This document shows, one piece after another, positions 1 through 64,000 of a DNA stretch of 64,000 nucleotides. How positions within the stretch are numbered: the stretch's first letter is position 1; every line of letters starts with the position of its first letter. The translations under genes and the position numbers were made by a program. The notes below the pieces were generated by a model. That model saw only the letters and a program-made list of their open reading frames with translations, ran no database searches and had not been told where the DNA came from. Origin of the DNA: Burkholderiales bacterium (GTDB taxonomy: Bacteria; Pseudomonadota; Gammaproteobacteria; Burkholderiales; Burkholderiaceae_C); NCBI GenBank assembly GCA_040007475.1, contig JBDTVC010000002.1:4921-68920 (forward strand). Reading direction: 5' to 3'.

Positions 1-1167
1 CTGATCCGCGAGGCCGCGGCGCAAGGCGCCGATGGCGCCAACGTCGAGGCGACGATGACGCTGATGCAGCGCGTGCGCCCGGTCGAGACCGAGTGGCGCA
101 AGGCCGCCACCGAACTGACGGCGCTCGAGGAGCGCTACAACCACGAGTCGCTCGATCAGTCCGCGCGATCGCGGCAGCAAGCGGCCTGGGCACTGGCCAT
201 CCTGGCACTCGCCACCTTGGTCGTCAGCGGCCTGCTGGCCTGGCGGCTGACGCGCGGCGTCACGCGGCCGGTGCATCAGGCGATTGCGCTCGCGGAGCGT
301 GTTGCCGGGGGCGACCTGTCGCAAGGCGTGGTGGAGCGCTTTCCCAGTGAATTCGGGCGACTGATGGCCTCGCTGCAGAACATGCAGGCATCGCTCGCCA
401 GCATGGTGCTGCAAGTGCGCGAATCGAGCGACAGCATTGGCACTGCATCGAGCGAGATCGCCAGTGGCAACCTCGATTTGAGCAACCGCACCGAACATGC
501 TGCCAGCAATCTGCAGCAGACCGCGTCGTCGATGGCGCAGTTGACCACGACCGTGAACCGCAGCGCCGACGCGGCACGTGATGCGAATCAGCTCGCATCG
601 TCGGCGACCGACGTGGCACGCCGCGGCGGGCAGGTCGTGACGCAGGTCGTCGAGACGATGGACGGCATCAACGCGTCGTCGAGGAAGATCGTCGACATCA
701 TCGGCGTGATCGACGGCATCGCGTTCCAGACCAACATCCTCGCGCTCAACGCGGCGGTCGAGGCGGCGCGTGCGGGCGAGCAGGGTCGCGGTTTCGCCGT
801 GGTGGCCGGCGAGGTGCGCTCGCTCGCGCAACGCAGCGCCGAGGCCGCGCGCGAGATCAAGGGGTTGATCGGCGACTCGGTCGACAAGGTCGCCTCCGGT
901 GCGCGCCTGGTGCAGGACGCCGGCGCGACGATGGACGAGATCGTCGGCTCGGTGCAGCGTGTCACCGACGTGATCGGGAGCATCACCTCGGCCGCGACGC
1001 ACCAGAGCAATGACATCGGCCAGGTCAACGGCGCGGTGCGCGAACTCGACGAGATGACGCAGCAGAACGCCGCGCTCGTGGAGCAGAGCGCGGCTGCCGC
1101 CAAGAGCCTCGAAGATCAGGTGCAGCGGCTGTCGGCGTTGGTGCGCGGCTTTCGCCTCGCGCCCTGA
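1..1167 (+). CDS. Methyl-accepting chemotaxis protein, 5' end outside the window
   Basis: The frame is open from nt 1; track ORF 55..1167 is only the first in-frame Met. It has a TM helix (AAWALAILALATLVVSGLLAW), a HAMP-like linker, and the conserved MCP signalling hairpin IAFQTNILALNAAVEAARAGEQGRGFAVVAGEVRSLAQRSA. Confidence 0.9.
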   Translation: MIREAAAQGADGANVEATMTLMQRVRPVETEWRKAATELTALEERYNHESLDQSARSRQQAAWALAILALATLVVSGLLAWRLTRGVTRPVHQAIALAERVAGGDLSQGVVERFPSEFGRLMASLQNMQASLASMVLQVRESSDSIGTASSEIASGNLDLSNRTEHAASNLQQTASSMAQLTTTVNRSADAARDANQLASSATDVARRGGQVVTQVVETMDGINASSRKIVDIIGVIDGIAFQTNILALNAAVEAARAGEQGRGFAVVAGEVRSLAQRSAEAAREIKGLIGDSVDKVASGARLVQDAGATMDEIVGSVQRVTDVIGSITSAATHQSNDIGQVNGAVRELDEMTQQNAALVEQSAAAAKSLEDQVQRLSALVRGFRLAP

Positions 1168-1185
1168 CGCGCGGCCGCGCAGCCG

Positions 1186-2445
1186 CTACTTCAGCGCGAA
1201 GGTCGCGAGCTTCTTCGCGACCGGGACGTTCTTCAGCGTCACGTAGACCGGCAGGCCGCCTTTGTACTTCGGGTAGTCCTCGCCCTGGATCAGCGGCGCG
1301 AGGTAGCGCTTGCACTTGTCGGTGATGCCGAAGCCATCCTTCGTGATGAAGTCGCGCGGCATGAATTTCTCGACGTTCGCGACCTTGGCGAGATCGGCCA
1401 CGCCGATCTTGTACTTGTACGGCACATCCGAGAGGCGCTCCACGGTGGGCATCACCGCGTTGCGCCCGGCCAGCGCGAGCTCGACCGCCTTCTGGCCCAG
1501 CTGGTAGGCCTGCTTCACGTCGGTGGCCGAGGCGATGTGGCGCGCCGCGCGCTGCAGGTAGTCGGCCACGGCCCAGTGGAACTTGTACCCCAGCGCCTGC
1601 TTGACCATGTTCGCGACGACCGGCGCCGCACCGCCGAGCTGCGCGTGGCCGAAGGCGTCGCGCGCTCCCTGCTCGGCGAGGAAGGTGCCGTCCGGGTGGT
1701 GGCAGCCCTCGGAGACGACGACGGTGCAGAAGCCGTGCGCCTTGACCAGCTTGTCGACGCGCGCGAGAAACTTCTTCTCGTCGAACTCGATCTCGGGGAA
1801 CAGCACGACGACCGGGATGCCGTGGTCCTCGACCAGCCCGCCGGCCGCCGCGATCCAGCCGGCATGGCGCCCCATCACCTCGACGACAAACACCTTCGTC
1901 GAGGTCTTGGCCATCGAGCGCACATCGAACGACGCTTCGAGCGTCGACACGGCGACGTACTTCGCGACGGAGCCGAAGCCCGGGCAGCAGTCGGTGATCG
2001 GCAGGTCGTTGTCGATCGTCTTCGGCACGTGGATCGCCTGCAGCGGGTAGCCCATCGCTTCGCTGAGCTGGCTCACCTTGAAGCAGGTGTCGGCCGAGTC
2101 GCCGCCGCCGTTGTAGAAGAAGTAGCCGATGTCGTGGGCCTTGAAGACCTCGATCAGGCGCTCGTACTCGCGGCGGTGCGTGTCGAGCGACTTGAGCTTG
2201 TAGCGGCACGAGCCGAACGCGCCTGATGGCGTGTTGCGCAGCGCGGCGATGGCACTGGCCGACTCCTTGCCGGTGTCGATCAGGTCTTCTGTGAGCGCGC
2301 CGATGATGCCGTTGCGGCCGGCGTAGACCTTGCCGATCTTGTCCTTGTGCTGGCGCGCAGTCTCGATCACGCCGCAGGCGGAGGCGTTGATGACGGCGGT
2401 CACACCGCCGGACTGCGCGTAGAACGCGTTCTTCTTCTTGGCCAT
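1186..2445 (-). CDS. 6-phosphofructokinase, PfkA family (ATP- or PPi-dependent, not distinguishable here)
   Basis: Full 419-aa ORF with GGVTAVINAS near the N-terminus and NGGGDS and PKTIDNDL PFK motifs. Convergent with the MCP gene across an 18-nt gap. Confidence 0.85.
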   Translation of the reverse strand: MAKKKNAFYAQSGGVTAVINASACGVIETARQHKDKIGKVYAGRNGIIGALTEDLIDTGKESASAIAALRNTPSGAFGSCRYKLKSLDTHRREYERLIEVFKAHDIGYFFYNGGGDSADTCFKVSQLSEAMGYPLQAIHVPKTIDNDLPITDCCPGFGSVAKYVAVSTLEASFDVRSMAKTSTKVFVVEVMGRHAGWIAAAGGLVEDHGIPVVVLFPEIEFDEKKFLARVDKLVKAHGFCTVVVSEGCHHPDGTFLAEQGARDAFGHAQLGGAAPVVANMVKQALGYKFHWAVADYLQRAARHIASATDVKQAYQLGQKAVELALAGRNAVMPTVERLSDVPYKYKIGVADLAKVANVEKFMPRDFITKDGFGITDKCKRYLAPLIQGEDYPKYKGGLPVYVTLKNVPVAKKLATFALK

Positions 2446-2473
2446 GTCGGCAATGCTCCCTGGGTGAATCGGA

Positions 2474-5152
2474 CTAGTCGGCGAGTGCGTTGGTGATGAT
2501 CTCGCGCACGTTCGGCGAGAGATCGACCTTGCTGGCCACGCGCACCAGCGCCTCGCGGGCGGCGCCGCGGTACGGCTCGGCGAGCTGGCTCCAGCGATCG
2601 AGCGCGCGCGCTGCGCGGGCGGCGAGCTGCGGGTTGAGCGCGTCGAGCTCGATCAGCGTGTCGGCCCAGAAGACATAGCCCGCTGCGTCACCGCGGTGGA
2701 AGGCCGCCGGGTTGCTCATCGTCAGCGTGGTGATCAGGCTGCGCGCGCGGTTCGGGTTCTTCATCGAGAAGTCCGGGTGCTTGAGCAGCTGCTTGACGCG
2801 CGCGAACACGCGGCCATCGAGCTCCGGGGCACCGGCCTGCAGCGCGAACCAGCTGTCGACCACCAGCGCCTCGTGGCGGAACAGGTCGTAGAACTTCTGC
2901 AGCGCGGCCTCGGTCGGCTCCGCGTGCGAGCGCACCAGCGCGCCGAGCGCGCCGAGGCGGTCGGTCATGTTGGTGGCGTCCTTGAAACGCTGGTAGGTGC
3001 GGCCTTGCCAGACCGTGTCGCGCTGCGCGACGGCGTCAAGGCAGATCATGCCGAGCGCGCGGTTCGCGAGCGCGCGCCGGCCCGACGACACCGAGTCCGG
3101 CGAGTACGCACCAGCAACCTGGTGCGTCTCGTAGGCCCACTCCCAGTCGGCGCGCAGCGCGCGGGCGAGCTGCGCCAGCATCGACTCGCGCGCCCGGTGG
3201 ATCCGCTGCGGCTCGACCGCCGAGACATGCTCGGCCACCCAGGCCTCGCTCGGCAGGCGCAGGACCAGGTCCTTGAACGCGGCGTCGAGCGTCGGGTGGC
3301 GCAGCACGCCGCGCATCGCGTCGACGAACGGCGCATCGAGCTCGACCGGCACGTCGCTGGCGGCGGCCGCGACCAGGCGGCCGAGCGCCAGGCGCTGGCC
3401 GGCTTCCCAGCGGTTGAACGGATCGGTGTCGTGCTGCAGCAGCACCAGCAGGTCGGCGTCGAGCAGGCCGTCGACCAGGATCACCGGGGCCGAGAATCCG
3501 CGCAGCAGCGAAGGCACGGGCTCGGCATCGACGTTGACGAAGGTGAAGAAGCTGCGCGCGTCTTCGAGCACGAGCAACTGCTCGGTCGCGCCCGTGGCCG
3601 GCGTGTCCTCGAGCTGCACGGGCAGGGCGCGGCCGTCGCGCGAGACGAGGCCGACCGCCAGCGGGATCACGAACGGGTCTTTCGCGCCGTGGCCTGTCGG
3701 CGAACCGGCCTGTTCGATGCCCAGCGTGTAGGTGCGCGACGGCGCGTCGTAGCGGCCACGCGCGGAGATGCGCGGCGTGCCGGCCTGCGAGTACCAGCGC
3801 TTGAACTGCGGCAGCGTGCGGGCAAGGGCGCTCGCGGGGTTCGCGTCGGCGATCGCCTGCGCGAAGTCGTCGCAGGTCACGGCCTGGCCGTCGAAGCGCT
3901 CGAAGTAGAGCTGCATGCCGCGCGCGAAGCCCTCGCGGCCGACCAGCGTGTGCATCATGCGCACGACCTCGGCACCCTTTTCGTAGACGGTCGCGGTGTA
4001 GAAGTTGTTGATCTCGACGTAGCTGTCGGGCCGCACCGGGTGCGCCATCGGGCCGGCGTCCTCGGGAAACTGCGTCTCGCGCAGGCGTCGCACGTCTTCG
4101 ATGCGCTTGACGGCGCGGGCCACGTCGGCGCCGGACATGTCCATGCTGAACTCCTGATCGCGGAAGACCGTCAGGCCTTCCTTCAGGCTGAGCTGGAACC
4201 AGTCGCGGCAGGTGATGCGGTTGCCGGTCCAGTTGTGGAAGTACTCGTGGCCGACGACCGACTCGATCGCCGAGTAGTCGTTGTCGGTCGCCGTCGCCGC
4301 GCTCGCCAGCACGTACTTGGTGTTGAAGATGTTGAGGCCCTTGTTCTCCATCGCCCCCATGTTGAAGTCTTCAACCGCAACGATCATGAAGCGTTCGAGG
4401 TCGAGCGGCAGCTTGAAGCGCGCCTCGTCCCAGATGATCGAGGCGATCAGCGAGTTCATCGCGTGCTCGGTCTTGTCGAGGTCGCCGCGCCTGACGAAGA
4501 TCTGCAGCAGGTGATCCTTGCCCGCGCGGGTGCGGATGTTCTGCTGCCGCACGACGAGATCGGCGGCGACGAGCGCGAACAGGTAGCTCGGCTTCGGGAA
4601 CGGGTCGTGCCACTTCGCGAAGTGGCGGCCGTTGTCGAGCTCGCCCTGCGCGACGAGGTTGCCGTTGCTGAGCAGGACCGGATACGACGCCTTGTTCGCG
4701 CGCAACGTGACGCTGTAGACCGCCATCACGTCCGGGCGATCGAGGAAGTACGTGATGCGCCGGAAGCCCTCGGCTTCACACTGCGTGAAGAAGCCGCTGG
4801 CCGAGGTGTACAGGCCCGACAGCTGGGTGTTCTTCGCGGGCGCGCAGGTGTTGCGGATCTCGAGCGTGAACGGGCCGGCCGGCATGTCCTGCAGCGCGTC
4901 GATCACGAGCATGCCGGCCTCATGCCGGAACGAGACCGACGCGCCGTTCACGAGCACGCGGGTCAGCGTGATGTCTTCGCCGTGCAGGCGCAGTGGCTGC
5001 GCGGGCACCTCGGTGTTGCGCTCGACCTGCATCGAGCTGATCACCATGGTCTTGGCCGGGTCGAGGTCGAAGGTCAGGTCGACGCTGCGGATCCAGAACG
5101 CCGGTGCCGCGTAGTCGGCCAACCGGATCACGGGGGAAGTGCCTTCACGCAT
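2474..5152 (-). CDS. pepN: Aminopeptidase N (M1 zinc metallopeptidase)
   Basis: GAMENKGLNIFN exopeptidase motif and HEYFHNWTGNR zinc motif; about 890 aa. Start chosen at MREGTSPVIRLADYAAP (Met13 of the track ORF) by analogy with PepN N-termini. Met1 at 5188 is also possible. Confidence 0.92.
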   Translation of the reverse strand: MREGTSPVIRLADYAAPAFWIRSVDLTFDLDPAKTMVISSMQVERNTEVPAQPLRLHGEDITLTRVLVNGASVSFRHEAGMLVIDALQDMPAGPFTLEIRNTCAPAKNTQLSGLYTSASGFFTQCEAEGFRRITYFLDRPDVMAVYSVTLRANKASYPVLLSNGNLVAQGELDNGRHFAKWHDPFPKPSYLFALVAADLVVRQQNIRTRAGKDHLLQIFVRRGDLDKTEHAMNSLIASIIWDEARFKLPLDLERFMIVAVEDFNMGAMENKGLNIFNTKYVLASAATATDNDYSAIESVVGHEYFHNWTGNRITCRDWFQLSLKEGLTVFRDQEFSMDMSGADVARAVKRIEDVRRLRETQFPEDAGPMAHPVRPDSYVEINNFYTATVYEKGAEVVRMMHTLVGREGFARGMQLYFERFDGQAVTCDDFAQAIADANPASALARTLPQFKRWYSQAGTPRISARGRYDAPSRTYTLGIEQAGSPTGHGAKDPFVIPLAVGLVSRDGRALPVQLEDTPATGATEQLLVLEDARSFFTFVNVDAEPVPSLLRGFSAPVILVDGLLDADLLVLLQHDTDPFNRWEAGQRLALGRLVAAAASDVPVELDAPFVDAMRGVLRHPTLDAAFKDLVLRLPSEAWVAEHVSAVEPQRIHRARESMLAQLARALRADWEWAYETHQVAGAYSPDSVSSGRRALANRALGMICLDAVAQRDTVWQGRTYQRFKDATNMTDRLGALGALVRSHAEPTEAALQKFYDLFRHEALVVDSWFALQAGAPELDGRVFARVKQLLKHPDFSMKNPNRARSLITTLTMSNPAAFHRGDAAGYVFWADTLIELDALNPQLAARAARALDRWSQLAEPYRGAAREALVRVASKVDLSPNVREIITNALAD

Positions 5153-5819
5153 CTTGGTGTGCCTTTTGGTGGGCGCGTTGCAGCTCATGCAACGCCAGTC
5201 TCGAAAAATCAGGTGCGATGGCGATCACGTTGTCGAACGCGGCAAACGCGTCGGCGGGCAGGGTGGTCGTGAGCACCACGGCCTTCATGCCGGCGCGGCG
5301 CGCGCCTTCGACGCCGAGCGGAGCGTCCTCGAACACGACGCAGTGCTCGGGCGGCAGCCCCAAGCGCCGGGCCGCTTCGAGAAAGATGTCGGGGTGCGGC
5401 TTGCCGCGCAGGCCATCTGCGGGGCTGGTGACGGTGTCGACCCAGGCGTCGATGCCGTGGCGTTCGAACGCGAGCGCCATGTTCGGCAGCGTCGCGGCGG
5501 TGCACACGGCGAGCTTGAGGCCCATCGCACGAGCCTGCTCGGCGAAACCCTGCGCACCCGGGATCAGCGACAGCGACTGCGCGGCAAATTCGCGGTAGAT
5601 CGCTTCCTTGGCGTCCGCCATCGCGACGTGCTCCTCGGCGCTGTGTCCGGGGAACAGATCGAGCAGGATCTCGGCGTTGGAGCGGCCTGCGGTCTTCGCG
5701 AACGACAACTCGTCGCCCATCACGCTGCCGCGCCGCGCATGCCACTCGACCCACGCGTTGTGGTGCAGGGGCATGCTGTCGATCAGCGTGCCGTCCAGAT
5801 CGAAGAGAAGGGCCTTCAT
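5145..5819 (-). CDS. HAD-superfamily hydrolase, beta-phosphoglucomutase-like subfamily
   Basis: Starts at MKALLFDLDGTLIDS (HAD motif I). The track ORF 5145..6236 carries a 139-aa Arg/Pro/Gly-rich extension that overlaps a repeat element and the prfB 3' end, so it was trimmed to Met140. Confidence 0.8.
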   Translation of the reverse strand: MKALLFDLDGTLIDSMPLHHNAWVEWHARRGSVMGDELSFAKTAGRSNAEILLDLFPGHSAEEHVAMADAKEAIYREFAAQSLSLIPGAQGFAEQARAMGLKLAVCTAATLPNMALAFERHGIDAWVDTVTSPADGLRGKPHPDIFLEAARRLGLPPEHCVVFEDAPLGVEGARRAGMKAVVLTTTLPADAFAAFDNVIAIAPDFSRLALHELQRAHQKAHQDA

Positions 5820-5825
5820 GACAAC

Positions 5826-5935
5826 CCCTCGTCTGCGGAGTACCGCAGCCGATCCCCCGAGGGGATGTGGGCCGGCTTGGCCGGGCCACAAAGGGCCCCT
5901 GCGTGGCCCTTGCCCGGCGCTCGGCCCACCGCGTG
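5826..5935 (+). repeat. REP-like multi-hairpin intergenic repeat, copy A (with an internal insertion)
   Basis: CTGCGG-AGTA-CCGCAG hairpin (5833..5848), then ATCCCC-CGA-GGGGAT hairpin (5852..5866), then a GC-rich arm GGGCCGGCTTGG...CCCGGCGCTCGGCCC. Near-identical in order and sequence to 37141..37216. Confidence 0.75.
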
Positions 5936-5956
5936 CCTTGGGGTCGTGGCCATTCG

Positions 5957-7064
5957 TCAGACGCCTTGCTTCAGGCTGGCCTCGATGAACTGATCGAGAT
6001 CGCCATCGAGCACCTTCTGCGTCGCACTGGTCTCGTAGTTCGTGCGCAGATCCTTGATGCGGCTCTGATCCAGCACGTACGAGCGGATCTGGTGGCCCCA
6101 GCCGACATCGGTCTTGGTGTCTTCCAGCTTCTGCTGCTCTTCCATGCGCTTGCGCATCTCGTGGTCGAACAGGCGTGAGCGCAGCCGCTTCCAGGCCACG
6201 TCGCGGTTGCTGTGCTGGCTGCGGCCGTCCTGGCATTGCACGACGATGCCGGTCGGGATGTGCGTGAGCCGCACCGCCGAATCGGTCTTGTTGATGTGCT
6301 GGCCGCCGGCGCCGCTGGCGCGGAAGGTATCGGTGCGCACGTCCGCCGGGTTGATGTCGATCTCGATCGAATCGTCGACCTCGGGGTAGACGAACAGGCT
6401 GGCGAAGCTCGTGTGCCGGCCGCCGGCCGAGTCGAACGGGCTCTTGCGCACCAGGCGGTGCACGCCGGTCTCGGTGCGAAGCAGGCCGAACGCGTACTCG
6501 CCCTCGACCTTGATCGTGGCGCTCTTGATGCCCGCGATGTCGCCCGCGGTCTCGTCTTCCATCGTCGTCTTGAAGCCCTTGCGCTCGGCGTACTTCAGGT
6601 ATTGGCGCAGCAGCATGCTGGCCCAGTCACAGGCCTCGGTCCCGCCGGCGCCGGCCTGGATGTCGATGAAGCAGTTGCTCGGGTCGGCCGGGTTGTTGAA
6701 CATGCGGCGGAACTCGAGCTGCGCGACGGTCGCCTCGAGCTTGGCAGCGTCGGCCTCGATGGCTTTCATGCCGGCCTCGTCGCCGTCGGCCTTCGACATC
6801 TCGAAGAGCTCGGTGTTGTCGGCGAGGTTGCTGGTCAGGTGGTCGATCGTCTCGACCACGTTCTCGAGCGTTCGCTTCTCGCGGCCCAGCTCCTGCGCGC
6901 GCTTGGGCTCGTCCCAGACCTTGGGGTTCTCGAGCGCGGCGTTGACTTCGTTGAGTCTCAGGGCTTTGCGATCGTAGTCAAAGATACCCCCGGAGGTCGA
7001 CCGTGCGCTTCGTCAGGTCGGCCAGGGTGTTGCCGATGGCATTGATGTGTTCGACGTCCATCAT
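5957..7064 (-). CDS. prfB: Peptide chain release factor 2, expressed through a programmed +1 ribosomal frameshift
   Basis: Track ORF 6978..7451 ends in [28 protein letters not shown]-stop, which is the RF2 N-terminus. ORF 5957..6859 carries the [23 protein letters not shown] (GGQ) domain. The frames join at CTT TGA C and continue GAC TAC GAT. Confidence 0.95.
6977..6992 (-). promoter_or_regulatory. prfB autoregulatory +1 frameshift cassette
   Basis: The minus strand reads CGG GGG TAT CTT TGA C. An internal Shine-Dalgarno-like GGGGG sits 3 nt before the slippery CTT, followed by an in-frame TGA in the weak TGA-C context. This is the same string as the classical E. coli prfB site. Confidence 0.93.
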
Positions 7065-7114
7065 GTTCGTTCTCGATGCTTCAGGAAAGCGGGCGATTTT
7101 ACGCGCCACCCGAG

Positions 7115-8035
7115 TCACGGCGAGAAGAACCCCTCCAGCAGCTGTGCCAGCGCCTCCGGCTGGTCGTGGTGCAGCATGTGGCCGGCCGGCGCGAGGACGT
7201 GGCGCTGCACGGGCGCGGTGACCACGTTGAGCCGCTCGTGGAACTCGGGCTTCGAGTAGCGCGTGCCCCACCAGCGCGATACATCCGTCTGATCGCCCTC
7301 GACCCACATCACCGGCGCGGTGATCAGCTTCCAGCATTCGAGCACCTCGTCGCGCTGGTACAGCGACGGCGTGCCGCGCTTGTGGACCGGGTCGCCCAGG
7401 ATCTCGAAACGCCCGTCGGCCTTCTGGCGCGACCAGTGCTGCGCCAGCCACAGCGAGCGCCCGATGGGCAGCAGCGGGTTGTTCTTGCGCAACCGGTGCG
7501 CCACGGCCTCGACGCTAGCGTAGTCGCGCAGCTCGACCGGTGCCTTCAGCTCGTCCAGCCACTGCAGGAAGCGCTTCGGCGATTGCGACGGCTTCGTCGT
7601 CGGCATGCCGAAGCCCTCGAGGTTGACGAGCCGGCGGACGCGCTCGGGCCGCAGCCCGCCGTAGATCATCACCACGTTGCCACCCATGCTGTGGCCGACG
7701 AGGTCGATCGGGTGCGCGGCGAGGCCCAACACGTCGAACGCGGCGTCGAGATCGCCCACGTAGTCGGGCAGCCAGTAGGTGTCGGCCGGCGCGGGGTCGC
7801 TCAGGCCGAAGCCGCGCCAGTCGAACGCGAGCACGTGCCGGTCGCTCGCCAGCGCATCGACGACGAACTGGAACGACGCCGCCACGTCCATCCAGCCGTG
7901 CTGCATCAGCACGGTCGGGCGTTCGGGCGTGGCCATCGCCGCGTCGCCCCATTCGAGCACGTGGTGGCGCAGGCCACGCAGCGTGACGAAGCGGCTGCGG
8001 CTGGGGCGTCGGACGGTGTAGGTGTCAGCGGTCAT
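7115..8035 (-). CDS. Alpha/beta-fold hydrolase
   Basis: GHSMGG nucleophile elbow and about 306 aa. Start set at MTADTYTVRRPS (Met29 of track ORF 7115..8119) to avoid overlap with the divergent GNAT gene. Confidence 0.75.
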   Translation of the reverse strand: MTADTYTVRRPSRSRFVTLRGLRHHVLEWGDAAMATPERPTVLMQHGWMDVAASFQFVVDALASDRHVLAFDWRGFGLSDPAPADTYWLPDYVGDLDAAFDVLGLAAHPIDLVGHSMGGNVVMIYGGLRPERVRRLVNLEGFGMPTTKPSQSPKRFLQWLDELKAPVELRDYASVEAVAHRLRKNNPLLPIGRSLWLAQHWSRQKADGRFEILGDPVHKRGTPSLYQRDEVLECWKLITAPVMWVEGDQTDVSRWWGTRYSKPEFHERLNVVTAPVQRHVLAPAGHMLHHDQPEALAQLLEGFFSP

Positions 8036-8109
8036 GCGTGGCACTGTACGCGGGCGAGGCGATTCGCGCTGTCCGCGGTGAGACAGGGCAGCGATGCGAG
8101 AATCGGCGC

Positions 8110-8625
8110 ATGAGTTCACCCCCTCCCTTCACGCTGCGCGCGGCCGAGTTGCGCGACGTCGGTGCCATCGTCCAACTTATCCGCGAACTGGCCGAGTTCG
8201 AGAACCTCACCCATCTGCTGCAGGTCACGCCCGAGAAGCTGCGCCCGCAGCTGTTCGGCGAGCGGCCCGCGGCCGAGGCGCTGGTGGCAGAGCTCGGTGA
8301 CGGAAAGTCGGAGGGCAAGAGCGGCGGCGAGGTCGTCGGTTTCGCGCTGTTCTTCACCAACTTCTCGACCTTTCTCGCGCAGCCGGGGCTGTACCTCGAA
8401 GACCTGTTCGTCAAGCCCGAGCGCCGTGGCCTGGGCATCGGCGCGGCGCTGCTGACGCGGCTCGGCCGCATCGCCGTGGATCGCGACTACGGCCGCTTCG
8501 AGTGGAGCGTGCTCGACTGGAACGCGAACGCGATCCGCTTCTACGAGCGCATGGGCGCGACCGTGATGCCCGAGTGGCGCATCTGCCGCGTCACCGGCGA
8601 GGCGCTCGAGCGCTTTCGCGCCTGA
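8110..8625 (+). CDS. GNAT-family N-acetyltransferase (diamine acetyltransferase-like)
   Basis: Begins MSSPPPFTLRAAELRD. Acetyl-CoA motif A RRGLGIGAALL. About 171 aa after trimming the track ORF (8038) to Met25. Confidence 0.8.
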   Translation: MSSPPPFTLRAAELRDVGAIVQLIRELAEFENLTHLLQVTPEKLRPQLFGERPAAEALVAELGDGKSEGKSGGEVVGFALFFTNFSTFLAQPGLYLEDLFVKPERRGLGIGAALLTRLGRIAVDRDYGRFEWSVLDWNANAIRFYERMGATVMPEWRICRVTGEALERFRA

Positions 8626-8667
8626 GCCGCGCGCCGACCCCAGCAGTGCCGCCCGCGGAGCCCGACC

Positions 8668-10341
8668 ATGCCCGCACCCGTCGATGCGTACGCGCGGCTG
8701 CACAGCGAGTTCCGCTGGCATGTGCCGAAGCACTTCAACATCGCCGAGGTCTGCTGCGCGCGCTGGGCGCGCGACACGCCCGACGCGGTCGCGATCCGCG
8801 CGGAGTACGCGAACGGGCGCATCGCCGCGCACACCTATGCCGAGCTGCAGCGCGATGCGAACCGCCTCGCCAACGCCCTGGTGCGCCTGGGCGTGAGGCG
8901 CGGCGACCGCGTCGCGATCGTGATGCCGCAGCGCGTGGAGACGGCGATCGCGCACATCGCGATCTACCAGCTCGGCGCGGTGGCGATGCCGCTGTCGATG
9001 CTGTTCGGGCCGGACGCGCTGGAGTACCGGCTGAACGACAGCGCGGCGCGCATCGCGCTCGTCGACGAGAGCGCGATCGCGAACGTGTTGGCGGTACGGT
9101 CGCAGTGTCCGGGGATCACGACGCTGATCGCCGTCGGCGCCACGCAGGGGCAGGGCGACATTGACTGGCGTGATGCGGTCGCGGCCGAGGCGCCGACCTT
9201 TGCCGCAGTGACGACACTGGCCGACGACGCCGCGGTGCTGATCTACACGAGCGGCACGACCGGCCCGCCGAAGGGCGCGCTGATCCCGCACCGCGCGCTG
9301 ATCGGCAATCTGAGCGGCTTCGTCGCGAGCCAGAACTGGTTTCCCCAGGATGACGCCGTGTTCTGGTCGCCGGCCGACTGGGCGTGGACGGGCGGCCTGA
9401 TGGATGCGCTGCTGCCCACGCTGTACTTCGGGCGCGAGATCGTCGGCTACATGGGCCGCTTCTCGGCCGAGACGGCGTTCGAGCTGATGCAGCGCCACCG
9501 CGTCACGCACACCTTCCTGTTCCCGACCGCGCTGAAGGCGATGATGAAGGCCTTGCCCGAGCCGCGCGCACGCTACACGCTGCATCTGCGCGCGATCATG
9601 AGCGCCGGCGAGGCGGTCGGCGACGCGGTGTTCGGCTGGTGTCGCGATGCGCTGAAGGTGCCGGTCAACGAGATGTTCGGCCAGACCGAGGTGAACTACA
9701 TCGTCGGCAACTCGCATGCGAAGTGGCCGGCACGGCCCGGCAGCATGGGTCGGCCGTATCCCGGCCACCGTGTCGCGGTGATCGACGACGACGGCCGCGA
9801 GTGCCCGCGCGGTACGCCAGGCGACGTGGCACTGCACCGGCGCGACGTGCATGGCGAGCCCGACCCGATCTTCTTCCTCGGCTACTGGAACAACGAGGCT
9901 GCGACGCGTGCCAAGTTCACCGGCGACGTGATCGACAGCTGGTGCCGCACCGGCGACATGGCGGTGATGGATGCCGACGGCTACCTCTGGTACCACGGCC
10001 GCAGCGACGACGTGTTCAAGGCTGCCGGCTACCGCATCGGCCCGAGCGAGATCGAGAACTGCCTCGTGAAGCATGCGGCCGTGGCGAATGCCGCGGTCGT
10101 GCCCAAGCCCGACGCCGAGCGCGGTGCGCTGGTCAAGGCCTATGTCGTGCTCGCGCCAGGCTTCGAGGGTGATGCTGCGCTGATCGCGGCCCTGCAGCAG
10201 CACGTGCGCGGCCAGCTCGCGCCCTACGAGTACCCGAAGGAGATCGAGTTCATCGACGCACTGCCGATGACGACGACCGGCAAGGTGCAGCGGCGCGTGT
10301 TGCGGCTGCAGGAAGAGGAGCGCGCCAAGGCGCGGCGCTGA
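8668..10341 (+). CDS. AMP-forming acyl-CoA synthetase / AMP-dependent ligase
   Basis: YTSGTTGPPKG AMP-binding signature, later TGD and GRSDD motifs, C-terminal GKVQR lysine; 557 aa. Confidence 0.88.
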   Translation: MPAPVDAYARLHSEFRWHVPKHFNIAEVCCARWARDTPDAVAIRAEYANGRIAAHTYAELQRDANRLANALVRLGVRRGDRVAIVMPQRVETAIAHIAIYQLGAVAMPLSMLFGPDALEYRLNDSAARIALVDESAIANVLAVRSQCPGITTLIAVGATQGQGDIDWRDAVAAEAPTFAAVTTLADDAAVLIYTSGTTGPPKGALIPHRALIGNLSGFVASQNWFPQDDAVFWSPADWAWTGGLMDALLPTLYFGREIVGYMGRFSAETAFELMQRHRVTHTFLFPTALKAMMKALPEPRARYTLHLRAIMSAGEAVGDAVFGWCRDALKVPVNEMFGQTEVNYIVGNSHAKWPARPGSMGRPYPGHRVAVIDDDGRECPRGTPGDVALHRRDVHGEPDPIFFLGYWNNEAATRAKFTGDVIDSWCRTGDMAVMDADGYLWYHGRSDDVFKAAGYRIGPSEIENCLVKHAAVANAAVVPKPDAERGALVKAYVVLAPGFEGDAALIAALQQHVRGQLAPYEYPKEIEFIDALPMTTTGKVQRRVLRLQEEERAKARR

Positions 10342-10342
10342 A

Positions 10343-10921
10343 TCACTTGGTGCACTTGCCGCCGACGGCCGCGGCGGCAAGGAAGGGCAGGCTCAGCAGG
10401 CCCATGCCGGCGCCGGCGAATTCGCCGTGCATGCAGTCGCCTCGGCCCGCGCTGCGGATGCCGTCCGACAGCCGCTCGTTCGGACTCGCGCGTGCCGGCT
10501 CCTCGCGCGACTCGGCGAGCTGCTCGCCAAGCGAGCGAGTCCGCGCGCTGGCGCGAATCGCGCGGCGGGTGGCCTCGGTGTCGAGCAGCGACGGCAGCGG
10601 CTCGTTCGCGCTCGCCGGCGGCGTGATGGGTTGCGCCGCGGTGACGACGGCGGTTGCCGCCTCCGGCGGCGCGGTCACTGTCGGCTTGCGCGGTCGGGCG
10701 GTGCTGCTCGGTCGAGCCAGCGAAGGCGAGGCGAGGGGCACGGGCACCGGTGTCGGCGGCGAGGGTGTGAGCGCGATCAGGCGCAGCGTCACGCGCTGCG
10801 GTGCCGCAGTGGAATCCGTGCGACTTCGCGACCCGCCCAGCGACACGATCAGCGCGACGTGAAGCGTCAGCACGGCAGCCCATGCCAGCGCGATGCGCAT
10901 GCCGCGCCGATGCGTCGTCAC
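10343..10921 (-). CDS. Hypothetical membrane-anchored Pro/Ala-rich protein
   Basis: N-terminal TM helix (IALAWAAVLTLHVALIVSL), a proline-rich linker (PSPPTPVPVPL), and a hydrophobic C-terminus. The GTG start overlaps the upstream stop (GTGA). No recognisable domain. Two alternative track ORFs cover the same DNA. Confidence 0.5.
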   Translation of the reverse strand: MTTHRRGMRIALAWAAVLTLHVALIVSLGGSRSRTDSTAAPQRVTLRLIALTPSPPTPVPVPLASPSLARPSSTARPRKPTVTAPPEAATAVVTAAQPITPPASANEPLPSLLDTEATRRAIRASARTRSLGEQLAESREEPARASPNERLSDGIRSAGRGDCMHGEFAGAGMGLLSLPFLAAAAVGGKCTK

Positions 10922-11448
10922 GCCGTGGCGAATTTGGCGACGAGCTTGCGCAGCGTACCGACGCCGCGAAAGGTCGAGCGCGTCTTCAGCGCGCGTTCGA
11001 ACGCCGCGTTCGAGAAGACGGAATCACTCTGCCGGTTGCTCGACAGCCAGAGCAGCTCGCGCCCGTGGACGACCAGCCGGTCGGTGTCGGTCGACATCGC
11101 CGCCACGGCCAGCAGGGCCTGCGGCGCGGGCGCGCTGCGGAGGAACCCGACGACCTGGGTGGCCGCGGTCGTCTGCAGCGTCGGGTGCGCGACGACGAGC
11201 GCGACTTCGTCGAGCGTGCGCACGAAGGTGTCGATCTCGAAGCCGAAGGCCGCGAGCAGTTGCCCCTCGATCCGGCGTTCGAGCGCCGCGGCGTCGCGCG
11301 CGCGGCTGTCGAAGACCACGTTGCCGCTGGCGATGAAGGTCTCGACGTTCGTCAGCGGCAGCGCCTCGAACGCGGCGCGCAGCGCGTCCATCTTCACCGT
11401 GCGCCCGTCGACGTTGACGGCCCGCAGGAACGCGACGCAGCGCGGCAT
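10918..11448 (-). CDS. DUF1697-family protein
   Basis: N-terminus MPRCVAFLRAVNVDGRTVKMDALRAAFEALPLTNVETFIASGNVVF matches the characteristic DUF1697 opening (LLRGINVGG-type). Confidence 0.75.
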   Translation of the reverse strand: MPRCVAFLRAVNVDGRTVKMDALRAAFEALPLTNVETFIASGNVVFDSRARDAAALERRIEGQLLAAFGFEIDTFVRTLDEVALVVAHPTLQTTAATQVVGFLRSAPAPQALLAVAAMSTDTDRLVVHGRELLWLSSNRQSDSVFSNAAFERALKTRSTFRGVGTLRKLVAKFATA

Positions 11449-11460
11449 GCGCAGGCGGGG

Positions 11461-12066
11461 TCAGGCGAGGTCTTTTTGCGTCTCGATCACGCGCGACACG
11501 ATGCCGTAGGCCACGGCCTCCTGCGCGTTCATCCAGTAGTCGCGTTCCATGTCGGCGAGCACGGCCTCGTAGGCCCTGCCGGTCTGCTTCGCGATCACGC
11601 GGCCGATGCGCTCGCGGGTCTTGATGATCTCCTTGGCCTGGATCGCGATGTCGGTCGCCTGGCCACCGGCACCGCCGGCCGGCTGGTGGATCATGAAGCG
11701 CGTGTTCGGCAGGCACACGCGGCGCTCCTTGGGCGGCGCCAGGAAGACGTGCGCGCCGGCGCTCGCGACCCAGCCGGTGCCCAGGGTCGTGACGGGCGCT
11801 CGCACGAAGCGGATCATGTCGTGGATCGCATCGCCCGATTCGACGTGGCCGCCCGGCGACGAGATCAGCACCGTGATCGGCGCGTCCGATTCTTCGGACA
11901 GCGCGAGCAGGCGCCGGCAGGTGGATTGCGCAAGCGCGTCGTCGATCTCGCCGAAGATCAGCACGAAGCGCGACTTGAACGAGAGCTGTTCCTCCAGTCG
12001 ATCGACTTTGTCGGCTTTGTCGGTCTTCGGGCTCTTGTCGTCGTCGGGGGCCAGTCGGGTGTTCAT
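11461..12066 (-). CDS. ClpP-family serine protease subunit (orphan paralogue)
   Basis: ISSPGGHVESG, a candidate catalytic Ser in GWVASAGAHVF, His in FMIHQP, Asp in DMERDYWM. Charged 30-aa N-terminal extension. No clpX or clpA adjacent. Confidence 0.8.
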   Translation of the reverse strand: MNTRLAPDDDKSPKTDKADKVDRLEEQLSFKSRFVLIFGEIDDALAQSTCRRLLALSEESDAPITVLISSPGGHVESGDAIHDMIRFVRAPVTTLGTGWVASAGAHVFLAPPKERRVCLPNTRFMIHQPAGGAGGQATDIAIQAKEIIKTRERIGRVIAKQTGRAYEAVLADMERDYWMNAQEAVAYGIVSRVIETQKDLA

Positions 12067-12152
12067 GGGGTGTCGCTCCGGGTGAGTATCGATGGATTGT
12101 TGCGCATTCCGCGTGCGAGACTGTGCGCCTTCCCTTCGCGCAGATCGGGGTC

Positions 12153-13604
12153 ATGATGGCCGAGGATCGAGTCGATGTGCTGATCGTGGGTGCCGGTCTC
12201 TCCGGCATCGGCGCGGCCTGCCACCTGGAGCGTCTGTGCCCCGGCCGCAGCGTCGCGATCCTCGAGGGCCGGCAGTCGCTCGGCGGCACCTGGGACCTGT
12301 TCCGCTACCCCGGCATTCGCTCCGACTCCGACATGTACACGCTGGGCTATTCGTTCCGGCCCTGGACCGGCGAGAAGTCGATCGCCGACGGGCCCGCCAT
12401 CCTGCAATACCTGCAGGACACGGCGCGCGAGAACGGCATCGACCGCCTCATCCGCTACGGTCACCGCGTGCGCCGCGCCGCCTAGTCGTCGGCCGATGCG
12501 CAATGGACGGTCGAGGTCGAGCGCGAGGGCGAGACCGTCGCGCTGCGAGCCGGGTTCCTGCTGATGTGCGGCGGCTACTACGACTACGCCGAGGGCCACA
12601 GCCCCGAGTTCGCCGGGCGGCACGACTTCAAGGGCCGCATCGTGCATCCGCAGCAATGGCGCGACGACATCGACTACGCCGGCAAGCGCGTCGTCGTGAT
12701 CGGCAGCGGGGCCACCGCGGTCACGCTGGTGCCCGAGCTCGCGAAGCGCGCCGCGCACGTCACGATGCTGCAGCGCTCACCGACCTACATGGTGTCGCGG
12801 CCGTCGGTCGATTCGGTGGCACGCTGGCTGCAGCGCCGCACGCCGCGCGCCGTCGCGCACGGTCTCACGCGCTGGAAGAACCTGCTGTTCGGCATGTACA
12901 TCTTCAGGCTGTGCCGGCGGCAGCCGCAGCGCGTGAAGGCCGGCATGATCAAGCTGGTGCAGGACCAGCTCGCGCCGGGGTACGACGTGGCAACCCACTT
13001 CACGCCGCGCTACAACCCGTGGGAGCAGCGGTTGTGCCTGGTGCCCGACGGCGATCTGTTCAACGCGATCCGCGCGCAACGCGCCAGCGTCGTCACCGAC
13101 CGCATCGAGCGTTTCACCGCGAACGGCATCCTGCTCGCCAGCGGCACCGAGCTGCCGGCCGATCTTGTCGTCAGTGCCACGGGCCTGAAGCTGACGGTGC
13201 TCGGCGGCATCGAACTCAGCGTCGACGGCCAGCGCGTCGAGCCGGGCAAGCTCGTCAACTACAAGGGCATCATGTTCGGCGGGGTGCCCAACTTCGCGTC
13301 GGTGTTCGGCTACACGAACGCCTCGTGGACGCTGAAGGCCGATCTGGCCAGCACCTTCGTCTGCCGGTTGTTGAACCACATGCAGCGCATCGGCGTGCGC
13401 CAGTGCGTCCCGCGCGCGGACGATCCGGCGATGACGATCGAACCGTGGGTCGACTTCTCGTCGGGCTACTTCCAGCGTGCGCTCGACCAGTTGCCCAGGC
13501 AAGGATCGAAGAAGCCGTGGAAGCTGAACCAGAACTATCTCGCCGACCTGATGACGCTGCGCTACGGCAAGGTCGACGACGGCGTGATGAGCTTCTCGAC
13601 GTAA
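12153..13604 (+). pseudogene. FAD-dependent (Baeyer-Villiger/flavin-containing-type) monooxygenase interrupted by one in-frame TAG
   Basis: Track ORFs 12123..12485 and 12564..13604 are in the same frame. The first carries the FAD motif VLIVGAGLSGIG and the GGTW motif. The second carries the second Rossmann motif VVVIGSGATAV. The only interruption is TAG at 12483..12485. Confidence 0.8.
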
Positions 13605-13652
13605 GCAACGCGGCCGGGGCACCATCGCCAAGTCATAGGAACAAGGGAGACA

Positions 13653-14246
13653 CTACCCGTGACGGATTTCGGTTCCCAGGACATTCAGGCATTCACGAAT
13701 GAACGCCGCAAGCGCCGTCCAGCCCTTGGCTGAGACCATCGTTCCATCCACGTAGGCCTCGGTTGGCGACAGGTCGATGTAGGTGCCGCCGGCGAGTGTC
13801 ACCTCGGGCTCGCACGCGCCCAGGGCGGCAACCTTCTTGCCCCGGACGACGCCGTCGACAGCGACGAGAATCTGCACGCCGTGGCAGATCGTGAAGATCG
13901 GCTTCGCCTTCTCGTGGAAATGCCGGACGATGGCCTGTACGCGCTTGTCGGTACGGATGTACTCCGGTCCGCGGCCGCCGGCGCAGTAGACCGCGTGGTA
14001 CTGGTCGAGCTGCACTTCGGCTTCCGAGAACGTCTTGTTGATCGTGAAGAAGTGGCCGAGCTTTTCCGTGTAGGTCTGGTCACCTTCGAAGTCGTGCAGC
14101 GACGTCTTGATCAGATCACCGGCCTTCTTGTCGGGGCACACGACATGGACCGTGTGTCCCACGGCCTCCATCGCCTGCTGGTACACGAAGATCTCGTACT
14201 CTTCGGTGAATTCGCCGGTCAGCATCAGAATCTTTTTGCCTGGCAT
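13653..14246 (-). CDS. DJ-1/PfpI-family protein
   Basis: 197 aa with nucleophile-elbow Cys in FTICHGVQIL and the typical DJ-1/PfpI length and layout. Confidence 0.85.
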   Translation of the reverse strand: MPGKKILMLTGEFTEEYEIFVYQQAMEAVGHTVHVVCPDKKAGDLIKTSLHDFEGDQTYTEKLGHFFTINKTFSEAEVQLDQYHAVYCAGGRGPEYIRTDKRVQAIVRHFHEKAKPIFTICHGVQILVAVDGVVRGKKVAALGACEPEVTLAGGTYIDLSPTEAYVDGTMVSAKGWTALAAFIRECLNVLGTEIRHG

Positions 14247-14271
14247 GAACTAGTCTCCTTCGGGTTTCGCA

Positions 14272-14290
14272 GGCGGATGCGACATCCGCC
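14272..14290 (-). terminator. Stem-loop after the UPF0261 gene (possible terminator or mRNA stabiliser; no U-tract)
   Basis: GGCGGATG-CGA-CATCCGCC, an 8-bp perfect stem lying between the stop at 14306 and the DJ-1 start at 14246. Confidence 0.3.
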
Positions 14291-14305
14291 CGCTCGGGTG
14301 GTCGG

Positions 14306-15514
14306 TTAGCTCGGCAAGACGGAACGCAACGTCCTGACGACTTCGTCAATGAACAAGCGGTCGTTGATGTGCGCGGCCACGCGCACCACACGGCGATCGT
14401 CGGTCTGCTTTACACCTGACGTGATGGCGTCGAACAGCGCGGCGTCGGCCTGCGGCCACCAGAATGGATGCCCCGGCGCGTCGAGCGCCGAGACACCACC
14501 TTCGGGGATCAAGAAGCGCACGGTCCCCTGCATCCGGTTCAGCCGCTCGGCGATCCAGGTGCCGATACGGCGGTTCTCGTCCGGCGTCGTTCGCATCAGC
14601 GTGACGTTGGCGTTGTGGACGTGGAACAACCGACCATCGAACGCGTTCGGCACGCTGTCGCGCGCCCAGAAGTTGACCATGTCGAGCGCGCCGCACGAGC
14701 CCACGTACGGCAAGGCACGCCGGGCCGGCGCACCGAGCCGGTCGTCGCCCGCGCTCAGCACGCCCCCGCACAGCAGGTCGGCGATCTCGGTCGTCGTCAG
14801 GTCCACCATCGCCGCGAGGTGGCCGTCGTCGGCGAGCTTCTCGAGGCTTTGCCCGCCCGCACCGGTGGCGTGGAACACGAGGCATTCGAATTCGCGCTGG
14901 AGTGCCTCGGTCACGCCTTGAACGCAGGGCGTCGTCACGCCGAACATCGACAGGCCGATCGCGGGGAGGGCGTTCGGAGCACTGGTCAGTGGGGCCGCCA
15001 CCATCCCGGCCATCGCGTGCGCGGCATTGGCCAGCACCAGGCGCGAGATGCGGTTGAGGCCCGACACGTCGACCACCGGATAGAGCATCGCGATGTCGGA
15101 GCTGCCCACATAGGGCCGCACGTCGCCCGATGCGAGCGTGCAGACGAGCAGCTTCGGCAGCCCCACCGGCAGCGCACGCATCGCGGGGCTGACGAGCGCG
15201 GCCGCGCCCGAACCGCCGGCGCCGATGATGCCCCCCAGGTCGGCGCGCTGCAGAGCAAAGGCGACAAGCGCCTGCGCCATCGCGTCGACGGCGCTGCCGC
15301 GTTCATGCGTGAACACGTCGGCCGCCGCGCCATGTCGTGCGACCTCGGCGGCGGACACATCGGCGCCACGCTCGGCTGCCGATGAGGTGGACACATCGAC
15401 AGTCACGGTCGCGACGCCGCGGGCCGCGATGCAGTCGCGCAGGAAGAGCAGTTCGTCGCGCTTGGTGTCGAAGGCGCCGACGACGAAGGCGGCGCGCGGA
15501 GTCGGGTGGCTCAC
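14306..15514 (-). CDS. UPF0261 / Tm-1-like ATP-binding domain protein
   Basis: 402 aa. N-terminus [18 protein letters not shown] is typical of the UPF0261 family, which forms the N-terminal half of plant Tm-1. The GTG start overlaps the upstream stop (GTGA). Confidence 0.8.
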
Positions 15515-16344
15515 TCCGACCTCAACGCCTTGTACCGCTCCACGTGCGCCTTGATCGCCAGCTCGGTGGGCAGGCGCTCCATGCTGCTCGCCCCGTAGAA
15601 GCCATTGCAGTGCGCGCTGTGCTTCAGGACATAGGCCACATCCTCGGGCATCGATATCGGCCCGCCATGGGCGATGACGATCACGTCCTTGCGGACCTTG
15701 CGTGCGGCTTCAGCCCATTCGTCGATCAGTTGAACCGATTGCGCCAGCGTCTTGGCCGACGTGGCGCCAATCGTGCCGCCAACGGTCACGCCCATGTGCG
15801 GCACGATGAAGTCGGCACCGGCCTCCGTCATCGCCACCGCCTCGTCGGCGCTGAAGACGTAGGGCGTCGTCAGCAAGTCGAGTTCGTGCGCCTGGCGGAT
15901 CATGTCCACCTCGGTCGAGAAGTTGATGCCTGTCTCTTCGAGGCCTTGGCGGAAGGTGCCGTCGATGATGCCGATCGTCGGAAAGTTCTGAACACCCGAG
16001 AAGCCCAACTCCTTCAGGCGCCGCAAGAACGCGGGCATGATGACGAACGGGTCGGTACCGTTCACGCCCGCGATCACCGGCGTGTGCTTGACGATCGGCA
16101 GCACTTCGCCTGCCATGTCGAGCACGATGTCATTGGCATTCCCGTACGCCAGCATCCCGGCCAGTGACGCGCGCCCGGCCATCCGGTAGCGGCCCGAGTT
16201 GTAGATGACGATCAGGTCGATGCCGGCCGCCTCTTCGCACTTGGCCGAGATGCCGGTGCCCGCGCCACCGCCGATGATGGGCTTTCGCCGCGCCACCATC
16301 GCATTGAACTTGCGCATCAGCGCCTGACGATCGAATCTCGCCAC
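15511..16344 (-). CDS. Phosphoenolpyruvate-hydrolase-like TIM-barrel protein (C-terminal half of the Tm-1 architecture)
   Basis: 277 aa with [37 protein letters not shown] and PHMGVTVGG, characteristic of the PEP_hydrolase (TIM-barrel signal-transduction) family. Confidence 0.8.
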
Positions 16345-16353
16345 GGCGTGTCC

Positions 16354-17667
16354 TCAGCCGGAAAACCGGTTGAACCAGTTCTCCAGCCATTCCTGACGGC
16401 CGGAGACGGGCGGCTCGTCGACGTTGCGTTGCAGCGCGTGCGCGGCTGCGGCAGCAAGGTCGGCGCCGAGCAACTCGTGACCCAGGTCGCCACGCCAGCC
16501 CGCATAGCGCTCCGAGACGAACCGCGCGTGGCCGCCGTCGTCGATCATGGCCTCCGCTGCCAGCAGCGCGCGCGCACAAAGATCCATCGCGCCGATGTGT
16601 CCGTGAAACATGTCTTCGGCGTCGATCGAGGGCCGCCGCACCTTGGCGTCGAAGTTGACACCGCCAGTCGTGAAGCCGCCGCCCTGCATGATGGTGTACA
16701 TCACCAGCGCCATCTCGCCCAGGTTGTTCGGGAACTGGTCGGTGTCCCAGCCGCACTGCATGTCGCCGCGGTTCATGTCGATCGAGCCGAAAATGCCGAG
16801 CGCTTGCGCGGTCGCGATCTCGTGCTCGAAGCTGTGCCCGGCGAGCGTCGCGTGATTGCCTTCGATGTTGACCTTGACCTCGTTCTCGAGCCCGTTCTTT
16901 TGCAGGAAGCCGAAGACGGTGGCGACGTCGAAGTCGTACTGGTGCTTGGTGGGCTCGCGCGGCTTGGGCTCGATCAGGATCGTGCCCTTGAAGCCGATCT
17001 TGTGCTTGTGCTCGACCACCATCTGCATGAAGCGTCCGAGCTGCGCAAGCTCCTGCTTCAGGTCGGTATTCAGCAGCGTTTCATAGCCCTCGCGCCCGCC
17101 CCACAGCACGTAGTTCTCGCCGCCGAGCTTCAGCGTGGCTTCCATCGCTTCCTTCACCTGCAGCGCGGCGAGCGCGAACACCTCGGGGTTCGGGTTGGTC
17201 GCCGCACCGCACATGAAGCGCCGGTGGCTGAACAGATTGGCGGTGCCCCACAGCAACTTGATGCCCGTGTCCTGCTGCTTGCGCGCGAGCACGTCGACCA
17301 TGCGCTTGAACAGCTCGACCGACGCCTTGGGCGTACCGCCTTCGGGCGCGACATCGCGGTCATGAAAGCAGTAGTAGGGCGCGCCGAGCCGGGTGAAGAA
17401 ATCGAACGCGGCGTCCGCCTTCGCGAGCGCGGCCTGCCACGGGTCGGCCAGCTGGTGCCAGGGGCGCTGAAAGCTGCCGTCGTACCCGAACACGTCGAAG
17501 CCGTTCCACGCGAAGCTGTGCCAGTAGCAGACCGCAAAGCGAAGCTGGTCTTCCATGCGCTTGCCAAGCACGAGGCGGTCGCGGTCGTAGTGGCGAAAGG
17601 CCATCGGGTTGGTGGTGGCCAGGCCCTCGAAGCGGATGGGCGCTGTGGTCTCAAAGATCGTCGACAT
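16354..17667 (-). CDS. xylA: Xylose isomerase
   Basis: 437 aa with [37 protein letters not shown] and [15 protein letters not shown], the classic class-II XylA signatures. Confidence 0.93.
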
Positions 17668-17748
17668 GTCTGTTCCCGGTTGGTGAATGCGGGTGGCTCT
17701 CGGCGACTCTCACGTCTCCACGCCGATGCCGAGATCCGTGGTGGCCGA

Positions 17749-18948
17749 CTACAGCTTTAGCTGTGCGTTGATCCAGCGGCCATCGGCATGGCTGGACTCG
17801 ACCACCGCCTCGATGAACTTCATGCCCAGCGCGCCGTCCTCGACGCCGGGTACCGTGCACGCGAGCGGGTCGGGTGCCGTGCCAGCGAGGCGTGCGTGCA
17901 GCTGGTCGGCCACATCGCGGTAGAGCTGGGCGAACGCTTCGAGATAGCCCTCGGGGTGGCCGCCCGGAATGCGTGTTGCGCGGCCGGCCGCGGCACCCGC
18001 GCCAGGGCCGGCGCGCGTGATCAGGCGCGGCTGCTGACCGAGCGGCGTGAACCACAGCTGATTCGGCTCCTCCTGGTTGAACTCGAGGCCGGCCTTGCTG
18101 CCGTAGATGCGAACCCGCAGCGCGTTTTCGTTGCCCGGCGCCACCTGGCTGGCCCACAGCATGCCGCGCGCGCCGTTGGCGTAACGCAGCATCACGTGCA
18201 CGTTGTCGTCGAGCCGCCGGCCTGGCACGAAGGTCGTGAGGTCGGCGCTGACCGCGAGCAGCTCAAGGCCGGTGATGTAGCGCACCAGGTGTTCGGCATG
18301 GGTACCGATGTCGCCGAGCGCGCCGCCGGCGCCCGCCCGTGCCGGGTCGACGCGCCACGCGGCCTGCTTGTGGCCGCTGGCTTCGAGATCGGTGCTCAAC
18401 CAGTCCTGCGCGTACTGGGCCTGCACGACGCGAATGTCGCCGAGCTCGCCCGCCGCGACCATCTCGCGCGCCTGCCGGACCATCGGGTAGCCGCTGTAGT
18501 TGTGCGTCAGCGCGAACAGGCAGCCGCTGCGGCGCACCTGCTGCACCAGCGTCATCGCCTCGCCTAGTGTCGTGCTGAGCGGCTTGTCGCAGATGACGTG
18601 CATGCCGACATCGAGAAACGCGCTTGCGATCGGCGCATGCAGGTGGTTTGGCGTGACGATGGCGACGACGTCGATGCCAGCCGGGTGCGCGGCCTCGGCC
18701 TTGGCCATCTGGAGGTAGTCGGCGTAGCTGCGATCCGGCGCGATGTGCAGCTCTGCGGCGCTGGCGCGCGCGCGCGCCGGATCGGACGAGAGCGCGCCTG
18801 CGACGAGCTCGTAGCGGTCATCCAGGCGTGCCGCGATGCGGTGAACTCCGCCGATGAACGCGCCTTGTCCGCCACCCACCATGCCCAGGCGAATGCGTCG
18901 CGGCGTGGCGACGGGCGCGGGGTTGGTCTGTGTCGATTCGATAGGCAC
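17749..18948 (-). CDS. Gfo/Idh/MocA-family NAD(P)-dependent oxidoreductase
   Basis: N-terminal Rossmann motif IRLGMVGGGQGAFIG and the EKP-like CDKPL motif; 399 aa. Confidence 0.85.
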   Translation of the reverse strand: MPIESTQTNPAPVATPRRIRLGMVGGGQGAFIGGVHRIAARLDDRYELVAGALSSDPARARASAAELHIAPDRSYADYLQMAKAEAAHPAGIDVVAIVTPNHLHAPIASAFLDVGMHVICDKPLSTTLGEAMTLVQQVRRSGCLFALTHNYSGYPMVRQAREMVAAGELGDIRVVQAQYAQDWLSTDLEASGHKQAAWRVDPARAGAGGALGDIGTHAEHLVRYITGLELLAVSADLTTFVPGRRLDDNVHVMLRYANGARGMLWASQVAPGNENALRVRIYGSKAGLEFNQEEPNQLWFTPLGQQPRLITRAGPGAGAAAGRATRIPGGHPEGYLEAFAQLYRDVADQLHARLAGTAPDPLACTVPGVEDGALGMKFIEAVVESSHADGRWINAQLKL

Positions 18949-18984
18949 CTCGGGAACTCCTCGGTTCGTGTTGTGGTGATGGCG

Positions 18985-20040
18985 TCAGGCGATGCCGAGC
19001 ATCTTTTTGTTCGCGGCCGTGTTCACCCCGTTGCCCGCGAAGTCGTCGAACGCGCGGTCTGCGACGCGAATGATGTGGTCGCGCACGAAGGCCGCACCTT
19101 CCCGCGCACCGTCCTCCGGGTGCTTGATGCAGCACTCCCACTCCACCACTGCCCAGCCGGGGAAGTTGTAGCCCGCCATCTTCGAGAAGATGGCACCGAA
19201 GTCGACCTGCCCGTCACCCAGCGAGCGAAAACGACCGGCACGCTTGAGCCAGGGCTGAAAGCCGCCATACACGCCTTGCTTGCCAGTCGGGTTGAACTCG
19301 GCGTCCTTCACGTGAAAGATCTTGATGCGGTCGTGATAGCAGTCGATGTAGTCGAGGTAGTTCAGCTGCTGCAGCACGAAGTGGCTCGGGTCATAGAGCA
19401 AGCAGGCGCGCTTGTGGTGGCCTACGCGATCGAGGAACATTTCGTAGGTTTCGCCGTCGTGCAGGTCTTCGCCGGGGTGGATCTCGTAGCAAACATCGAC
19501 GCCGGCAGCATCGAACGCATCGAGGATGGGGCGCCAGCGCCGGGCGAGCTCGTCGAACGCCTCTTCGATCAGGCCGGCCGGGCGTGGCGGCCACGAGTAG
19601 AGGTACGGCCACGCCAGCGCACCGGAGAAGCTCGCGTGCGCGGTGAGCCCGAGGTTGGCCGAGGCCTTGGCCGCCAGCATCATCTGCTCGACCGCCCATA
19701 TCTGGCGCCGCACCGGATCGCCGCGCACCTCGGGCGCGGCGAAGCCATCGAAGCCCGCGTCGTATGCAGGGTGAACGGCGACGAGCTGGCCTTGCAGGTG
19801 GGTCGACAGCTCGGTGAGTTCGAGCCCGTGCTGCGCGAGCGTGCCCTTGATCTCCTCGCAGTAGGTCTTGCTCTGTGCGGCCTTCTGCAGATCGAACAGC
19901 CGGCCGTCCCAGCTCGGCATCTGAATGCCCTTGTACCCGATGCTGGCGGCCCACTTGGCGATCGAGTCCAGGGTGTTGAAGGGTGGTGTGTCGCCGGCGA
20001 ATTGCGCGAGAAAAAGGGCCGGGCCCTTGATGGTCTTCAT
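18985..20040 (-). CDS. Sugar phosphate isomerase/epimerase (xylose-isomerase-like TIM barrel)
   Basis: 351 aa. This is the usual partner of the Gfo/Idh/MocA gene immediately downstream. Call based on TIM-barrel family features (YEIHPGED, LGDGQVDF). Confidence 0.75.
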   Translation of the reverse strand: MKTIKGPALFLAQFAGDTPPFNTLDSIAKWAASIGYKGIQMPSWDGRLFDLQKAAQSKTYCEEIKGTLAQHGLELTELSTHLQGQLVAVHPAYDAGFDGFAAPEVRGDPVRRQIWAVEQMMLAAKASANLGLTAHASFSGALAWPYLYSWPPRPAGLIEEAFDELARRWRPILDAFDAAGVDVCYEIHPGEDLHDGETYEMFLDRVGHHKRACLLYDPSHFVLQQLNYLDYIDCYHDRIKIFHVKDAEFNPTGKQGVYGGFQPWLKRAGRFRSLGDGQVDFGAIFSKMAGYNFPGWAVVEWECCIKHPEDGAREGAAFVRDHIIRVADRAFDDFAGNGVNTAANKKMLGIA

Positions 20041-20111
20041 CGGTGTCTCCGTCGTCCGAAGTTGTGCGCTGCGGGCTGCATGATGCGACCGAAAACGACC
20101 GAGGTCAATAT

Positions 20112-20124
20112 CTGGTCAGACCAG
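20112..20124. promoter_or_regulatory. FadR/GntR-type operator palindrome 1 (CTGGTCAGACCAG)
   Basis: Perfect 13-nt palindrome CTGGTC-A-GACCAG that abuts the -35 hexamer. An identical copy lies 45 bp downstream. Confidence 0.65.
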
Positions 20125-20153
20125 TTGACATGGCATTTTCGAGCTTGTATTCT
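20125..20153 (+). promoter_or_regulatory. Sigma70-type promoter of the ABC-transporter/enzymes operon
   Basis: TTGACA (20125..20130), a 17-nt spacer, then TATTCT (20148..20153). It lies 76 nt upstream of the SBP start codon. Confidence 0.6.
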
Positions 20154-20156
20154 TTG

Positions 20157-20169
20157 CTGGTCAGACCAG
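20157..20169. promoter_or_regulatory. FadR/GntR-type operator palindrome 2 (CTGGTCAGACCAG)
   Basis: Identical 13-nt palindrome starting 4 nt after the -10 hexamer, covering the expected transcription start. Confidence 0.65.
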
Positions 20170-20229
20170 ATCAAGGGATGACCCAACCACGTGCGGCCTG
20201 GCCGCGAAGATGGACAAAGGAGACAGCGC

Positions 20230-21537
20230 ATGGCCATTAGACTTTCCAAGCTCGTCGCAGCCGCAGCGCTGTTGGCGTTTGCTCAGCTGGGGCACGCCCA
20301 GCAGAAGTTGACGATCCTCTGGGCTCAGTGGGATCCCGCAAACTATCTGCAGGAGTTGGTCAAGGACTACGAGAAGCAGACCGGCACCAAGGTGGTGGTC
20401 GAGACCACGCCTTGGCCGGACTTTCAAAGCAAGGCGTTCAAGGAGTTCACGGCCAAGGGCTCGGCCTACGACATGGTGGTGGGTGACTCGCAGTGGCTCG
20501 GTGCCGGGTCGACCGGCGGCCACTACGTCGACCTGTCGGACTTCTTCAAGAAGCACAAGGTCGCCGAGACCATGGCGCCGGCCACCGTGAAGGGCTATGC
20601 CGAGTACCCCGGCAACAGCGGCAAGTACTGGGCGATCCCGCTGGAGGGCGACGCCACCGGCATGGCGTACAGGAAAGACTGGTTCGAGGACCCGAAGGAG
20701 ATGGCCGCCTTCAAGGCCAAGTACGGCTATGAACTCGGCGTGCCCAAGACCTGGAAGGAGCTTGGCGATATCGCGGAGTTCTTCCACCGGCCGACCGAAA
20801 AGCGCTATGGCCTGACGATCTACACCGACAACAGCTATGACGCGCTTGTCATGGGCGTGGAGAACGTGATCTTCAGCTTCGGCGGTGAGCTGGGCGACTA
20901 CGCCACCAACAAGGCAAGCGGCATCATCAACACGAAAGAGAACATCGAGGCGCTGAAGTTCTACAAGAGGCTCTACGGCTACACGCCGCCCGACTGGGGC
21001 AAGACCTTCTTCCAGGAAGCAAACCAGGCCATGACCGAAGGACTGGCGGCGATGAGCATGAACTTCTTTGCCTTCTTCCCGGCGCTGGCCAACGAGAAGA
21101 CCAACAAGTACGCCAAGGTCACCGGCTATTTTGCGATGCCCAAAGGGCCGACCGGCAAACAGTTTGCAGCGCTCGGCGGGCAGGGCATCTCGGTGGTGTC
21201 GTACTCGAAGAACAAGGACGCCTCGATGAAGTTTCTCGAGTGGTTCGTGCGCGAAGACGTGCAGAAGAAGTGGGGCGAATTGGGGGGCTACACCTGCAAT
21301 GCAGCGATTCTGAAGTCTGACGCATTCCGCAAGGCGACGCCCTACAACGAAGCCTTCTACCAATCGATGTTCATGGTCAAGGACTTCTGGGCCGTGCCTG
21401 AATACGCCGAACTTCTGACCGCTGCCAACAAGCGCTGGCATCCGTTCGTCGTCAGCGGCAAGGGGAGCGCCGAGGAAGCAATGAACGGGCTCGAGAAGGA
21501 CTGGACGGCTACCTTCAAGAAGTACGCCAAGAAATAG
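20230..21537 (+). CDS. ABC transporter substrate-binding protein (family 1, carbohydrate/polyol type)
   Basis: Signal peptide MAIRLSKLVAAAALLAFAQLGHAQQ and about 435 aa. The start is preceded by AAGGAGA. The track ORF starts at an upstream GTG (20191). Confidence 0.85.
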   Translation: MAIRLSKLVAAAALLAFAQLGHAQQKLTILWAQWDPANYLQELVKDYEKQTGTKVVVETTPWPDFQSKAFKEFTAKGSAYDMVVGDSQWLGAGSTGGHYVDLSDFFKKHKVAETMAPATVKGYAEYPGNSGKYWAIPLEGDATGMAYRKDWFEDPKEMAAFKAKYGYELGVPKTWKELGDIAEFFHRPTEKRYGLTIYTDNSYDALVMGVENVIFSFGGELGDYATNKASGIINTKENIEALKFYKRLYGYTPPDWGKTFFQEANQAMTEGLAAMSMNFFAFFPALANEKTNKYAKVTGYFAMPKGPTGKQFAALGGQGISVVSYSKNKDASMKFLEWFVREDVQKKWGELGGYTCNAAILKSDAFRKATPYNEAFYQSMFMVKDFWAVPEYAELLTAANKRWHPFVVSGKGSAEEAMNGLEKDWTATFKKYAKK

Positions 21538-21614
21538 TGGCCCGACAAGACCGGCGACGCGACATGCGCGTCGCTGGCCTTGCGCTCGGCATCCCTCAAC
21601 TTCCCGTCGTATCC

Positions 21615-22514
21615 ATGGAATCAGCTCTGACCACGCTCAGTCGCGCGGCGTCACCGCGCCGCGGCATGAGTGACCTGGCGATCCGCAACTGGTTCATCAT
21701 TCCGACGATCGTCTTTCTGATCGTCTTCAACATCTTCCCGCTGCTGTATTCGCTGGTCTACTCGTTCACCGACTACCGCGCGTCGATGAACGATCCGGTG
21801 CACTTCGTCGGTCTGGACAACTACCGCGAGCTGCTCGCCGACGACAACATCTGGAACAACTTCACGCTCACGGCGAAGTACGTCATCGTGTCGGTGGTCG
21901 GTCAGGTTGTCGTGGGCTTTGGCGCAGCGCTGCTGCTGAATCGAGCCATCCCGGCCAAGGGCCTGCTGACCACGCTGATGATGCTGCCGATGATGATGTG
22001 CATGGCAGTGGTCGGCCTGTTCTGGCAGCTGCTCTACAACCCGTCCTGGGGCATCGTCAACTACCTGTTCTTCACGGATGGCAAGGAGTGGCTGTCCAAC
22101 GCGGACTGGGCTCTATACGCCGTCGCCATCACCGACATCTGGATGTGGTCGCCGTTTGTGATGCTGCTGTCGCTGGCCGGGCTGTCGGCGATACCGCCGT
22201 CGCTCTACGAGGCCGCCGCGATCGATCGTGCCTCGCGCTGGTTCGTGTTCCGCAACATCACGCTGCCGCTGGTGCTGCCGCTGCTGCTGATTGCCGTGAT
22301 CTTCCGCACCATGGAGGCGTTCAAGACCTTCGACATCGCCTACGTCATGACCAGCATGGACGAGACCGAATTGGCGGCGATACGCCTGTACAAGATGGCC
22401 TTTAACGAATGGCAGACCGGCCGTTCGTGTGCCATGGCCTACATCATGCTGTTGGCCGTGCTGGCGATCACCAACGTCTACGTGAAGTATCTGAACAAGA
22501 TCAAGGAGCGTTGA
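21615..22514 (+). CDS. ABC transporter permease 1 (CUT1 type)
   Basis: Multi-TM protein with EAA-loop YEAAAIDRASRWFVFRNITLP. Start uncertain; 21537, 21564 and 21615 are all possible. Confidence 0.85.
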   Translation: MESALTTLSRAASPRRGMSDLAIRNWFIIPTIVFLIVFNIFPLLYSLVYSFTDYRASMNDPVHFVGLDNYRELLADDNIWNNFTLTAKYVIVSVVGQVVVGFGAALLLNRAIPAKGLLTTLMMLPMMMCMAVVGLFWQLLYNPSWGIVNYLFFTDGKEWLSNADWALYAVAITDIWMWSPFVMLLSLAGLSAIPPSLYEAAAIDRASRWFVFRNITLPLVLPLLLIAVIFRTMEAFKTFDIAYVMTSMDETELAAIRLYKMAFNEWQTGRSCAMAYIMLLAVLAITNVYVKYLNKIKER

Positions 22515-22517
22515 GGC

Positions 22518-23477
22518 ATGGCCATCGTTCAGTCCCGTGCCTCACGCTGGTGGAACCGCGCAGCCATCACCGGTGCGCTGTGCATGCTGGTGATCAGCAT
22601 GATCCCGCTCTACTGGATCGGCTCGACTGCGTTCAAGAACCGCAGCGACGCTGCCACGGTGCCGCCGACCGTTTTCTTCAAGCCCGAGATCACGCCGTTC
22701 ATCAAACTGTTCACGACGCGCGTCCAGGAGCGCGGCAAGCGCGACGAAGCGGCGTACGCGAAGGCGCCCTGGTGGGAACGGGCCGTGATGGACGAGGGCG
22801 ACCGCTTCATCAAGGACGATGACGGCCGCATCGAGAGCTCGGGCTACGTCTCGCGCTTCGTCAACAGCATCATCGTCGCCGTCACCAGCACCTTTCTTGC
22901 CGTGGCCATGGGCACGATCACGGCCTATGGCTTCTCGCGCTTCAAGATGCCGGGCGAGAGCGACTGGTTGTTCTTCATACTCTCGACCCGCATGCTCCCT
23001 CCGGTGGTGGTGGCGATCCCGATGTTCCTGATGTATCGCATGGTCGGGCTGGTGGATACGCACGTCGGGTTGATCATCCTGTACACAGCCTTCAATCTGT
23101 CGTTTTCAGTGTGGCTGATGAAGGGTTTCGTCGACGAGATTCCGAAAGAGTACGAAGAGGCCGCGCTGGTCGATGGCTATACCCGCATGGAGGCCTTCTT
23201 CAAGATCGTGCTGCCCCAGGCGACAACCGGCATCGCGGCCACGGCCGTGTTCTGCTTCATCACGGCCTGGAACGAATACGCCTTCGCGCTGATGATGACC
23301 AACAAGACCGCGCAGACCGCGCCGCCCTATATTCCGTCGCAGCTCGGCTCGGGGCTGACCGACTGGACCGTCATCGCCGCGGGCAGCCTGCTGTTCCTGA
23401 TTCCGGTGGCGCTGTTCACCTTCTTCCTGCGCGCCCACCTCCTGCGTGGTGTGACTTTCGGCGCCATCCGTCGATGA
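22518..23477 (+). CDS. ABC transporter permease 2 (CUT1 type)
   Basis: Multi-TM protein with EAA-loop YEEAALVDGYTRMEAFFKIVLP. Starts 3 nt after permease 1. Confidence 0.88.
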   Translation: MAIVQSRASRWWNRAAITGALCMLVISMIPLYWIGSTAFKNRSDAATVPPTVFFKPEITPFIKLFTTRVQERGKRDEAAYAKAPWWERAVMDEGDRFIKDDDGRIESSGYVSRFVNSIIVAVTSTFLAVAMGTITAYGFSRFKMPGESDWLFFILSTRMLPPVVVAIPMFLMYRMVGLVDTHVGLIILYTAFNLSFSVWLMKGFVDEIPKEYEEAALVDGYTRMEAFFKIVLPQATTGIAATAVFCFITAWNEYAFALMMTNKTAQTAPPYIPSQLGSGLTDWTVIAAGSLLFLIPVALFTFFLRAHLLRGVTFGAIRR

Positions 23478-23674
23478 CTTCCATGAAGAACAACGCTCGC
23501 CGATTCGAATTCCTGAGCATGGTCATGATGATGCTGGGCATCGTCGCGCTGTGCCAGCCGTGGAGCTTGATATTGCATCAGTACAGCGTGCTGATGATCA
23601 TCGTCGGCCTGATCGCATTCAACGTCTTCTCGCGCGTCAAATCGCCAGCGGCGCGTCCGACGGAGACCGACTGA
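23474..23674 (+). CDS. 66-aa two-helix membrane micro-protein, translationally coupled on both sides
   Basis: MTSMKNNARRFEFLSMVMMMLGIVALCQPWSLILHQYSVLMIIVGLIAFNVFSRVKSPAARPTETD has two hydrophobic helices. Its ATG overlaps the permease stop (ATGA) and its TGA overlaps the ATPase ATG (TGATG). It is hidden in the tail of track ORF 23111..23674. Confidence 0.65.
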   Translation: MTSMKNNARRFEFLSMVMMMLGIVALCQPWSLILHQYSVLMIIVGLIAFNVFSRVKSPAARPTETD

Positions 23675-24792
23675 TGGCCGACATCGAGATCATCGACGCG
23701 GAGAAGCATTTCGGTGGCAACCACGTCATCCGCAAGCTCAATCTGCACATCCGCCACGGCGAGTTCGTCGTGCTGCTCGGCCCCTCTGGCTGCGGCAAGA
23801 CGACCACGCTGCGTGCGTTGGCCGGGCTCGAGAGCATCGACTCCGGGGAAATCCGCATCGGCGGTAGACGGGTCGACCAGCTGCCGCCGCAGGAGCGCGA
23901 CACCGCCTTCGTCTTTCAGCTCTACTCGCTCTACCCGCACCTGAGCGTCTTCGACAACATCGCGTTCCCCCTGCGTGCGGCCAACGTGCCCGAAGCCAAG
24001 GTGAAGCAGCAGGTCGACGAGGTGGCGCGTGTCCTCAGGATCGAGCATCTGCTGGGGCGGCGCCCCTCGGCGCTGGCCGGCGGCGACATGCAGCGCGTGA
24101 CGATCGGCCGCGCGCTGGTGCGCCGGCCGGAGGCGATGCTGATGGACGAGCCGATCGGCGCGCTCGATGCGAAGTTGCGCGAAGAGATGCGCACCGAGCT
24201 GCGCCGCCTGCACGTCGAGAACGGCTCGACCACGGTGTACGTGACGCACGATCAGGTCGAGGCGATGTCGATGGCCGACAAGATCGGCATCATGAATGAT
24301 GGTGTGCTGCAGCAGTACGGCAGCCCGACCAAGGTCTACGACGAGCCCGAGAACCTCTTCGTCGCGCAATTCGTCGGCAGCCCGATCATGAACGTGGTCG
24401 ACTGCGGCATCGAGACCGGCGCAGGTGGTTCGCGCGCCAAGCTGGCCGGCATGGCCGAGGGCTTCACGCTCGGGGCCTGCGCCATTGCCAAGCTGCGCGG
24501 GTCTGAGGCGCGCAAACTGGCCCTGGGCATCCGCCCGGAGGCACTCGCCGTGTCGCGTGCACCGAGCGCCGGCGCGATGCCCGGGCGTGTGCACCTGATC
24601 GAACCGATGGGCGCCTACGACATCATCGACATCGCGATGGGCACCGATCGCGCAGACGGTGCTGCCGTGCTGCGCGCCCGCACCACCACCCAGTTCGTCC
24701 AGCGCCAGGGCGACGCAGTGTGGGTGGCGCTCGACGATGCGCGAACCCATTTCTTCGACAAGCAGAGCGGCAAGCTGCTGCGCACCGCATGA
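23674..24792 (+). CDS. ABC transporter ATP-binding protein A (MalK/UgpC-like)
   Basis: Begins MADIEIIDAEKHFGG. Walker A GPSGCGKTT, signature LAGGDMQR (a variant of LSGGQ), Walker B LMDEP, and a C-terminal regulatory domain. Trimmed from track ORF 23551. Confidence 0.9.
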   Translation: MADIEIIDAEKHFGGNHVIRKLNLHIRHGEFVVLLGPSGCGKTTTLRALAGLESIDSGEIRIGGRRVDQLPPQERDTAFVFQLYSLYPHLSVFDNIAFPLRAANVPEAKVKQQVDEVARVLRIEHLLGRRPSALAGGDMQRVTIGRALVRRPEAMLMDEPIGALDAKLREEMRTELRRLHVENGSTTVYVTHDQVEAMSMADKIGIMNDGVLQQYGSPTKVYDEPENLFVAQFVGSPIMNVVDCGIETGAGGSRAKLAGMAEGFTLGACAIAKLRGSEARKLALGIRPEALAVSRAPSAGAMPGRVHLIEPMGAYDIIDIAMGTDRADGAAVLRARTTTQFVQRQGDAVWVALDDARTHFFDKQSGKLLRTA

Positions 24793-25886
24793 CGATGGCC
24801 CAGGTCTCACTCAATCGCATTCAAAAGAGTTTCGGCCCGGTGCAGGCTATCGGTGAGCTGACGCTCGACATTCGCGACCGCGAATTCTTCGTGCTGCTCG
24901 GACCCACTGGCGCCGGCAAGAGCACGGCGCTGCGCTGCATCGCGGGCTTGGAGCAACCCGAATCTGGCGACATCCACATCGCCGGCGAGCGTGTCAACCA
25001 ATGGAGCGCGGCACAACGAGACGTGGCGCTCGTGTTCCAGCAATATTCGCTGTACCCGAACTACACCGTGCGTGAGAACCTCGCCTTTCCGCTCAAGTCG
25101 AAGCTGCGAAGTTTTACGCCGGCCGAAATTGCCGAGCGGGTTGCCAAGGCGGCGAGCACCGTGCGCATCACCCATCTGCTGGACCGCCGCACCGATCGGC
25201 TGTCGGGTGGCGAGATGCAGCGCGTCTCGATCGGCCGTGCCATCGTGCGCGAGCCACGCGTCTTCCTGATGGACGAGCCCCTGTCCAATCTCGACGCAAA
25301 GTTGCGCGAGTTGCTGCGCGCCGAACTCAAGGGCCTGCAGCAGCGTCTGGGCACCACGCTCGTGTTCGTGACGCACGATCAGGTCGAGGCGATGACGATG
25401 GGCGACCGTATCGGCATCCTCAACAAGGGCCGGCTGGTGCAGGTGGGAACGCCTTACGAGATCTACAACTCCCCGAAGAACGCTTTCGTCGCGTCATTTG
25501 TCGGCACGCCTGCGATCAACCTGCTCGATGTGCACCTTGACGCTGGCGGCACCGCTTCTGCCGAGGGCTTGTCGTTCGTGCTCGATGCCGCCACCCGGGC
25601 GACGTTCGCCTCGTTGACGGCGACAAGCGATGGCCGCGTGCGCATCGGCGTGCGGCCCGAAGACGTCCGGCTCGTCGACTCGGGCGGGATGGCCGGCACG
25701 ATCTACGGCGCTGAGCATCATGGCGTGGAGATCATCGCCGTCATCCAGGCTGGCGAGCAGATCCTGCGGGCCACTATCGCGGCCGATTCGCGGATCGTCC
25801 TCAACCAGCCCGTGCAGTTTTCTTTCGTTCAGGACAAGCTTCACTTCTTCGACCCGCTGACAGGCGAGAGCCTGCGTCAGCATTGA
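24789..25886 (+). CDS. ABC transporter ATP-binding protein B (MalK/UgpC-like)
   Basis: Begins MTMAQVSLNRIQKSFG. Walker A GPTGAGKST, signature LSGGEMQR, Walker B LMDEP. ATGA overlap with ATPase A. Confidence 0.9.
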   Translation: MTMAQVSLNRIQKSFGPVQAIGELTLDIRDREFFVLLGPTGAGKSTALRCIAGLEQPESGDIHIAGERVNQWSAAQRDVALVFQQYSLYPNYTVRENLAFPLKSKLRSFTPAEIAERVAKAASTVRITHLLDRRTDRLSGGEMQRVSIGRAIVREPRVFLMDEPLSNLDAKLRELLRAELKGLQQRLGTTLVFVTHDQVEAMTMGDRIGILNKGRLVQVGTPYEIYNSPKNAFVASFVGTPAINLLDVHLDAGGTASAEGLSFVLDAATRATFASLTATSDGRVRIGVRPEDVRLVDSGGMAGTIYGAEHHGVEIIAVIQAGEQILRATIAADSRIVLNQPVQFSFVQDKLHFFDPLTGESLRQH

Positions 25887-25902
25887 CCGCCAGGAGACAC
25901 AG

Positions 25903-26793
25903 ATGCCACACATCATCGCCACCCACAACTGGATGCGGCCCGAATCGATCAAGCGCACGATCGAACGGATGAAGCAGACCGGTGTCGACGCGCTCGAGAT
26001 CTCGGGCGAGCCGGACCAATTCAATACGAAAGAGGTTCGTGCGCTGCTCAAGGAGAACGGACGCACCTGTTGGGGCTCCGTGACGCTGACGCTGGGCGAG
26101 CGCAATCTCGCCGCCAAGGACGTGACGCAGCGCGAGAAGACCGTCGACTACATGAAGCGCGTCGTCACTTTTGCGAAGGAGCTCGATGGTCAGATCGTCA
26201 CGCTGGTGCCGGCCACAGTCGGCAAGGTGGTGGCCGATGGCACGCCGGAGGAAGAATGGAAGTGGCTGGTAGATGGCGTGAAGGAGGTGTATGCACACGC
26301 CGAGAAGGCCGGTATCCGCATCGCGATTGAACCGCTGAACCGCTTCGAAACCTACCTGATCAATCGGGGCGATCAGGCGCTTGCGCTGGCCGATGCGGTG
26401 GGGCCGAACTGCGGTGTGTGCCTGGACCTGTTCCACATGAACATCGAAGAGAGCGATATCCACGAAGCCTTCCGCAAGGCGCGCGGTCGCATCTACGACA
26501 TCCACATCGCCGACAACAACCGCTTCGCGCCCGGCATGGGCACGCTCGACTTCCCGGCGATCGTGAAGACGATCAAAGAGACCGGCTACACCGGCGCGCT
26601 CACGCTCGAATTCGTTGCGACGGTCGACCGCACGCCGGCCAACCCCTACGGGGACCAAGTTGAAAAGAACCCGGTCGACGTGTCGCCGGAGCAGATGAAG
26701 TTCATCATCGACCACGGCTCGAACCTGCTCGCCGACACGTTCTATACCGGGCTTTTCGAGCAGTCGGTGCGCGTGCTGCGCCCGCTGGTGTGA
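25903..26793 (+). CDS. Sugar phosphate isomerase/epimerase (xylose-isomerase-like TIM barrel, ketose 3-epimerase-like)
   Basis: 296 aa with IAIEPLNRFETYLIN and LDLFHMNIEE metal-site-like motifs typical of this fold. Confidence 0.75.
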   Translation: MPHIIATHNWMRPESIKRTIERMKQTGVDALEISGEPDQFNTKEVRALLKENGRTCWGSVTLTLGERNLAAKDVTQREKTVDYMKRVVTFAKELDGQIVTLVPATVGKVVADGTPEEEWKWLVDGVKEVYAHAEKAGIRIAIEPLNRFETYLINRGDQALALADAVGPNCGVCLDLFHMNIEESDIHEAFRKARGRIYDIHIADNNRFAPGMGTLDFPAIVKTIKETGYTGALTLEFVATVDRTPANPYGDQVEKNPVDVSPEQMKFIIDHGSNLLADTFYTGLFEQSVRVLRPLV

Positions 26794-26796
26794 GCC

Positions 26797-27291
26797 ATGC
26801 TGTTCGGCCAGCTCTTTCACTTGGCGATCAAGACCGCCGACCTCGATGCCACCGTGCGCTTTTACACCGAGGTCCTGGGTCTGCAGGTGGCCGATCGGCC
26901 GCCGATCGGCTTTCCCGGCGCGTGGCTCAAGCCGGCGCAGGCCGGCGCCGACGCGATCATCCACATCTACGCGGGCGACGCCGCGAAGGAGTCCGACGGC
27001 ACGGTGCAAGCCGGGTCGGGCGCGATCGATCATGTGTCGATGGTGTGCAACGGCTACGGCGATTTCAAGGCGCGGTTCGAGAAGTTCGATCTGCCTTATC
27101 GAGAAAATCTGGTGCCCGGCACGCCGCTGTGGCAACTGTTCGTGCACGACCCCAACGGCATCCAGCTCGAACTCACCTTCCACTCGGCGGGTGAGTCAGA
27201 GGCGGTGCCGGTGATTCCGCGCGAGCGTCTGTATTCGGCGCGCGAGCGCTGGTTTCGGCCGCAGGCGTACCGACAGTTCGCGTCCGGCTGA
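26797..27291 (+). CDS. VOC/glyoxalase-family protein
   Basis: 164 aa. HLAIKTADLDATVRFYTEVLGL is the classic VOC beta-alpha-beta-beta-beta opening. A second module contains IDHVSM. Confidence 0.75.
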   Translation: MLFGQLFHLAIKTADLDATVRFYTEVLGLQVADRPPIGFPGAWLKPAQAGADAIIHIYAGDAAKESDGTVQAGSGAIDHVSMVCNGYGDFKARFEKFDLPYRENLVPGTPLWQLFVHDPNGIQLELTFHSAGESEAVPVIPRERLYSARERWFRPQAYRQFASG

Positions 27292-27335
27292 AGCGGCCTC
27301 CAGGCGCGCCGAACCACCCTGCGGAGCCCACGCCG

Positions 27336-28505
27336 ATGAAGATCACCCGCGTCGATGCCACCTGGCTGAGCGTTCCGATCCCGGAACCCCAGCAGCACGT
27401 CAGCGATTTCGGCACGGCAGCCACGTTCGATACGGCGCTGGTGCGGGTGCACACCGACGCCGGCATTGTCGGCGTCGGTGAAGCGAAGGTGTCGGCCGGG
27501 AGCCCCGGTGACTACCACGGCGTCGTGGCCATCATCAACCGTGAATTTGGCCCGACGCTCGTTGGCCAGGACCCGCGCAACATTTGCCGAATCTGGGAGA
27601 GCCTGTACAGCGGCACGCGCGGCCACTACGCACTGTCGCGAGGTCATGCGTTTCCGGCCCTGGGCCGGCGCGGCGTGTCGATCTCGGCGATCTCGGGAAT
27701 CGACATCGCGCTGTGGGACATCCTCGGCCAATCGCTCGGCGTGCCGGTATGGCAGTTGCTGGGCGGGTGCCAGGCCGAGCGCATGCCGGCCTATGCCTCC
27801 GGCGGCTGGGCCAGCGCCGACAAGATCGGTGAGCAGCTCACGGGCTACGTGGCCAAGGGTGACTTCACGGCGGTCAAGATGCGCATCGGCGTGTTCGACG
27901 GCTCCCCCGGCGCCTCGGCCGAACGCGTGATCGCGGCGCGCGAAGCGCTCGGCCCGAGCATCGATTTGATGGTCGATGCACACGGCAGCTTCACCGTCTC
28001 GGAAGCCAAGCAGTTCAGCCACCTGACGCGCGACTGTGGCCTCGCCTGGTTCGAGGAGCCTGTCAGCGGTGACGACAAGCGCGGCCTGGCCGAGGTGCGT
28101 CGCTTTACCCACACCCCGATCGCGGCCGGCGAAAGCGAATGCACCCGGTTCGACTTCCGCGAACTGATCGAATTGCGCGCGGTCGACGTGTTGCAGCCCG
28201 ACCTCGCGATCTGTGGCGGCATCAGCGAGGCCATGCGCATCTCGGCACTGGTGGGTGCGGCCAACTTGCGGATGGCGCCGCACCTGTGGGCCGGCGCCCC
28301 GGCCTTCGCCGCCGGGCTGCACGTGGCGGCGGCATCGTCGTGCACCCACATCCTCGAATACTCGCTCGGCGCCAACCCGCTGATCCACGAACTGGTAGAA
28401 GAGCGCTTTGCCGTCGTCGGCGGCATGCTCGATATCCCGGACCGTCCGGGTTTGGGCATCACGGTCAAGGAAGATTTCGTCGAGCGGTATCAGAAGGCAA
28501 TTTGA
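27336..28505 (+). CDS. Enolase-superfamily enzyme (mandelate racemase / muconate-lactonising family; likely acid-sugar dehydratase)
   Basis: N-terminal capping domain with barrel metal ligands in MVDAHG, WFEEP and AAGES. It also has DLAICGG and PHLW. Confidence 0.85.
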   Translation: MKITRVDATWLSVPIPEPQQHVSDFGTAATFDTALVRVHTDAGIVGVGEAKVSAGSPGDYHGVVAIINREFGPTLVGQDPRNICRIWESLYSGTRGHYALSRGHAFPALGRRGVSISAISGIDIALWDILGQSLGVPVWQLLGGCQAERMPAYASGGWASADKIGEQLTGYVAKGDFTAVKMRIGVFDGSPGASAERVIAAREALGPSIDLMVDAHGSFTVSEAKQFSHLTRDCGLAWFEEPVSGDDKRGLAEVRRFTHTPIAAGESECTRFDFRELIELRAVDVLQPDLAICGGISEAMRISALVGAANLRMAPHLWAGAPAFAAGLHVAAASSCTHILEYSLGANPLIHELVEERFAVVGGMLDIPDRPGLGITVKEDFVERYQKAI

Positions 28506-28507
28506 AG

Positions 28508-29257
28508 ATGATGGAAGGCCTTGAACAAACCGCACGCTTGCTTGCACTGATTCGGGAGCGTGGCTTCGAGCCGGGCGACAAGCTGCCCTCCGAGCGTGAC
28601 CTCGCGGCGCTGTTCGGCATGAGCCGCAGCGCGGTGCGCGAAGCGCTGATCCGGCTCGATACGCTGCGCATCGTCGAGAGTCGCCCCAAGTCGGGCGTCT
28701 ACCTTCAGCTGTACGGCGCCGAGCGCAGCATCGAGGCGATGGTGCTGTTTGCCGAAACCAACACGCCGCTAAGTGCTGCCGAGGTGGCGCAGTCGGTCGA
28801 GTTGCGCAGCGTGCTCGAGAGCGAGGCGATGAAACTGGCCTGCCTGCGGCGCACCGATGACGACCTCGAGCGGCTGCAAGAGATCCTGCGCGACAGCGAG
28901 GCCGCGATGCAGCGCGGCGAGACGCTGGCCGAGCACGACGCGCTGTTCCACAAGGCCATCGTCGCGGCGACCAAGAACGACGTGCTGCTGCGCTTCATCA
29001 ACGTCTTCTACCTGATGTCGCGTAAGCGCCGCGAAGTCTATTTTCTCGAGCCGCAACAGAGCAAGCGGTCGCACGCCCAGCACCTGCAGCTGTATCGCGC
29101 GATCGAGGCGAAAGACCCTGCGCAGGGGCAGCAAGTGCTGCGGCGCCACCTGAAGGGCGTGGACGCGTACTTCCGCCTGTTCTTTGCCGATGGCGCCGGC
29201 GTCCATGCCACCGCGCCGGTGGCGGCCAAGCGGCAGCGGCGGGTCGTCGGCGCCTGA
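28508..29257 (+). CDS. GntR-family transcriptional regulator, FadR subfamily (FCD domain)
   Basis: Winged HTH PSERDLAALFGMSRSAVREALIRL followed by an all-helical C-terminal domain. Trimmed from track ORF 28139. Confidence 0.88.
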   Translation: MMEGLEQTARLLALIRERGFEPGDKLPSERDLAALFGMSRSAVREALIRLDTLRIVESRPKSGVYLQLYGAERSIEAMVLFAETNTPLSAAEVAQSVELRSVLESEAMKLACLRRTDDDLERLQEILRDSEAAMQRGETLAEHDALFHKAIVAATKNDVLLRFINVFYLMSRKRREVYFLEPQQSKRSHAQHLQLYRAIEAKDPAQGQQVLRRHLKGVDAYFRLFFADGAGVHATAPVAAKRQRRVVGA

Positions 29258-29282
29258 AGGCTTCACGCGCCGAGGAGTGGAC

Positions 29283-30275
29283 ATGGCACCGAAAGTCCTG
29301 CTGACACAGGAAATTCACCCTGAGGTGCAGGCGCGCCTGGCACGGTCGGCGGAGCTGGTGGTGGCGCCAGACACCTCGGCCGACACCTTGCGCCGCTGCG
29401 CCGTCGGTTGTTCGGTGGTGGTGGTGCGCGCCCAGTTGCCCGACGACATCTTCGACGTGGCACCCAGCCTCATCGGCGCGGTGCGCCACGGCGCTGGCAT
29501 CGACATGATCCCGATTGATGCCGCCACCGCGCACGGCGTGCTGGTGGCCAACGTGCCGGGGGCGAACGCGATCGCGGTGGCCGAGCACGCGCTGCGCAGC
29601 ATGCTCGAACTCGCCCGCGCGGCGCCGGTGATGGCCGACGCGCTGTATGCCGGCCGCAGTGCCGCCTGGAAGAAGGCCCGTGCGATGGCCGACCGTGGCT
29701 TCGAGCTGAGCGGTCGCACGCTCGGCCTGATCGGGTATGGCAACGTCGGGCGGGCGCTGGCGCGCATGTGCTCGCAAGGCCTCGGCATGAAGGTGCTCAC
29801 CTGCACGCGCAAGGCCTTGCCGCTGGGGGAAGCCTGGGCCACCCGCGAGCCTCTTGCCGACTTGTTGCAGAACAGCGATTTCGTCGTGCTGGCCTGCCCG
29901 CTGACGCACGAGACACGTGGCCTGGTCGGTGCGACCGAACTGGCGCTGATGCGGCCCGGCGCGTTCCTCGTCAACGTCGCCCGGGGGCCGGTCGTCGTCG
30001 AGGCGGCACTCGTCGATGCCTTGCGCTCTGCGCGTCTGGCCGGTGCGGCGATCGATGTGTTCGACCAACCGCCGCTCCCGGACGATCATCCGTTCTGGGC
30101 ATTGCCGCAGGTGCTCGTCACGCCGCATGTTGCCGGTATCACCGAAGAGAGCATGTCACGCATGGGCGCCGGCGCCGCCGGGGCTGTCGAGCAGATCCTG
30201 CGCGGCGACATCCCTGAGAACTGCGTCAATCCGCAGGCCATATCGGCGTTCAAGGCGCGTTTCTCGACGGGCTAG
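29283..30275 (+). CDS. D-isomer-specific 2-hydroxyacid dehydrogenase family protein
   Basis: NAD motif TLGLIGYGNVGRAL, catalytic-region motifs NVARGPVV and TPHVAG; about 330 aa. Trimmed from track ORF 29184. Confidence 0.85.
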   Translation: MAPKVLLTQEIHPEVQARLARSAELVVAPDTSADTLRRCAVGCSVVVVRAQLPDDIFDVAPSLIGAVRHGAGIDMIPIDAATAHGVLVANVPGANAIAVAEHALRSMLELARAAPVMADALYAGRSAAWKKARAMADRGFELSGRTLGLIGYGNVGRALARMCSQGLGMKVLTCTRKALPLGEAWATREPLADLLQNSDFVVLACPLTHETRGLVGATELALMRPGAFLVNVARGPVVVEAALVDALRSARLAGAAIDVFDQPPLPDDHPFWALPQVLVTPHVAGITEESMSRMGAGAAGAVEQILRGDIPENCVNPQAISAFKARFSTG

Positions 30276-30521
30276 CAGGAGGCAGGAGGCCGCTCCGCCG
30301 AAAGCAGGGTCCTGAGCCGGCGCGGATGTCCTTGCCCGGTTTCATGCCGGCTTCCTCGATTGCCTGGATCGTTCCATCACTTCCTTGGCCTTGGCGCGTG
30401 TGAAGTCACCGGTCTGCGAGCGGATGATCTTGATGAGCGGGACTTGGCCCGTTTGGCCTCGAGCAGCACCGTGTCCCACCCGGTCGTGACGAGCGCGCAA
30501 GAATGATGACGCCTTCTGCCC

Positions 30522-30635
30522 ATGAAACGGCTGCTCGCCGAAGACGACGCGATGCTTGCCGATGCATTGACGCCCAGTCTGAAGGGCGCCGGCTTCGACG
30601 GCGAGATCGCCGCCAACAGTGCAGTGCCCGACTAA
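30522..30635 (+). pseudogene. Relic of a response-regulator receiver domain (first 37 codons only)
   Basis: ATG AAA CGG... translates to MKRLLAEDDAMLADALTPSLKGAGFDGEIAANSAVPD-stop. This is a typical OmpR-type receiver opening (LLAEDD acidic pocket) that stops before the phospho-acceptor Asp. Confidence 0.5.
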
Positions 30636-30641
30636 CTGTTG

Positions 30642-31514
30642 CTACCCGAACCGCAGCGCCATCACGCCGGCGACGATCACCCCGGTGCCGACCGCGCGCT
30701 GCGCGCCGAAGCGTTCCTTCAGCAGCACCGTGCCGAGCACGGCGGCGAACAGCACCGAAGTCTCGCGCAGCGCGGCGACCGATGCGACCGGTGCACGCGT
30801 CATCGCCCACAGCGCGATCGCGTACGAGCCGATCGAGGCACTGCCGCCCAGCATCGCCACCGGCCAGCGCGCACGCGCGTAGCGCATGACTTCGCGCCGG
30901 CCCTCGCGCGAGCGGCGCAGCCACACGATCAGTGGATAGGCGATGCCGTCGAGCACGAAGAGCAGCATCACGTAGCGCAGCGCGCCGTGATCGTCGACGA
31001 CGCTGGCCCGCACGCCGCGGCCATCGACGATGGTGTAGAGCGCGATGATCGCAGCGTTGCTGAACGCGAACATCAGGGCCTTGCCGTGATGCAAAGCCTC
31101 GCCCGGATGCGCCAGCCCGACGAGTGCCACGCCAAGCGTGATGCCGGCGATGCCCAGCCACGCGACCAGCGTGGGCGCCTCGCCGATGAAGGCGCCGCTG
31201 GCCAGCGCGACCAGCATCGGCGCGAAGCCGCGCATGATCGGGTAGGTCAGGCCGAGCTCACCGTGCTGGTAGGCGCCGACCAATGCGATGTAGTAGCCGA
31301 TGTGGATCACGAGCGATGCCGCGATGAACGGCCATGCCTTCTCGGGCGGCGGGCCGAACCACAGCATGAAGGGCAGAGCGACGACGGCGCCGAGGAAGTG
31401 CACGAGGGCGGTGTCGAGTGCCTTGTCGTTGCCGGATTTGATCAGCGCGTTCCACGAGGCGTGCAGCAGGGCGCCGAACAGGACCGCCAGGACGATCGGC
31501 CAGGTCAGCGCCAT
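30642..31514 (-). CDS. EamA/DMT-family transporter
   Basis: About 290 aa and 10 TM, with two EamA repeats. Start MALTWPIVLAVLFGALLHASWNALIK (Met81 of the track ORF). Its ATG shares one nt with the upstream stop (TGATG). Confidence 0.8.
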   Translation of the reverse strand: MALTWPIVLAVLFGALLHASWNALIKSGNDKALDTALVHFLGAVVALPFMLWFGPPPEKAWPFIAASLVIHIGYYIALVGAYQHGELGLTYPIMRGFAPMLVALASGAFIGEAPTLVAWLGIAGITLGVALVGLAHPGEALHHGKALMFAFSNAAIIALYTIVDGRGVRASVVDDHGALRYVMLLFVLDGIAYPLIVWLRRSREGRREVMRYARARWPVAMLGGSASIGSYAIALWAMTRAPVASVAALRETSVLFAAVLGTVLLKERFGAQRAVGTGVIVAGVMALRFG

Positions 31515-32068
31515 CACGCTCCTGGGGTCAGCGTGCAGCGCGCCGCGCGGCCGAGGAAGTGGGAGAGCGGGGGCGTGGCCAGTTCGGCCTGCTTCGCCAG
31601 GTCGTCCCACTGCCGCAGCATCACCGCATTGCGCGCGCTGGGCAGCGCGATGAAGGCACCGGCCTGCTCGGCGCTGAACACGCCGCCTTGCAGCGCGAGG
31701 CTGCGTTTCGAGTCGTCCGACAGCTTCGCGTGGTAGCCGGGGTTGGCCTGGCACAGGTAGAGCTTCGCGTCGACGTGCAGCTTGATCGCATCGAGCACCG
31801 CGTCGGGGAACAGGCCGCGCAGGAACGGCAGCGCGAAGTACTGGTGCGTATCGTCGATGCCGCGCAGTGAAGGCGTCTCACCCTGATCGTTCAGCAGATG
31901 CCCGAGATCGTGCAGCAGGCAGGCGGTGATCAGCTCGTCGTCGGCACCCGATTGCTCGGCCAGGTGCGCCGTCTGCAGCGCGTGCTCCAGCTGCGTGACC
32001 GGCTCGCCGCTGTACTGGCTGGTGCCGTGGCGCGCGAAGAGGAGTTCGATGTCGGCGATGGAAAGCAT
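31514..32068 (-). CDS. HD-domain protein of the phosphonate-operon-associated PhnZ-like clade (putative mixed-valent di-iron oxygenase)
   Basis: 184 aa. GEPVTQLEHALQTAHLAEQSGADDELITACLLHDLGHLL closely resembles the PhnZ core (QLEH...HDLGH). It sits in a phnA/phnY operon. Confidence 0.75.
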   Translation of the reverse strand: MLSIADIELLFARHGTSQYSGEPVTQLEHALQTAHLAEQSGADDELITACLLHDLGHLLNDQGETPSLRGIDDTHQYFALPFLRGLFPDAVLDAIKLHVDAKLYLCQANPGYHAKLSDDSKRSLALQGGVFSAEQAGAFIALPSARNAVMLRQWDDLAKQAELATPPLSHFLGRAARCTLTPGA

Positions 32069-32073
32069 GGCGG

Positions 32074-33750
32074 TCAGCGATTCACTTCGTCGGGCGGCAG
32101 CGGCGCGAGCTGCGAGTGGCGGATTCGCGTCTTGCTCAGGGCGCCGGCCGATTCGAGGATCGGGTAGGCGATCGAGCAGATGTGCGAGTTGATGCGTTTG
32201 AGGTCGCTGATCAGGTCGATGTGAAGCGAGCTGGTCTCGATGCTCTGCGCCGTGTTGTCCTGCAGCCGGCCGATGTGGCTGGCGGCGTACTCGTGCTCGA
32301 GGTCACGGAAGCGCGCCTTCTCTTCGAGCAGCTTCTGCGCATCGCGCACATGGCCGTCGAGGAACACGCTCATTCCGAGCCGCAGGTTCGACATCAGCCG
32401 CTCGTGCAGGTGCACGATCTCGGCCATGCCGGCATCCGAGAAGCTGCGCGCCTTGCGGATCTTCTTGTCCTCGATGTCCTGGATCACGCGCTCGATGATG
32501 TCGCCGATCTGCTCCATGTTGATCGTGAACGAGACGATGTCGGTCCAGCGCCGGCTCTCCTCCTTCGATAGCGCCTCGCCCGAGATCTGGGTCAGGTAGA
32601 ACTTGATCGCCGAGTACAGCTCGTCGACCGTGTCGTCCATCTTGCGCAGCTGCTCGGCCAGCGCGAGGTCGTTGTGCTTGAGCACTGGCAGGATGCCGCG
32701 CATCATGGTTTCGACGATGTCGGCCTGGTGCAGTGCCTCACGTGCCGCGCAGGTGATCGCCAGCGACGGCGTGGCGAGCGCAGATGGGTCGAGGTGGCGC
32801 GGGCGGGCCATGTCGGCCGACAGCCGCGGCTCTTTCAGCGCGCGCTCGACGGTGCGTCCGACCAGCCCGGTGAAGCTGATGAACACCAGCGCCAGCGCCA
32901 CGTTGAAGCCGAGGTGGAAGAACACGACCTGCTGGTGCACATCCGGCACCAGCTGTCGCAGCGCGATGTGGACTTGCGGCATCAAGGGGATCGCGCCGAC
33001 CGCACCGACCGCCTTGAAGATCAGGTTGCCCATCGGCAGCCGCCGCACCTGCGGCGAGGCTCCGCTGGTCGCGATCATCGCGAGCAGGCCGCTGCCGAGG
33101 TTGGCGCCGAGCACCAGGCCGAGCGCGACCGGCACGGGGAGCAGGCCGGAACTCGCGAGCGTGGCGGTCAGCAGCACGATCGCCAGGCTCGAGTACGAGA
33201 ACACTGTGAGCACCGCACCGACGACGATGTCGAGCAGGATCTCGTTCGGCAGCGCGACGAGCAGCGCGCGCACCGCGGGCGATTCGGTCAGCGGGCGTGT
33301 GGCGCCGACGATCAGCTGCAGCGCGAGGGTGATCAGCCCGAGCCCGATCAGCACGCGGCCGATGCGGCCGGCGACGGTGTCTTGCCGCGAGATGAACATC
33401 ACGACGCCGGTGAAGATCAGCAGCGGCGACAGCCATGACAGGTCGAACGAGAACACGACCGCCATCAGGGCTGTGCCCACGTCGGCGCCCAGAATGACCG
33501 CCAGCGCGGCGGCGGTCGCGACCAGGCCCTTGCCAACGAACGACGCGACGATCAGGCAAGTGGCTGTGCTCGATTGCACGACGGTCGTGACGCCCAGGCC
33601 TGCGACGAGCGCGGTGAAACGGTTGCTGAAGCTCTTGGCGAGGACGCTGCGCAGGCTTTCACCGAAGACGCGCAGCACGCCGGTGCGGACGATGTGCGTG
33701 CCCCAGACGAGCAGAGCGATGGCGGCGAGCAGGTTGAGAAGGTGGATCAT
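32074..33750 (-). CDS. Na+/phosphate cotransporter-family protein with C-terminal PhoU-like domain (NptA/YjbB type)
   Basis: 558 aa. The N-terminal half is polytopic and contains the duplicated SSTATCLI-type motif. The C-terminal half is helical and PhoU-like (MDDTVDELYSAIKFYL). Confidence 0.85.
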   Translation of the reverse strand: MIHLLNLLAAIALLVWGTHIVRTGVLRVFGESLRSVLAKSFSNRFTALVAGLGVTTVVQSSTATCLIVASFVGKGLVATAAALAVILGADVGTALMAVVFSFDLSWLSPLLIFTGVVMFISRQDTVAGRIGRVLIGLGLITLALQLIVGATRPLTESPAVRALLVALPNEILLDIVVGAVLTVFSYSSLAIVLLTATLASSGLLPVPVALGLVLGANLGSGLLAMIATSGASPQVRRLPMGNLIFKAVGAVGAIPLMPQVHIALRQLVPDVHQQVVFFHLGFNVALALVFISFTGLVGRTVERALKEPRLSADMARPRHLDPSALATPSLAITCAAREALHQADIVETMMRGILPVLKHNDLALAEQLRKMDDTVDELYSAIKFYLTQISGEALSKEESRRWTDIVSFTINMEQIGDIIERVIQDIEDKKIRKARSFSDAGMAEIVHLHERLMSNLRLGMSVFLDGHVRDAQKLLEEKARFRDLEHEYAASHIGRLQDNTAQSIETSSLHIDLISDLKRINSHICSIAYPILESAGALSKTRIRHSQLAPLPPDEVNR

Positions 33751-33759
33751 CGAGTCAGG

Positions 33760-35202
33760 TCAGGCCCAGGGCAACGAATAGGTCTTGGTATTCGTGAAGC
33801 TCTTCATCGCTTCCTGGACGCCTTCCTTGTACCCCAATCCCGAGTCCTTGATGCCGCCGAAGGGTGTCAATTCCAAACGGTAGCCGGGCACCTCGCGCAC
33901 ATTGACCGTGCCGACCTGAAGCTCCGAAACGAACCGGCTGATGTAGTCGAGGCGGTTCGTGCACACGGCCGACGACAGACCGTAGGCGGTCCCGTTGCTG
34001 ATGCGGATCGCCTCGTCGATGCACGCGAAGGTGATGATCGGCGAGATGGGGCCGAAGGTCTCCTGCATCGCGACGGTCATGTCGGGGCGCACGCGATCGA
34101 TCACGGTGGGTGAGTACAGCGCGCCTTGCCGCCGGTTGCCGACAAGCAGGCGCGCGCCTTGCGCGATCGCCTCATCGACGCGCGACTCGAACAGCCGCGC
34201 CGCTTCCTCGTCGATCACCGTGCCCATCTCGTTCTTCAGGTCGCTCGGGTCGCCGTGCGACCAGGCTTTCGTCTTCTCGACCACCAGGTCGGTGAAGCGT
34301 GCAGCCACAGCCTCGTGCACCAGCATCCGCTTCACCGCGGTGCAGCGCTGACCCGAGTTCTTGTACGAGCCTTGCACCGCGAGCGTCGAGGCCTCGTCGA
34401 GGTCGGCGTCCTCCATCACGATGATCGGGTCGTTGCCGCCAAGCTCGAGCACCATGCGCTTGTAGCCGGCGGTCTTCGCGATGTACTTGCCAATCGCCAC
34501 GCCGCCGGTGAAGGTGACGAGGTCGACATCGGCGTTCGTGATCAGCTCGTCGGCGATCTCGCGCGGGTCGCCGGTCACGACCGAGAGCATCTCCGGCGGC
34601 AGGCCGGCCTCGTACAGCAGATCGGCGAAGAGCAGGGCCGACAGCGGCACCTTCTCGGAGGGTTTCAGCACCATCCGGTTGTTGGTCGCGATCGACGGCA
34701 CGACCTTGTGCGCAACCTGGTTCATCGGGTGGTTGAATGGCGTGATCGCGGTGATCACGCCGAGCAGGGGATCGCGCTGCGTGTAGACGCGGCGCTTCTT
34801 GCCGTGGGGCGTGAGGTCGCACGAGAAGATCTGACCGTCGTCCTTCAGGCACTCGTTGGCGCCGAACACCAGCACGTCGGCAACGCGGCCGGCTTCGTAG
34901 GTCGCATCCTTCAGGCTCAGGCCGGCCTCGGCGCTGATCAGCGCGGCGATCTGCGCGGTGCGCTCGCGCACGAGCAGCGCGGTCTTGTTCAGGATGTTCG
35001 AGCGCTCGAAGCGCGTCAGCGCGGCCTTGTAGGCCTTGCCGATCGCGAACGCCCGGCGCACGTCGTCGAGCGTGGCCTTGGGCACGCTGGCGATCGGCTG
35101 GTTCGTGAACGGATTGAAGACGACGATGCAGCGATCGCCGATGCGGTCCGTGCCGACCGTTTCGCCGGCTAATCTCATCCCGTGATTCTGGATCGCGTTC
35201 AT
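33760..35202 (-). CDS. phnY: Aldehyde dehydrogenase, predicted phosphonoacetaldehyde dehydrogenase
   Basis: ALDH motifs ELGGNDP and catalytic Cys GQRCTAVKR; 480 aa. Lies 4 nt downstream of the phosphonoacetate hydrolase gene. Substrate assignment is by context. Confidence 0.75.
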   Translation of the reverse strand: MNAIQNHGMRLAGETVGTDRIGDRCIVVFNPFTNQPIASVPKATLDDVRRAFAIGKAYKAALTRFERSNILNKTALLVRERTAQIAALISAEAGLSLKDATYEAGRVADVLVFGANECLKDDGQIFSCDLTPHGKKRRVYTQRDPLLGVITAITPFNHPMNQVAHKVVPSIATNNRMVLKPSEKVPLSALLFADLLYEAGLPPEMLSVVTGDPREIADELITNADVDLVTFTGGVAIGKYIAKTAGYKRMVLELGGNDPIIVMEDADLDEASTLAVQGSYKNSGQRCTAVKRMLVHEAVAARFTDLVVEKTKAWSHGDPSDLKNEMGTVIDEEAARLFESRVDEAIAQGARLLVGNRRQGALYSPTVIDRVRPDMTVAMQETFGPISPIITFACIDEAIRISNGTAYGLSSAVCTNRLDYISRFVSELQVGTVNVREVPGYRLELTPFGGIKDSGLGYKEGVQEAMKSFTNTKTYSLPWA

Positions 35203-35206
35203 TGCG

Positions 35207-37279
<2,073 letters not shown>

Positions 37280-37330
37280 TCAAGAAACAGTTGACGACCC
37301 ATTCGCGCCACCCCTAGACTGAAACCCAGC

Positions 37331-37346
37331 GGGCACAGCGCTTGCA
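37331..37346 (+). promoter_or_regulatory. Sigma54 (RpoN) promoter of the phnS operon
   Basis: GGGCAC-AGCGC-TTGCA compared with consensus TGGCAC-N5-TTGCA. The GG (37332-3) and GC (37344-5) have the canonical 12-nt register. It lies 36 nt upstream of the phnS ATG, with AGGAGA as the RBS in between. Confidence 0.7.
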
Positions 37347-37381
37347 GCATCCCATCGGTCGATCCCTCTCAGGAGAATTGC

Positions 37382-38431
37382 ATGAATCTGGGTACCTTCA
37401 AGCCGCTGTTCGCGGTGCTGGCCATGGTGTCGGGTATGGCGGTTACCACCGCGGCCTTCGCGCAGAAGACGCAGCTCACCGTGTACACCGCGCTCGAGAC
37501 CGATCAGCTCAAGGCCTACGAGGCCGGCTTCACCAAGGTCAACCCCGACATCGAGATCAAGTGGGTGCGTGACTCCACTGGCGTGATCACCGCCAAGCTG
37601 CTGGCCGAGAAGGCGAACCCCCAGGCCGATGTGGTGATGGGTGTGGCCGCGTCCAGCCTCGCGCTGCTCGACACGAACGGCATGCTGATCCCGTACGCGC
37701 CGCTGAATCTCGACGGCATCATGAGCCAGTACCGTGACAAGAAGAACCCGCCGGCGTGGTTCGGCATGGACGTCTGGGGCGCGACCGTCTGCTTCAACAC
37801 CGTCGAGGCGCAGAAGAAGAACATCCCGAAGCCCGAGACCTGGAAAGACCTGACCAAGCCGGTCTACAAGGGCCAGATCGTGATGCCGAACCCGGCCTCG
37901 TCGGGCACCGGCTTCTTCGACGTGAGCGCGTGGCTCACGCTCTGGGGCGACGACAACGGCAAGGGCGGCGGCTGGAAGTTCATGGACGCGCTGCACGAGA
38001 ACATCGCGCAGTACACCCACTCGGGTTCGAAGCCCTGCAACATGGCGGCGACCGGCGAGTACGTGCTCGGCATCTCGTTCGAGTACCGCGGCAACACCAA
38101 CAAGGCCAAAGGCGCGCCGATCGACCTGGTGTTCCCGAAGGAGGGCCTGGGCTGGGACCTGGAAGCCTTCGCGATCCATGCCGGCACCAAGAAGCTCGCC
38201 GCGGCGAAGAAGCTCGCCGATTGGGCCTCGAGCAAGGACGCGATGAAGCTCTACGGCAAGAACTTCGCGATCACCGCGATCCCCGGCGTCGCCGAGCCGC
38301 TGAAGAACGTGCCGGCCGACTACGAAGCGCGTCTCGTGAAGATGGACTTCGCGACCACCGCGAAGAACCGCGAGCGGGTCTTGGCTGAGTGGAACAAGCG
38401 TTACGACACCAAGAGCGAAGCGAAGAAGTGA
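37382..38431 (+). CDS. phnS: 2-aminoethylphosphonate-type ABC transporter substrate-binding protein
   Basis: Signal peptide MNLGTFKPLFAVLAMVSGMAVTTAAFA; 349 aa. An Fe3+/spermidine-like SBP fold of the phnS2 type, followed by a matching ATPase and a fused permease. Confidence 0.8.
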   Translation: MNLGTFKPLFAVLAMVSGMAVTTAAFAQKTQLTVYTALETDQLKAYEAGFTKVNPDIEIKWVRDSTGVITAKLLAEKANPQADVVMGVAASSLALLDTNGMLIPYAPLNLDGIMSQYRDKKNPPAWFGMDVWGATVCFNTVEAQKKNIPKPETWKDLTKPVYKGQIVMPNPASSGTGFFDVSAWLTLWGDDNGKGGGWKFMDALHENIAQYTHSGSKPCNMAATGEYVLGISFEYRGNTNKAKGAPIDLVFPKEGLGWDLEAFAIHAGTKKLAAAKKLADWASSKDAMKLYGKNFAITAIPGVAEPLKNVPADYEARLVKMDFATTAKNRERVLAEWNKRYDTKSEAKK

Positions 38432-38452
38432 GCATGTCGTTGACGGAGACGA

Positions 38453-38520
38453 GCCCGAGCGCCCGGCCGCCCGAAGCCGGGCGAGACCCCCTTGGGGGGT
38501 GGTCGCTGTATTCGGCGACC
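38453..38520 (-). repeat. REP-like three-hairpin repeat, copy D (inverted orientation) inside the phnS-phnT spacer
   Basis: GCCCG-AGCGCCCGGCCGCCCGAAGC-CGGGC, then ACCCCC-TTG-GGGGGT, then GGTCGC-TGTATTCG-GCGACC. The same three modules as copies A to C, in reverse order and orientation. Confidence 0.7.
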
Positions 38521-38530
38521 GGGGGCTGAC

Positions 38531-39583
<1,053 letters not shown>

Positions 39584-39603
39584 GCCCGCTGGTACGCCGA
39601 TCC

Positions 39604-41322
39604 GTGTCCGCCGTCCTGACTTCGCCCGTGGCCGCGCTGCGCCAGCGCGCGCACTGGACCGACCGCATCGCGCACCTCGCGTTGCTGCTCGTCGTGCTGG
39701 CACTCGTGGTGTTTCTCGCACTGCCGCTGGCAAGCATCCTCGTCAAGGCGCTGCAGAGCAGCGATGGTGCGTTCGTCGGGTTGGTCAACTTCACGAGCTA
39801 CCTGGCGTCGCCGTCGCTGCTGACGTCGCTGTGGCACAGCGTGTGGATCTCGGCCGTCGTCACGGTCGTCACGCTGCCGCTGGCCTTCGGCTTCGCCTAC
39901 GCGCTGTCGCGCAGCTGCATGCCGTTCAAGGGGCTCTTTCGCACGATCGCGTTGATTCCGCTGCTGGCGCCGTCGCTCCTGTCGGCGCTGTCGCTGATCT
40001 ACTGGTTCGGCAACCAGGGGCTGGCGCGCGGGCTGATCCAGCGCCTGGGCTTCGAGAACATCTATGGCGCGCCGGGCATCGTCTTGGCCGAATGCTTCGC
40101 GGTGTTCCCGCACGTGCTGATGATCCTGATCACCGCGTTGTCGCTCGCCGACGCGCGGTTGTACGAAGCGGCGAACGCGCTGGGCACCGGCACGCGCCGC
40201 AAGTTCTTCACGATCACGCTGCCGGGCGCGAAGTACGGGCTGATTTCGGCCGCGTTGGTCGGGTTCACGCTGGTGATGACGGACTTCGGCATCCCGAAAG
40301 TGATCGGCGGCAACTTCAACATGCTCGCCACCGACGTGTTCAAGCTCGTGATCGGCCAGCAGGACTTCCAGCGCGGCGCCGTCGTCGGCCTGCTGCTGCT
40401 GACGCCGGCGCTGCTCACTTTCGGCATCGACTGGCTGGTGCAGCGAAAGCAGACGGCGATGCTGAGCGCGCGCGCGGTGCCGCTCAGGCCGAAGCCGTCG
40501 CGCGGGTTCGACGCGCTGATGCTCGGCTACGTCGGCCTCGTCAGCGCGCTGATGCTGGCGATGCTCGGCATGGCCGTCTTCGCCTCGTTCGCGACCTACT
40601 GGCCCTACAACCTGGCGCCGAGCTGGAAGCACTACACGATGGGCTTCGTCGACGCCGAGGTCGGCGAGGCCTTTCTGAACAGCCTGAAGCTCGCCGCCGG
40701 AACGGCGTTCTTCGGCACCATCGTCGTCTTCGTCGGCGCCTACATGCTCGAGAAGACCCGCGGCCTCGACGCGATCCGCCCGTTGGTGCGCCTGCTCGCG
40801 ATGCTGCCGATGGCGGTGCCGGGGCTGGTGCTCGGCCTCGGCTACATCTTCTTCTTCAACGCGCCCGGCAATCCGCTGAACGGTCTCTACCAGACGCTGA
40901 CGCTGCTCGTGATCTGCACCATCGTCCACTTCTACACGACCGGCCACCTGACGGCGGTGACGGCGCTGAAGGCGCTCGACGCGGAGTTCGAATCGGTCTC
41001 GGCCTCGCTGAAGGTGCCGTTCTTCAAGACCTTCTGGCGCGTCACGCTGCCGATCTGCACGCCGACCTTGCTCGACATCGCGCGCTACTTCTTCATCAAC
41101 GCGATGACGACGATCTCGGCGGTGGTCTTCTTGTACTCACCCTCGACCAAGGTCGCGTCGATCGCGATCCTGAACCTCGACGAAGCCGGCGAGGCCGGCG
41201 CCGCCGCGGCGTGCGCGGTACTCATCACGGCCGGTTCGACAGTCGTGACGCTGCTGTTCATCGCCCTGGGCTGGTGGGTGGACAAGCGGACTCAGGCCTG
41301 GCGCAACACGGCCACCCGATAG
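39604..41322 (+). CDS. phnU: AEP-type ABC transporter permease (fused double permease)
   Basis: About 572 aa with about 12 TM and two permease modules. There is no in-frame ATG near the 5' end, so GTG at 39604 (20 nt after the phnT stop) was chosen. The start is uncertain. Confidence 0.8.
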   Translation: MSAVLTSPVAALRQRAHWTDRIAHLALLLVVLALVVFLALPLASILVKALQSSDGAFVGLVNFTSYLASPSLLTSLWHSVWISAVVTVVTLPLAFGFAYALSRSCMPFKGLFRTIALIPLLAPSLLSALSLIYWFGNQGLARGLIQRLGFENIYGAPGIVLAECFAVFPHVLMILITALSLADARLYEAANALGTGTRRKFFTITLPGAKYGLISAALVGFTLVMTDFGIPKVIGGNFNMLATDVFKLVIGQQDFQRGAVVGLLLLTPALLTFGIDWLVQRKQTAMLSARAVPLRPKPSRGFDALMLGYVGLVSALMLAMLGMAVFASFATYWPYNLAPSWKHYTMGFVDAEVGEAFLNSLKLAAGTAFFGTIVVFVGAYMLEKTRGLDAIRPLVRLLAMLPMAVPGLVLGLGYIFFFNAPGNPLNGLYQTLTLLVICTIVHFYTTGHLTAVTALKALDAEFESVSASLKVPFFKTFWRVTLPICTPTLLDIARYFFINAMTTISAVVFLYSPSTKVASIAILNLDEAGEAGAAAACAVLITAGSTVVTLLFIALGWWVDKRTQAWRNTATR

Positions 41323-41332
41323 CGAGCACACG

Positions 41333-42133
41333 ATGACCCACGAACGATCCGACCTGCGACTGGCCGTCGCGCAGCAGCCGATGGAATGGACCACCGAGCG
41401 CAACGTGTTGCACATGATCACGGCGCTCGAGCTGGCGGCGGCACAGGGCGCGCAGCTCTGCCTGTTCCCCGAACTCGCGCTGACCGGGTTCCACCGGCAG
41501 GTTCGCGAGCAGGCGCGACCGGAGATCGTCGGGCCGGCGCTGCGGCGCGTGCGCGCGGCCTGCCGCGATGCCCGCGTCGCCAGCCTGATCGGGCTGCCGA
41601 CGTTCGGTGCCGATGGCGCGGTGTTGAACAGCTACGCGTTGGTCGACGCGGAGGGTGCCGTGGGCGCGACGATCCACAAGAACGGGCTGACGGCGGCCGA
41701 GCTGACCTTCTTCGCGGCCGGCACCGAGCGGCCGCTGACGCGCTTCGCCGGGCGCAATTGCACGACCGTGATGTGCCGCGAGATCGAGGACGTCGATGCG
41801 ATCGCAGCGCAGCTGGCCGATGAATCGGTTCAGCTCGTCTTCTGGCCGTCGATCGTCGGCTACCCGCCGGGCACGATCGCCGAGCCGGAGCGCGCCGTGC
41901 AGGGCCTGGGTTACCGCCAGCGCGCGGGCGAGTTCGCGCGGCGCTTCAACGCACACCTCGTGCAATGCAACTGGCCGCACGCGCTCAACACGCCGGAGCG
42001 CAACTACCAGGGCGAGAGCAAGGCCTACGGGCCCGATGGCGAGGTCCTGCTGACGTTGCCGCGCGACGAGGCCGGGCTGGCCGTCTTCGATCTCAGCGCG
42101 CGTGATTTTCAATGGACGCCGATGCCGGCGTGA
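41333..42133 (+). CDS. Carbon-nitrogen hydrolase (nitrilase-superfamily amidase)
   Basis: 266 aa. Candidate Glu-Lys-Cys triad in [16 protein letters not shown] and VMCREIED. Confidence 0.8.
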
Positions 42134-42152
42134 CAAGAACCAGGAGACCCCC

Positions 42153-43256
42153 ATGGACCGCGACGCCATCCTGCTGACCCCCGGCCCGCTGACGACCACC
42201 TTGCGCACCAAGCTCGCGATGCTGCGCGACTGGGGGTCGTGGGACACCGACTTCATCAAAGTCACCGCCGAGCTGCGGCGCCAGCTGCTTGCGATCGTGC
42301 ATGGCGAGGCCTCGCACACGGTCGTGCCCTTGCAAGGCAGCGGTACCTTCTCGGTCGAGGCGGCCGTCGCGACCGTGGTGCCTCGCGACGGTCACATGCT
42401 GGTGCTCGACAACGGCGCGTACTGCAAGCGGCTGGGCAAGCTCGCGACGCTGATGGGCCGGCGCACGACGATCATGGAGCACGCCGAGGACCAGGCCGTG
42501 TCGGCGCCCGCGCTGGACGCCAAGCTGAGCGAAGACCCGAGCATCACCCACGTCGGCTTCATCCACTGCGAGACCGGCACCGGCGTGCTGAACCCGCTGC
42601 AGGCGGTCAGCGAGGTCTGCGCGCGCCACGGCAAGGGGCTGATCATCGATGCGATGAGCTCGTTCGCCGCGCTGCCGATCGATGCGCGCGAGGTTCGGTT
42701 CGATGCGCTCGTGGCGGCCAGCGGCAAGTGCCTGGAGGGCGTGCCGGGCATGGGCTTCGTGTTCCTGCGCAAGGACATCCTGGCCGGTTGCGAGGGCCAA
42801 TCGCACTCGCTGGCGATGGACCTGTTCGACCAGCATGCCTATATGGAGAAGACCGGCCAGTGGCGCTTCACCCCGCCGACGCACGTGGTGGCGGCGCTGG
42901 CCGAGGCGCTGCGCCAGTACGAGGAGGAGGGCGGCCAGACCGCGCGCCTGGCGCGCTACACCGACAACTGCCGCACGCTGATCGACGGGATGCAGGCGCT
43001 GGGCTTCAAGCCGTTCCTGCCGGCGGCGCTGCAGGCGCCGATCATCGTGACGTTCCACGCCCCGGCCGATCGCGCCTACGAGTTCCGACCCTTCTACGAA
43101 GCGGCCAAGCAACGAGGCTTCATCCTGTACCCGGGTAAGCTGACGCAGGTCGAGACCTTTCGCGTCGGCTGCATCGGCGCGATCGGACGCAACGAGATGC
43201 AGCAGGCCGTGAACGCGGTCTCCGATTCGATGCGCGCGCTCGGCATCACCACCTGA
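42153..43256 (+). CDS. phnW: 2-aminoethylphosphonate:pyruvate aminotransferase
   Basis: [34 protein letters not shown] is the characteristic PhnW N-terminus; class-V aminotransferase, 367 aa. AGGAGA is the RBS. Confidence 0.9.
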
Positions 43257-43266
43257 GGATATTGCG

Positions 43267-44637
43267 ATGGCACAGAAGGAACATCCGGCACTTGCCGCCG
43301 TCCGCAAGTCGGGCACCGGCAAGGTCAAGGTCGCGGTCAGCGACATCGACGGGATCCTGCGTGGCAAGTACCTCCACATCGACAAGTTCCTCGGCGCCGC
43401 GGAGCCGCACCCGAACGGCGGCTTCGGCTTCTGCGACGTGGTGTTCGGCTGGGACGCGAACGACAACTGCTACGACAACGCGACGCTGACCGGCTGGCAG
43501 CACGGCTTCCCGGATGCGCTGGCGCGGCTCGATCTCGGCACGCACCGCCACGTGCCGTGGGACGACGGCGTGCCGATGTTCCTTGGCGAGTTCGTCAACG
43601 GCGACGGCAGCCCCTCGCCGATCTGCCCGCGCCAGACGCTCAAGCGTGTGCTCAAGCGCGCCGGGAAGCTCGGCGTGCTGCCGATGGCCGGCATGGAGTT
43701 CGAGTGGTTCAACTTCAGTGAAACGCCGCAGAGCTGGGCCAGCAAGCGCGGCGTCGGTCCGGAGCCGATCACGCCGGGCATGTTCGGCTATTCACTGCTG
43801 CGCATGAACCACAAGCGCGAATTCTTCAAGGCGCTGATGGACGAGATGCCGCTGTTCGGCGTGCCCATCGAAGGCCTGCATACCGAGACCGGGCCCGGTG
43901 TCTACGAAGTGGCCATCGCGTTCAGCGAGGCGCTCGAGCAGGCCGACCGTGCGATCCTGTTCAAGACCGGCGCGAAGGAGATCGGCGCGCGCTTCGGCGT
44001 GATGCCCAGCTTCATGGCGAAGTGGAACCAGCAGCTGCCGGGCTGCTCGGGGCACATCCACCAGAGCCTGTCGGACGGCAAGACGAATCTGTTCTTCGAC
44101 GCGAAGTCGCCGCGCAAGATGAGCAAGCTGTTCGAGAGCTACCTCGCGGGTCAGGTCGCATGCCTGATGGAGATGGCGCCGATGTTCTGGCCGACGATCA
44201 ACAGCTACAAGCGGCTGGTCGACGGCTTCTGGGCACCGGTCAAGCCGACCTGGGGCATCGACAACCGCACGGCGAGCTTTCGCGTGATCGCCGGCAGCCC
44301 GAAGGCCACGCGTCTCGAGACGCGCTGCCCTGGTGCCGACGTGAACCCGTACCTCGCGATGGCCGCGGTGATCGCCGCCGGCCTGCACGGTGTCGAGAAG
44401 GGCCTGAAGCTCACCGCGCCGCCGATCACCGGCACCAATGGCGGGGCAGAGCACATCCCGCGCGCGCCGCGCACGCTGATCGAGACGACGATCAATTTCA
44501 AGCAGTCGACCATCGCCCGCGACTGGTTCGGCGACGACTTCGTCGACCACTTCGCGGCCACGCGCGAGTGGGAGTGGCGGCAGTGGCTGGACGGCGTGAC
44601 CGACTGGGAACTGAAGCGCTACTTCGAGATCATCTGA
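43267..44637 (+). CDS. Glutamine-synthetase-family ligase (predicted gamma-glutamyl-amine synthetase, PuuA/GlnA-like)
   Basis: 456 aa with GS catalytic-domain strings GMEFEWF, HTETGPGVYEVA, GCSGHIHQSL, NSYKRL and NRTASFRV. It lacks the GlnA adenylylation loop seen in the true glnA at 53704. Confidence 0.8.
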   Translation: MAQKEHPALAAVRKSGTGKVKVAVSDIDGILRGKYLHIDKFLGAAEPHPNGGFGFCDVVFGWDANDNCYDNATLTGWQHGFPDALARLDLGTHRHVPWDDGVPMFLGEFVNGDGSPSPICPRQTLKRVLKRAGKLGVLPMAGMEFEWFNFSETPQSWASKRGVGPEPITPGMFGYSLLRMNHKREFFKALMDEMPLFGVPIEGLHTETGPGVYEVAIAFSEALEQADRAILFKTGAKEIGARFGVMPSFMAKWNQQLPGCSGHIHQSLSDGKTNLFFDAKSPRKMSKLFESYLAGQVACLMEMAPMFWPTINSYKRLVDGFWAPVKPTWGIDNRTASFRVIAGSPKATRLETRCPGADVNPYLAMAAVIAAGLHGVEKGLKLTAPPITGTNGGAEHIPRAPRTLIETTINFKQSTIARDWFGDDFVDHFAATREWEWRQWLDGVTDWELKRYFEII

Positions 44638-46220
44638 TGAATGCGTGGGTCACCCGGATCGTTGCCCTGGCCTTGTGCGCCGCCGCAGGCACCGCGAACG
44701 CGGTCACGCTGCGAATCGCCAGTGCGTTCGACCCGCAGACGATGGACCCGCACGCGATCGCGCTGCTGTACCAGACGCGCGTCTCGGCGCAGGTCTACGA
44801 GTCGCTGCTCAATCGTGACGAACGGTTCCAGCTGGAGCCCTCGCTTGCGCTGTCGTGGCAGGCGGTGAGCCCGACCCTGTGGCGCTTCAAGCTGCGGCCC
44901 GGCGTGTTTTTCCACGACGGCACGCCGTTCACGGCCGATGATGCGGTGTTCTCGTTCGACCGCGCGATGGCGCCGCCCTCGCAGCGCTCGTTCCAGCTCA
45001 AAGGCGTGAAGGCGGTCCGCAAGGTCGACCTGCTGACGATCGAGATCGACCTCGAGGCGCCCGATTCGGTGCTGCCCGAGAAACTCACGCAGCTCGGCAT
45101 GGTGAGCAAGGCCTGGTGCGTGAAGCACGGCGTCGAGAAGGCCCAGGACTTCAACGGCAAGCAGGAGACCTTCGCGGTGCGCAACGCCAACGGCACCGGC
45201 CCGTTCGCGCTCGACCGCTTCGAGCCGGACGTGCGGACCGTGCTCAAGCGCAACCCGCGCTGGTGGGGTGGCCGTGAGCAGGGCGCCGACAAGCGCAACG
45301 GCAATCTCGACGAGGTCACGCTGGTCGCGATCCGCTCCGACGCCACGCGCATTGCCGCGCTGATCTCGGGCGAGATCGACCTGGTGCTGGACCCGCCGGT
45401 GCAGGATGTCGAGCGCCTGAAGGGCGAGTCGGCGATCAAGCTGCAGCAGATCACCGACCTCGGCCAGCAGTACCTCGCGCTGGACGTCGGTCGCGACGAG
45501 CTGACCGACAGCGACGTGAAGGGCAAGAACCCGTTCAGGGACCTGCGCGTGCGCCGGGCGATCTACCACGCGTTGAACATGCCGCTCCTGACTCAGAAGG
45601 TCTTGCGCGGCCTGGGTGTGCCGACCGGTGCGTTCCTGTCGCCCCGCGTCGACGGCTCGCCGCCGGAGCTCGACAAGCGATTGCCTTACGACGTGGTGGA
45701 GGCGAAGGCGCTGCTCACAGAAGCCGGGTATCCGAACGGCTTCGCGATCACGCTGGATTGCGTCAATGTGCCGTGGCGCGAGGCGGCCTGCCAGGCCATG
45801 GCCGCGATGCTGACGCAAGCCGGGATCCGCGCGACGATGCGCAGCGCGCCGACCAACCAGTTCTTCCCGAAGCTGACCGGCGCGACCGCGAGTTTCATGG
45901 AGTTCGGCTGGACGCCGAGCCCCGACGCGTGGGCATCGTTGAACGCGCTGTTCCGCACCTGGGACAAGTCGGGCGGCGGCACCTTCAACGGCGGCCGCTA
46001 CAGCAACGCGAAGCTCGACGCCTTGATCGACAATCTGCGCGTCGAGCCCGACCTGACCCGTCGCCGCGCGATGGTCGGCACCGTACTGCGGATGGTCGGC
46101 GACGACCTGCCGCTGATCCCGTTGTATCGCCGCACGCTGACCTGGGCGATGAGCAACAAGGTCAGCACCGTTCAATGGCCCAACGACTCGCCCGAGTTGC
46201 GCTGGGTTCGCCTCAAGTAA
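44637..46220 (+). CDS. Family-5 (peptide/opine/nickel-type) ABC substrate-binding protein, orphan
   Basis: Signal peptide MNAWVTRIVALALCAAAGTANA; 527 aa. The ATG shares one nt with the upstream TGA. No cognate permease or ATPase genes are adjacent. Confidence 0.8.
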   Translation: MNAWVTRIVALALCAAAGTANAVTLRIASAFDPQTMDPHAIALLYQTRVSAQVYESLLNRDERFQLEPSLALSWQAVSPTLWRFKLRPGVFFHDGTPFTADDAVFSFDRAMAPPSQRSFQLKGVKAVRKVDLLTIEIDLEAPDSVLPEKLTQLGMVSKAWCVKHGVEKAQDFNGKQETFAVRNANGTGPFALDRFEPDVRTVLKRNPRWWGGREQGADKRNGNLDEVTLVAIRSDATRIAALISGEIDLVLDPPVQDVERLKGESAIKLQQITDLGQQYLALDVGRDELTDSDVKGKNPFRDLRVRRAIYHALNMPLLTQKVLRGLGVPTGAFLSPRVDGSPPELDKRLPYDVVEAKALLTEAGYPNGFAITLDCVNVPWREAACQAMAAMLTQAGIRATMRSAPTNQFFPKLTGATASFMEFGWTPSPDAWASLNALFRTWDKSGGGTFNGGRYSNAKLDALIDNLRVEPDLTRRRAMVGTVLRMVGDDLPLIPLYRRTLTWAMSNKVSTVQWPNDSPELRWVRLK

Positions 46221-46233
46221 CCGGCTTCGCACC

Positions 46234-47373
46234 ATGAGCATCACCCGCTTCTCGTTCCCGACCATCATCCATTTCGGCGCCGGCGCGCGCGCGCTCGCCG
46301 GGCCGCACCTGAAGGACCTCGGGCTGCGCCGCCCGCTGATCGTCACCGACAAGGGCTTGGCCGCGCTGCCGCTGATGAAGGAGTTCGCTGCCGGCCTCGA
46401 TTCGGCCGGGCTCGCGGTGGCGGTGTACGGCGGCGTGTTCGGCAACCCGACCGGCAGCCAGGTGATGGGCGGTGCCGCGGCCTACAAGGCACACGAAGCG
46501 GACTGCGTGATCGGCGTGGGTGGCGGTGCTGCGCTCGATGTGGCCAAGGTCGTCGGCCTGCTGGCCACGCACCCCGGCGACGTGATGGAGTACGTCTGGG
46601 ATCACCCGCAGGTCCGCGCGATCGATCCGGCCATGTTGCCGTACTTCATCGCGCTGCCGACCACCTCGGGCACCGGCAGCGAGGTCGGCCGCAGCAGCGT
46701 GATCAGCGAGGAGGAGTCGCACGTCAAGCGCGTGATCTTCTCGCCGGCGATCCTTGCCAAGGTGGTGTTCGCCGACCCCGAACTCACGCTCGGCCTCCCG
46801 CCGGCCGTGACCGCGGCGACCGGCATGGACGCGCTCACGCACAACATCGAGAGCTACCTCTCGCCCGCGTACCACCCGCTGTGCGACGGCATCGCGCTCG
46901 AAGGCACGCGCATCGCCGCGCGTGCGCTGCTGACGGCGGTGCGCGAGCCGGGCAACGTGCAGGCGCGCGCCGACATGATGATGAGCTCGATGATGGGTGC
47001 GATCGCATTCCAGAAAGACCTGGGCGCGGTGCACTCGTGCGCGCATGCGCTCGGCACGGTGTGCGACCTGCACCACGGTCTGGCCAACGCGCTGATGATC
47101 GAGCCGGTGATGAGCTACAACCGCGAAGCGGTGCCGCACAAGTTCGCCGAACTCGCGCACGCTGTTGGCGTGTCGTCCGTGAGCGGCTTCGTGCCGTGGC
47201 TGGCACACCTGAAGCAACGGGTCGGTATCCCGCCAGGGCTGGCCGCTGCCGGTGTCAGGCGCGAGCAGATTCCGCGGTTGGTCGAGATCGCCACGCGGGA
47301 CATCTGCCACCAGACCAATCCGCGCCCCTGCGAGGCGGCCGATTTCGAGCGCTTCTTCAAGGAAGCGTACTGA
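46234..47373 (+). CDS. Group-III iron-containing alcohol dehydrogenase
   Basis: 379 aa with VIGVGGGAALDVAK and His-rich metal-site strings (HNIESY, HSCAHALG). Confidence 0.85.
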   Translation: MSITRFSFPTIIHFGAGARALAGPHLKDLGLRRPLIVTDKGLAALPLMKEFAAGLDSAGLAVAVYGGVFGNPTGSQVMGGAAAYKAHEADCVIGVGGGAALDVAKVVGLLATHPGDVMEYVWDHPQVRAIDPAMLPYFIALPTTSGTGSEVGRSSVISEEESHVKRVIFSPAILAKVVFADPELTLGLPPAVTAATGMDALTHNIESYLSPAYHPLCDGIALEGTRIAARALLTAVREPGNVQARADMMMSSMMGAIAFQKDLGAVHSCAHALGTVCDLHHGLANALMIEPVMSYNREAVPHKFAELAHAVGVSSVSGFVPWLAHLKQRVGIPPGLAAAGVRREQIPRLVEIATRDICHQTNPRPCEAADFERFFKEAY

Positions 47374-47374
47374 C

Positions 47375-48181
47375 ATGGCCAAGCCTCTCATCATCGGCAT
47401 CTCGGCGCGCATCCACCATCCGGTCGGGCCGGTCCGCGACCTCGGCGGCGTCTATGCCAAGACGCTGCACTACCTCGAACAATCGGTCGCGCACTGGGTG
47501 CTCGCGAAAGACGTGCTCGCGGTGATGATCCCCGCGATCGAGAGCCAGGGCCTGATCGAGCGGAGCGAGATGAGCCTGAGCTCGTACGCCGAGTACCTCG
47601 ATGGCCTGGTGTTGCAGGGCGGCGCCGACATCGCGCCGCAGAGCTACGGCGAGACGCCACTGCACGCCGACTGGGCTGGCGACGCGGTGCGCGACCGCTA
47701 CGAGATCGATCTGTTCAACGCCTTCGTGGCCGCCGGCAAGCCGGTGATCGGCATCTGCCGTGGCTGCCAGCTTATCAACGTGGCGCTGGGCGGCACGCTG
47801 TTCCAGGACATCCCGACACAGCTGCCTTCAGCCGTCTCGCACCGCGACACCTCGATGTACGAGCGCGCGCTCCACGACGTGAGCTTCGTCGCCGGCTCGA
47901 AGCTGGCCACGCTGTACCCGGGCAGGGCGCAATCGAAGATCAACACCATCCACCACCAGGCCGTGAAGGACCTGGGCCGTGACCTGGTGATCGAGGCGGT
48001 GGGCGTTCCCGACGGCGTGGTCGAGGCGATCCGCTGGCGCGGGCCGAGCTATGTGTTCGGGATGCAATGGCACCCCGAGTTCCTCGCGCTGGCCACGCTC
48101 GACCAGGCGCAGCTGGACGGGGGCCCGATCCTGAAGGACTTCCTCGACAACGCGCGTGCCTGCCGCGACGCAATGACCTGA
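47375..48181 (+). CDS. Gamma-glutamyl-gamma-aminobutyrate-hydrolase-like amidotransferase (peptidase C26, PuuD family)
   Basis: Begins MAKPLIIGISAR. Nucleophile Cys in GICRGCQLINVALGG and His in MQWHPEF. Starts 1 nt after the ADH stop. Confidence 0.85.
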   Translation: MAKPLIIGISARIHHPVGPVRDLGGVYAKTLHYLEQSVAHWVLAKDVLAVMIPAIESQGLIERSEMSLSSYAEYLDGLVLQGGADIAPQSYGETPLHADWAGDAVRDRYEIDLFNAFVAAGKPVIGICRGCQLINVALGGTLFQDIPTQLPSAVSHRDTSMYERALHDVSFVAGSKLATLYPGRAQSKINTIHHQAVKDLGRDLVIEAVGVPDGVVEAIRWRGPSYVFGMQWHPEFLALATLDQAQLDGGPILKDFLDNARACRDAMT

Positions 48182-48193
48182 CTCCACCTCACC

Positions 48194-49561
48194 ATGCTGA
48201 AGATCCACAACCCCGCCACCGGCGCGCTGATCGCCGAAGTCCCCGAGGCCACGCCGGAGATCGTCGCCGAGCGCTTCCGTGCCGCGCGCGCCGCGCAACC
48301 GGCGTGGTTCGCCACCCCGCTGGAGGCGCGGCTGCAGGTGATGCAGCGCTTCCGCGTCGCGGTGGCGGCCGAGGTCGAATCGCTGGCGTCCACGCTGACG
48401 GCCGAGGTCGGCAAGCCGATCCGGCAGTCGCGCAACGAGCTGAACGGCTTGCTCGGCCGCGTCGACTTCTTCCTGACGCAGGCGGCGGCCACCCTGGCGC
48501 CGCAGCAGGTGTTCGACGAAGGCGGCACGCGCGAGGTCATCAGCTTCGACCCGCTCGGCGTGATCGCGAACATCTCGGCCTGGAACTACCCGTACTTCGT
48601 CGGCGGCAACGTGTTCGTGCCGGCGTTGCTGGCCGGCAATGCGGTGCTGTACAAGCCTTCGGAGTTCGCCACGCTCACGGGCCTGCACATCGCGCGGCTG
48701 CTGCATGAGTCGGGCGTGCCGCTCGACATCTTCGTGCCGCTGGTCGGCCGCGGTGAAGTCGGCGCCGCGCTGCTCGCGCAGAATATCGACGGCGTGTTCT
48801 TCACCGGCTCTCATGCGACCGGCGCAAAGATCGCGCAGACCGTCGGCCCGCGCTTCATCAAGCTGCAGCTTGAACTCGGCGGCAAGGACCCGACCTACGT
48901 CGCCGAAGACGCCGATCCGAAGATCGCCGCCGAGTCGCTCGCCGACGGCGCGATGTACAACGCCGGCCAGAGCTGCTGTTCGGTCGAGCGCATCTACGTG
49001 CACGAAAGCATCCACGATGCCTTCGTCGACGCGTTCGTCGACACGGTGCGCGGCTTCAGGATGGGCAACCCGACCAGCGAGGAGACCTACATCGGCGCGA
49101 TCACGCGCGCGCCGCAACTCGACGTGCTCGACGCACAGGTCGCCGACGCGCAAGCCAAGGGCGCGACGCTGCGCACTGGCGGCCACCGAGCGGCGGGGCC
49201 AGGCAACTGGTTCGAGCCCACGGTGTTCACCGGCGTGAACCACACGATGGAGTTGATGCGCGAGGAGAGCTTCGGGCCGGTCATCGGCATCCAGAAGGTC
49301 GCCAGCGACGCCGAGGCTCTGGCGCTGATGAACGATACGCGCTACGGCCTGACGGCCGGCGTGTTCACGAAGGACGAGGCGAGAGCACGTGCGCTGCTCG
49401 CGAAGGTCAACGCTGGCAGCGTCTACTGGAACTGCTGCGACCGCGTCAGCCCGCGGCTGCCGTGGTCTGGGCACGGCGATTCGGGTGTCGGTCTGACCTT
49501 GTCCACGTTCGGCATCCAGACCTTCACGCGGCCGCGTGCGTGGCATCTGCGCCAACCGTGA
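48194..49561 (+). CDS. NAD(P)-dependent aldehyde dehydrogenase
   Basis: 455 aa with ELGGKDP and catalytic Cys GQSCCSVERIYV. Confidence 0.88.
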   Translation: MLKIHNPATGALIAEVPEATPEIVAERFRAARAAQPAWFATPLEARLQVMQRFRVAVAAEVESLASTLTAEVGKPIRQSRNELNGLLGRVDFFLTQAAATLAPQQVFDEGGTREVISFDPLGVIANISAWNYPYFVGGNVFVPALLAGNAVLYKPSEFATLTGLHIARLLHESGVPLDIFVPLVGRGEVGAALLAQNIDGVFFTGSHATGAKIAQTVGPRFIKLQLELGGKDPTYVAEDADPKIAAESLADGAMYNAGQSCCSVERIYVHESIHDAFVDAFVDTVRGFRMGNPTSEETYIGAITRAPQLDVLDAQVADAQAKGATLRTGGHRAAGPGNWFEPTVFTGVNHTMELMREESFGPVIGIQKVASDAEALALMNDTRYGLTAGVFTKDEARARALLAKVNAGSVYWNCCDRVSPRLPWSGHGDSGVGLTLSTFGIQTFTRPRAWHLRQP

Positions 49562-50226
49562 CGCGGCTGGCGCTGTTCGATCTCGACCACACGCTGTTGA
49601 CGGGCGACAGCGATGTGCTGTGGTGCGAATTCCTGATGGACGCCGGCGTGCTCGACCGTGCCGAGTTCGAGCCGCGCAATGCCGACATGGCGCGCCGTTA
49701 CGGCGACGGCAGCGTCAGCGCGGCGGACTTCTGCGATTTCTACGTGTCCACACTCGCCGGCCGCACGCTGAGTGAGTGGCGGCCATGGTGCGAGCGTTTC
49801 CTGAGCGAAGTGATCGCGCCGAGGATCCCCGCCTCGGCGCGTGCCCTGGTCGAGTCGCACCGCGAGCGCGGCGACCGGATCGTGATGACGACCGCGACGA
49901 ACCGGGTGCTCACCGAGCTGACGGCGCAGCACCTCGGCATCGACGACCTGCTCGCAACCGAGGTCGAAGTGATCGGCGGCCGCTGCAGCGGCCGCACCCG
50001 GGGAGTGCTGAACATGAGGGAAGGCAAGGTCGAACGGCTGAAGTCTTGGTTGGCCGATCAGGGATGGCCGGCCGACGCGCTGGCCGGTGCCGTGTTCTAC
50101 AGCGATTCGGCGAACGACCTGCCGCTGCTTCGCTCGGTCGGGCAGCCCATCGTCGTCGATCCTGACCCGCAACTGCGGCGGCACGCGGCGATGGCCGGAT
50201 GGTCACTTGTGGAATTGGCCCGCTGA
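49558..50226 (+). CDS. HAD-IB family phosphatase (SerB-like subfamily)
   Basis: The GTG start overlaps the ALDH stop (GTGA). Motif [10 protein letters not shown], motif with TATN, and late motif [11 protein letters not shown]. Confidence 0.75.
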
Positions 50227-50272
50227 CGACCGCCGAGCCGGTACGATCACGGCCGAAGCAATGGGAGGCGCA

Positions 50273-51094
50273 ATGGCAATGGATGTAGTCGACTACGAGA
50301 TCAGGGGTGCCGAGATGCAGTTCGTCGAGATCGAGCTCGATCCCGGCGAAGCGGCGGTCGGCGAGGCCGGCAGCATGATGTTCATGGACGCCGGCATCTC
50401 GATGGACACGGTGTTCGGCGATGGCTCGCAGAGCAGCGGCAACAGCGGTCTGTTCGGCAAACTGCTCGGCGCCGGCAAGCGGCTCGTGACGGGCGAGTCT
50501 CTGTTCACGACCGTCTACACGAACCAGGGTGCGGGCAAGCTGCGCGTCGCGTTCGCCGCGCCTTATCCGGGCAAGATCCTGCCGATGGACCTGCGTCAGC
50601 TCGGTGGCACGCTGATCTGTCAGAAGGACGCGTTCCTGTGCGCGGCGCGGGGCGTGTCGCTGGGGATCTACTTCCAGCAGAAGCTGTCGGTCGGCTTTTT
50701 CGGCGGCGAGGGCTTCGTGATGCAGAAGCTCGACGGTGACGGCCTGGCATTCGTGCACGCCGGCGGCACCGTCGTCAAGCGTGACCTGCGAGCGGGTCAG
50801 ACCTTGCTGATCGACACGGGCTGCATCGTCGCGCTGACGCCGAACGTGAGCTTCGAGATCCAGTACGTCGGCAAGGTCAAGACCGCGCTGTTCGGCGGCG
50901 AGGGCTTGTTCTTCGCGAAGGTCACTGGGCCCGGCACGGTGTGGCTGCAGAGCCTGCCGTTCTCGCGCCTGGCCTCGCGCGTGTTCGCCGCAGCGCCACA
51001 GCGCGGCGGCTCGAAGGAGGAAGGTTCGGTGCTCGGCGGTCTCGCGGTCGGTGGTCTGCTCGGCAGCGTGCTGGGCGGGGGCGACGATGACTAG
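50273..51094 (+). CDS. AIM24 / TIGR00266-family (DUF124) protein
   Basis: [39 protein letters not shown] is the typical family opening, with a Gly-rich C-terminus. GGAGG lies 5 nt upstream of the chosen ATG. Confidence 0.7.
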
Positions 51095-51779
51095 GGCGTG
51101 GCCGGTGGCGCTGGTCGCATGCGTCCTCGCGGCATCGGCGCACGCCGAGTGCGGCGATGCCAGCGGTGACCGCCCGGTGTACTTGAGCTTCGACGCCGGC
51201 CACATGGCGATCGCTCCGCAGGTGGCCGATGTGCTCAGCCGGCAGAAGGTGAAGGCGACCTTTTTCCTCGCCGATCAGCGCACGGCCAGTGGTGGCAGCA
51301 GTCTCGACGACGAATGGACGCCGTGGTGGGCAGCGCGCGCTGCCGAGGGCCACGCGTTCGGCGCACTCGCCAGGACGACATCGCCGGCGCGGGTCTGTGC
51401 CGAGTCGACGGCCACCGCCGATCGCTTCCACCAGATGACGGGTCGCGCGATGCCCAGGCTGTTCCGCCTGAGCGCCGGCAAGGCGTCGCCGCAGCTGATC
51501 GCCGCAGCGGCCGGCTGCGACTGGGTGAACGTGGCGGGCTCGGTCTCGCTGGGCGACGACGTGGCGGGTCGCAAGGTCACGAACAAGCAGTTGCTGCACC
51601 GCGCGCTGCGCGACGTGCGGCCCGGCGATGTGCTGCTCGCGCACCTGGGGACCTGGCCACGCCGGGACGCCTGGGCGCCGACGAGTCTCGAGCCGTTGAT
51701 CGAAGGCCTGAAGGCGCGCGGCATGTGCTTCGCGACCTTGCGCGAGCATCCGGCGTACCGCGCTCAATTCTCATGGTGA
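51087..51779 (+). CDS. Polysaccharide-deacetylase-like (NodB-fold) secreted protein, divergent
   Basis: Signal peptide [27 protein letters not shown] resembles the NodB motif 1 and LLAHLG resembles the last motif. The middle motifs are poorly conserved. Confidence 0.5.
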
Positions 51780-51789
51780 TGTATCTTCA

Positions 51790-52704
51790 ATGAATCTGCT
51801 GCTCGACTCGTTCTGGCGTGCGGTCGCGTACTGCCTGCACCCGCGGGTGATCCTGCTTTCGCTGCTGCCGCTGGTGTTGATGGCGGCGCTGTCGCTCGGG
51901 CTGGGCTACTTTTTCTGGGAGGCCGCGCTCGACGCCGTGCGCGACACGTTCGAGTCGTGGGCGATGCTCGCGACGATGATCCACTGGCTCGAAGGCATGG
52001 GTCTGGCCAACCTCAAGTCGGTGCTCGCGCCGCTCGTGGTCGTGTTCCTGAGCACCCCGGTGATCGTGGTGCTCGCGTTGCTGATGGTCGCGGCGTTCAT
52101 GACGCCATCGATGCTCGGGCTCGTCGCTACGCGCCGCTTCCCGCTGCTCGAGCACCGACACGGCGGCTCGTTCTTCGGCAGCATGTTCGGCGCACTGTGG
52201 GCCACGCTGGCGGCGCTGATCGTGATGCTGCTGTCGATCCCGCTGTGGTTCGTGCCGCCGCTGGTTCTGATCGTGCCGCCGCTGATCTGGGGCTGGCTCA
52301 CCTACCGCGTGATGAGCTACGACGTGCTTGCCGAGCACGCGAGCAAGGAGGAGCGGCATGAGCTGATACGCCGTCATCGCCCGCTGCTGCTGGGCATGGG
52401 CGTGCTCACCGGCTACCTCGGCGCGGCACCTTCGCTGGTGTGGGCCTCCGGTGCGATCGCGATTGTGTTCGCGCCGGTGCTGGTGCCGGTGGCGGTGTGG
52501 ATCTACACGCTGGTGTTCGCGTTCTCGTCGCTGTGGTTCGCGCACTTCTCGCTCGCGGCGCTGCAGATCCTGCGGCGCGAACGCGAGGCGTCCGAGCTCG
52601 TGCCCGCGGGCAGCGGTCCGCGCGCGGACGAGTTGATCGCTGACGCGCGCATCATTCCGTTGCCTCCGGCCGATGTGGCCGGTGGTCCCGCACCTTCACC
52701 CTGA
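51790..52704 (+). CDS. EI24/CysZ-like integral membrane protein
   Basis: 304 aa and multi-TM. The opening SFWRAVAYCLHPRVILLSLLPL is typical of the EI24 (DUF540) family. Assignment is tentative. Confidence 0.55.
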   Translation: MNLLLDSFWRAVAYCLHPRVILLSLLPLVLMAALSLGLGYFFWEAALDAVRDTFESWAMLATMIHWLEGMGLANLKSVLAPLVVVFLSTPVIVVLALLMVAAFMTPSMLGLVATRRFPLLEHRHGGSFFGSMFGALWATLAALIVMLLSIPLWFVPPLVLIVPPLIWGWLTYRVMSYDVLAEHASKEERHELIRRHRPLLLGMGVLTGYLGAAPSLVWASGAIAIVFAPVLVPVAVWIYTLVFAFSSLWFAHFSLAALQILRREREASELVPAGSGPRADELIADARIIPLPPADVAGGPAPSP

Positions 52705-52712
52705 ACCCGTTC

Positions 52713-53507
52713 ATGAACTTCGGTCTGATCATCATCGGCGACGAGATTCTCTCGGGCAAGCGCGCCGACAAGCACCTGCCCAAGGTGATCGAGTTGCTGT
52801 CGGCACGCGGTCTGGCGCTGTCGTGGGCACGCTATGTCGGTGACGACCCGGCGCGCATCACGGCCGACCTGAAGCACGCGTTCGAGTCCGGCGACGTGGT
52901 GTTCTCGTGCGGCGGCATCGGCGCAACGCCCGACGACCACACGCGCCAGTGCGCCGCCGCCGCGCTCGGGCGACCGCTCGCGCTGCATCCACAGGCGCGC
53001 GACCTGATCCTGGAGCGCATGCGCGACACCGCGGCGGAGCAGGGCATCCCGTTCGAGCCGGATCGGCACGACAACGTGCATCGGCTCAACATGGGCGTGT
53101 TCCCCGAGGGCGCTGAGATCATCCCCAATCCGTTCAACAAGATCGCGGGCTTCACGGTCGGCACGGTGCACTTCGTTCCGGGGTTCCCGGTGATGGCCTG
53201 GCCGATGATCGAATCCGTCCTCGACACGCATTACTCGCATCTGCACGGCAAGAATACCCAGCACGAGAAGTCGGTGATCGTGTTCGGCGCGATGGAGGCC
53301 ACGCTCACGCCGCTGATGGAGCGTGTCGAAGCCACCTTCGCCGGCATCAAGGTGTTCAGTCTGCCCAGCGTCGACCACCCGCAATGGGGGCGCCACATCG
53401 AGCTCGGTGTGAAGGGCGATTCGGCCCGACTCGACGCGGCCTACAACGTGCTGCTGGAGGGCCTCCACGAGCACGGCGCCAAGTTGGGCCCCGAATTGGT
53501 GCGATGA
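52713..53507 (+). CDS. CinA-like / MoCF-biosynthesis (molybdopterin-binding) domain protein
   Basis: [21 protein letters not shown] is the signature opening of the MoCF_biosynth domain; 264 aa with no PncC domain. Confidence 0.75.
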
Positions 53508-53588
53508 TCTGCTCTCATTCGGTGCGGCAAGTCGCACCAATCCGGAACGCCTCGCAGACGCTTGCCAGCCCGGTACGAGACCGTTGCG

Positions 53589-53602
53589 GGCATGCTTTCT
53601 GC
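53589..53602 (+). promoter_or_regulatory. Candidate sigma54 promoter of glnA
   Basis: GGCATG-CTTT-CTGC with GG and GC in the canonical 12-nt register. About 100 nt upstream of the glnA ATG. Confidence 0.5.
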
Positions 53603-53703
53603 TACATTCCTGTGCGCATTTTTGGGGCCTGTCAGCAGGCCTTTTGAAGGTCGCTTCCCAGCCCCGCCCACCCTCGAACAAGCATTCCAACAGGAGTTCC
53701 CAG

Positions 53704-55122
53704 ATGGCCAGCAAGACCGTTGCCGATGTGATGAAGATGGTCAAGGAGAACGAAGTCAAGTTCGTCGACTTCCGTTTTACCGACACCCGCGGCAAAGAGC
53801 AGCACGTGAGCGTGCCCGTGTCCCATTTCGATGAAGACAAGTTCACCGCGGGCCACGCGTTCGACGGCTCGTCGATCGCCGGCTGGAAGGGCATCGAGGC
53901 ATCCGACATGCAGCTGATGCCGGACCCGAACACCGCCAACATCGACCCATTCTTCGAAGAGCCGACGCTGATCCTCACGTGCGACGTGGTCGAGCCGGGC
54001 GACGGCAAGCCCTACGAGCGCGATCCGCGTTCGCTGGCCAAGCGCGCCGAAGCCTACATGAAGGCCTCGGGTCTGGGCGACACCGCATTCTTCGGCCCGG
54101 AGCCCGAGTTCTTCGTGTTCGACAGCGTGCGCTGGGGCAACGACATGTCGGGCTGCTTCTCGAAGATCGAATCCGAAGAAGCTGCCTGGAACACCGGCAA
54201 GGAATACGAGCACGGCAATTCGGGCTACCGCCCCACTGTCAAGGGCGGCTACTTCCCGACCCCGCCGGTCGACAGCATGCAAGACATGCGCTCCGAGATG
54301 TGCCTGGTGCTCGAATCGCTGGGCATTCCGTGCGAAGTGCATCACCATGAAGTGGCCAACGCCGGCCAGATGGAAATCGGCACCCGGTTCAGCACGCTGC
54401 TGCAGCGCGCCGACTGGGTCCAGCTGCAAAAGTACGTGATCCAGAACGTCGCTCATGCCTACGGCAAGACCGCGACCTTCATGCCCAAGCCCATCGTCGG
54501 CGACAACGGCTCCGGCATGCACGTGCACCAGTCGGTCTGGAAGGACGGCAAGAACCTGTTCGCCGGTGACGGCTACGCCGGCCTGAGCGAATTCGCGCTG
54601 TTCTACATCGGCGGCATCATCAAGCACGCCCGCGCGCTGAACGCCATCACGAACCCCGGCACGAACTCGTACAAGCGCCTGGTGCCGGGCTACGAAGCGC
54701 CGGTGAAGCTGGCGTACTCGGCCAAGAACCGCTCGGCGTCGATCCGCATCCCGTTCGTCGCGAACCCGAAGGGCCGCCGCGTCGAAGCGCGCTTCCCCGA
54801 TCCCCTGATGAACCCGTACCTCGGCTTCTCGGCCATGCTGATGGCCGGCCTGGACGGCGTCGAGAACAAGATCCACCCGGGCGAAGCCGCCAGCAAGGAC
54901 CTCTACCACCTGCCGCCGGAAGAGGACAAGCTGATCCCGACCGTGTGCCACAGCCTGGACCAGGCGCTCGAGTACCTCGACAAGGACCGCGCCTTCCTGA
55001 CCAAGGGCGGTGTGTTCACCGATGCCTACATCGACGCCTACATCGACCTGAAGATGCAGGAAGTGACGCGTTTCCGCATGGCCACGCACCCGGTCGAGTT
55101 CGACATGTACTACACGCTGTAA
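53704..55122 (+). CDS. glnA: Glutamine synthetase type I
   Basis: [34 protein letters not shown]; 472 aa. Carries the adenylylation-loop Tyr context [10 protein letters not shown]. Trimmed from track ORF 53584. Confidence 0.95.
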
Positions 55123-55156
55123 AGCTCTGCCCATGCGGGCGCAAGTCACGGCAATC

Positions 55157-55186
55157 AAGGGACGGCGTCAGCCGTCCCTTTTTTTT
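55157..55186 (+). terminator. Rho-independent terminator of glnA
   Basis: AAGGGACGGC-GTCA-GCCGTCCCTT, a 10-bp perfect stem running into a T8 tract. Lies 35 nt after the TAA. Confidence 0.9.
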
Positions 55187-55236
55187 GGGCGTTGAGTGTG
55201 GGAGACAATCACGTCGATGATCTGGAGTACCCCCGC

Positions 55237-55755
55237 ATGACGACGCTTCCTCGATCGAACCTGCTTCGCGCCCTGAGCGGGGTATTGCTGTGCGCCAGTG
55301 GTGTCGCCCACGCCGACGTGACCTACAAGTGTCCGCACAACAATTACTACAACAGCAACACGATCAGCGCGAAAGAAGCCAAGGACAAGGGTTGCACGGT
55401 TCTCGAGGGGTCGCCGATCACCGTGATCCAGGGGCCGAAGCCGCGTTCCGGTGCCAGCGGTGCCTCAGGCGCATCACCCGCGCCGACCGGCAATGGCCGG
55501 ATCGATCCCGCTGACCAGCGCGCGCGCGACTCCGACGCCCGTCGCATCCTCGAATCCGAGCTCAAGCGCGAAGAGGATCGCCTCGCGGCGATGAAGACCG
55601 AATACAACAATGGTCAGCCGGACCGGCAGGGCGCCGAAAGCCGCAACTTCCAGAAGTACCTCGACCGCGTGGCCGAGATGAAGACGGCGATCGCGCGCAA
55701 GGAAGGCGACATCGCGGCCTTGAAGCGCGAATTGCAGAAGTACCCCTCACAGTGA
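55237..55755 (+). CDS. DUF4124-like secreted protein
   Basis: Signal peptide LLRALSGVLLCASGVAHA, then DVTYKC...Y..N, then a charged coiled-coil tail. Sits between glnA and ntrB. Confidence 0.6.
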   Translation: MTTLPRSNLLRALSGVLLCASGVAHADVTYKCPHNNYYNSNTISAKEAKDKGCTVLEGSPITVIQGPKPRSGASGASGASPAPTGNGRIDPADQRARDSDARRILESELKREEDRLAAMKTEYNNGQPDRQGAESRNFQKYLDRVAEMKTAIARKEGDIAALKRELQKYPSQ

Positions 55756-56831
55756 AAATTGTCGCGCAGAGCGCCCAGAACTTCGCCGCGTTCGACCACC
55801 TGGCCACGATGGTCGCGGTGGTCACGGAGTCGGGACAGTGCCTGTTCGCCAATGCGTCGTTCGAGAACGTGCTGGGCCTGTCGCGCCGCAGCGTGCAGCG
55901 GGGTTCCCTGTTCGAGTGGTTCGTCGATCCGCAGCGCCTCAGCGACACGGTGATCGCCGTCAACCGGAACGACTTCTCGACCAGCCGCCTCGAAGCGTTG
56001 TTGCGGCGGCCAAGCGCGGGCCACGCCGAACCGCTGCCGGTCCACGTGATCGTGAACCAGATGGAGACCCCGGGCCATGTCGTGATCGAGCTGGTCGAGA
56101 TCGAGCAGCAGACGCGCCAGGACCGCGAGGAGCGCGCGCTGGACCAGGCGCAGGTCACCAAGGAGCTGATCCGCAACCTGGCGCACGAGATAAAGAACCC
56201 GCTGGGCGGCATCCGGGGGGCGGCGCAGCTGCTCGAGATGGAGGTCCAGGATCGCGCGCTGCACGAGTACACCCAGGTCATCATCAGCGAGGCCGATCGG
56301 CTGCAGGCGCTGGTGGACCGGCTGCTGGCGCCGCACCGCCGGCCGCACGTCGTGAGCGAGGTCAACATCCACGAAGTCTGCGAGCGCGTGCGGGCGCTGA
56401 TCCTCGCGGAGTTCCCGCGCGGGCTGATGGTCGAGCGCGACTACGACATCTCGATCCCCGACTTTCGCGGCGACCGCGAGCAGCTGATCCAGGCCGTGCT
56501 CAACATCGCGCACAACGCCGCGCAGGCACTGGCCGAGCGCATCGCCGAGGGCGACGCGATGATCACGCTGCGCACCCGCATCGCGCGCCAGGTCACGCTG
56601 GGCAAGCAGCGCTATCGCTTGGCACTGGACTTGCATATTCAGGACAACGGCCCGGGCGTGCCCGAGTCCATTCGCGAGCGCATCTTCTACCCGCTGGTAT
56701 CGGGGCGCGATGGTGGCTCGGGGCTTGGGCTCACGCTGGCGCAGACCTTCGTGCAGCAGCACAGCGGCACGATCGAATGCGACAGTGAACCGGGCCGGAC
56801 CATTTTCAAGATCGTGATACCGCTGATCTGA
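55752..56831 (+). CDS. ntrB: Nitrogen-regulation sensor histidine kinase NtrB
   Basis: PAS-like N-terminus, H-box LAHEIKNPLGGIRGAAQLL, N box and G boxes (DNGPGV, GSGLGL). The GTG start overlaps the upstream stop. Confidence 0.9.
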   Translation: MKIVAQSAQNFAAFDHLATMVAVVTESGQCLFANASFENVLGLSRRSVQRGSLFEWFVDPQRLSDTVIAVNRNDFSTSRLEALLRRPSAGHAEPLPVHVIVNQMETPGHVVIELVEIEQQTRQDREERALDQAQVTKELIRNLAHEIKNPLGGIRGAAQLLEMEVQDRALHEYTQVIISEADRLQALVDRLLAPHRRPHVVSEVNIHEVCERVRALILAEFPRGLMVERDYDISIPDFRGDREQLIQAVLNIAHNAAQALAERIAEGDAMITLRTRIARQVTLGKQRYRLALDLHIQDNGPGVPESIRERIFYPLVSGRDGGSGLGLTLAQTFVQQHSGTIECDSEPGRTIFKIVIPLI

Positions 56832-56877
56832 GCGAGGGGAATGCCCGGGCAGCGGCGCGACAACAAGCAGGCAGGGC

Positions 56878-58377
56878 ATGAAACCCATCTGGATCGTTGA
56901 CGACGACCAATCCATCCGCTTCGTGCTGGAGAAGGCCCTGGCGCGCGAGGAGCTCGCGGTACGCAGCTTCACGAATCCGCGCGACGTGCTCAAGGCGCTC
57001 GACGACGGCGACGAGCCGCAGGTGCTGGTCTCCGACATCCGCATGCCGGGTGGCTCGGGCCTCGAGCTGCTCGCCAAGGTGCGCGAGCGCCAGCCCGGCC
57101 TGCCCGTGATCATCATGACGGCCTACTCCGACCTCGACAGTGCCGTCAGCGCGTTCCAGGGCGGTGCGTTCGAGTACCTGCCCAAGCCCTTCGACGTGCC
57201 CAAGGCCGTCGAGCTGATTCGCCGCGCCGTCGAAGAGAGCCTGCGCGAGGAAGTGCGCGACGAGAAGGCTGCGCAAGTCCCCGAGATGCTCGGCCAGGCC
57301 CCCGCGATGCAGGACGTGTTCCGCGCGATCGGCCGGCTGAGCCAGAGCATCGTCACGGTGCTGATCACCGGCGAGTCGGGTTCCGGCAAGGAGCTTGTGG
57401 CCAACGCGCTGCACAAGCACAGTCCGCGCGCCAGCGGCCCGTTCGTCGCGATCAACACTGCGGCGATCCCGAAGGACCTGCTGGAGTCGGAGCTTTTCGG
57501 CCACGAGCGTGGTGCGTTCACCGGTGCGCAGACCACGCGCCGCGGGCGCTTCGAGCAGGCCGACGGCGGCACGCTGTTCCTCGATGAGATCGGCGACATG
57601 CCGTTCGACTTGCAGACGCGCCTGTTGCGGGTGCTGAGCGATGGCCAGTTCTACCGCGTCGGCGGCCACAACCCGATGAAGAGCAATGTGCGCGTGATCG
57701 CGGCGACGCACCAGAACCTCGAGGACCGGGTGAAGCTCGGTGCGTTCCGCGAAGACCTGTTCCACCGCCTCAACGTGATCCGGCTGCGCCTGCCGGCACT
57801 GCGCGAACGCGCCGAAGACGTGCCGGCGTTGACCCGCTTCTTCCTGCAAAAGAGCGCGAAGGAACTCGGCGTCGAGGCCAAGCGCATCACCGATGCGGCG
57901 CTCGCGCTGCTGATGCGCTTCGACTTCCCCGGCAACGTGCGGCAGCTCGAGAACATCTGCCACTGGCTCACCGTGATGGCGCCGGCACAGATGATCGAGG
58001 CGAAGGATCTGCCGCCCGAACTCGCGTCGGCCACCGCCGCTGCGGTGCCGGAGTTCAAGGCCGTCGCACGGCCCCTCATCCCGGCGCCGAGCGTAGCGGT
58101 CGACGCCACGCCGTTGCCGCCAGCCGTCTTGTCGAGCGGCGCATCTGCGGCCGCCTCGCCGGGTTCGTGGCTCGCGGGCCTGGAGCACGACGCGCGCAAT
58201 CTGCTTCAGTCGGGCGATGCCGAGGTGTGGGACACGCTGACCCACCAGTTCGAGGCCCAGCTGATCCGCACCGCGCTCGAGATCACGCGCGGGCGCCGCA
58301 TCGAGGCCGCGCAGAAGCTCGGCATCGGGCGCAACACCATCACCCGCAAGATCCAGGAACTCGGGCTGGACGACTGA
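56878..58377 (+). CDS. ntrC: Nitrogen-regulation response regulator NtrC (sigma54 enhancer-binding protein)
   Basis: Receiver domain (VLVSDIRMPG), AAA+ domain with GESGSGKE, the GAFTGA sigma54-contact loop and ESELFGHE, and a C-terminal Fis-type HTH (AAQKLGIGRNTITRK). Confidence 0.93.
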   Translation: MKPIWIVDDDQSIRFVLEKALAREELAVRSFTNPRDVLKALDDGDEPQVLVSDIRMPGGSGLELLAKVRERQPGLPVIIMTAYSDLDSAVSAFQGGAFEYLPKPFDVPKAVELIRRAVEESLREEVRDEKAAQVPEMLGQAPAMQDVFRAIGRLSQSIVTVLITGESGSGKELVANALHKHSPRASGPFVAINTAAIPKDLLESELFGHERGAFTGAQTTRRGRFEQADGGTLFLDEIGDMPFDLQTRLLRVLSDGQFYRVGGHNPMKSNVRVIAATHQNLEDRVKLGAFREDLFHRLNVIRLRLPALRERAEDVPALTRFFLQKSAKELGVEAKRITDAALALLMRFDFPGNVRQLENICHWLTVMAPAQMIEAKDLPPELASATAAAVPEFKAVARPLIPAPSVAVDATPLPPAVLSSGASAAASPGSWLAGLEHDARNLLQSGDAEVWDTLTHQFEAQLIRTALEITRGRRIEAAQKLGIGRNTITRKIQELGLDD

Positions 58378-59142
58378 CTAGGCGAGTTCCACGATCACCG
58401 GCGCGTGATCGCTCGGCCGCTCGTTCTTGCGCGTGAGCTTGTCGATCACGCAGCTCTTGACCCGGCCTTTCAGCGTCTCGCTGACGAGGATGTGGTCGAT
58501 GCGCAGGCCCTGGTTCTTGCGGAACGCGAGGTTGCGGTAGTCCCACCAACTCCAACTCTTCGGCGGCTGCTCGAACAGACGGAACGAGTCGTGCAGGCCG
58601 AGTGCCAGCAGCGCCTTGAAGTGGGCACGCTCCTCCGGCGTGCACAGCACCTGCCCGGCCCACGTCACCGGGTCGTAGACGTCGCGGTCCTCGGGGGCGA
58701 TGTTGTAGTCGCCGAGCAGCACGAGCTGCGGGTGGGCAGCGTACTCGGCCCGCAACCACTCGCGCAGCGCCGTCAGCCAGGCCATCTTGTATGGGAACTT
58801 CTCGCTGTCGACCGACTGCCCGTTCGGGATGTACACGCCGATGATTCGCACACCATCGACCGTGCCCGCGATGACGCGCGCCTGATGGTCGTCGTGGCCA
58901 GGGATGTTGCGCACGATGTCGGTCGCGGCCGACTTGCTGATCAGCGCGACACCGTTGTAGGTCTTCTGCCCGAACCACTGCACCTGATAACCCGCCGCCA
59001 TGATCTCGGCGTGCGGAAACTTGTCGTCGGTGAGCTTGGTCTCCTGCAGGCACAGCGCATCGGGCTGGTGCAGCGCCAGCCAGTCCAGCAGCTGTGGCAG
59101 TCGCACGGCGAGGGAGTTGACGTTCCAGGTGGCGAGTTTCAT
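58378..59142 (-). CDS. xthA: Exodeoxyribonuclease III
   Basis: MKLATWNVNSL opening, QETK, and C-terminal SDHAPV; 254 aa. Its stop abuts the ntrC stop with no gap. Confidence 0.92.
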   Translation of the reverse strand: MKLATWNVNSLAVRLPQLLDWLALHQPDALCLQETKLTDDKFPHAEIMAAGYQVQWFGQKTYNGVALISKSAATDIVRNIPGHDDHQARVIAGTVDGVRIIGVYIPNGQSVDSEKFPYKMAWLTALREWLRAEYAAHPQLVLLGDYNIAPEDRDVYDPVTWAGQVLCTPEERAHFKALLALGLHDSFRLFEQPPKSWSWWDYRNLAFRKNQGLRIDHILVSETLKGRVKSCVIDKLTRKNERPSDHAPVIVELA

Positions 59143-59273
59143 CGGTCGGCAGGGCGGTGGGATGGCGCGATGCTACCGCGCCATTTCGTGAACTACACCT
59201 CGTAACGTACCGGCGATCAAGTCGGTCGCCGCCGCTCCGACAACACGTTCATCCGCTTCTACCGGGAACCATC

Positions 59274-60164
59274 ATGTCCATCGGGTCGATCTCCTTCACC
59301 GTCGTCAATCTCTACGAAACACCGAGCAAGCGCGACGTGCCGTCTGTTGCTGGCACCTGCCATGCGCCCAAGCCGGCAACGCCGGACAACGATGCGGCGG
59401 AGTCCGAGAAGGCCGGCGGCCGGCGCAGCAAGCTGGTCGAGGCGATGATGGAAGCGCTGAAGCAACTGGGGCTGACCGGAGCGCCCGCCACGACCACGCC
59501 TGCCGTCGCGGACGCAGCGTCGACAGGGACGACGGTGACTGCAACGAAGGCAATTGGCGCGACACCGACATCGACTGCGACGCAGGCTGCGGCGGCAACC
59601 GCCCCCACGACCCCTGCACCCGCGCCTGTCGCCACGGACGCGACGGCAAGCCCAGCGACCGCCGCCGACGCGGTTCCGCAGGCGGTCGCCCAGTTCGCGC
59701 ACGCGCTGTGGACGGCCCTGCAAGGGAGCGCCAAGAGCGGGACGGTCGGCATCGAGCCGGCGAGCGCGCCACCGCAGGCGCATCACCACCATCACCACCG
59801 CACCCACGGCTCGAAGCACGGCTACGACAGCTTCGCGCAGCGACTCGAAGCGCTGGCCAGTGCGTCCGACCCGGTCGCGACCGCACCGGTCAGTGCGACG
59901 ACATCGACCGATTCAGCGACAGCGGCCGATCCCGCGGCCGTCAAGGACACCGCCGTGCCCACGGCGGCGACGAGCCCGCTCGCCGACGCCTTCGGCAAGC
60001 TCGTCACGGCACTGCGAGGCGGCACGACCGTTGCGACCGGCACGAGCACCGACAACGCGACACTGCTGAACCGCTTCCTTCACACGCTGGCCCACGCGCT
60101 GCAATCGCCGACCACCGACGGCGCGCCTGCCACCACCGGCACGCTGGTCAACGTCACGGCCTGA
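59274..60164 (+). CDS. Hypothetical Ala/Thr/Pro-rich low-complexity protein with an internal His6 run
   Basis: 296 aa after trimming the track ORF to MSIGSISFTV. No signal peptide or known domain. Codon bias is consistent with coding. See finding. Confidence 0.5.
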   Translation: MSIGSISFTVVNLYETPSKRDVPSVAGTCHAPKPATPDNDAAESEKAGGRRSKLVEAMMEALKQLGLTGAPATTTPAVADAASTGTTVTATKAIGATPTSTATQAAAATAPTTPAPAPVATDATASPATAADAVPQAVAQFAHALWTALQGSAKSGTVGIEPASAPPQAHHHHHHRTHGSKHGYDSFAQRLEALASASDPVATAPVSATTSTDSATAADPAAVKDTAVPTAATSPLADAFGKLVTALRGGTTVATGTSTDNATLLNRFLHTLAHALQSPTTDGAPATTGTLVNVTA

Positions 60165-60176
60165 GCCGGCGCACCC

Positions 60177-60248
60177 GGCGGCGGAGTACGCCGCCACCCG
60201 CCGAGCGGGTGCTCAGGCCGCTTGGGAGCGGCCCGGCGCTGGCCTGAG
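60177..60248 (+). repeat. REP-like three-hairpin repeat, copy C, between convergent genes
   Basis: GGCGGCG-GAGTA-CGCCGCC, then CACCCGC-CGA-GCGGGTG, then CTCAGGCC-GCTTGGGAGCGGCCCGGCGCT-GGCCTGAG. The 20-mer CTTGGGAGCGGCCCGGYGCT is shared with copy B. Confidence 0.7.
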
Positions 60249-60263
60249 GCCGCGGACGTCGGC

Positions 60264-60839
60264 TCAGATGTGAAACCAGGCGAGACCGCCGACAACGATC
60301 CCGACCGCGCTGACGCCGAAGACCAGCTTCTCGAGCCAGCGCTTTCTCGTCAGCAGCGCGATCGCCGCGAGCGCGATCGCGATCTGCAGCGCGGTCGTCG
60401 CCTGCGCCCAGCGGTGATGCTGGTGCATCTTCTCGGCGCTCTTGTCGTCCCAGTCCGTGGACGCCTTCTCGAGCTTCTCGGCCTCGAGCTTGATCTCGGC
60501 CTTCTCGGTCTTGTAGCGCCTGATCTCGTCGGTGTAGAAGGCCTTGCGTGACTCGGGCGCGAGCTCCAGCGCGAGCTCGCTCAGGTTCTGCTTGCTGCTT
60601 TTGGACTGGTAGTAGTTCCACTGGTTCGAGGCTTCGGTCTTCTTGATCGCCGCGTCGTTCTTGAACAGGCCGGCATCGGCCTGCGTGGCTCCACCCATGT
60701 ACGAGAACATCGCGCCGACGGTCGCCAGGATCGCGGTCACGACGGCGAGCTGGCCGGCCAGCCCTTTGGGCTCGTGCTGGGCTGCGTGTTCGAGTTCGTG
60801 GTCGTGCGGGCCATGCACGTGAAAACCGCCTGCAGACAT
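60264..60839 (-). CDS. DUF4337-family membrane protein
   Basis: 191 aa with a His-rich N-terminus, one TM helix near residue 30, a long helical region and a C-terminal TM pair. The layout and WNYYQSKS string fit DUF4337. Confidence 0.6.
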   Translation of the reverse strand: MSAGGFHVHGPHDHELEHAAQHEPKGLAGQLAVVTAILATVGAMFSYMGGATQADAGLFKNDAAIKKTEASNQWNYYQSKSSKQNLSELALELAPESRKAFYTDEIRRYKTEKAEIKLEAEKLEKASTDWDDKSAEKMHQHHRWAQATTALQIAIALAAIALLTRKRWLEKLVFGVSAVGIVVGGLAWFHI

Positions 60840-60840
60840 G

Positions 60841-61344
60841 TCAATCTCCTCGGGTGTTGTTGTAGGTGACGAAGCTGTAGCCGCCGCGATCCTCGCGCGC
60901 GGTCAACTTGAACTGTGAACGATCCCAGTGCGGGAAGAAGATGTCGCCGTCCAGATCGGCGTCGATCTCGGTGAGCACCAGCTCGGTCGCCCGCGGCAGG
61001 GCGAGCGCGTAGATCGCCGCACCTCCGATCACGAAGGCCTTCGGCGTGCCGGCGAGCAGCGCGAGCGCCGCGTCCAGCGAGGTCACGGCCTCGGCGCCAT
61101 CGCTGTGCCATGCCGGATCGCGCGTGATCACCACGTTACGCCGACCCGGCAGCGGCCGAAATCGCGCGGGCAGCGAGTCCCAGGTCTTGCGACCCATGAT
61201 CACCGGGCAGCCCATCGTGACGCGCCGAAAGTGTTTCTGGTCCTCGGGTTCGCGCCAGAGCAGCTCGTTGCCTTTGCCGATCGCACCGTTGCGGGCCACG
61301 GCGGCGATCAGGCTGAGGGTGGGCGGGGAGGTCGGTCGATTCAT
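60841..61344 (-). CDS. folA: Dihydrofolate reductase
   Basis: LSLIAAVARNGAIGKGNELLW, VIMGRKTWDSLP and GGAAIY; 167 aa. Confidence 0.92.
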   Translation of the reverse strand: MNRPTSPPTLSLIAAVARNGAIGKGNELLWREPEDQKHFRRVTMGCPVIMGRKTWDSLPARFRPLPGRRNVVITRDPAWHSDGAEAVTSLDAALALLAGTPKAFVIGGAAIYALALPRATELVLTEIDADLDGDIFFPHWDRSQFKLTAREDRGGYSFVTYNNTRGD

Positions 61345-61375
61345 GGGCGAGATTGTGGCAGCGCCACATCACGGC

Positions 61376-62065
61376 TCACGACAACGACGCTGCTTCCTTG
61401 CCGTTCGCGAAGTGCTGCTGCATCAGCTGCCGCGCACGCTCGCCGTTGCGGGCTTTCAGCGCCGCCATGATCTGGCGATGCTCCTTCAGCGAGGCTTCGA
61501 GCCGCCCCTGCTTGAATAGCGAGTGGTGGCGATTGAGCTTCATCACCTTGCGCAGGTCGGCGACGAGCTGGTTGCGCCAGCGGTTGTCGGCGATCTCGAG
61601 CAGCTTCATGTGGAAGCGCTCGTTCGCGGCAAAGAACAGATCGCGGTGGTCGACCTGCGCCTCGAGCTCGGCGTGCAGCGCCACAAGCTCGGCGATCTGC
61701 GCGGCCGTGGCCGTCTGCGCGACGACCATCGCGGCGTCGCTCTCGAGCAGCGCCAGCAGGTGATAAACCTCGTGCAGGTCACGCTCGGACACTTCGGTGA
61801 CGTAGGCGCCGCGGCGCAGCTTCATCGTCACCAGCCCTTCGGCCGCAAGCACCTTCAGGGCTTCGCGAAGCGGCGTGCGGCTGATGCCGTATTCGGCGGC
61901 GATCGCCTGCTCGTCGATCCAGGTGCCGGGGTGCATGGTGTGCGCGAGGATGCGCCCGCGCAGCTGCTCGGCCACCTGTTCGTACAACGCGCGCTCACGA
62001 AGCGGCGCCGATGGTGCGCGCGGGGCATCGGTGTTCGCGGTAAGGGTGGGGACCGAACTCGCCAT
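61376..62065 (-). CDS. GntR-family transcriptional regulator (FCD domain), divergent from the mutase gene
   Basis: wHTH IDEQAIAAEYGISRTPLREALKVLAAEGLV followed by a helical FCD domain; 229 aa. Confidence 0.88.
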   Translation of the reverse strand: MASSVPTLTANTDAPRAPSAPLRERALYEQVAEQLRGRILAHTMHPGTWIDEQAIAAEYGISRTPLREALKVLAAEGLVTMKLRRGAYVTEVSERDLHEVYHLLALLESDAAMVVAQTATAAQIAELVALHAELEAQVDHRDLFFAANERFHMKLLEIADNRWRNQLVADLRKVMKLNRHHSLFKQGRLEASLKEHRQIMAALKARNGERARQLMQQHFANGKEAASLS

Positions 62066-62099
62066 GAGTGTCAGCGTGTCGACAGGTATCTGCCGTTAG

Positions 62100-62115
62100 A
62101 ATTCAATTTTGAATT
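62100..62115. promoter_or_regulatory. AT-rich palindrome AATTCAA-TT-TTGAATT in the GntR/mutase divergent region (candidate operator)
   Basis: 7-bp perfect arms forming a 16-nt all-but-two A/T island within GC-rich DNA. About 35 nt from the GntR start and 60 nt from the mutase start. Confidence 0.4.
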
Positions 62116-62175
62116 ATGATGCCGATCGGCGCTGCCGTCCAGACATACTGTGACGGGGCGTTGCAGGAGAACACG

Positions 62176-64000
62176 ATGTCGGACGAGAAGACACTGAATT
62201 CTGAATCGCTGGCGCAGTGGCAGAAGGCTGCGGGCAAGTCGGCCCCGCAAGGTGACGTGGGTGCATTGACCTGGATGACCCCCGAGGGCATCCCGGTCAA
62301 GCCGCTGTACACCGCGGCCGACCTGAAGGGCTTGCCGTACACCGATACGCTGCCCGGCTTCGCGCCCTTCGTGCGCGGCCCGCAGGCCACGATGTACGCG
62401 GTGCGGCCGTGGACGATCCGCCAATACGCCGGCTTCTCCACCGCCGAGGCCAGCAACGACTTCTACCGCAAGGCGCTGGCTGCCGGCGCGCAGGGCGTGA
62501 GCGTCGCGTTCGACCTGGCCACGCACCGTGGCTACGACAGCGATCACTCGCGCGTGACCGGCGATGTCGGCAAGGCCGGCGTGGCGATCGACTCGGTCGA
62601 GGACATGAAGATCCTCTTCAACGGTATCCCGCTCGACAAGGTGAGCGTGAGCATGACGATGAACGGCGCGGTGCTGCCGGTGCTCGCGGGCTACGTGGTG
62701 GCGGCTGAAGAGCAGGGCGTGTCGCAGGACAAGCTCAGTGGGACGATCCAGAACGACATCCTGAAGGAGTTCATGGTTCGCAATACCTACATCTTCCCGC
62801 CCGAGCCGAGCATGCGCGCGATCGGCGACATCATCGAATACACGGCGAAGAACATGCCGAAGTTCAACTCGATCTCGATCTCGGGTTACCACATGCAGGA
62901 GGCCGGCGCGAACCAGGCGCTCGAACTCGCGTTGACGCTGGCCGATGGCCGCGAGTACGTGAAAGCGGCGCTCGCCAAGGGCCTCGATGTCGACGAGTTC
63001 GCCGGGCGCCTGAGCTTCTTCTGGGCGATCGGGATGAACTTCTACCTCGAAGTGGCCAAGATGCGCGCGGCGCGGCTGCTGTGGTGGAAGATCATGACAG
63101 GCTTCGACGCCAAGAACCCGAAGAGCCTGATGCTGCGCACCCACTGCCAGACCTCGGGTTGGTCGCTGACCGAGCAGGACCCCTACAACAACGTCGTTCG
63201 CACGACGATCGAGGCGATGGCCGCGGTGTTTGGCGGCACGCAGTCGCTGCACACCAACGCGCTCGACGAAGCCATCGCGCTGCCGACCGAGTTCAGCGCC
63301 CGCATCGCGCGCAACACGCAGCTCATCATCCAGGAAGAGACCCACATCACGAGCGTGGTCGACCCCTGGGCCGGCAGCTACATGATGGAAAAGCTGACCC
63401 AGGACATGGCCGACGCCGCGTGGAAGATCATCGAGGAAGTCGATGCGATGGGCGGCATGGTGAAGGCCGTCGACAGTGGCTGGGCCAAGCTGAAGATCGA
63501 GGCGAGCGCGGCCGAGAAGCAGGCGCGCATCGACTCGGGCCAGGACGTGATCGTTGGCGTCAACAAGTACAAGCTCGCGAAGGAAGACGCGATCGAAACG
63601 CTCGACATCGACAACGTGATGGTGCGCGACAACCAGATCGCGCGGCTGAAGCAGGTGCGGGCCAAGCGCGATACGAAGGCCACGCAAGCCGCGCTCGACG
63701 CGCTGACGGCGTGTGCCGCGACGGGCCAGGGCAACCTGCTCGACCTGAGCATCAAGGCGGTGCGCCTGCGTGCCACGGTGGGCGAGGTCTCCGACGCGCT
63801 CGAGAAGGTCTTCGGGCGCCACCGCGCCGACACGCAAAAGGTGACCGGTGTGTACGCAGCAGCCTATGACAGCGCCGAGGGTTGGGACAAGCTCAAGGCC
63901 GAGATCGCCGAATTTGCGGAGCAGCAGGGCCGCCGGCCGCGCGTGATGATCGCCAAGCTCGGGCAGGACGGCCACGACCGCGGCGCGAAGGTCGTCGCGA
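62176..64000 (+). CDS. Methylmalonyl-CoA mutase large subunit (3' end outside the window)
   Basis: Not in the ORF track because no stop occurs before the window edge. My translation from ATG 62176 (AGGAGA RBS) gives [22 protein letters not shown]...[21 protein letters not shown]...[13 protein letters not shown]. It ends in the B12-binding motif [18 protein letters not shown]. Confidence 0.9.

Follow-up and report, generated by a model that had tools for sequence, protein, structure and literature searches.

A split Tm-1-like gene pair in a sugar operon of a Burkholderiales bacterium and its candidate role in a 3-keto-glycoside route

Proteins of the UPF0261 and PEP_hydrolase families form widespread pairs, known from bacteria, archaea and fungi; in land plants the two are fused as Tm-1-like proteins. 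Plant Tm-1 binds the tobamovirus replicase together with ATP, which has nothing to do with metabolism, and has no known catalysis (PMC5028733, PMC12624787). In the literature on UPF0261, catalytic activity was reported solely for MarK (Saro_1862; PDB 9MPY) from Novosphingobium aromaticivorans, a homodimer that phosphorylates phenolic hydroxyls and converts ATP to ADP (PMC12624787, JBC 2025). The wild-type E16 variant of MarK is nearly inactive, and Lys16, which restores the activity, is required (PMC12624787). Functional data were not found in the literature on PF09370, COG5564 and COG5441. An earlier note on the locus described here regarded the bacterial pair as having no assigned function; this is outdated for the UPF0261 half in view of MarK (PMC12624787) and still holds for the TIM-barrel half and for the two-gene system. 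The deglycosylation operon of Agrobacterium tumefaciens encodes GlycDH, AtOGE, AtHYD and a Gfo oxidoreductase (PMC10628242; PDB 8RO4, 8BVK), and its route of oxidation, β-elimination, hydration and reduction yields the aglycone and the free sugar (PMC10628242). An insertion mutant of the UPF0261 gene SMa1334 of S. meliloti showed no phenotype in symbiosis, the sole condition tested (PMC3462710).

We analysed a 64-kb stretch of DNA from a Burkholderiales bacterium (hereafter the window), in which two minus-strand genes form a split, translationally coupled Tm-1-like pair within a sugar operon that carries no kinase gene. The UPF0261 or Tm-1-like ATP-binding protein (14306-15514, 402 aa), a putative MarK-type kinase subunit, matched Pfam PF06792 (196 bits, E = 7e-58) and PF23189 (UPF0261_C; 288 bits, E = 7e-86) over the full length, passing the gathering cutoff of 27 bits in each case, and scored 576 bits with NCBIfam NF002673 against a cutoff of 520. 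Its partner, a PEP_hydrolase-like TIM barrel of 277 aa (15511-16344), covered positions 3-266 of the 267 in PF09370 (417 bits, E = 5e-125) and also gave a weak Pfam match to NMO (29 bits). The UPF0261 gene starts with GTG, and this codon and the TGA that ends the TIM-barrel gene together form the GTGA at 15511-15514, exactly the four-nucleotide overlap that had been described, and the GAGGA Shine-Dalgarno-like sequence of the TIM-barrel gene runs into the stop codon of xylA. In the PDB, the UPF0261 protein matched the N-terminal structure of Tm-1 (3WRY, 290 bits) and MarK (9MPY, 195 bits, E = 2e-56). The Tm-1 match, together with fusions of the two families in both domain orders (UPF0261-PEP_hydrolase in P0136 and P0160, PEP_hydrolase-UPF0261 in P0223), bears out the proposal that the two genes correspond to the halves of plant Tm-1. 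An AlphaFold2 model of the TIM half, built from an alignment of 12 sequences with 85-90% identity, had a mean pLDDT of 39 and was unusable.

The minus-strand genes run in the order hydratase, Gfo/Idh/MocA, xylA, TIM barrel, UPF0261 and possibly then DJ-1. The first gene (18985-20040, 351 aa, AP_endonuc_2) had been taken for a TIM-barrel isomerase; instead, its product aligned over the full length with the Agrobacterium 2-hydroxy-3-keto-glucal hydratase AtHYD (PDB 8RO4; 585 bits, 240 of 350 residues identical, 69%). Judged by its sequence, it is an orthologue-grade homologue of that enzyme, and we assign the operon to the 3-keto-glycoside type because of this identity. The Gfo/Idh/MocA oxidoreductase (17749-18948; Pfam GFO_IDH_MocA domains) matched PDB 3V5N with 491 bits and, more weakly, levoglucosan dehydrogenase 6A3F and DgpA, and it scored 131 bits with the levoglucosan dehydrogenase model against a cutoff of 650; it is probably a 3-keto-sugar reductase or a glycoside 3-dehydrogenase. 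The xylose isomerase XylA (16354-17667, 437 aa) scored 631 bits with TIGR02630 (cutoff 533) and 686 bits with NF003998, and was 85% identical to XylA of the related locus L004. The previous description of a five-gene minus-strand operon ending in the pair was right in order and strand, but a DJ-1/PfpI family gene (13653-14246; PF01965, E = 3e-31; TIGR01382, 146 bits) is a possible sixth member, being co-directional, only 59 nt 3' of the UPF0261 gene and equipped with its own GGAG ribosome-binding site. Between the stop codon of UPF0261 and the start codon of DJ-1 lies a strong, GC-rich 11-bp hairpin without a U-tract (14269-14293, minus strand) with a folding energy of -27.6 kcal/mol (z -3.3; none of 200 shuffles folded equally well), which was not called in the terminator scan.

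A control region of 150 bp (20041-20190) separates the operon from a divergent CUT1-type ABC importer, in line with the shared control region proposed earlier. It contains a sigma-70-like promoter candidate in each direction, one for the hydratase-to-UPF0261 operon (20080-20108, minus strand; TTGACC, 17 nt, CATCAT), the hexamers of which were kept in the intergenic alignment of relatives, and one for the ABC operon (20125-20153, plus strand; TTGACA, 17 nt, TATTCT). Two copies of the perfect palindrome CTGGTCAGACCAG lie in this region and nowhere else in the 64 kb, compared with an expectation of 0.19; the first operator-like copy (20112-20124) abuts both -35 hexamers, and the second (20157-20169) is located just 3' of the -10 of the ABC promoter. 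The site was kept in the intergenic alignment of eight relatives. The GntR/FCD (FadR-type) regulator encoded in the divergent cluster (28499-29257, plus strand, start codon uncertain; GntR and FCD domains) showed 43% identity to its S. meliloti neighbour and is likely the repressor acting at these sites.

The divergent plus-strand cluster begins with a CUT1-family solute-binding protein (20191-21537; SBP_bac_1), which shares 87-90% identity with its counterparts in loci L001 and L004 and 70% with the one encoded divergently from SMa1334 on S. meliloti pSymA. It is followed by two ABC permeases (21537-22514 and 22518-23477; BPD_transp_1), both 72-79% identical to the pSymA permeases. A small hydrophobic ORF of 66 aa (23474-23674) occupies the gap before the first ATPase gene, and ORFs of 51-72 aa were found at the equivalent position in L001, L004, L005, L097, L098, L099, L101 and S. 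meliloti. The longest ORFs of the two MalK/UgpC-like ATPases (23674-25886; ABC_tran, OB_MalK, TOBE_2) span 23551-24792 and 24720-25886, with the real starts probably near 23674 and 24795. A second AP_endonuc_2 TIM barrel (25903-26793), similar to ketose 3-epimerases and a 3-keto-glucoside 4-epimerase, matched D-tagatose 3-epimerases in the PDB (~92 bits) and 6WN6 (80 bits) and resembles YcjR; its NCBIfam IolO score of 145 bits was below the cutoff, and AtOGE (8BVK) was absent among its PDB matches. The remaining genes encode a glyoxalase/VOC-fold protein (26797-27291; PF00903) kept in L001 and L098, an enolase-superfamily (MR_MLE) acid-sugar dehydratase-like protein (27336-28505), the GntR regulator, and a D-2-hydroxyacid dehydrogenase family protein (29184-30275; 2-Hacid_dh, 2-Hacid_dh_C) with a start probably near 29.28 kb. 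The best PDB match of the MR_MLE protein, 3OZM, reached no more than 205 bits, and its scores stayed under cutoff for every NCBIfam dehydratase model; the protein showed 61% identity to its S. meliloti neighbour, and the 2-hydroxyacid dehydrogenase showed 45%.

Another role for the pair, a doubtful one in our judgment, is in the acid-sugar branch (ABC importer, MR_MLE dehydratase, 2-hydroxyacid dehydrogenase, GntR) instead of the hydratase/xylA branch. The compound to be activated would then be a 2-keto-3-deoxy acid or a similar keto-acid able to enolise, and the operon would have gained its hydratase, Gfo/Idh/MocA and xylA genes later. S. meliloti pSymA indeed has the pair with an orthologous importer and MR_MLE, GntR and dehydrogenase genes, and lacks these three. 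Carboxylates are the usual signals of FCD-type GntR regulators, the type found at this locus, and the "PEP hydrolase-like" label of the TIM barrel, though a name only, would suit enol-phosphate or keto-acid chemistry. However, a hydratase homologue was present in all ten syntenic operons of Burkholderiales, and locus L054, where the importer is of another kind and under LacI control (binding protein with just 28% identity) and no MR_MLE gene was seen within the locus sequence examined, still combines the pair with hydratase, Gfo/Idh/MocA and xylAB. Conventional KDG-type kinases, moreover, are PfkB proteins, and an acid-sugar substrate leaves the absence of PfkB unexplained.

Alignment to 9MPY showed that the ATP-site motif D14/T15/K16 of MarK corresponds to D16/T17/K18 in the window protein, and T17 and K18 were at least 90% conserved in 22 diverse UPF0261 homologues (alignment A1). 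MarK residues G195, H219 and H304, which contact the phosphorylated phenolic oxygen and the ring, correspond to G192, H215 and H300. The ketone-binding H348 of MarK is replaced by Leu344, and the pocket residues T196, F283 and I285 by Val193, Met279 and Asn281; because of these differences the substrate class cannot be read from the sequence. The UPF0261 half had been described as an ATP-binding domain, and its likely kinase nature is strengthened by the conversion of ATP to ADP shown for its homologue MarK (PMC12624787). Membership in an acetovanillone pathway was rejected, as the ketone-binding histidine is not conserved and no acvCDEF/hpeCBAD carboxylase genes were present among the Pfam-scanned ORFs of the window.

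We give only a very slight chance to a non-catalytic pair that binds ATP in order to sense or regulate or that, like Tm-1 in plants, acts against viruses. Such a role would be in keeping with the name "TIM-barrel signal transduction" domain that the TIM half has carried, with the action of Tm-1 through ATP-linked replicase binding rather than known catalysis (PMC5028733, PMC12624787), and with the near inactivity of the wild-type E16 variant of MarK. On the other hand, the genes sit inside a catabolic operon with their translation coupled, the window protein keeps the residues of the MarK catalytic site including the activity-restoring lysine, and a dedicated GntR regulator with operators is already present at the locus. 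The PADLOC defence models matched neither protein of the pair nor the DJ-1 protein, and an anti-phage defence function was rejected on this ground.

A Pfam scan of essentially all GC3-supported ORFs revealed no FGGY, PfkB, ROK or other sugar kinase in the 16-gene locus, as the earlier note had stated, or in the whole 64-kb window, where the sole kinase-like gene was a phosphofructokinase 12 kb away (1186-2445). A tblastn search of the window with the FGGY protein of L004 detected no scar of xylB (best E = 1.3), and the 81-nt spacer between the Gfo/Idh/MocA gene and xylA had no special structure (z 0.13) and no FGGY remnant. The same note had suggested that the pair takes over the missing step, in which the ketose formed by the isomerase is phosphorylated or activated. 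That it is a non-orthologous xylulokinase or other ketose kinase serving XylA is now very unlikely in our view, tempting as it is in a locus with xylA, no kinase gene and no FGGY remnant, and with ATP-dependent kinases existing among UPF0261 proteins (PMC12624787). Among the ten syntenic operons, xylA is found in seven, and in six of them (L004, L005, L009, L054, L097 and L101) an FGGY kinase adjoins xylA alongside UPF0261; a conventional kinase in the pathway had been named beforehand as evidence against the suggestion. The window operon, the only one of the seven without FGGY, does carry the two genes of the pair immediately behind xylA, but L009 has the same xylA-TIM-UPF0261 order, with a UPF0261 protein 81% identical, and carries FGGY as well. 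The other three operons (L001, L098 and L099) retain UPF0261 without xylA, and the S. meliloti and Rhizobium loci likewise carry the pair without xylA. Because FGGY coexists with UPF0261 in six of the seven operons and UPF0261 occurs without xylA in three, the pair neither replaces XylB nor tracks xylA. Furthermore, the known UPF0261 substrates are phenolic hydroxyls only, and the residues that bind them are conserved in the window protein. The locus thereby corrects a tempting but wrong annotation inference, namely that a missing xylB has been replaced by the pair.

The family search yielded 4,077 clusters at 50% identity (E below 1e-3). PEP_hydrolase adjoined UPF0261 in the same direction in 74 of 80 species-level loci, and the TIM-first gene order of the window was unlike that of 72 of the 80 relatives. 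SRPBCC genes were found in 53 of the 80 loci and were frequently accompanied by flotillin, branched-chain-type ABC systems and amidohydrolases, and because this non-carbohydrate context dominates, the common substrate of the family may be unrelated to sugars. A Hyphomicrobiales MAG carries the operon LacI-FGGY-xylA-hydratase-GFO-AP_endonuc_2-UPF0261-PEP_hydrolase-SRPBCC, which is an independent recruitment of the pair to sugar genes, and in Variovorax sp. LT1R16 an 81%-identical hydratase lies near a PEP_hydrolase-SRPBCC-UPF0261 trio. Conservation of the sugar-gene neighbourhood thus held for one Burkholderiales clade and one independent Hyphomicrobiales case, with an echo in rhizobial plasmids, but not family-wide, where a sugar context was seen in two of the 80 loci. 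In the ten syntenic operons the constant partners were the hydratase and the divergent CUT1 importer, and within the operon only the hydratase was more constant than UPF0261; TIM-barrel (6/10), DJ-1 (2/10) and SRPBCC (2/10) genes varied. The TIM barrel as an obligatory partner is a weak idea, because MarK needs none and four of the ten sugar-context operons have no adjacent TIM gene.

This variability would also fit accessory rather than core steps, such as damage control, in which the pair, DJ-1/PfpI and the glyoxalase-fold protein detoxify or repair reactive side products of 3-keto-sugars (enones, dicarbonyls) off the main catabolic line. Both 3-keto-glycosides and 2-hydroxy-3-keto-glycals are reported to be reactive Michael acceptors (PMC13273386, PMC10628242); a DJ-1/PfpI gene lies 3' of the pair in both the window and L004, and the divergent cluster has a conserved VOC-fold gene. 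We nevertheless consider damage control improbable, as UPF0261 is second only to the hydratase in constancy, most genomes with the pair have no keto-sugar genes, and repair activity is known for neither family.

The explanation that we prefer, and that the sequence evidence leaves about evenly poised between right and wrong, is that the pair is a two-subunit Tm-1-like enzyme in a GntR-repressed divergon for importing and degrading a carbohydrate-derived compound by the 3-keto-glycoside route. The UPF0261 subunit would act as an ADP-forming kinase of an acidic (enolic or phenolic) hydroxyl rather than of the primary alcohol of xylulose, and the TIM-barrel subunit would bind and convert the phosphorylated product. 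The substrate may be the compound imported by the conserved ABC system or an early intermediate derived from it; candidates are a phenolic aglycone set free on the way and the enol-containing 2-hydroxy-3-keto-glycal or 3-keto-sugar processed by the hydratase. A conventional XylB encoded elsewhere in the genome is assumed to phosphorylate the pentose once XylA has acted. A more specific version, which we think unlikely, is that the pair forms an enol-phosphorylating branch of the 3-keto-glycoside pathway, where a PEP-like sugar enol-phosphate is made and then converted by the PEP-hydrolase-like TIM barrel. The hydroxyl targeted in this branch is chemically akin to the phenols phosphorylated by MarK. 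If true, the branch would be a new ATP-dependent exit from the oxidation-elimination route; the PEP_hydrolase family would thereby gain its first function, and this function would extend to plant Tm-1-like proteins. The concrete link revealed here is that the pair travels with the hydratase and a specific CUT1 importer, both likely controlled by a GntR repressor for which an operator can be recognised. Once the substrate is identified, two large uncharacterised families would have a function and the recently found non-hydrolytic cleavage of glycosides would be extended, and S. meliloti 1021 (SMa1334/SMa1332) and Variovorax are tractable carriers of the module.

Among the known systems, the pSymA locus of S. 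meliloti 1021 resembles the window in having UPF0261 (SMa1334, 51% identical) and PEP_hydrolase (SMa1332, 68% identical) genes divergent from the orthologous importer, alongside the MR_MLE (61%), GntR (43%) and 2-hydroxyacid dehydrogenase (45%) genes. It differs in gene order, as SMa1334-SMa1329 has UPF0261 ahead of TIM, with cupin and M24 peptidase genes after them, and in having no hydratase, Gfo/Idh/MocA, xylA or DJ-1 gene. A specific tie of the pair to the substrate of the hydratase is weakened because S. meliloti keeps the pair and the importer without the hydratase. The Agrobacterium operon shares AtHYD, 69% identical to the product of the first gene in the window, where a Gfo/Idh/MocA gene comes next. 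As described, it contains no xylA, Tm-1-like pair or DJ-1, whereas the window adds the ABC importer and the acid-sugar-type module; neither an eliminase of the AtOGE type nor a periplasmic GlycDH was recognised at the window locus.

The TIM half showed 64% identity (174 of 272 residues) to Mll9387 of Mesorhizobium loti (PDB 2P10), the structure on which the Pfam family PEP_hydrolase was founded. Being a structural-genomics entry without demonstrated activity, 2P10 gives a fold and no function. Plant Tm-1 (PDB 3WRV-3WRY; PMC5028733) is one fused protein, whereas the window genes are split with TIM first; its architecture equals both bacterial genes together, and the fused bacterial or metagenomic proteins P0136 and P0160 keep the Tm-1 order. 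By bit score (290), the N-terminal region of Tm-1 is nearer to the window UPF0261 protein than MarK is. MarK is a stand-alone homodimer encoded in an acetovanillone operon with acvCDEF, in contrast to the window protein with its coupled TIM partner in a keto-glycoside/xylose operon. The two nonetheless share the two-domain UPF0261 fold and family, the D-T-K motif and the Gly/His/His contacts, so that ATP-to-ADP kinase chemistry would be expected of the window protein as well.

The window has a G+C content of ~67%, and real genes were chosen by third-position GC and then checked against Pfam and NCBIfam. The pair comprises a PEP_hydrolase TIM-barrel gene (15511-16344, minus strand; 277 aa), whose product matched PF09370 over its full length (E 5e-125), and a UPF0261 gene (14306-15514, minus strand; 402 aa), whose product contains both UPF0261 domains (E 7e-58 and 7e-86) and passed the NCBIfam equivalog NF002673, a model itself named merely "hypothetical protein". 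The TGA stop of the TIM-barrel gene and the GTG start of the UPF0261 gene overlap in GTGA, and the two genes are translationally coupled. These same-strand genes confirmed the split pair that the earlier note had described at the end of a sugar operon after xylA, and every testable feature of the Tm-1-like pair family was found in them. The TIM-barrel protein is 64% identical to Mll9387 (PDB 2P10), a structural-genomics protein, and a literature search turned up no functional data for PF09370, for COG5564 or for the pair of genes. Fusions of the two halves occur in both orders, UPF0261-PEP_hydrolase in the database proteins P0136 and P0160 and PEP_hydrolase-UPF0261 in P0223, which supports the pair as a functional unit. 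Separately, several predicted proteins of 609 to 755 aa (P0120, P0124, P0126 and P0128) carry an ABC-transporter ATPase domain N-terminal to a complete UPF0261 sequence. These may be genuine fusions, or else gene calls that read through from a branched-chain-type ABC operon into a UPF0261 gene behind it. On Azospirillum and Mesorhizobium plasmids (L093, 5081-6862, and L094, 10857-12686), proteins of ~600 aa annotated in the records as "phosphoenolpyruvate hydrolase family" adjoin the standard pair, which suggests paralogous or extended TIM-barrel partners.

Upstream of the pair on the minus strand lie xylA (16354-17667; TIGR02630, 631 bits against a cutoff of 533), a Gfo/Idh/MocA oxidoreductase gene (17749-18948) and, as the first gene of the operon, an AP_endonuc_2 TIM-barrel gene (18985-20040). 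The operon shares a 150-bp divergent control region with a plus-strand cluster encoding a CUT1 solute-binding protein, two permeases, two MalK-like ATPases, a second AP_endonuc_2 protein, a glyoxalase-fold protein, an enolase-superfamily (MR_MLE) protein, a GntR/FCD regulator and a D-2-hydroxyacid dehydrogenase. Promoter-like hexamers were found on both strands of this region, flanked by the palindrome CTGGTCAGACCAG in two perfect copies, at 20112-20124 and 20157-20169. No further copy occurs in the 64 kb, for which 0.19 would be expected in total, and eight related loci keep both sites in place. Most simply, the sites, with their FadR-like half-site arrangement, would serve the GntR/FCD regulator of the locus as operator. 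A 66-aa hydrophobic ORF (23474-23674, plus strand) is wedged between the genes for the second permease and the first ATPase and overlaps both by 1 to 4 nt; unannotated ORFs of 51 to 72 aa lie at the equivalent position in L001, L004, L005, L097, L098, L099, L101 and Sinorhizobium meliloti pSymA, and the ORF may encode a conserved small membrane subunit of the ABC system. A DJ-1/PfpI gene located 59 nt downstream of UPF0261 completes the 16-gene locus. An 11-bp perfect GC-rich hairpin lacking a U-tract (14269-14293, minus strand; -27.6 kcal/mol, z -3.3) separates the UPF0261 stop from the DJ-1/PfpI start, which makes the membership of DJ-1 in the operon uncertain; the hairpin could be a transcript-stabilizing or partial termination element. 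A repair function of the pair, in concert with DJ-1 and the glyoxalase-fold protein, is quite improbable.

Some other features of the window were also observed. Two adjacent plus-strand ORFs (12123-12485 and 12564-13604) encode the N-terminal FAD/NAD-binding part and the remainder of a flavin monooxygenase-like protein, which suggests a single gene interrupted by a frameshift or sequencing error. The peptide chain release factor ORF (5957-6859, minus strand), with PCRF and RF-1 domains, encodes only 300 aa; the N-terminal part is probably read from a different frame, in keeping with the programmed +1 frameshift of prfB. Two glutamine-synthetase-family genes lie on the plus strand. The first (43267-44637) clusters with genes for a C-N hydrolase, a class-V aminotransferase, an aldehyde dehydrogenase, a peptidase C26 and an iron alcohol dehydrogenase, a set reminiscent of amine catabolism by gamma-glutamylation, and the second (53584-55122) has ntrB/ntrC-like genes after it.

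The first gene of the sugar operon had been taken for a generic TIM-barrel isomerase. Its product instead matched the 2-hydroxy-3-keto-glucal hydratase AtHYD (PDB 8RO4) over the whole length, with 585 bits and 240 of 350 residues identical. AtHYD is part of a four-step Agrobacterium pathway for the cleavage of natural-product glycosides, in which C3 oxidation is followed by beta-elimination freeing the aglycone, by hydration, and lastly by Gfo-family reduction of 3-keto-glucose (PMC10628242). To judge from its family alone, the adjacent Gfo/Idh/MocA protein would fit a reductase or dehydrogenase role. No clear eliminase was found in the locus; the second AP_endonuc_2 protein is similar to ketose 3-epimerases and to YcjR, a 3-keto-glucoside 4-epimerase.

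The view that the family has no assigned function is outdated for the UPF0261 half. MarK (Saro_1862) from Novosphingobium aromaticivorans, a stand-alone UPF0261 homodimer of solved structure (PDB 9MPY), uses ATP to phosphorylate acetovanillone and related aromatics at the phenolic hydroxyl, yielding ADP (Hall et al., JBC 2025; PMC12624787). The window UPF0261 protein matched the N-terminal region of plant Tm-1 (PDB 3WRY) with 290 bits and MarK with 195 bits. Alignment mapped the ATP-site residues D14, T15 and K16 of MarK to D16, T17 and K18 of the window protein, and G195, H219 and H304 to G192, H215 and H300. In MarK, G195 and H219 form hydrogen bonds with the phenolic oxygen, H304 stacks on the ring, and H348 binds the ketone oxygen (PMC12624787). 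However, Leu344 occupies the position of H348 in the window protein, and pocket residues also differ. These substitutions beside the conserved residues suggest a catalytic apparatus that appears intact and a specificity different from that of MarK. We infer that the UPF0261 subunit would be a kinase that forms ADP and targets an acidic (enolic or phenolic) hydroxyl, and that the TIM barrel would act on its phospho-product; a weak resemblance to the part of NMO barrels that binds the FMN phosphate is all that points to a phosphate site in the TIM barrel. The substrate would be a compound carried in by the locus's importer, or an early intermediate.

The earlier note had proposed that the pair supplies the phosphorylation absent from a xylA operon with no sugar kinase. 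The absence from the 16-gene locus was confirmed and extends to the rest of the 64-kb window, where the sole kinase-like gene is a phosphofructokinase gene (1186-2445). Gene contexts were obtained by exact-protein look-ups and by a scan of one genome per species, which gave 80 loci of 51 to 81% identity scored with phmmer; the tallies cover ten operons and these 80 best-match loci, a non-random sample of ~4,000 family clusters. The closest homologues were from Burkholderiales, in MAGs named Burkholderiaceae, Comamonadaceae or Variovorax. The window-type architecture, with the hydratase (HYD) first and a divergent ABC importer, was found in ten distinct operons, including the window (HYD-GFO-xylA-TIM-UPF0261-DJ-1, where GFO is the Gfo/Idh/MocA oxidoreductase and TIM the TIM barrel). 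The others, in which FGGY denotes the conventional sugar kinase family (XylB), read HYD-GFO-FGGY-xylA-TIM-UPF0261 (L009, and L097 with SRPBCC at the end), HYD-GFO-FGGY-xylA-UPF0261-TIM-DJ-1 (L004), HYD-GFO-FGGY-xylA-UPF0261 (L005 and L101), HYD-GFO-UPF0261 (L001 and L099), HYD-TIM-UPF0261 (L098) and LacI-FGGY-xylA-HYD-GFO-AP_endonuc_2-UPF0261-TIM-SRPBCC (L054, a Hyphomicrobiales MAG). The hydratase was present in 10/10 operons, Gfo/Idh/MocA in 9/10, xylA in 7/10, and FGGY and the TIM barrel in 6/10 each. FGGY occurred in six of the seven xylA-containing operons, the window being the single exception, with no FGGY remnant. UPF0261 was found alongside the conventional kinase and was kept without xylA. 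Thus, xylA and xylB behave as an optional cassette, and the pattern is the opposite of non-orthologous displacement, an outcome that the earlier note itself had counted against its proposal of a replacement kinase. XylB is assumed to be encoded elsewhere in this genome, and xylulose is very unlikely to be the substrate of the pair. An enol-bearing 2-hydroxy-3-keto-glycal or 3-keto-sugar would fit the invariant hydratase, yet is a distinctly improbable substrate.

In a neighbor-joining tree, the window, L009, L005 and L001 formed one clade, with L004 just outside. The sister group (L003, L007 and L008) lies outside sugar operons, in the order PEP_hydrolase-SRPBCC-UPF0261 and beside branched-chain-type ABC transporters, and L054 was recruited into a sugar operon independently. 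Among the 80 species-level loci, the TIM-barrel gene was adjacent in 74, and UPF0261 preceded it in 72, the TIM-first order of the window being rare. Only 2/80 loci (L009 and L054) were sugar operons. In a typical Variovorax locus, the pair lies between branched-chain-type ABC transporter and amidohydrolase genes on one side and genes for flotillin, two SRPBCC proteins and a zinc dehydrogenase on the other. This arrangement, with the flotillin/SPFH, two SRPBCC (Polyketide_cyc2) and zinc-type dehydrogenase genes directly after the pair and the transporters and amidohydrolases upstream, was observed in Variovorax paradoxus (L020, 12067-15665) and in most of L010-L087; it is a conserved module and the dominant context in the family. 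A phenolic or hydrophobic aglycone freed by the elimination route would fit both these pervasive SRPBCC neighbors (53 of the 80 loci) and the MarK chemistry, and is a possible, if rather doubtful, substrate.

Three contexts still tie the pair to the chemistry of this locus. Variovorax sp. LT1R16 has a hydratase gene, 81% identical, at a distance of 5.8 kb from a PEP_hydrolase-SRPBCC-UPF0261 trio. In S. meliloti pSymA, the pair (SMa1334, 398 aa, and SMa1332) is divergent from an ABC system as in the window, with a binding protein 70% and permeases 72 to 79% identical to those of the window importer; the neighboring MR_MLE, GntR and 2-hydroxyacid dehydrogenase proteins are 61%, 43% and 45% identical, respectively. 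Unlike the window, this locus is without the hydratase, Gfo/Idh/MocA and xylA. On other rhizobial plasmids, the pair adjoins CUT1 transporters, Gfo/Idh/MocA oxidoreductases and cupins. Together with the Burkholderiales contexts, these comparisons show that, among the partners of the pair, conservation is strongest across classes for the importer and acid-sugar module, and within Burkholderiales for the hydratase. An enolisable keto-acid of the MR_MLE branch would fit the S. meliloti locus, and is unlikely as the substrate.

The locus gives well-defined access to two large families for which functional data are scarce, plant Tm-1-like proteins included, and the comparison of loci corrected an attractive but unsupported annotation inference, namely the pair as a substitute for xylB. 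Assignment to the MarK acetovanillone-kinase group was considered and rejected: the catalytic features are present, but the specificity residue and the operon context disagree. Compared with MarK, the kinase candidate of the window has a TIM-barrel partner and is set in a 3-keto-glycoside/xylose operon. It is this combination of a putative MarK-related kinase and its partner in such an operon that is new here, rather than a new class.

Follow-up and report, generated by a model that had tools for sequence, protein, structure and literature searches.

The locus described here raises the question of why genes for the import and transamination of 2-aminoethylphosphonate (AEP) should run directly into a set of genes for gamma-glutamylation. 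It lies in a 64-kb stretch of DNA (the window) from a Burkholderiales bacterium, a soil or freshwater organism, and comprises eleven plus-strand genes at 37382-50226, with an inter-gene spacing of -4 to +20 nt and a single exception of 99 nt (gaps in order: 99, 20, 10, 19, 10, 2, 13, 1, 12 and -4 nt). We consider it probable that this string of genes is a composite two-carbon-amine catabolic operon under the control of a single divergent regulatory region of the PhnR type (GntR). Every gene assignment was backed by profile models (NCBIfam, Pfam), and both the gene calls and the tight packing proposed in an earlier sequence-only reading of this DNA were borne out, the gaps agreeing with its values. 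GC3 of all eleven genes falls between 0.83 and 0.93. Within 36900-51200, seven terminator-like matches were observed vs. 6.7 expected from shuffles, and the two on the plus strand were weak and located within genes. The 99-nt gap after phnS2 had been described as filled by a hairpin repeat. Three hairpins are indeed predicted there (38432..38530, plus strand; -60.7 kcal/mol, z = -4.1), but none of the 14-mers of this sequence was found elsewhere within the 64-kb window, and we therefore take it to be a structured spacer and not one copy of a dispersed repeat. It had no Rfam match, nor was any found in a search of 30000-56000.

The AEP genes could be assigned with strong family matches. On the plus strand, phnS2 (37382..38431) encodes an AepX-type periplasmic AEP-binding protein (TIGR03261, 498 bits, cut-off 393), which is 56% identical to its S. 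meliloti 1021 pSymB homologue and whose nearest solved structures are organophosphate binders (AfuA, P5PA). It is followed by phnT2, an ABC transporter ATPase (38531..39583; TIGR03265, 509 bits, cut-off 458), phnU2, a fused ABC transporter permease with a GTG start codon at 39604 (39604..41322; TIGR03262, 789 bits, cut-off 593), and phnW, AEP-pyruvate transaminase (42153..43256; NF010006, 573 bits, cut-off 296; TIGR02326, 505 bits, cut-off 401). Divergent from phnS2, the minus strand carries phnR, a GntR/FCD-type regulator (36433..37134; TIGR03338, phnR_burk, 334 bits, cut-off 271.5), phnA, phosphonoacetate hydrolase (35207..36436; TIGR02335, 593 bits, cut-off 408), and phnY, phosphonoacetaldehyde dehydrogenase (33760..35202; TIGR03250, 846 bits, cut-off 636). 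Beyond these lies a gene for a Na/Pi-cotransporter-related membrane protein with C-terminal PhoU domains (32074..33750, minus strand; TIGR00704, 265.7, cut-off 210.1; Pfam Na_Pi_cotrans and PhoU). Last among the phosphonate genes that could be recognised in the divergent operon is one for an HD-domain, PhnZ-like phosphonate oxygenase (31514..32068, minus strand; TIGR03276, 236.8 bits, cut-off 214.6; Pfam HD); none of the genes examined was identified as encoding a PhnY*-type partner for it. Six proteins pass the equivalog cut-offs of the PhnW-PhnY-PhnA/PhnS2T2U2 (AepXVW-type)/PhnR system known from S. meliloti pSymB and Paraburkholderia, and the divergent layout of phnA-phnY and phnS2T2U2-phnW is the same as in Paraburkholderia. 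In this branch, PhnS2T2U2 would import AEP, PhnW would transaminate it to phosphonoacetaldehyde, and the phnY and phnA products would turn the latter into acetate and phosphate. Whereas a FAD oxidoreductase follows phnW in Paraburkholderia, and the Ralstonia cluster has PhnX and a FAD oxidoreductase, phnW is followed here by a four-gene gamma-glutamyl module and a HAD-IB gene. The AEP accessory enzymes PbfA-D (PMC8154272, PMC10590968) include no pair of a glutamine synthetase-like (GS-like) protein and a C26 hydrolase.

The module begins with the GS-like gene (43267..44637, plus strand; Gln-synt_C, 296 bits, as sole domain), whose product does not reach the GlnA, GSIII or gamma-glutamylputrescine synthetase cut-offs (153 bits vs. 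650 for the last). The protein retains every metal, ATP and glutamate ligand, while E327 is replaced by W and N264 by P, and Y397 is missing; it thus lacks both the Glu327 of the ammonium flap and the Tyr that is adenylylated. We regard it as a candidate ATP-dependent gamma-glutamyl-amine ligase, possibly a gamma-glutamylethanolamide synthetase. Downstream on the same strand are a group-III Fe-ADH (46234..47373; Pfam Fe-ADH and ADH_Fe_C), a candidate gamma-glutamylethanolamide dehydrogenase; a PuuD/SpuA-like Peptidase_C26 protein (47375..48181; PF07722, 174 bits) with Lin1909, SpuA and PuuD as nearest solved structures, a candidate gamma-glutamylglycine hydrolase; and an ALDH (48194..49561; PF00171, 424 bits), a candidate gamma-glutamyl-aminoacetaldehyde dehydrogenase. 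These three matched Pfam families only and no equivalog model; assignment of the ALDH as PhnY was ruled out (TIGR03250, 222 vs. cut-off 636). Two further plus-strand genes appear to be accessory. One, for a lineage-specific nitrilase-superfamily (CN_hydrolase) amidase (41333..42133; PF00795, 74 bits; no equivalog model matched), was present only in the window and one relative (L005) among 80 loci, and the other, for an orphan periplasmic family-5 solute-binding protein with a signal peptide (SBP_bac_5, 44640..46220; PF00496, 265 bits), in about 12 of the 80, at varying operon positions.

The ligase, ADH, ALDH and C26 hydrolase fit the Puu-like gamma-glutamyl logic that had been proposed for them. 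As in E. coli PuuA-PuuB-PuuC-PuuD, a glutamate mask would be followed by oxidation, with an ALDH step, and hydrolysis by a C26-type enzyme, although the C26 protein scores 77.5 against the PuuD cut-off of 266. The FAD amine oxidase of the Puu pathway is absent and an Fe-ADH stands in its place, which points to an alcohol and not to a second amine; the substrate should therefore be an amino alcohol. Catabolism of ethanolamine by gamma-glutamylation is already published (PMC10132767, PMC6529630), so the pathway logic itself is not new; examples are the Chromohalobacter salexigens Csal_0678-type cluster (Vetting et al. 2015, as cited in PMC10132767), Phaeobacter MED193 ETAGA/GETADH/GAADDH/GGAH and Streptomyces GlnA4 (PMC6529630). 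The same four steps occur there, namely GS-like ligase, alcohol dehydrogenase, aldehyde dehydrogenase and amidohydrolase, and the GS-like, ALDH and Fe-ADH proteins are homologous to ours at 33-41%. The window GS-like protein, however, forms part of a different subfamily, sharing 33% identity with the Chromohalobacter-type protein 5DM3 (PDB), the last step falls to a PuuD-like Peptidase_C26 hydrolase rather than FGase, the gene order is GS-ADH-C26-ALDH, a PhnR-type GntR (EutR-like in some relatives) replaces RpiR, and the module has no TRAP transporter and is fused into an AEP operon.

To assess conservation, we surveyed 80 Burkholderiales loci with an orthologous GS-like gene (83-96% identity), the denominators differing per gene (for phnW, the 70 loci with sufficient flank). 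Upstream of the GS-like gene, phnW was found in 57/70 loci; phnS2 and phnU2 were present in 35/46; downstream, Fe-ADH was present in 56/59, C26 in 48/56 and ALDH in 49/53 loci (86-95%), and HAD in 32/49. The objection, raised with the sequence-only reading, that the linkage might not extend to relatives therefore fails. Recurrence of this gene order in many genera puts the arrangement well outside what chance would produce. In four loci (L011, L023, L027 and L028) the gamma-glutamyl module stands alone, and in the last three of these, which lack phn genes, it is adjoined by the Na/Pi-cotransporter-related gene.

The control region of the window contains a candidate PhnR operator, ATTGTCAACAAT (37266..37277), a 5-bp inverted repeat with a 2-bp centre that is present in 31/36 related phnR-phnS2 intergenic regions. 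A consensus scan placed a sigma70-like promoter, TTGACG-18-TAGACT, at 37291..37320 on the plus strand, and a TTGAC(A/G) hexamer about 13 nt past the candidate operator is kept across loci. The same candidate operator and promoter precede the GS-like gene in three loci without phn genes (L063, L072 and L080), where the module is paired with an APC permease. The operon had been called sigma54-driven, and a -24/-12 element, GGGCACAGCGCTTGCA (37331..37346, plus strand), does exist, with one mismatch to TGGCAC-N5-TTGCW and its end 36 nt upstream of the phnS2 ATG. As a general driver it did not hold up: the element is lineage-specific, being kept only in the close relatives L003 and L004 and in L014, with diverged flanks, and absent from other loci (L013 has a similar motif at a different position), and 19/36 relatives have Pho-box-like repeats in its place. 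The family-wide control elements are a candidate PhnR-type GntR operator and a sigma70-like promoter.

The genomic context of orthologous modules indicates that ethanolamine is the most likely substrate. In Polaromonas aquatica (L076), two genes immediately precede an 83%-identical GS-like gene, one for a EutR-like regulator (NF007522, 145 bits) and one for an ethanolamine-permease homologue (TIGR00908, 370.7 bits, just under the cut-off of 381.75); this layout recurs in Curvibacter (L040), with no phn genes in view, and the permease/GS-like arrangement is repeated in many metagenome contigs (L089-L102, L147, L158). GS-like orthologues at 74-84% identity immediately follow ethanolamine-permease homologues, and in 26 of the 49 permease-homologue contigs with downstream sequence a GS-like gene lies within 400 nt downstream (16 of the window type, 2 of the Legionella type and 8 of the 5DM3 type). 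A Chromohalobacter protein that shares 94% identity with the 5DM3 sequence is encoded in the locus RpiR / FGase-DctQMP-GS-ALDH-FeADH, which matches the cluster drawn in PMC10132767, and the 5DM3 type is thus the published ethanolamine system. Since the permease family, directly behind which both types occur, adjoins two other GS-like subfamilies including the 5DM3 type, the module would be a third, C26-using variant. About half of the permease homologue's relatives have unrelated neighbours, and no eutBC was seen among their neighbours. The adjacency to ethanolamine-permease and EutR-like genes supports the proposal of a joint system for AEP and ethanolamine, in which the GS-like ligase would join glutamate to ethanolamine at the expense of ATP, Fe-ADH and then ALDH would oxidise gamma-glutamylethanolamide via the aldehyde to gamma-glutamylglycine, and the C26 hydrolase would free glycine and glutamate.

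No ethanolamine transporter is encoded in the window, and a bridging step may be provided by the last gene, which overlaps the ALDH gene by 4 nt and encodes a HAD-IB phosphatase (49558..50226, plus strand; TIGR01490, 128 bits, cut-off 98). Its best equivalog is histidinol-phosphatase (NF052360, 229.9 bits, below the cut-off of 280). Histidinol phosphate, which that family dephosphorylates, is a 2-aminoalkyl phosphate, and phosphoethanolamine is isosteric with AEP (O for CH2); it is plausible that the enzyme is a phosphoethanolamine phosphatase. It could also be a histidinol-phosphatase with a housekeeping function, or could act in the phosphonate branch, because a homologue (42% identity) occurs within the Ralstonia AEP cluster, which has no gamma-glutamyl module. 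In the most speculative part of our proposal, to which we give somewhat less than even chances, operons without an ethanolamine permease would obtain intracellular ethanolamine from phosphoethanolamine, which would enter via PhnS2T2U2 or arise from the host's own lipid turnover and be hydrolysed inside the cell by the HAD-IB enzyme. Phosphoethanolamine is not among the ligands discussed in PMC8316502.

Of the other explanations, a different amine as substrate deserves most attention, although we judge it unlikely. The module would then act on 3-aminopropanol, alaninol, aminobutanol or a polyamine-derived amine, with ethanolamine at most a side substrate and the fusion reflecting shared N/P control. 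Consistent with this, plasmid genes annotated ipuC (gamma-glutamylisopropylamide synthetase) match the GS-like protein at about 40% identity and GS-like genes from varied amine contexts match it at 44-46%, the Fe-ADH is nearest to 4-hydroxybutyrate, 1,3-propanediol and lactaldehyde enzymes, and the APC permease of L063, L072 and L080 belongs to the amino-acid/choline and not the ethanolamine-permease family. However, ethanolamine-permease homologues and EutR-like regulators repeatedly lie directly next to the module, an association specific to ethanolamine, and the module contains neither an Ipu-type monooxygenase nor a Puu-type amine oxidase. Far less probable is an aminophosphonate substrate, whether AEP, 1-hydroxy-AEP or a similar compound, whose gamma-glutamyl adduct the ADH, ALDH and C26 enzymes would process. 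One could cite the 10-nt gap between phnW and the GS-like gene in the window and their immediate adjacency in 45 of the 70 loci, the position of the module between phnW and HAD-pbfA in Rubrivivax-type loci, and the candidate PhnR operator over modules without phn genes. AEP, however, offers no hydroxyl or aldehyde to an ADH/ALDH pair, modules of 83-84% identity lie behind ethanolamine-permease and EutR-like genes without any phn gene, the same permease family partners the characterised ethanolamine-type GS, and a literature search found no link of gamma-glutamylation to AEP catabolism. This second option of the sequence-only reading is left with nothing in its favour; the module is also found alone without phn genes.

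It is also improbable, and more so than a different amine, that the two catabolic units are uncoupled, having been juxtaposed by an ancestral rearrangement that caught a housekeeping histidinol-phosphatase at the 3' end. Each unit is found separately elsewhere, histidinol-phosphatase is the best match of the HAD protein, and relatives' operons are interrupted by many unrelated insertions (toxin-antitoxin pairs, GNAT, AAA ATPase). Nevertheless, the fused order is kept in at least eight named genera amid different chromosomal neighbourhoods, junctions are of 1-20 nt or overlap, and the candidate PhnR operator lies over the stand-alone module too. Moreover, HAD-IB occurs in 30/37 loci with phnW vs. 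0/8 without (Fisher p = 3e-5), never accompanying stand-alone modules.

We therefore retain the composite operon for AEP and, most likely, ethanolamine as our preferred interpretation. What is new here is only the fusion of the gamma-glutamyl module into an AEP operon and the enzyme variant that it uses, both of which appear to be undescribed.

The 2-aminoethylphosphonate (AEP) import and transamination genes and the GS-like/Fe-ADH/C26/ALDH module occupy a single string of eleven + strand genes at 37382-50226, in the order phnS2-phnT2-phnU2-CN_hydrolase-phnW-GS-like-SBP5-Fe-ADH-C26-ALDH-HAD. In the window (G+C approximately 67%), GC3 above 0.8 singles out one clear reading frame for each gene, and the intergenic gaps of 99, 20, 10, 19, 10, 2, 13, 1, 12 and -4 nt suggest that the string is co-transcribed; terminator-like matches were at chance level. 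Profile searches upheld the gene labels of the sequence-only reading, with the NCBIfam equivalog cut-offs passed by phnS2 (498 vs 393), phnT2 (509 vs 458), phnU2 (789 vs 593) and PhnW (573 vs 296). The other products were labelled CN_hydrolase, GS-like (with Gln-synt_C as sole domain), SBP5 (a solute-binding protein of family 5 that carries a signal peptide), Fe-ADH, Peptidase_C26, ALDH and HAD-IB hydrolase, and none of the seven reached an equivalog cut-off. The translations show a DxDxT motif in HAD, GxCxG and HPE motifs in C26, and ELGGK and the catalytic Cys in ALDH. CN_hydrolase seems to have a Glu-Lys-Cys triad, judged by eye and not by aligning it with a nitrilase-superfamily enzyme of known structure. 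A role of the ALDH as a second PhnY was ruled out by its TIGR03250 score (222 vs a cut-off of 636). A PhnX-like phosphonatase function was also rejected for the HAD protein, which belongs to subfamily IB and does not match a PhnX model. The 99-nt spacer, previously described as a hairpin repeat, does contain three hairpins (-60.7 kcal/mol, z = -4.1), but neither a second copy in the window nor an Rfam match was found, and we therefore rejected a dispersed repeat or known RNA.

The divergent genes on the - strand complete the AEP branch. They encode a phnR_burk-type GntR regulator, PhnR (36433-37134, score 334 vs 271.5), PhnA (35207-36436, 593 vs 408), PhnY (33760-35202, 846 vs 636), an Na/Pi-cotransporter-related protein with PhoU domains (32074-33750) and a PhnZ-like HD-domain oxygenase (31514-32068, TIGR03276 above cut-off). 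All of them pass phosphonate-specific models except the Na/Pi-cotransporter protein, which passes the generic TIGR00704 model. Since PhnW, PhnY and PhnA all pass their models, the window holds a complete PhnW-PhnY-PhnA route, and the branch is the standard PhnW-Y-A/PhnS2T2U2/PhnR system. The AEP clusters of Paraburkholderia likewise combine phnS2T2U2 with phnW and phnA/phnY, and those of Ralstonia combine phnS2T2U2 with phnX, but neither contains a gamma-glutamyl module. No PhnY*/TmpA-type 2-oxoglutarate dioxygenase partner of the PhnZ-like oxygenase was present among the genes examined, and its substrate may be environmental (R)-1-hydroxy-AEP. The Na/Pi-cotransporter-PhoU protein may export phosphate; the same fusion directly adjoins the module in loci that have no phn genes (L008, L023, L027 and L028).

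Beyond the HAD gene lie a TIGR00266-family gene, a deacetylase, an ORF with no NCBIfam match, a CinA-like gene and then a GlnA-like ORF (type I glutamine synthetase, assigned by eye from its translation), ntrB and ntrC. On the 5' side, the island is bordered by an unrelated sugar ABC and sugar-acid cluster. Within that cluster, in and just after a UgpC-like ATPase gene, the stretches 24235-24401 and 25362-25528, 1127 nt apart, are 71% identical and also resemble part of phnT2 (62%), which suggests a tandem pair of ATPase genes, only one of which is called there. A 65-nt GC-rich element with internal hairpins, similar to REP-type intergenic repeats, has two copies in the window (37131-37195 and 5816-5880, 78% identical), one of them abutting the phnR start codon, and a related copy in the relative locus L006.

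To determine how widely this arrangement is kept, one genome per GTDB species was scanned with the GS-like protein. This yielded at least 590 relatives, the closest among the matches listed being from Rhizobacter, Piscinibacter and other Burkholderiales. The best 80 (83-96% identity; Rhizobacter, Rubrivivax, Polaromonas, Ramlibacter, Rhodoferax, Ideonella, Piscinibacter, Curvibacter and others) were retrieved along with 10-kb flanks and searched with the window proteins by tblastn. The passage from phn genes into the GS-like/C26 pair, which the sequence-only reading had singled out, proved to be conserved: of the 70 loci with 1.4 kb or more of sequence preceding the GS-like gene, 57 have phnW there in the same orientation (directly adjacent in 45), and of the 46 with 6.5 kb or more, 35 have both phnS2 and phnU2. 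Downstream of the GS-like gene we found Fe-ADH (56/59), C26 (48/56), ALDH (49/53) and HAD (32/49). In Rubrivivax-type loci the module is embedded within a phosphonate operon, with PbfA located 3' of the HAD gene (score in L055, 646 vs a cut-off of 525).

CN_hydrolase and SBP5 are accessory genes. Among the 80 loci CN_hydrolase (41333-42133, between phnU2 and phnW) is confined to the window and the close relative L005 (1468-2290), and its product may deacylate an N-acylated amine. SBP5 (44640-46220) occurs in about a dozen loci, among them L055, L073, L023, L027 and L028, at varying operon positions and with no cognate permease, and it remains with the gamma-glutamyl module where the phn genes are absent. 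Other insertions were also observed. PbfA lies between C26 and SBP5 in L055 (12179-13621), and in L078 phnW and the GS-like gene are separated by an FAD oxidoreductase of the DAO family (3599-4834) that may be PbfB/C/D-like. In both loci, accessory enzymes already known from phosphonate metabolism are thus interspersed among the gamma-glutamyl genes. Polaromonas/Rhodoferax-type operons (L015, L037, L041, L060, L064, L068, L069, L072, L076, L089-L094) carry a small GNAT acetyltransferase gene between GS-like and Fe-ADH, its product weakly similar to RimI and to arsinothricin N-acetyltransferases. At the same position, three Rubrivivax/Ideonella-type loci (L019, L042, L049) have what seems to be a toxin-antitoxin pair, one ORF being PIN/VapC-like and the other AbrB-like by eye from their translations. 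L006 (4500-5240) is a deletion derivative in which phnS2T2U2 is gone and phnW is reduced to its 3' part, fused behind the PhnR operator and promoter, leaving GS-like, Fe-ADH and C26 under that promoter.

The GS-like protein was aligned with two references, the window-encoded GlnA and a sequence that we take to be E. coli GlnA, and the pattern was identical against both. The metal, ATP and glutamate ligands are all kept (E129, E131, E212, E220, H269, E357, R321, R339, R344, R359), flap residue E327 is replaced by W and N264 by P, and the adenylylation site Y397 is absent. Retention of the catalytic ligands together with these changes argues for a ligase that is active but probably not a glutamine synthetase specific for ammonia. 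The PuuA, PuuD and PuuB features place the module clearly outside the Puu (gamma-glutamylputrescine) pathway: the scores were 153 vs 650 for GGputSyn and 77.5 vs 266 for PuuD, and the operon has no FAD oxidase. Where the Puu pathway has an amine oxidase this module has an Fe-ADH, which would require an amino alcohol as substrate. Compared with characterised gamma-glutamylethanolamide synthetases, the ligase is only 33% identical to 5DM3 and 34% to 11zs and forms a separate subfamily with respect to these two. The window Fe-ADH and ALDH are 37-41% identical to their counterparts in 5DM3-type clusters. The final hydrolase is a Peptidase_C26 closest to Lin1909, SpuA and PuuD, whereas the Chromohalobacter locus has a PF05013 FGase and the hydrolase of the published ethanolamine clusters is of the FGase family (PMC6529630). 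With this substitution the window module is a variant of the ethanolamine system that falls outside the characterised one; the gamma-glutamyl branch would work like the published pathway, differing in ligase orthology and hydrolase type.

Three lines of context point to ethanolamine as the module substrate. The module can exist as a unit of its own: L011, L023, L027 and L028 have it alone, and three Rhodoferax/Albidiferax loci combine it with an APC permease and a regulator of the PhnR type, with the operator ATTGTTAACAAT and a TTGACA hexamer before the GS-like gene. In L076 (Polaromonas aquatica) an EutR-like AraC regulator and an ethanolamine-permease homologue stand between phnW and GS-like, the homologue scoring 370.7 bits for TIGR00908, just below the cut-off of 381.75, with the next family at 120 bits. 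L040 (a Curvibacter MAG) has an EutR-like gene beside the string permease-GS-ADH-C26-ALDH, with no phn genes in view. The window itself contains no ethanolamine transporter; at orthologous modules a permease homologue stands directly upstream. In a reverse test, we fetched 80 metagenome contigs encoding relatives of the L076 permease homologue, of which 49 had at least 1.5 kb downstream. A GS-like gene began within 400 nt of the permease gene in 26 of these 49: 16 were of the window type (74-84% identity), 2 of a Legionella/B. vietnamiensis type (48%) and 8 of a third type, approximately 34% identical to the window GS-like protein and 56-59% identical to PDB 5DM3. The 5DM3 sequence, which we take to be Csal_0679 (genus alone confirmed here), is 94% identical to a Chromohalobacter protein, encoded at a locus with an RpiR gene followed by FGase-DctQ-DctM-DctP-GS-ALDH-FeADH. 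This layout is exactly that of the ethanolamine cluster drawn for Phaeobacter and attributed to C. salexigens and A. tumefaciens (PMC10132767). On the basis of the reverse test, one permease family thus partners three GS-like subfamilies, one of which is the published ethanolamine gamma-glutamylase. Half of the permease relatives had other, heterogeneous neighbours, and eutBC was not seen beside family members in the contig neighbourhoods.

The sequence-only reading had offered two interpretations, a joint regulon for AEP and ethanolamine-type compounds and a gamma-glutamylated aminophosphonate intermediate. For the former, the AEP branch is borne out by the models passed and the ethanolamine branch is favoured by context, while the step from phosphoethanolamine to ethanolamine stays conjectural; the latter gained no positive evidence. 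We consider it very improbable that, in phn-fused operons, the GS-like enzyme glutamylates an aminophosphonate such as (R)-1-hydroxy-AEP, whether in addition to ethanolamine or in its place. If it did, Fe-ADH and ALDH would act on a gamma-glutamyl-phosphonate, one possibility being oxidation of the C1 hydroxyl to an acyl-phosphonate followed by loss of phosphorus, and C-P cleavage via gamma-glutamylated intermediates would be an undescribed route. Within the literature searched, which included the Peracchi-group work on enzymes that recur in AEP clusters, no link between gamma-glutamylation and AEP catabolism or AEP clusters was found. A cluster on the R. leguminosarum Vaf10 plasmid (L083, NZ_CP016289.1 333318-352637) was considered as independent support for a PhnW-to-gamma-glutamyl connection and rejected: its PhnW-like transaminase is borderline (330 vs 361 and 401), and the GntB-like arginine hydroxylase homologue and OAH-sulfhydrylase-like enzyme beside it point to a different pathway. 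The cluster further contains a PuuD-like C26 hydrolase, a GMC oxidoreductase, a GS-like gene (44% identity) and an ALDH, and may represent another gamma-glutamyl pathway for some amine. No annotated GS-like orthologue was found in the plasmid collection, where the best match was 46% identical.

Under the joint AEP and ethanolamine interpretation, the HAD protein would provide the connection between the two branches. Histidinol-phosphatase takes phosphate off a 2-aminoalkyl phosphate, and the best equivalog of the HAD protein is the Pseudomonas-type histidinol-phosphatase NF052360 (229.9 bits, below the cut-off of 280). The gene start overlaps the ALDH stop codon by 4 nt, and the gene travels with the operon to different chromosomal neighbourhoods. 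It is present in 30 of 37 loci with phnW as against none of 8 stand-alone modules (Fisher p = 3e-5), and a homologue with 42% identity occurs in the Ralstonia AEP cluster that has no module. The solved structures closest to PhnS2 (AfuA and a pyridoxal-phosphate-binding protein) bind phosphate esters. In the simplest reading, stand-alone modules would receive free ethanolamine via the permease, while phn-fused modules would obtain it from phosphoethanolamine hydrolysed by HAD, the phosphoethanolamine being either taken up through the AEP transporter or set free from lipids of the cell itself. We regard this HAD step in phn-fused operons as a tentative proposal, a little less probable than not.

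Upstream of phnS2, the 37266-37346 region contains a candidate PhnR operator, ATTGTCAACAAT. The motif ATTGT-CA-ACAAT is common to 31 of 36 related phnR-phnS2 intergenic regions, in which TTGAC(A/G) follows after approximately 13 nt and then a -10-like hexamer, so that the region resembles a sigma70-type promoter combined with an operator of the GntR type. Tandem GTCA(T/C)-N6-GTCA(T/C) repeats follow further downstream in 19 of the 36 related loci (background 0.3%) and, we presume, resemble Pho boxes; such repeats, with their 11-bp period, are absent upstream in the window. A sigma54-like GG-N10-GC element was found instead in the window, L003, L004 and L014 (possibly L013), and across the window and the 36 related loci (L003-L077 range) the two kinds of element never occur together. 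The description of the operon as sigma54-driven accordingly does not apply generally. With the motif in 4 of 36 related upstream regions, sigma54 was rejected as the conserved driver of the operon; in the window lineage, the nearby ntrC and the conservation of the motif while its flanks diverge make such control plausible. The operon has no EBP gene, ntrC lies 6.6 kb downstream, and inspection of the intergenic region by eye revealed nothing that resembled an NtrC site. The alternation of Pho-box-like and sigma54-like elements looks like a swap from phosphorus to nitrogen control of AEP/ethanolamine catabolism.

Phosphonolipids and phospholipids have AEP and ethanolamine/phosphoethanolamine as their main two-carbon amine head groups, and we propose that one conserved operon, under one control region, handles both kinds. 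What is new here is this composite head-group operon with its new ligase subfamily; the logic of each branch is of a kind already known, and known chemistry is unaltered unless the improbable phosphonate route is correct. Through this analysis the gamma-glutamyl ethanolamine pathway gains a third subfamily of GS-like enzymes and a hydrolase of the C26 type, and the HAD protein becomes a candidate bacterial cytoplasmic phosphoethanolamine phosphatase. A further question raised is whether transporters of the AepX/PhnS2 type, which serve as markers of AEP cycling, carry phosphoethanolamine as well. The arrangement is spread through many freshwater and soil Burkholderiales, with at least 590 genome matches for the ligase and the importer in 35 of 46 examined loci, and the presence of Pho-box-like or sigma54-like elements in related lineages suggests that head-group scavenging is a single trait in these bacteria, tuned to phosphorus or nitrogen limitation.

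Follow-up and report, generated by a model that had tools for sequence, protein, structure and literature searches.

Bacterial clusters for the degradation of 2-aminoethylphosphonate (AEP) have repeatedly given new enzymes through which more phosphonates become usable, such as PbfA, PbfC/D and PbfF. The Pbf enzymes (the lyase PbfA, the oxidoreductases PbfB, PbfC and PbfD, and the racemase PbfF) are encoded by extra genes within an AEP cluster, as is the amidase presented here, and like the amidase PbfF is confined to a narrow taxon (PMC12366243). The amidase differs from them in superfamily and chemistry, and its wider family is found mostly outside phosphonate clusters. The nitrilase superfamily, the AEP operon and the notion of ancillary enzymes are already known. 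Neither an amidase in an AEP operon nor the superfamily branch of the protein, P0001, is described in the sources searched. Nothing relevant that connects a nitrilase, C-N hydrolase or amidase with AEP or phnW was found in the literature searched, and the preliminary description of this DNA, which had stated that no C-N hydrolase is part of the canonical AEP pathways, agrees with the AEP-catabolism literature covered by that search.

The best structural match of P0001 was NitN, a short-chain aliphatic amidase from Nesterenkonia sp. AN1 (PDB 3hkx, 4izs; Foldseek E 2.5e-19, TM 0.77-0.78, 26-28% identity). The two proteins are alike in single-domain size and in the Glu/Lys/Glu/Cys tetrad, but remote in sequence (45 bits). 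After the catalytic Glu the P0001 family has GFHR where NitN has GFGY, and at the nucleophile the family has C-R-E; as these motifs are unlike those of NitN, the substrate is expected to be different and probably charged. By sequence, no PDB entry came closer to P0001 than the glutaminase domain of NadE (e.g. PDB 5kha; 55 bits), which was also the best NCBIfam match and the second structural neighbour of P0001 in the ESM Atlas. NadE, however, carries C-E-D at the nucleophile instead of C-R-E, and P0001 is devoid of the synthetase domain. Further structural matches in the PDB were NadE glutaminase domains and N-carbamoylputrescine amidohydrolase. Nit2, Nit1 and YafV share with P0001 the superfamily, the form of a small soluble amidase and a scattered, housekeeping-like distribution. 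In the classification of Pace and Brenner, one branch of the nitrilase superfamily carries a RimI-like GNAT domain fused to the N-terminus. The P0001 family is similar in having GNAT fusions and GNAT neighbours, whereas P0001 itself is unfused and its operon contains no GNAT gene.

The window (the whole stretch of 64,000 nucleotides that was analysed) belongs to a Rhizobacter-like Burkholderiales MAG from the rhizosphere, and a single study supplied the four rhizosphere metagenome runs in which the DNA was present. The amidase gene is situated inside a PhnR-controlled PhnW/PhnY/PhnA locus, between phnU2 and phnW, with phnR, phnA and phnY adjacent. The locus contains the following features.

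33760..35202, minus strand: phnY, phosphonoacetaldehyde dehydrogenase (TIGR03250, 845.7 bits, over cut-off)
35207..36433, minus strand: phnA, phosphonoacetate hydrolase (TIGR02335, 592 bits, over cut-off)
36433..37236, minus strand: phnR, Burkholderia-type GntR/FCD regulator, divergent from phnS2 (TIGR03338, 333.8 bits, over cut-off)
37237..37381, no strand: divergent promoter region (consensus matches only, no statistical enrichment)
37382..38431, plus strand: phnS2, AEP-type ABC substrate-binding protein (TIGR03261, 498 bits, over cut-off)
38492..39583, plus strand: phnT2, ABC ATPase (TIGR03265, 509.7 bits, over cut-off)
39667..41322 (start approximate), plus strand: phnU2, fused ABC permease (TIGR03262, 788 bits, over cut-off)
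41333..42133, plus strand: CN hydrolase P0001, predicted cytoplasmic thiol amidase of 266 aa, from a rare small branch of the nitrilase superfamily
42153..43256, plus strand: phnW, AEP-pyruvate transaminase (over cut-off; NF010006 573 bits, TIGR02326 505 bits; AGGAGA ribosome-binding site)
43267..44637, plus strand: glutamine-synthetase-like (GS-like) gamma-glutamyl ligase, 10 nt after phnW, opening an ethanolamine-type gamma-glutamylation module
~44700-46220: SBP5, orphan family-5 binding protein, in the gamma-glutamylation module string
46234-47373: Fe-ADH, Fe-alcohol dehydrogenase, in the same string
~47390-48181: C26 (PuuD-like) hydrolase, in the same string
48194-49561: ALDH, aldehyde dehydrogenase, in the same string
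~49565-50226: HAD-IB phosphatase, last gene of the gamma-glutamylation string

The gap from the end of phnU2 (41322) to the amidase is 10 nt and that from the amidase stop to the phnW start (42153) is 19 nt, exactly as had been reported. No PhnX above cut-off was found in the host genome, and the AEP route is therefore PhnW, PhnY and PhnA. Directly downstream of phnY, a Na/Pi cotransporter-PhoU fusion (32074-33750, minus strand) was observed; its position is kept in congeners, which ties phosphate handling to the locus.

Promoter-like signals upstream of the amidase were confined to the intergenic region between phnR and phnS2, and neither an internal promoter signal nor a convincing terminator was found within the string from phnS2 to the HAD gene. 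Two sigma70-like sites at 37250-37320 were consensus matches that were not enriched. A sigma54-like site of the type GGGCAC-N5-TTGC, GGGCACAGCGCTTGC (37331-37345, 37 nt upstream of the phnS2 start), was a one-mismatch match to the consensus and was not enriched over shuffles. The same region holds an AT-rich near-palindrome, TTGATTGTCAACAATT, as a candidate element that could be the PhnR operator.

The gamma-glutamylation gene set downstream of phnW matches the ethanolamine pathway of Phaeobacter and Streptomyces (PMC10132767, PMC6529630). Its HAD-IB phosphatase reached 229 bits with NF052360, a histidinol-phosphatase model whose cut-off is 280, and may act on an amino-alcohol phosphate such as phosphoethanolamine. 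The module (GS-like, Fe-ADH, C26, ALDH, HAD) also follows or flanks the AEP importer and phnW in other genera of the Burkholderiales, where it was seen at 10 or more of the 40 PhnW loci (L153-L156, L159-L161, L163, L164 and L169). This pairing is far wider than that with the amidase and suggests that AEP is used together with an amino alcohol such as ethanolamine or phosphoethanolamine.

The amidase gene is an uninterrupted ORF of 266 codons, whose translation contains no stops. P0001 scored 74.3 bits against PF00795, CN_hydrolase (E 1.3e-20, residues 9-256), which is above the gathering threshold of 23.2, and together with the translation this bears out the 266-aa carbon-nitrogen hydrolase of the preliminary description. 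The Glu/Lys/Cys triad that it had taken to be intact was found with the quoted motifs in place, E47 in FPELALTGF, K116 in IHKNGL and C148 in MCREIED, and with E123, another glutamate, the usual tetrad is complete. Its four residues were invariant across family alignments of 22 and of 49 sequences. The same was true for H54 and R55 (motif ELALTGFHR), for R133 and for R149-E150 right after the nucleophile, and 34 positions were near-invariant in all 49 aligned sequences. Four of these residues are specific to the family, namely H54, R55, R133 and, adjoining Cys148, R149; their presence around the active site suggests that the substrate is probably anionic.

The AlphaFold model of P0001 (mean pLDDT 85.7, pTM 0.87) has a nitrilase fold, and the best 50 PDB matches to this predicted alpha-beta-beta-alpha sandwich all belonged to the superfamily, with TM values reaching 0.79. 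The homologues recovered numbered more than 200, and the dN/dS of 0.11-0.14 in close pairs corresponds to purifying selection. From the homologues, the predicted fold and the dN/dS we concluded that this is a genuine gene and not a chance ORF. The dN of the amidase was 2-3 times that of the neighbouring genes, and this faster change at the protein level could mean that the constraint on it is relaxed. An N-terminal hydrophobic stretch was not found in P0001, which was therefore taken as cytoplasmic.

P0001 might be a known enzyme under a new name, either a generic omega-amidase/deaminated-glutathione amidase (Nit1, Nit2, YafV) or an N-carbamoylputrescine amidase. Many of the homologues are labelled 'omega-amidase' by JGI and mouse Nit2 was among the structural matches (TM 0.77), but its identity to P0001 is only 16%, and in P0001 an Arg follows the catalytic Cys. 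No NCBIfam equivalog was matched above its cut-off. The score was 34.2 bits for PRK10438 (YafV; cut-off 249) and 24.1 bits for AguB, TIGR03381 (cut-off 410.25), which places P0001 outside the omega-amidases and the N-carbamoylputrescine amidases as these models define them, and the deaminated-glutathione/omega-amidase models NF043013 and NF033621 gave no match. An NAD+ synthetase is not indicated either, with 43.4 bits for the NadE model (cut-off 479) and no second domain in the 266 aa. Moreover, the same genome already encodes two Nit1-like amidases, which match those models better, a nitrilase, NadE and Lnt, so that P0001 is a sixth distinct member and not the omega-amidase of the organism. 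We regard identity with one of these known enzymes as very improbable.

Close orthologues were drawn from a genus sample, GTDB representatives and one ENA contig. In high-GC loci, genes were placed by tblastn mapping and from the called genes of the contigs. In at least 12 species-level genomes they were 53-85% identical to P0001 and all occupied the slot between phnU2 and phnW, and in several relatives the amidase had an ATGA-type overlap with phnU2. The phn-linked clade with the order phnU2-amidase-phnW was monophyletic (SH-aLRT 96). A different arrangement was found in L062, where the amidase is located between phnT2 and phnU2, overlapping phnT2 by 14 nt. This amidase falls in the other main clade of the family, and its nearest relative (64% identity) is free-standing. 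Forcing every phn-linked sequence into one clade cost 25 lnL with a p-AU of 0.027, where the constrained group was named after inspection of the tree and L062 is one noisy long-read MAG. In the phnW tree L062 was sister to L118 (support 100), which has the usual phnU2-amidase-phnW order, and the DNA of the two operons was 79-82% identical everywhere but in the amidase, which occupies different slots. We read this as one paralogue having been swapped for another at a different site, that is as a second recruitment. Of the signs that the AEP operon has a use for the activity, such a replacement in sister operons is the strongest. None of the genomes searched contained both a phn-linked and an unlinked copy of the family.

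The L118 locus (an ENA contig of 383 kb, amidase present) is itself unusual in that the divergent phnR, phnA and phnY as well as the C26 hydrolase are missing; an M20 peptidase, a PALP enzyme and a DOPA-dioxygenase-like gene replace phnR, phnA and phnY.

Nine congeners have the same operon without the amidase. Their common locus consists of Na/Pi-PhoU, phnY, phnA, phnR, phnS2, phnT2 and phnU2, followed after a clean phnU2-phnW junction by phnW, the GS-like gene, SBP5, ADH, C26, ALDH and HAD. The junctions were 23-55 nt long, one 272 nt, and no remnants of the amidase were detected in these operons. Six of the nine genomes, two of them about 100% complete, have no family member whatever. The amidase is thus dispensable to the operon, judging from the gene content of these nine congeners. 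Outside this lineage no CN hydrolase was found within about 7 kb of PhnW at any of the 40 loci from other Burkholderiales genera. The observed recurrence of the amidase in AEP clusters amounts to at least 12 species of one lineage plus the second recruitment.

On the phnW tree presence and absence of the amidase were intermingled, requiring 3 to 7 changes, and the amidase alleles were incongruent with the flanking genes; hence the amidase behaves as a recombining cassette. Both observations would also fit a mobile housekeeping amidase that was inserted by chance at a tolerant intergenic site, spread through recombination between conserved flanks and is functionally untied to phosphonate or amine catabolism. 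Free-standing relatives in many unrelated contexts, including one inside a thiC/thiO-like gene pair, favour such a passenger, and so does the mosaic nature of the rest of the operon, in which phnT2 occurs in two allele classes. However, the two sister operons hold two different paralogues in two slots, the gene is under purifying selection, its slot is kept in all of the at least 12 close orthologues, and its tight or overlapping spacing suggests translational coupling. A chance passenger therefore appears rather unlikely to us.

Further differences were noticed among these operons. The phnT2 alleles were either 67-72% or 85-92% identical to the copy in the window, in operons that were otherwise 84-92% alike (L034, L041, L127, L128 and L129 compared with L125, L131 and others), from which we concluded that the operon is a recombination mosaic. 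Between the amidase and phnW, two Rhizobacter operons (L037:6656-7603 and L042:678-1634) have in common an insert of about 950 nt that is 86% alike and contains only short ORFs. Another insert, of about 850 nt and 69% alike, is shared between phnW and the GS-like gene by L130:8622-9481 and L132:1051-1897.

The family of P0001 is very small and rare. A phmmer search of 1.84 billion cluster representatives gave 54 matches at E <= 1e-30, a number that rose to 834 at E <= 1e-3. Of the 60 GTDB loci that were found via the two signature peptides of the family, about 48 were not phn-linked. The free-standing members had as neighbours YidC and RecQ, a DppA-like binding protein, MoeA with an S9 peptidase, thiC with a thiO-like oxidase, a PEP-synthase regulator with HAD, GNAT with NUDIX, DJ-1 with GNATs, HemL, 5-aminolevulinate synthase, AMP nucleosidase, purine nucleoside phosphorylase and a UrtBC-like permease pair. 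A conserved partner gene was sought among them, but no single theme emerged. Neighbours that at first looked like aminotransferases proved to be HemL and 5-aminolevulinate synthase. The transporters nearby were the DppA-like binding protein, the UrtBC-like permease pair and a nucleoside/B6-type system. In Ideonella livida (L068:6011-9955) the family member lies between thiC and the thiO-like FAD oxidase with a 4-nt overlap.

GNAT genes recur beside family members (L081, L117, L134 and L140), and in two cluster representatives, P0221 (434 aa) and P0248 (429 aa), an N-terminal Acetyltransf_3 GNAT is fused to the amidase. No fused forms were detected among the longer proteins searched with P0001; the fusions surfaced through other searches. 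Fusion and adjacency together are a possible Rosetta-stone clue to the general function of the family, and the fusion hints at a quite different role, on peptides or N-acetyl compounds.

The expected co-occurrence of the clade with phnW held in part, as the close orthologues were always phn-linked and the distant family members were not. Two findings had been named beforehand as speaking against a role in phosphonate use, namely orthologues without phn linkage elsewhere and a generic omega-amidase or N-carbamoylputrescine amidase; the former applies to the distant members, whereas by curated models P0001 is not recognisable as either enzyme. Pelomonas Root1237, Ramlibacter paludis and Ideonella livida possess the family in the absence of PhnW, and two of these three isolates are also without the GS-like ligase. 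The 49-sequence alignment contained no residue that was fixed in the phn clade but differed in the other. We also compared PhnS2, PhnT2, PhnU2, PhnW and the GS-like protein for residues that vary in step with the amidase being present or absent; the only positions to stand out lay in the PhnS2 signal peptide, and no residue of mature PhnS2 or PhnW co-varied with the amidase. The varied contexts, the PhnW-less genomes and the lack of clade-specific or co-varying residues together point to the same chemistry inside and outside the operon, and to a substrate not confined to AEP catabolism.

These observations bear on the possibility that the amidase acts as a funnel similar to the Pbf enzymes, unblocking an AEP-related amide for the core pathway, either N-carbamoyl- or N-acyl-AEP to give AEP for PhnW or phosphonoacetamide to give phosphonoacetate for PhnA. 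In its favour, the close orthologues all lie between the importer and phnW, the replacing paralogue is in the importer segment too, and a phosphonate would suit the invariant Arg and His residues. The succession of beta-ureidopropionase and beta-alanine transaminase offers a parallel to such a step. Ancillary enzymes that feed AEP analogues into the pathway also have a precedent in PbfA, PbfC/D and PbfF (PMC8154272, PMC10590968, PMC12366243). On the other hand, the invariant residues of the family are identical in PhnW-less genomes, the mature PhnS2 and PhnW do not follow the amidase, nine congeneric operons do without the gene and it was not found at the 40 PhnW loci of other genera. The literature searched yielded neither a natural N-carbamoyl-AEP nor a catabolic role for N-acetyl-AEP, which appeared there only as the PhnO product. 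A funnel of this kind is accordingly considered unlikely. Put in its strongest form, as a dedicated ancillary phosphonate enzyme that frees AEP or phosphonoacetate from amide-blocked phosphonates of the rhizosphere (N-carbamoyl-, N-acyl- or gamma-glutamyl-AEP, phosphonoacetamide), we find the idea distinctly unlikely.

Established here are the fold and the catalytic residues, the action of purifying selection, the position in the operon, the polymorphism for presence or absence and the replacement of one paralogue by another. Our tentative preference, which we hold as possible and somewhat short of probable, is an accessory amidase that is coupled to the operon and whose substrate is a small amide, probably anionic and not specific to AEP. 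In the proposed mechanism Cys148 would form the thioester with Glu47 serving as the base, and the intermediate would be stabilised by Lys116 and Glu123. The gene would share a transcript with the AEP importer and phnW, starting at the PhnR-controlled promoter, and translational coupling to the genes of the operon may occur in several relatives. Among Rhizobacter-like bacteria it behaves as an optional cassette recombining in and out of the operon. The substrate is most likely a small amide, probably anionic and not AEP-specific, that the free-standing relatives would hydrolyse as well. Its recruitment might be explained by an activity that is useful once an operon for the scavenging of N and P is switched on, for which there are two plausible uses, the release of ammonia from an amide or the clearance of an amide by-product. 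Counting against the operon-coupled amidase are the nine congeneric operons without the gene and the recruitment in L062, which was seen in one MAG with a p-AU of 0.027. The faster protein-level change of the amidase and the GNAT fusion in its family also speak against this reading.

The association of the amidase with the AEP operon is narrow, as an optional add-on limited to one group of soil bacteria. Within this group the locus is a clean natural experiment, comprising near-identical operons with the gene, without the gene and with a replacement paralogue, which makes a comparative phenotype test straightforward. If the substrate were a blocked aminophosphonate, the amidase would open a new entry point into the P and N cycle of the rhizosphere, and if it were a dedicated ancillary enzyme it would stand for a new activity of the nitrilase superfamily and for a class of phosphonates not yet recognised as a nutrient. 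If the substrate is instead a general amide, the locus would provide the first functional handle on this rare branch, through its co-expression with AEP and amino-alcohol scavenging.

Follow-up and report, generated by a model that had tools for sequence, protein, structure and literature searches.

A gamma-glutamyl ligase module, probably for a small amino alcohol, within a phosphonate operon of a Burkholderiales bacterium

Five tightly packed genes (43267-49561) in the window, here the whole 64,000-nucleotide stretch of Burkholderiales DNA that was analysed, form a module whose GS-like ligase, Fe-alcohol dehydrogenase (Fe-ADH), aldehyde dehydrogenase (ALDH) and C26 hydrolase are best explained as a pathway that gamma-glutamylates and oxidises a small primary amino alcohol, with ethanolamine as the most likely substrate. 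Its fusion to an AEP operon would serve both 2-aminoethyl head groups, and a probability of about 0.6 is assigned to this reading. The pathway type is not new; the module is a variant of the ethanolamine pathway already in the literature, from which it diverges by a clade-C ligase and a C26 hydrolase. By contrast, its joining to a PhnR-controlled AEP import operon in many Burkholderiales looks undescribed, as does the coupling of a HAD-IB phosphatase gene to the module end. Surveys of recurrent AEP-cluster genes (PMC8154272, PMC10590968) do not mention a GS-like ligase in AEP clusters.

Gene content of the module and its operon

The features of the region, with model scores in bits, are as follows.

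30642-31754, minus strand: EamA/DUF6 (TIGR03340)
31514-32068, minus strand: PhnZ-type HD oxygenase (TIGR03276, 237), present without its usual PhnY* partner
32074-33750, minus strand: Na/Pi transporter, in the divergent phosphonate arm (30642-36430)
33760-35202, minus strand: PhnY (TIGR03250, 846)
35207-36430, minus strand: PhnA (TIGR02335, 590)
36433-37236, minus strand: PhnR, GntR-family regulator, divergent from the plus-strand operon (TIGR03338, 334; cut-off 271)
37266-37277, no strand: candidate PhnR operator, palindrome ATTGT-N2-ACAAT, as read from the letters
37382-38431, 38492-39583 and about 39670-41322, plus strand: AEP ABC importer phnS2-phnT2-phnU2 (TIGR03261, 498; TIGR03265, 510; TIGR03262, 788; all above cut-off)
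41333-42133, plus strand: carbon-nitrogen hydrolase of the nitrilase superfamily, accessory (PF00795, 74)
42153-43256, plus strand: PhnW, class V AEP:pyruvate transaminase (NF010006, 573; cut-off 296)
43267-44637, plus strand: GS-like gamma-glutamyl-amine ligase, clade C (PF00120, 296)
44637-46220, plus strand: SBP_bac_5, orphan periplasmic family-5 solute-binding protein, accessory (PF00496, 264)
46234-47373, plus strand: group-III Fe-ADH, proposed gamma-glutamyl-amino-alcohol dehydrogenase (PF00465, PF25137)
47375-48181, plus strand: C26 class-I amidotransferase-type hydrolase, proposed gamma-glutamyl-amino-acid hydrolase (PF07722, 173)
48194-49561, plus strand: ALDH, proposed gamma-glutamyl-aminoaldehyde dehydrogenase (PF00171, 424)
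49558-50226, plus strand: HAD-IB phosphatase, histidinol-phosphatase paralogue, proposed amino-alcohol-phosphate (phosphoethanolamine) phosphatase

Pfam matches confirmed the five module genes that an earlier sequence-only reading had placed at 43267-49561, with the Fe-ADH between the binding protein and the hydrolase. Inspection of motifs found the catalytic residues intact in all four enzymes: ExE, HxE...E, GHIH, NSYKR and RxExR in the ligase, GGGA and the Asp/His metal ligands in the Fe-ADH, GICRG...WHPE with an intact Cys-His-Glu triad in the hydrolase, and ELGGK...GQSCC in the ALDH. The hydrolase matches the PDB entries Lin1909, PuuD 6vtv and 7d4r/7d50/7d53, the latter deposited as 'probable glutamine amidotransferase' and presumably SpuA. 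The binding protein, whose ATG overlaps the ligase stop codon and whose signal peptide reads MNAWVTRIVALALCAAAGTANA, is closest in the PDB to 5u4o and YliB/GsiB 1uqw; its gene is the sole one of its kind on the contig and is present at 8 of the 44 related loci that could be scored. No ethanolamine transporter was found in the window, where the only binding proteins are this one and the AEP-type PhnS2.

The packing continues beyond the module on both sides. phnW starts at an ATG (42153) preceded by an AGGAGA ribosome-binding site, the ligase gene begins 11 nt after its end, and every gap from the carbon-nitrogen hydrolase gene (detected only in locus L005 among 80 related loci) to the HAD-IB gene is of at most 20 nt or an overlap. 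A search for terminators gave no signal exceeding chance. As judged from this arrangement, the module is probably co-transcribed with the genes for AEP import and transamination, under the control of PhnR, in the source genome. The GTG of the HAD-IB gene and the stop codon of the ALDH gene overlap in the letters GTGA, which points to translational coupling to the module end. Its product scores 229 bits on NF052360 and misses the cut-off of 280, which the copy on another contig (C65) passes with 282; the operon protein is a non-housekeeping paralogue of an amino-alcohol-phosphate phosphatase.

The description of the enzymes as PuuA-, PuuC- and PuuD-like holds at the Pfam level and fails on the NCBIfam equivalogs (153 bits against 650 for PuuA, 77 against 266 for PuuD). 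This bears on whether the module is a classical Puu-type diamine pathway with its oxidase or transaminase encoded elsewhere, which we consider the least probable of the readings weighed here. PuuA, PuuC and PuuD do share Pfam families with the module, and other parts of the genome do encode DAO and class-III aminotransferase proteins; nonetheless, every Puu equivalog model scores far below its cut-off, the Fe-ADH is a fixed module member across clades, and about 100 loci examined carry no oxidase, the one exception being G263, where a DAO gene lies at a distance of two genes. In a genome-wide search no PF01266 (DAO) match fell on the contig that holds the window, in agreement with the lack of a PuuB-type oxidase noted before. 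The accompanying claim that a GABA-type transaminase is missing stands for class III (no PF00202 on that contig), but a class V enzyme, PhnW, lies immediately upstream. Compared with the E. coli Puu system (PuuA, PuuB, PuuC, PuuD), the module has gamma-glutamyl protection of the amine, a PuuD-type C26 hydrolase and an ALDH step in common, but it is devoid of the PuuB oxidase and the PuuE transaminase, the Fe-ADH being the enzyme that would make the aldehyde instead.

The two dehydrogenases were also compared with phosphonate enzymes. On the Phn_Fe-ADH model (TIGR03405) the Fe-ADH scores only 146 bits against a cut-off of 423; its best NCBIfam match is 4-hydroxybutyrate dehydrogenase (353, cut-off 500), and that of the ALDH, also below cut-off, is succinic-semialdehyde dehydrogenase. 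The ALDH was rejected as a PhnY, with only 222 bits on TIGR03250 against a cut-off of 636, the true PhnY being the product of 33760-35202. Since phosphonoacetaldehyde reductases are members of the Fe-ADH family, the weak TIGR03405 match and the operon common to the module and phnW might suggest that the genes do not form one pathway, with the Fe-ADH converting 2-hydroxyethylphosphonate to phosphonoacetaldehyde, the ALDH acting as a second phosphonoacetaldehyde/acetaldehyde dehydrogenase, and the ligase and C26 hydrolase serving polyamines or another amine. We find this highly improbable: (i) the four genes occur together, with the window order kept in G263 and G436, in genomes that gave no PhnW either close to the module or in a genome-wide search, (ii) neither the TIGR03405 nor the TIGR03250 score comes close to its cut-off, (iii) a true PhnY is present, and (iv) contig C165 carries a distinct polyamine-type cluster in which a class-III transaminase and an ALDH accompany two GS-like genes.

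The ligase clade and the published ethanolamine pathway

A gamma-glutamyl pathway from ethanolamine to glycine, built of PF00120, PF00465, PF00171 and a hydrolase, has already been demonstrated (PMC9397018 Table 2; PMC6529630; PMC10132767), with examples in the C. salexigens cluster, the eto operon of Phaeobacter sp. MED193 (MED193_10026-10056) and S. coelicolor GlnA4/SCO1611-1615. Together with homology and gene context, these matching families support the amino-alcohol substrate proposed from the letters; that proposal had missed both that the pathway type was published and that the module belongs to an AEP operon. The window encodes the same set of GS-like ligase, Fe-ADH, ALDH and amidohydrolase, which would oxidise an amino alcohol to the amino acid while a gamma-glutamyl group protects the amine. 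It differs in its ligase clade, in a C26 hydrolase where the published enzyme is an FGase (PF05013), in gene order (ligase-ADH-hydrolase-ALDH against ligase-ALDH-ADH), in being devoid of the TRAP EtoX and the RpiR regulator, and in its setting inside a PhnR/AEP operon that also encodes a HAD-IB phosphatase.

A related chemistry is that of the isopropylamine (Ipu) pathway of Pseudomonas sp. KIE171, where a GS-like ligase and a GATase-type hydrolase act on a gamma-glutamyl amino-alcohol intermediate, the alcohol being made by a P450 and glutamate being removed before oxidation. In contrast to it, no P450 is found at the window module.

In the tree, the ligase falls into a separate clade, C, on a long stem branch (0.6), and it is below every NCBIfam equivalog cut-off. 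It is tightly conserved, with identities of 83-96% across the best 80 Burkholderiales loci and of 67-87% when the order is sampled evenly, and is about 33-37% identical to the clade with the characterised-type enzyme. PDB entry 5dm3, which we take to be the C. salexigens enzyme, gives 225 bits for the window ligase versus 599 for a TRAP/FGase-clade relative. At the flap position, where GlnA has Glu, the ligase carries Trp, the residue of clades B and C; clade A has Phe. No assayed clade-B or clade-C enzyme was found. Given the long stem and the identity of only 33-37%, a changed amine specificity is possible.

The context of the relatives nonetheless suggests amino-alcohol oxidation. Across the class, at 33-55% ligase identity, an ALDH and an Fe-ADH adjoin in 16 of 20 sampled loci, while hydrolases (FGase, class-I GATase, C26, M81) and transporters (TRAP, APC) interchange; the Fe-ADH gene accompanies the ligase even in genomes devoid of phosphonate genes. 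In the nearest outgroup (G263, 55% identity), the genes keep the order of the window and are joined by an Eat-like permease, Rhodoferax-type loci combine an APC permease, PhnR and the module in genomes where no PhnW was found, and one genus carries EutA and a fused EutBC directly upstream of the module.

Linkage to phosphonate genes and identity of the amine

PhnR proteins 75-77% identical to that of the window adjoin the module even in genomes without PhnW, and most loci with PhnR have a palindrome resembling the candidate operator 5' of their first gene on the plus strand; in two of the loci (L063, L072) an operator-like sequence, ATTGTTAACAAT, stands directly 5' of the ligase gene and may have the same role. 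Linkage to phn genes takes at least five arrangements, namely phnS2T2U2-phnW-GS, phnR|phnW-GS, phnW-phnX-GS, phnA-phnY-NaPi-HD-GS, and phnW on the opposite strand no more than 5-7 kb away. Among 301 genomes sampled evenly from the order (30 with a clade-C ligase and 271 others), PhnW was present in 16 of the 30 versus 23 of the 271, and canonical EutB in none of the 30 versus about 50 of the 271, these counts coming from related genomes and overstating independence.

Such linkage and enrichment, the PhnR with the same candidate operator beside PhnW-less modules, and the unpartnered PhnZ-type oxygenase would suit an amino alcohol of phosphonate metabolism, such as (R)-1-hydroxy-2-AEP or an amino-hydroxyalkylphosphonate, making the module a true extra branch of AEP catabolism. 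This we judge quite unlikely, because PhnW is absent in 14 of the 30 clade-C genomes and in five further genomes checked, PhnW-less modules carry APC permeases or EutBC instead, and an ADH working with an ALDH requires a primary alcohol, a group missing from 1-hydroxy-AEP. To our knowledge, no natural phosphonate combines a primary alcohol with an amine.

Another simple amino alcohol might undergo the same chemistry (3-aminopropanol to beta-alanine, 4-aminobutanol to GABA, serinol to serine, or alaninol to alanine), as the separate, conserved lineage on its long stem, the flap Trp and the C4 substrates of both top NCBIfam matches could indicate, an FGGY kinase with EutBC in one genus hinting at an amino-diol. 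We hold this to be possible, if unlikely: those matches, being below cut-off, denote family membership and not specificity, relatives are accompanied by Eat-like and APC permeases, and clade-C genomes without canonical eutB fit a replacement of the ethanolamine function. Counting against ethanolamine itself, an AEP-type regulator over its use is 'not obviously rational'. The earlier view that sequence does not reveal which amine is used was upheld.

Proposed route and its place in head-group use

The direct evidence consists of the genes present, their intact catalytic motifs, the packing of the operon, and patterns of conservation and co-occurrence. The amino-alcohol reading follows from these motifs and this packing together with family assignments, the relatives' context and co-occurrence, and from it we infer the biochemical steps, the amine and the phosphatase role. 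With ATP, the ligase would join the gamma-carboxyl of glutamate to the amine, the Fe-ADH would oxidise the free alcohol end to the aldehyde, the ALDH would convert this to the acid (gamma-Glu-Gly if the substrate is ethanolamine), and the C26 hydrolase would free glutamate and the amino acid.

AEP would follow the route of PhnW, PhnY and PhnA. The flanking genes are bona fide members, above cut-off, of PhnW-PhnY-PhnA / PhnW-PhnX degradation with AepSTU/PhnS2T2U2-type import, and they appear to share one operon and regulator with the module; described AEP routes have no gamma-glutamyl step. The HAD-IB gene comes after the ALDH gene at 30 of 35 PhnW-adjacent loci versus 0 of 8 PhnW-less ones, and its product may release ethanolamine from phosphoethanolamine for entry into the module. 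Thus, both 2-aminoethyl head groups, AEP and phosphoethanolamine/ethanolamine, derived from (phosphono)lipids and glycans, would be consumed by one operon.

Composition of the gamma-glutamyl module and its published relatives

Five co-oriented genes at window 43267-49561, all found by Pfam profiles, make up the module:

43267-44637, plus strand, GS-like ligase (PF00120)
44637-46220, plus strand, family-5 solute-binding protein (SBP5) with a signal peptide (Pfam)
46234-47373, plus strand, group-III Fe-alcohol dehydrogenase (Fe-ADH; PF00465)
47375-48181, plus strand, C26 (PuuD-type) amidohydrolase (PF07722)
48194-49561, plus strand, aldehyde dehydrogenase (ALDH; PF00171)

Catalytic motifs are complete in all module enzymes. 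The SBP5 ATG has one base in common with the ligase stop codon, the hydrolase start comes one base after the ADH stop, and, to judge from the gene boundaries, the genes of the ligase/Fe-ADH/ALDH cluster are translationally coupled. Profile searches of the whole of contig C2, which carries the window, returned zero matches to PF01266 oxidases and zero to class-III aminotransferases, confirming the composition proposed in the sequence-only reading, namely a gamma-glutamyl module with an alcohol dehydrogenase where the Puu pathway has an amine oxidase.

A PF00120 ligase, a PF00465 Fe-ADH, a PF00171 ALDH and an amidohydrolase also constitute the gamma-glutamyl route from ethanolamine to glycine (PMC9397018 Table 2, PMC6529630, PMC10132767), reported for C. 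salexigens, A. tumefaciens, S. coelicolor (GlnA4) and Phaeobacter sp. MED193 (PMC9397018, PMC6529630, PMC10132767), the transporter of the latter being the TRAP system EtoX (PMC10132767). The window clusters the same ligase, Fe-ADH and ALDH families, and the prediction of an amino-alcohol substrate made from the sequence alone is therefore supported and right in kind, although the type of pathway that it envisaged had already been published.

Nonetheless, the window module differs from the published versions by its clade-C ligase, its C26 hydrolase and its orphan SBP5. Its ligase is not orthologous to the clade typified by PDB 5dm3, which we take to be the C. salexigens enzyme: the window ligase and a ligase of clade B both match it at about 225 bits, versus 599 bits for a relative from the TRAP/FGase clade (clade A). 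The published ethanolamine pathways use a hydrolase of the FGase family (PF05013), found here in clade-A loci, instead of C26 (PF07722). Neither of the known types of ethanolamine transporter, TRAP EtoX or Eat, is encoded in the window, whereas relatives carry an Eat-like (locus L088) or APC permease (loci L063 and L112).

A Puu-type diamine pathway is unlikely, since none of the Puu equivalog models reaches its cut-off and the same genome has a polyamine-type cluster elsewhere. The window ligase scores 153 bits with the PuuA model NF045547 (cut-off 650), a PuuB FAD oxidase is absent, with no PF01266 match on contig C2, and the hydrolase scores 77 bits with the PuuD model NF008471 (cut-off 266), having only the Pfam family C26 in common with PuuD. 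The polyamine-type cluster lies on contig C165 (3-782, 944-2182, 8110-9330, 9389-10660) and comprises two GS-like genes, a class-III aminotransferase and an ALDH, which shows that the genome keeps its diamine and amino-alcohol gamma-glutamyl routes apart.

Ligase clades and relation to ethanolamine genes

Ligase relatives sampled across 400 genomes of the class are 32-55% identical to the window ligase, and ALDH and Fe-ADH genes follow the ligase in 16 of the 20 loci fetched. Clade A is accompanied by TRAP, RpiR and FGase families, and clade B by class-I GATase, APC permease or M81 peptidase, while the window ligase falls in a third, separate clade C, whose Burkholderiales sequences sit on a long stem. 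Two rows for paralogues from the window's own genome (longest ORFs, with absurd branch lengths) were disregarded, the three-clade structure being independent of them. The sister of the clade-C Burkholderiales is the sequence of genome G263 (55% identity), where ligase, ADH, C26 hydrolase and ALDH genes keep the identical order and are joined by an Eat-like permease. Clades B and C have active-site motifs in common, including a Trp at the position of the GlnA flap Glu, occupied by Phe in clade A. Within the best 80 loci, from named Burkholderiales including Rhizobacter, Piscinibacter, Rubrivivax, Ideonella, Polaromonas, Ramlibacter, Rhodoferax and others, ligases are 83-96% identical, and thousands of near-identical clade-C proteins carry no annotation beyond 'glutamine synthetase'. 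The distinct ligase clade, together with an ADH and an ALDH that resemble C4 enzymes, makes it possible that the substrate is a simple amino alcohol other than ethanolamine.

The gamma-glutamyl route is the B12-independent way to use ethanolamine and, to our knowledge, has so far been described in few organisms. Even sampling of the order (301 genomes) yielded 30 genomes with a clade-C ligase, taken as 67% identity or more. None of the 30 has a canonical EutB match, versus about 50 of the 271 others, the genomes of this sample being related, and the window's own genome, which is 90% complete, likewise gave no EutB match; the clade-C module appears to substitute for eutBC where it occurs. One genus encodes EutA and a fused EutB-EutC immediately upstream of the ligase. 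Thus, at L108 5248-15763 (genome G436), genes for an FGGY-family kinase, EutA and the fused protein (734 aa, with a divergent EutB of about 460 bits) directly precede clade-C ligase, ADH, C26 and ALDH genes, and an EutB match also adjoins the ligase in genomes G644 and G678. Such a locus would hold either B12-dependent and B12-independent routes side by side or an amino-diol pathway.

PhnW, the 2-aminoethylphosphonate (AEP):pyruvate transaminase, scored above cut-off in 16 of the 30 clade-C genomes versus 23 of the 271 others, a contrast that overstates independence as the genomes are related. The other 14 carriers lack it, as do five further genomes checked directly, among them G404 (locus L011). 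These PhnW-less carriers, the permeases, the EutA/EutBC neighbours and the absence of eutB are evidence that the module is an amino-alcohol unit in its own right. A role of the Fe-ADH as 2-hydroxyethylphosphonate dehydrogenase is unlikely, because the four enzyme genes stay together where phosphonate genes are lacking and because phosphonate-specific models score far below cut-off: the Fe-ADH reaches 146 bits with the phosphonate-associated TIGR03405 (cut-off 423.7) and the ALDH 222 bits with the PhnY model TIGR03250 (cut-off 635.65), to which the true PhnY at window 33760-35202 matches with 846 bits.

Linkage to phosphonate genes and the PhnR regulator

In the window, the module is the distal end of a longer plus-strand operon that runs phnS2-phnT2-phnU2 (an AEP ABC importer, every gene above its NCBIfam cut-off), a C-N hydrolase gene, phnW (573 bits, cut-off 296) and then the module, the ligase gene lying 11 nt after the end of phnW; inside the operon, terminator signal is not above chance. 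The divergent arm encodes the GntR-family regulator PhnR, PhnA, PhnY, a Na/Pi transporter, a PhnZ-type HD oxygenase and an EamA protein, so that a complete PhnW-PhnY-PhnA route flanks the module. The HD-domain oxygenase of this arm (window 31514-32068, minus strand) scores 237 bits with TIGR03276, above cut-off, and its gene recurs in about 20 related loci. The C-N hydrolase, of the nitrilase superfamily (window 41333-42133, plus strand, between phnU2 and phnW), was detected in L005 alone among the best 80 related loci and is therefore regarded as a recent accessory gene.

The string phnW-ligase-ADH-C26-ALDH-HAD-IB was found again in most of these 80 loci, the SBP5 gene being accessory (present in 8 of 44 scorable loci). 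Arrangements vary: the module stands behind phnS2T2U2-phnW, behind phnR and phnW without transporter, behind phnW-phnX (L024) or behind phnA-phnY-NaPi-HD (L110), and in L114, G682 and G648 phnW is on the opposite strand, 5-7 kb off. In L024, PhnX (phosphonoacetaldehyde hydrolase; 9139-9960, plus strand; 145 bits to 2iof) is encoded between phnW and the ligase gene, so fusion of the module extends to the AEP pathway in its phosphonatase form. A phosphonate-bearing amino alcohol as substrate would best explain this linkage to phn genes, but it is at odds with the PhnW-less carriers and with the primary alcohol that the chemistry needs.

Individual loci depart from the common order. An Amidohydro_1 gene directly fills the gap between ligase and Fe-ADH in L111 (8205-9509, minus strand), where the window has SBP5, and another in L110 (15692-16972, plus strand) ends about 700 nt before the Fe-ADH and about 5 kb after the ligase; this slot seems to be a variable position in the module. 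Three ORFs of L110 that lie between its ligase and this amidohydrolase had no Pfam match in the frames used, which were probably wrong. At L115 9096-12999 (G424), a 75% identical clade-C ligase lacks neighbouring ADH and ALDH genes and is followed by genes for a RuBisCO-like protein and a metallophosphoesterase; PhnW is 25 kb off. The clade-C ligase of G648 (C9:116868-117878), 6.5 kb from phnW, has an in-frame TGA and a match truncated to residues 120-456, and is probably a pseudogene. FolD (methylene-THF dehydrogenase/cyclohydrolase) adjoins the module in L114 (5148-6155, plus strand; G613), and an alanine dehydrogenase lies downstream of the ALDH in L023 (15596-16711, plus strand), from a Piscinibacter MAG; these neighbours hint weakly at glycine/C1 and alanine handling, respectively.

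The palindrome ATTGT-N2-ACAAT, at window 37266-37277 in the phnR-phnS2 spacer, is a conserved element of the interval that separates phnR from the first plus-strand gene, occurs also in L063 (about 9891-9902) and L072 (about 9895-9906), and is kept where PhnR faces only a permease plus the gamma-glutamyl module. Thus, in Rhodoferax/Albidiferax-type loci, where PhnR (323 bits) and an APC permease are divergent from the ligase, the palindrome is the same as in the window. This candidate site is probably the PhnR operator. A sigma-54-like GGGCAC-N5-TTGCA lies at window 37331-37346, 36 nt ahead of phnS2; sigma-54 control was dropped as a conserved feature because in its strict form the motif was seen again in just two loci, the closest ones, L003 and L004.

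The associated phosphatase and a possible AEP regulon

The GTG start of a HAD-IB phosphatase gene overlaps the ALDH stop codon (GTGA). It is one of three HAD-IB histidinol-phosphatase-like genes of the genome and falls short of the NF052360 equivalog (229 bits, cut-off 280), the copy on contig C65 being the only one that passes (282). A HAD-IB gene follows the ALDH in 30 of 35 PhnW-adjacent loci versus 0 of 8 PhnW-less ones. As for a role as substitute phosphonatase, this was rejected, as genomes with phnW-module-HAD-IB and no nearby phnA/phnY carry PhnA elsewhere or PhnX within the locus.

Enzymes of this HAD-IB type use beta-amino-alcohol phosphates, e.g. histidinol phosphate and phosphoserine, as substrates, and phosphoethanolamine is the simplest member of that class. 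Lipids and glycans of invertebrates and protists carry AEP together with phosphoethanolamine as head groups (PMC4891362). Considering that (i) HAD-IB tracks PhnW, (ii) its substrate class fits, and (iii) both head groups co-occur, we infer that the operon may handle the two compounds, AEP presumably via PhnW, while phosphoethanolamine would pass through the phosphatase to the module.

That the Burkholderiales module is a working part of the AEP regulon, and not a passenger, is a tentative proposal that we consider rather unlikely, and it takes two forms. PhnR may govern a joint system for two 2-aminoethyl phospho(no) head groups, in which the recruited histidinol-phosphatase paralogue may serve as a putative phosphoethanolamine phosphatase supplying ethanolamine to the module. 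Alternatively, the module may process a so far undescribed amino-alcohol phosphonate. Either form, if true, would represent an undescribed branch of bacterial phosphonate/head-group mineralisation. Within the limited collection of literature searched, no description of a GS-like or gamma-glutamyl component of AEP clusters was found, nor is the recurrent fusion to AEP catabolism with a recruited phosphatase described there.

These findings offer a specific correction to the annotation of a large protein family and, for a histidinol-phosphatase paralogue, a role that can be tested. Clade C is abundant among the Burkholderiales of soil and freshwater, and that its module has been joined to AEP genes repeatedly suggests that AEP and (phospho)ethanolamine are a single resource to these bacteria; if so, the turnover of phosphonates would be linked to that of phospholipid head groups in nitrogen and phosphorus cycling.
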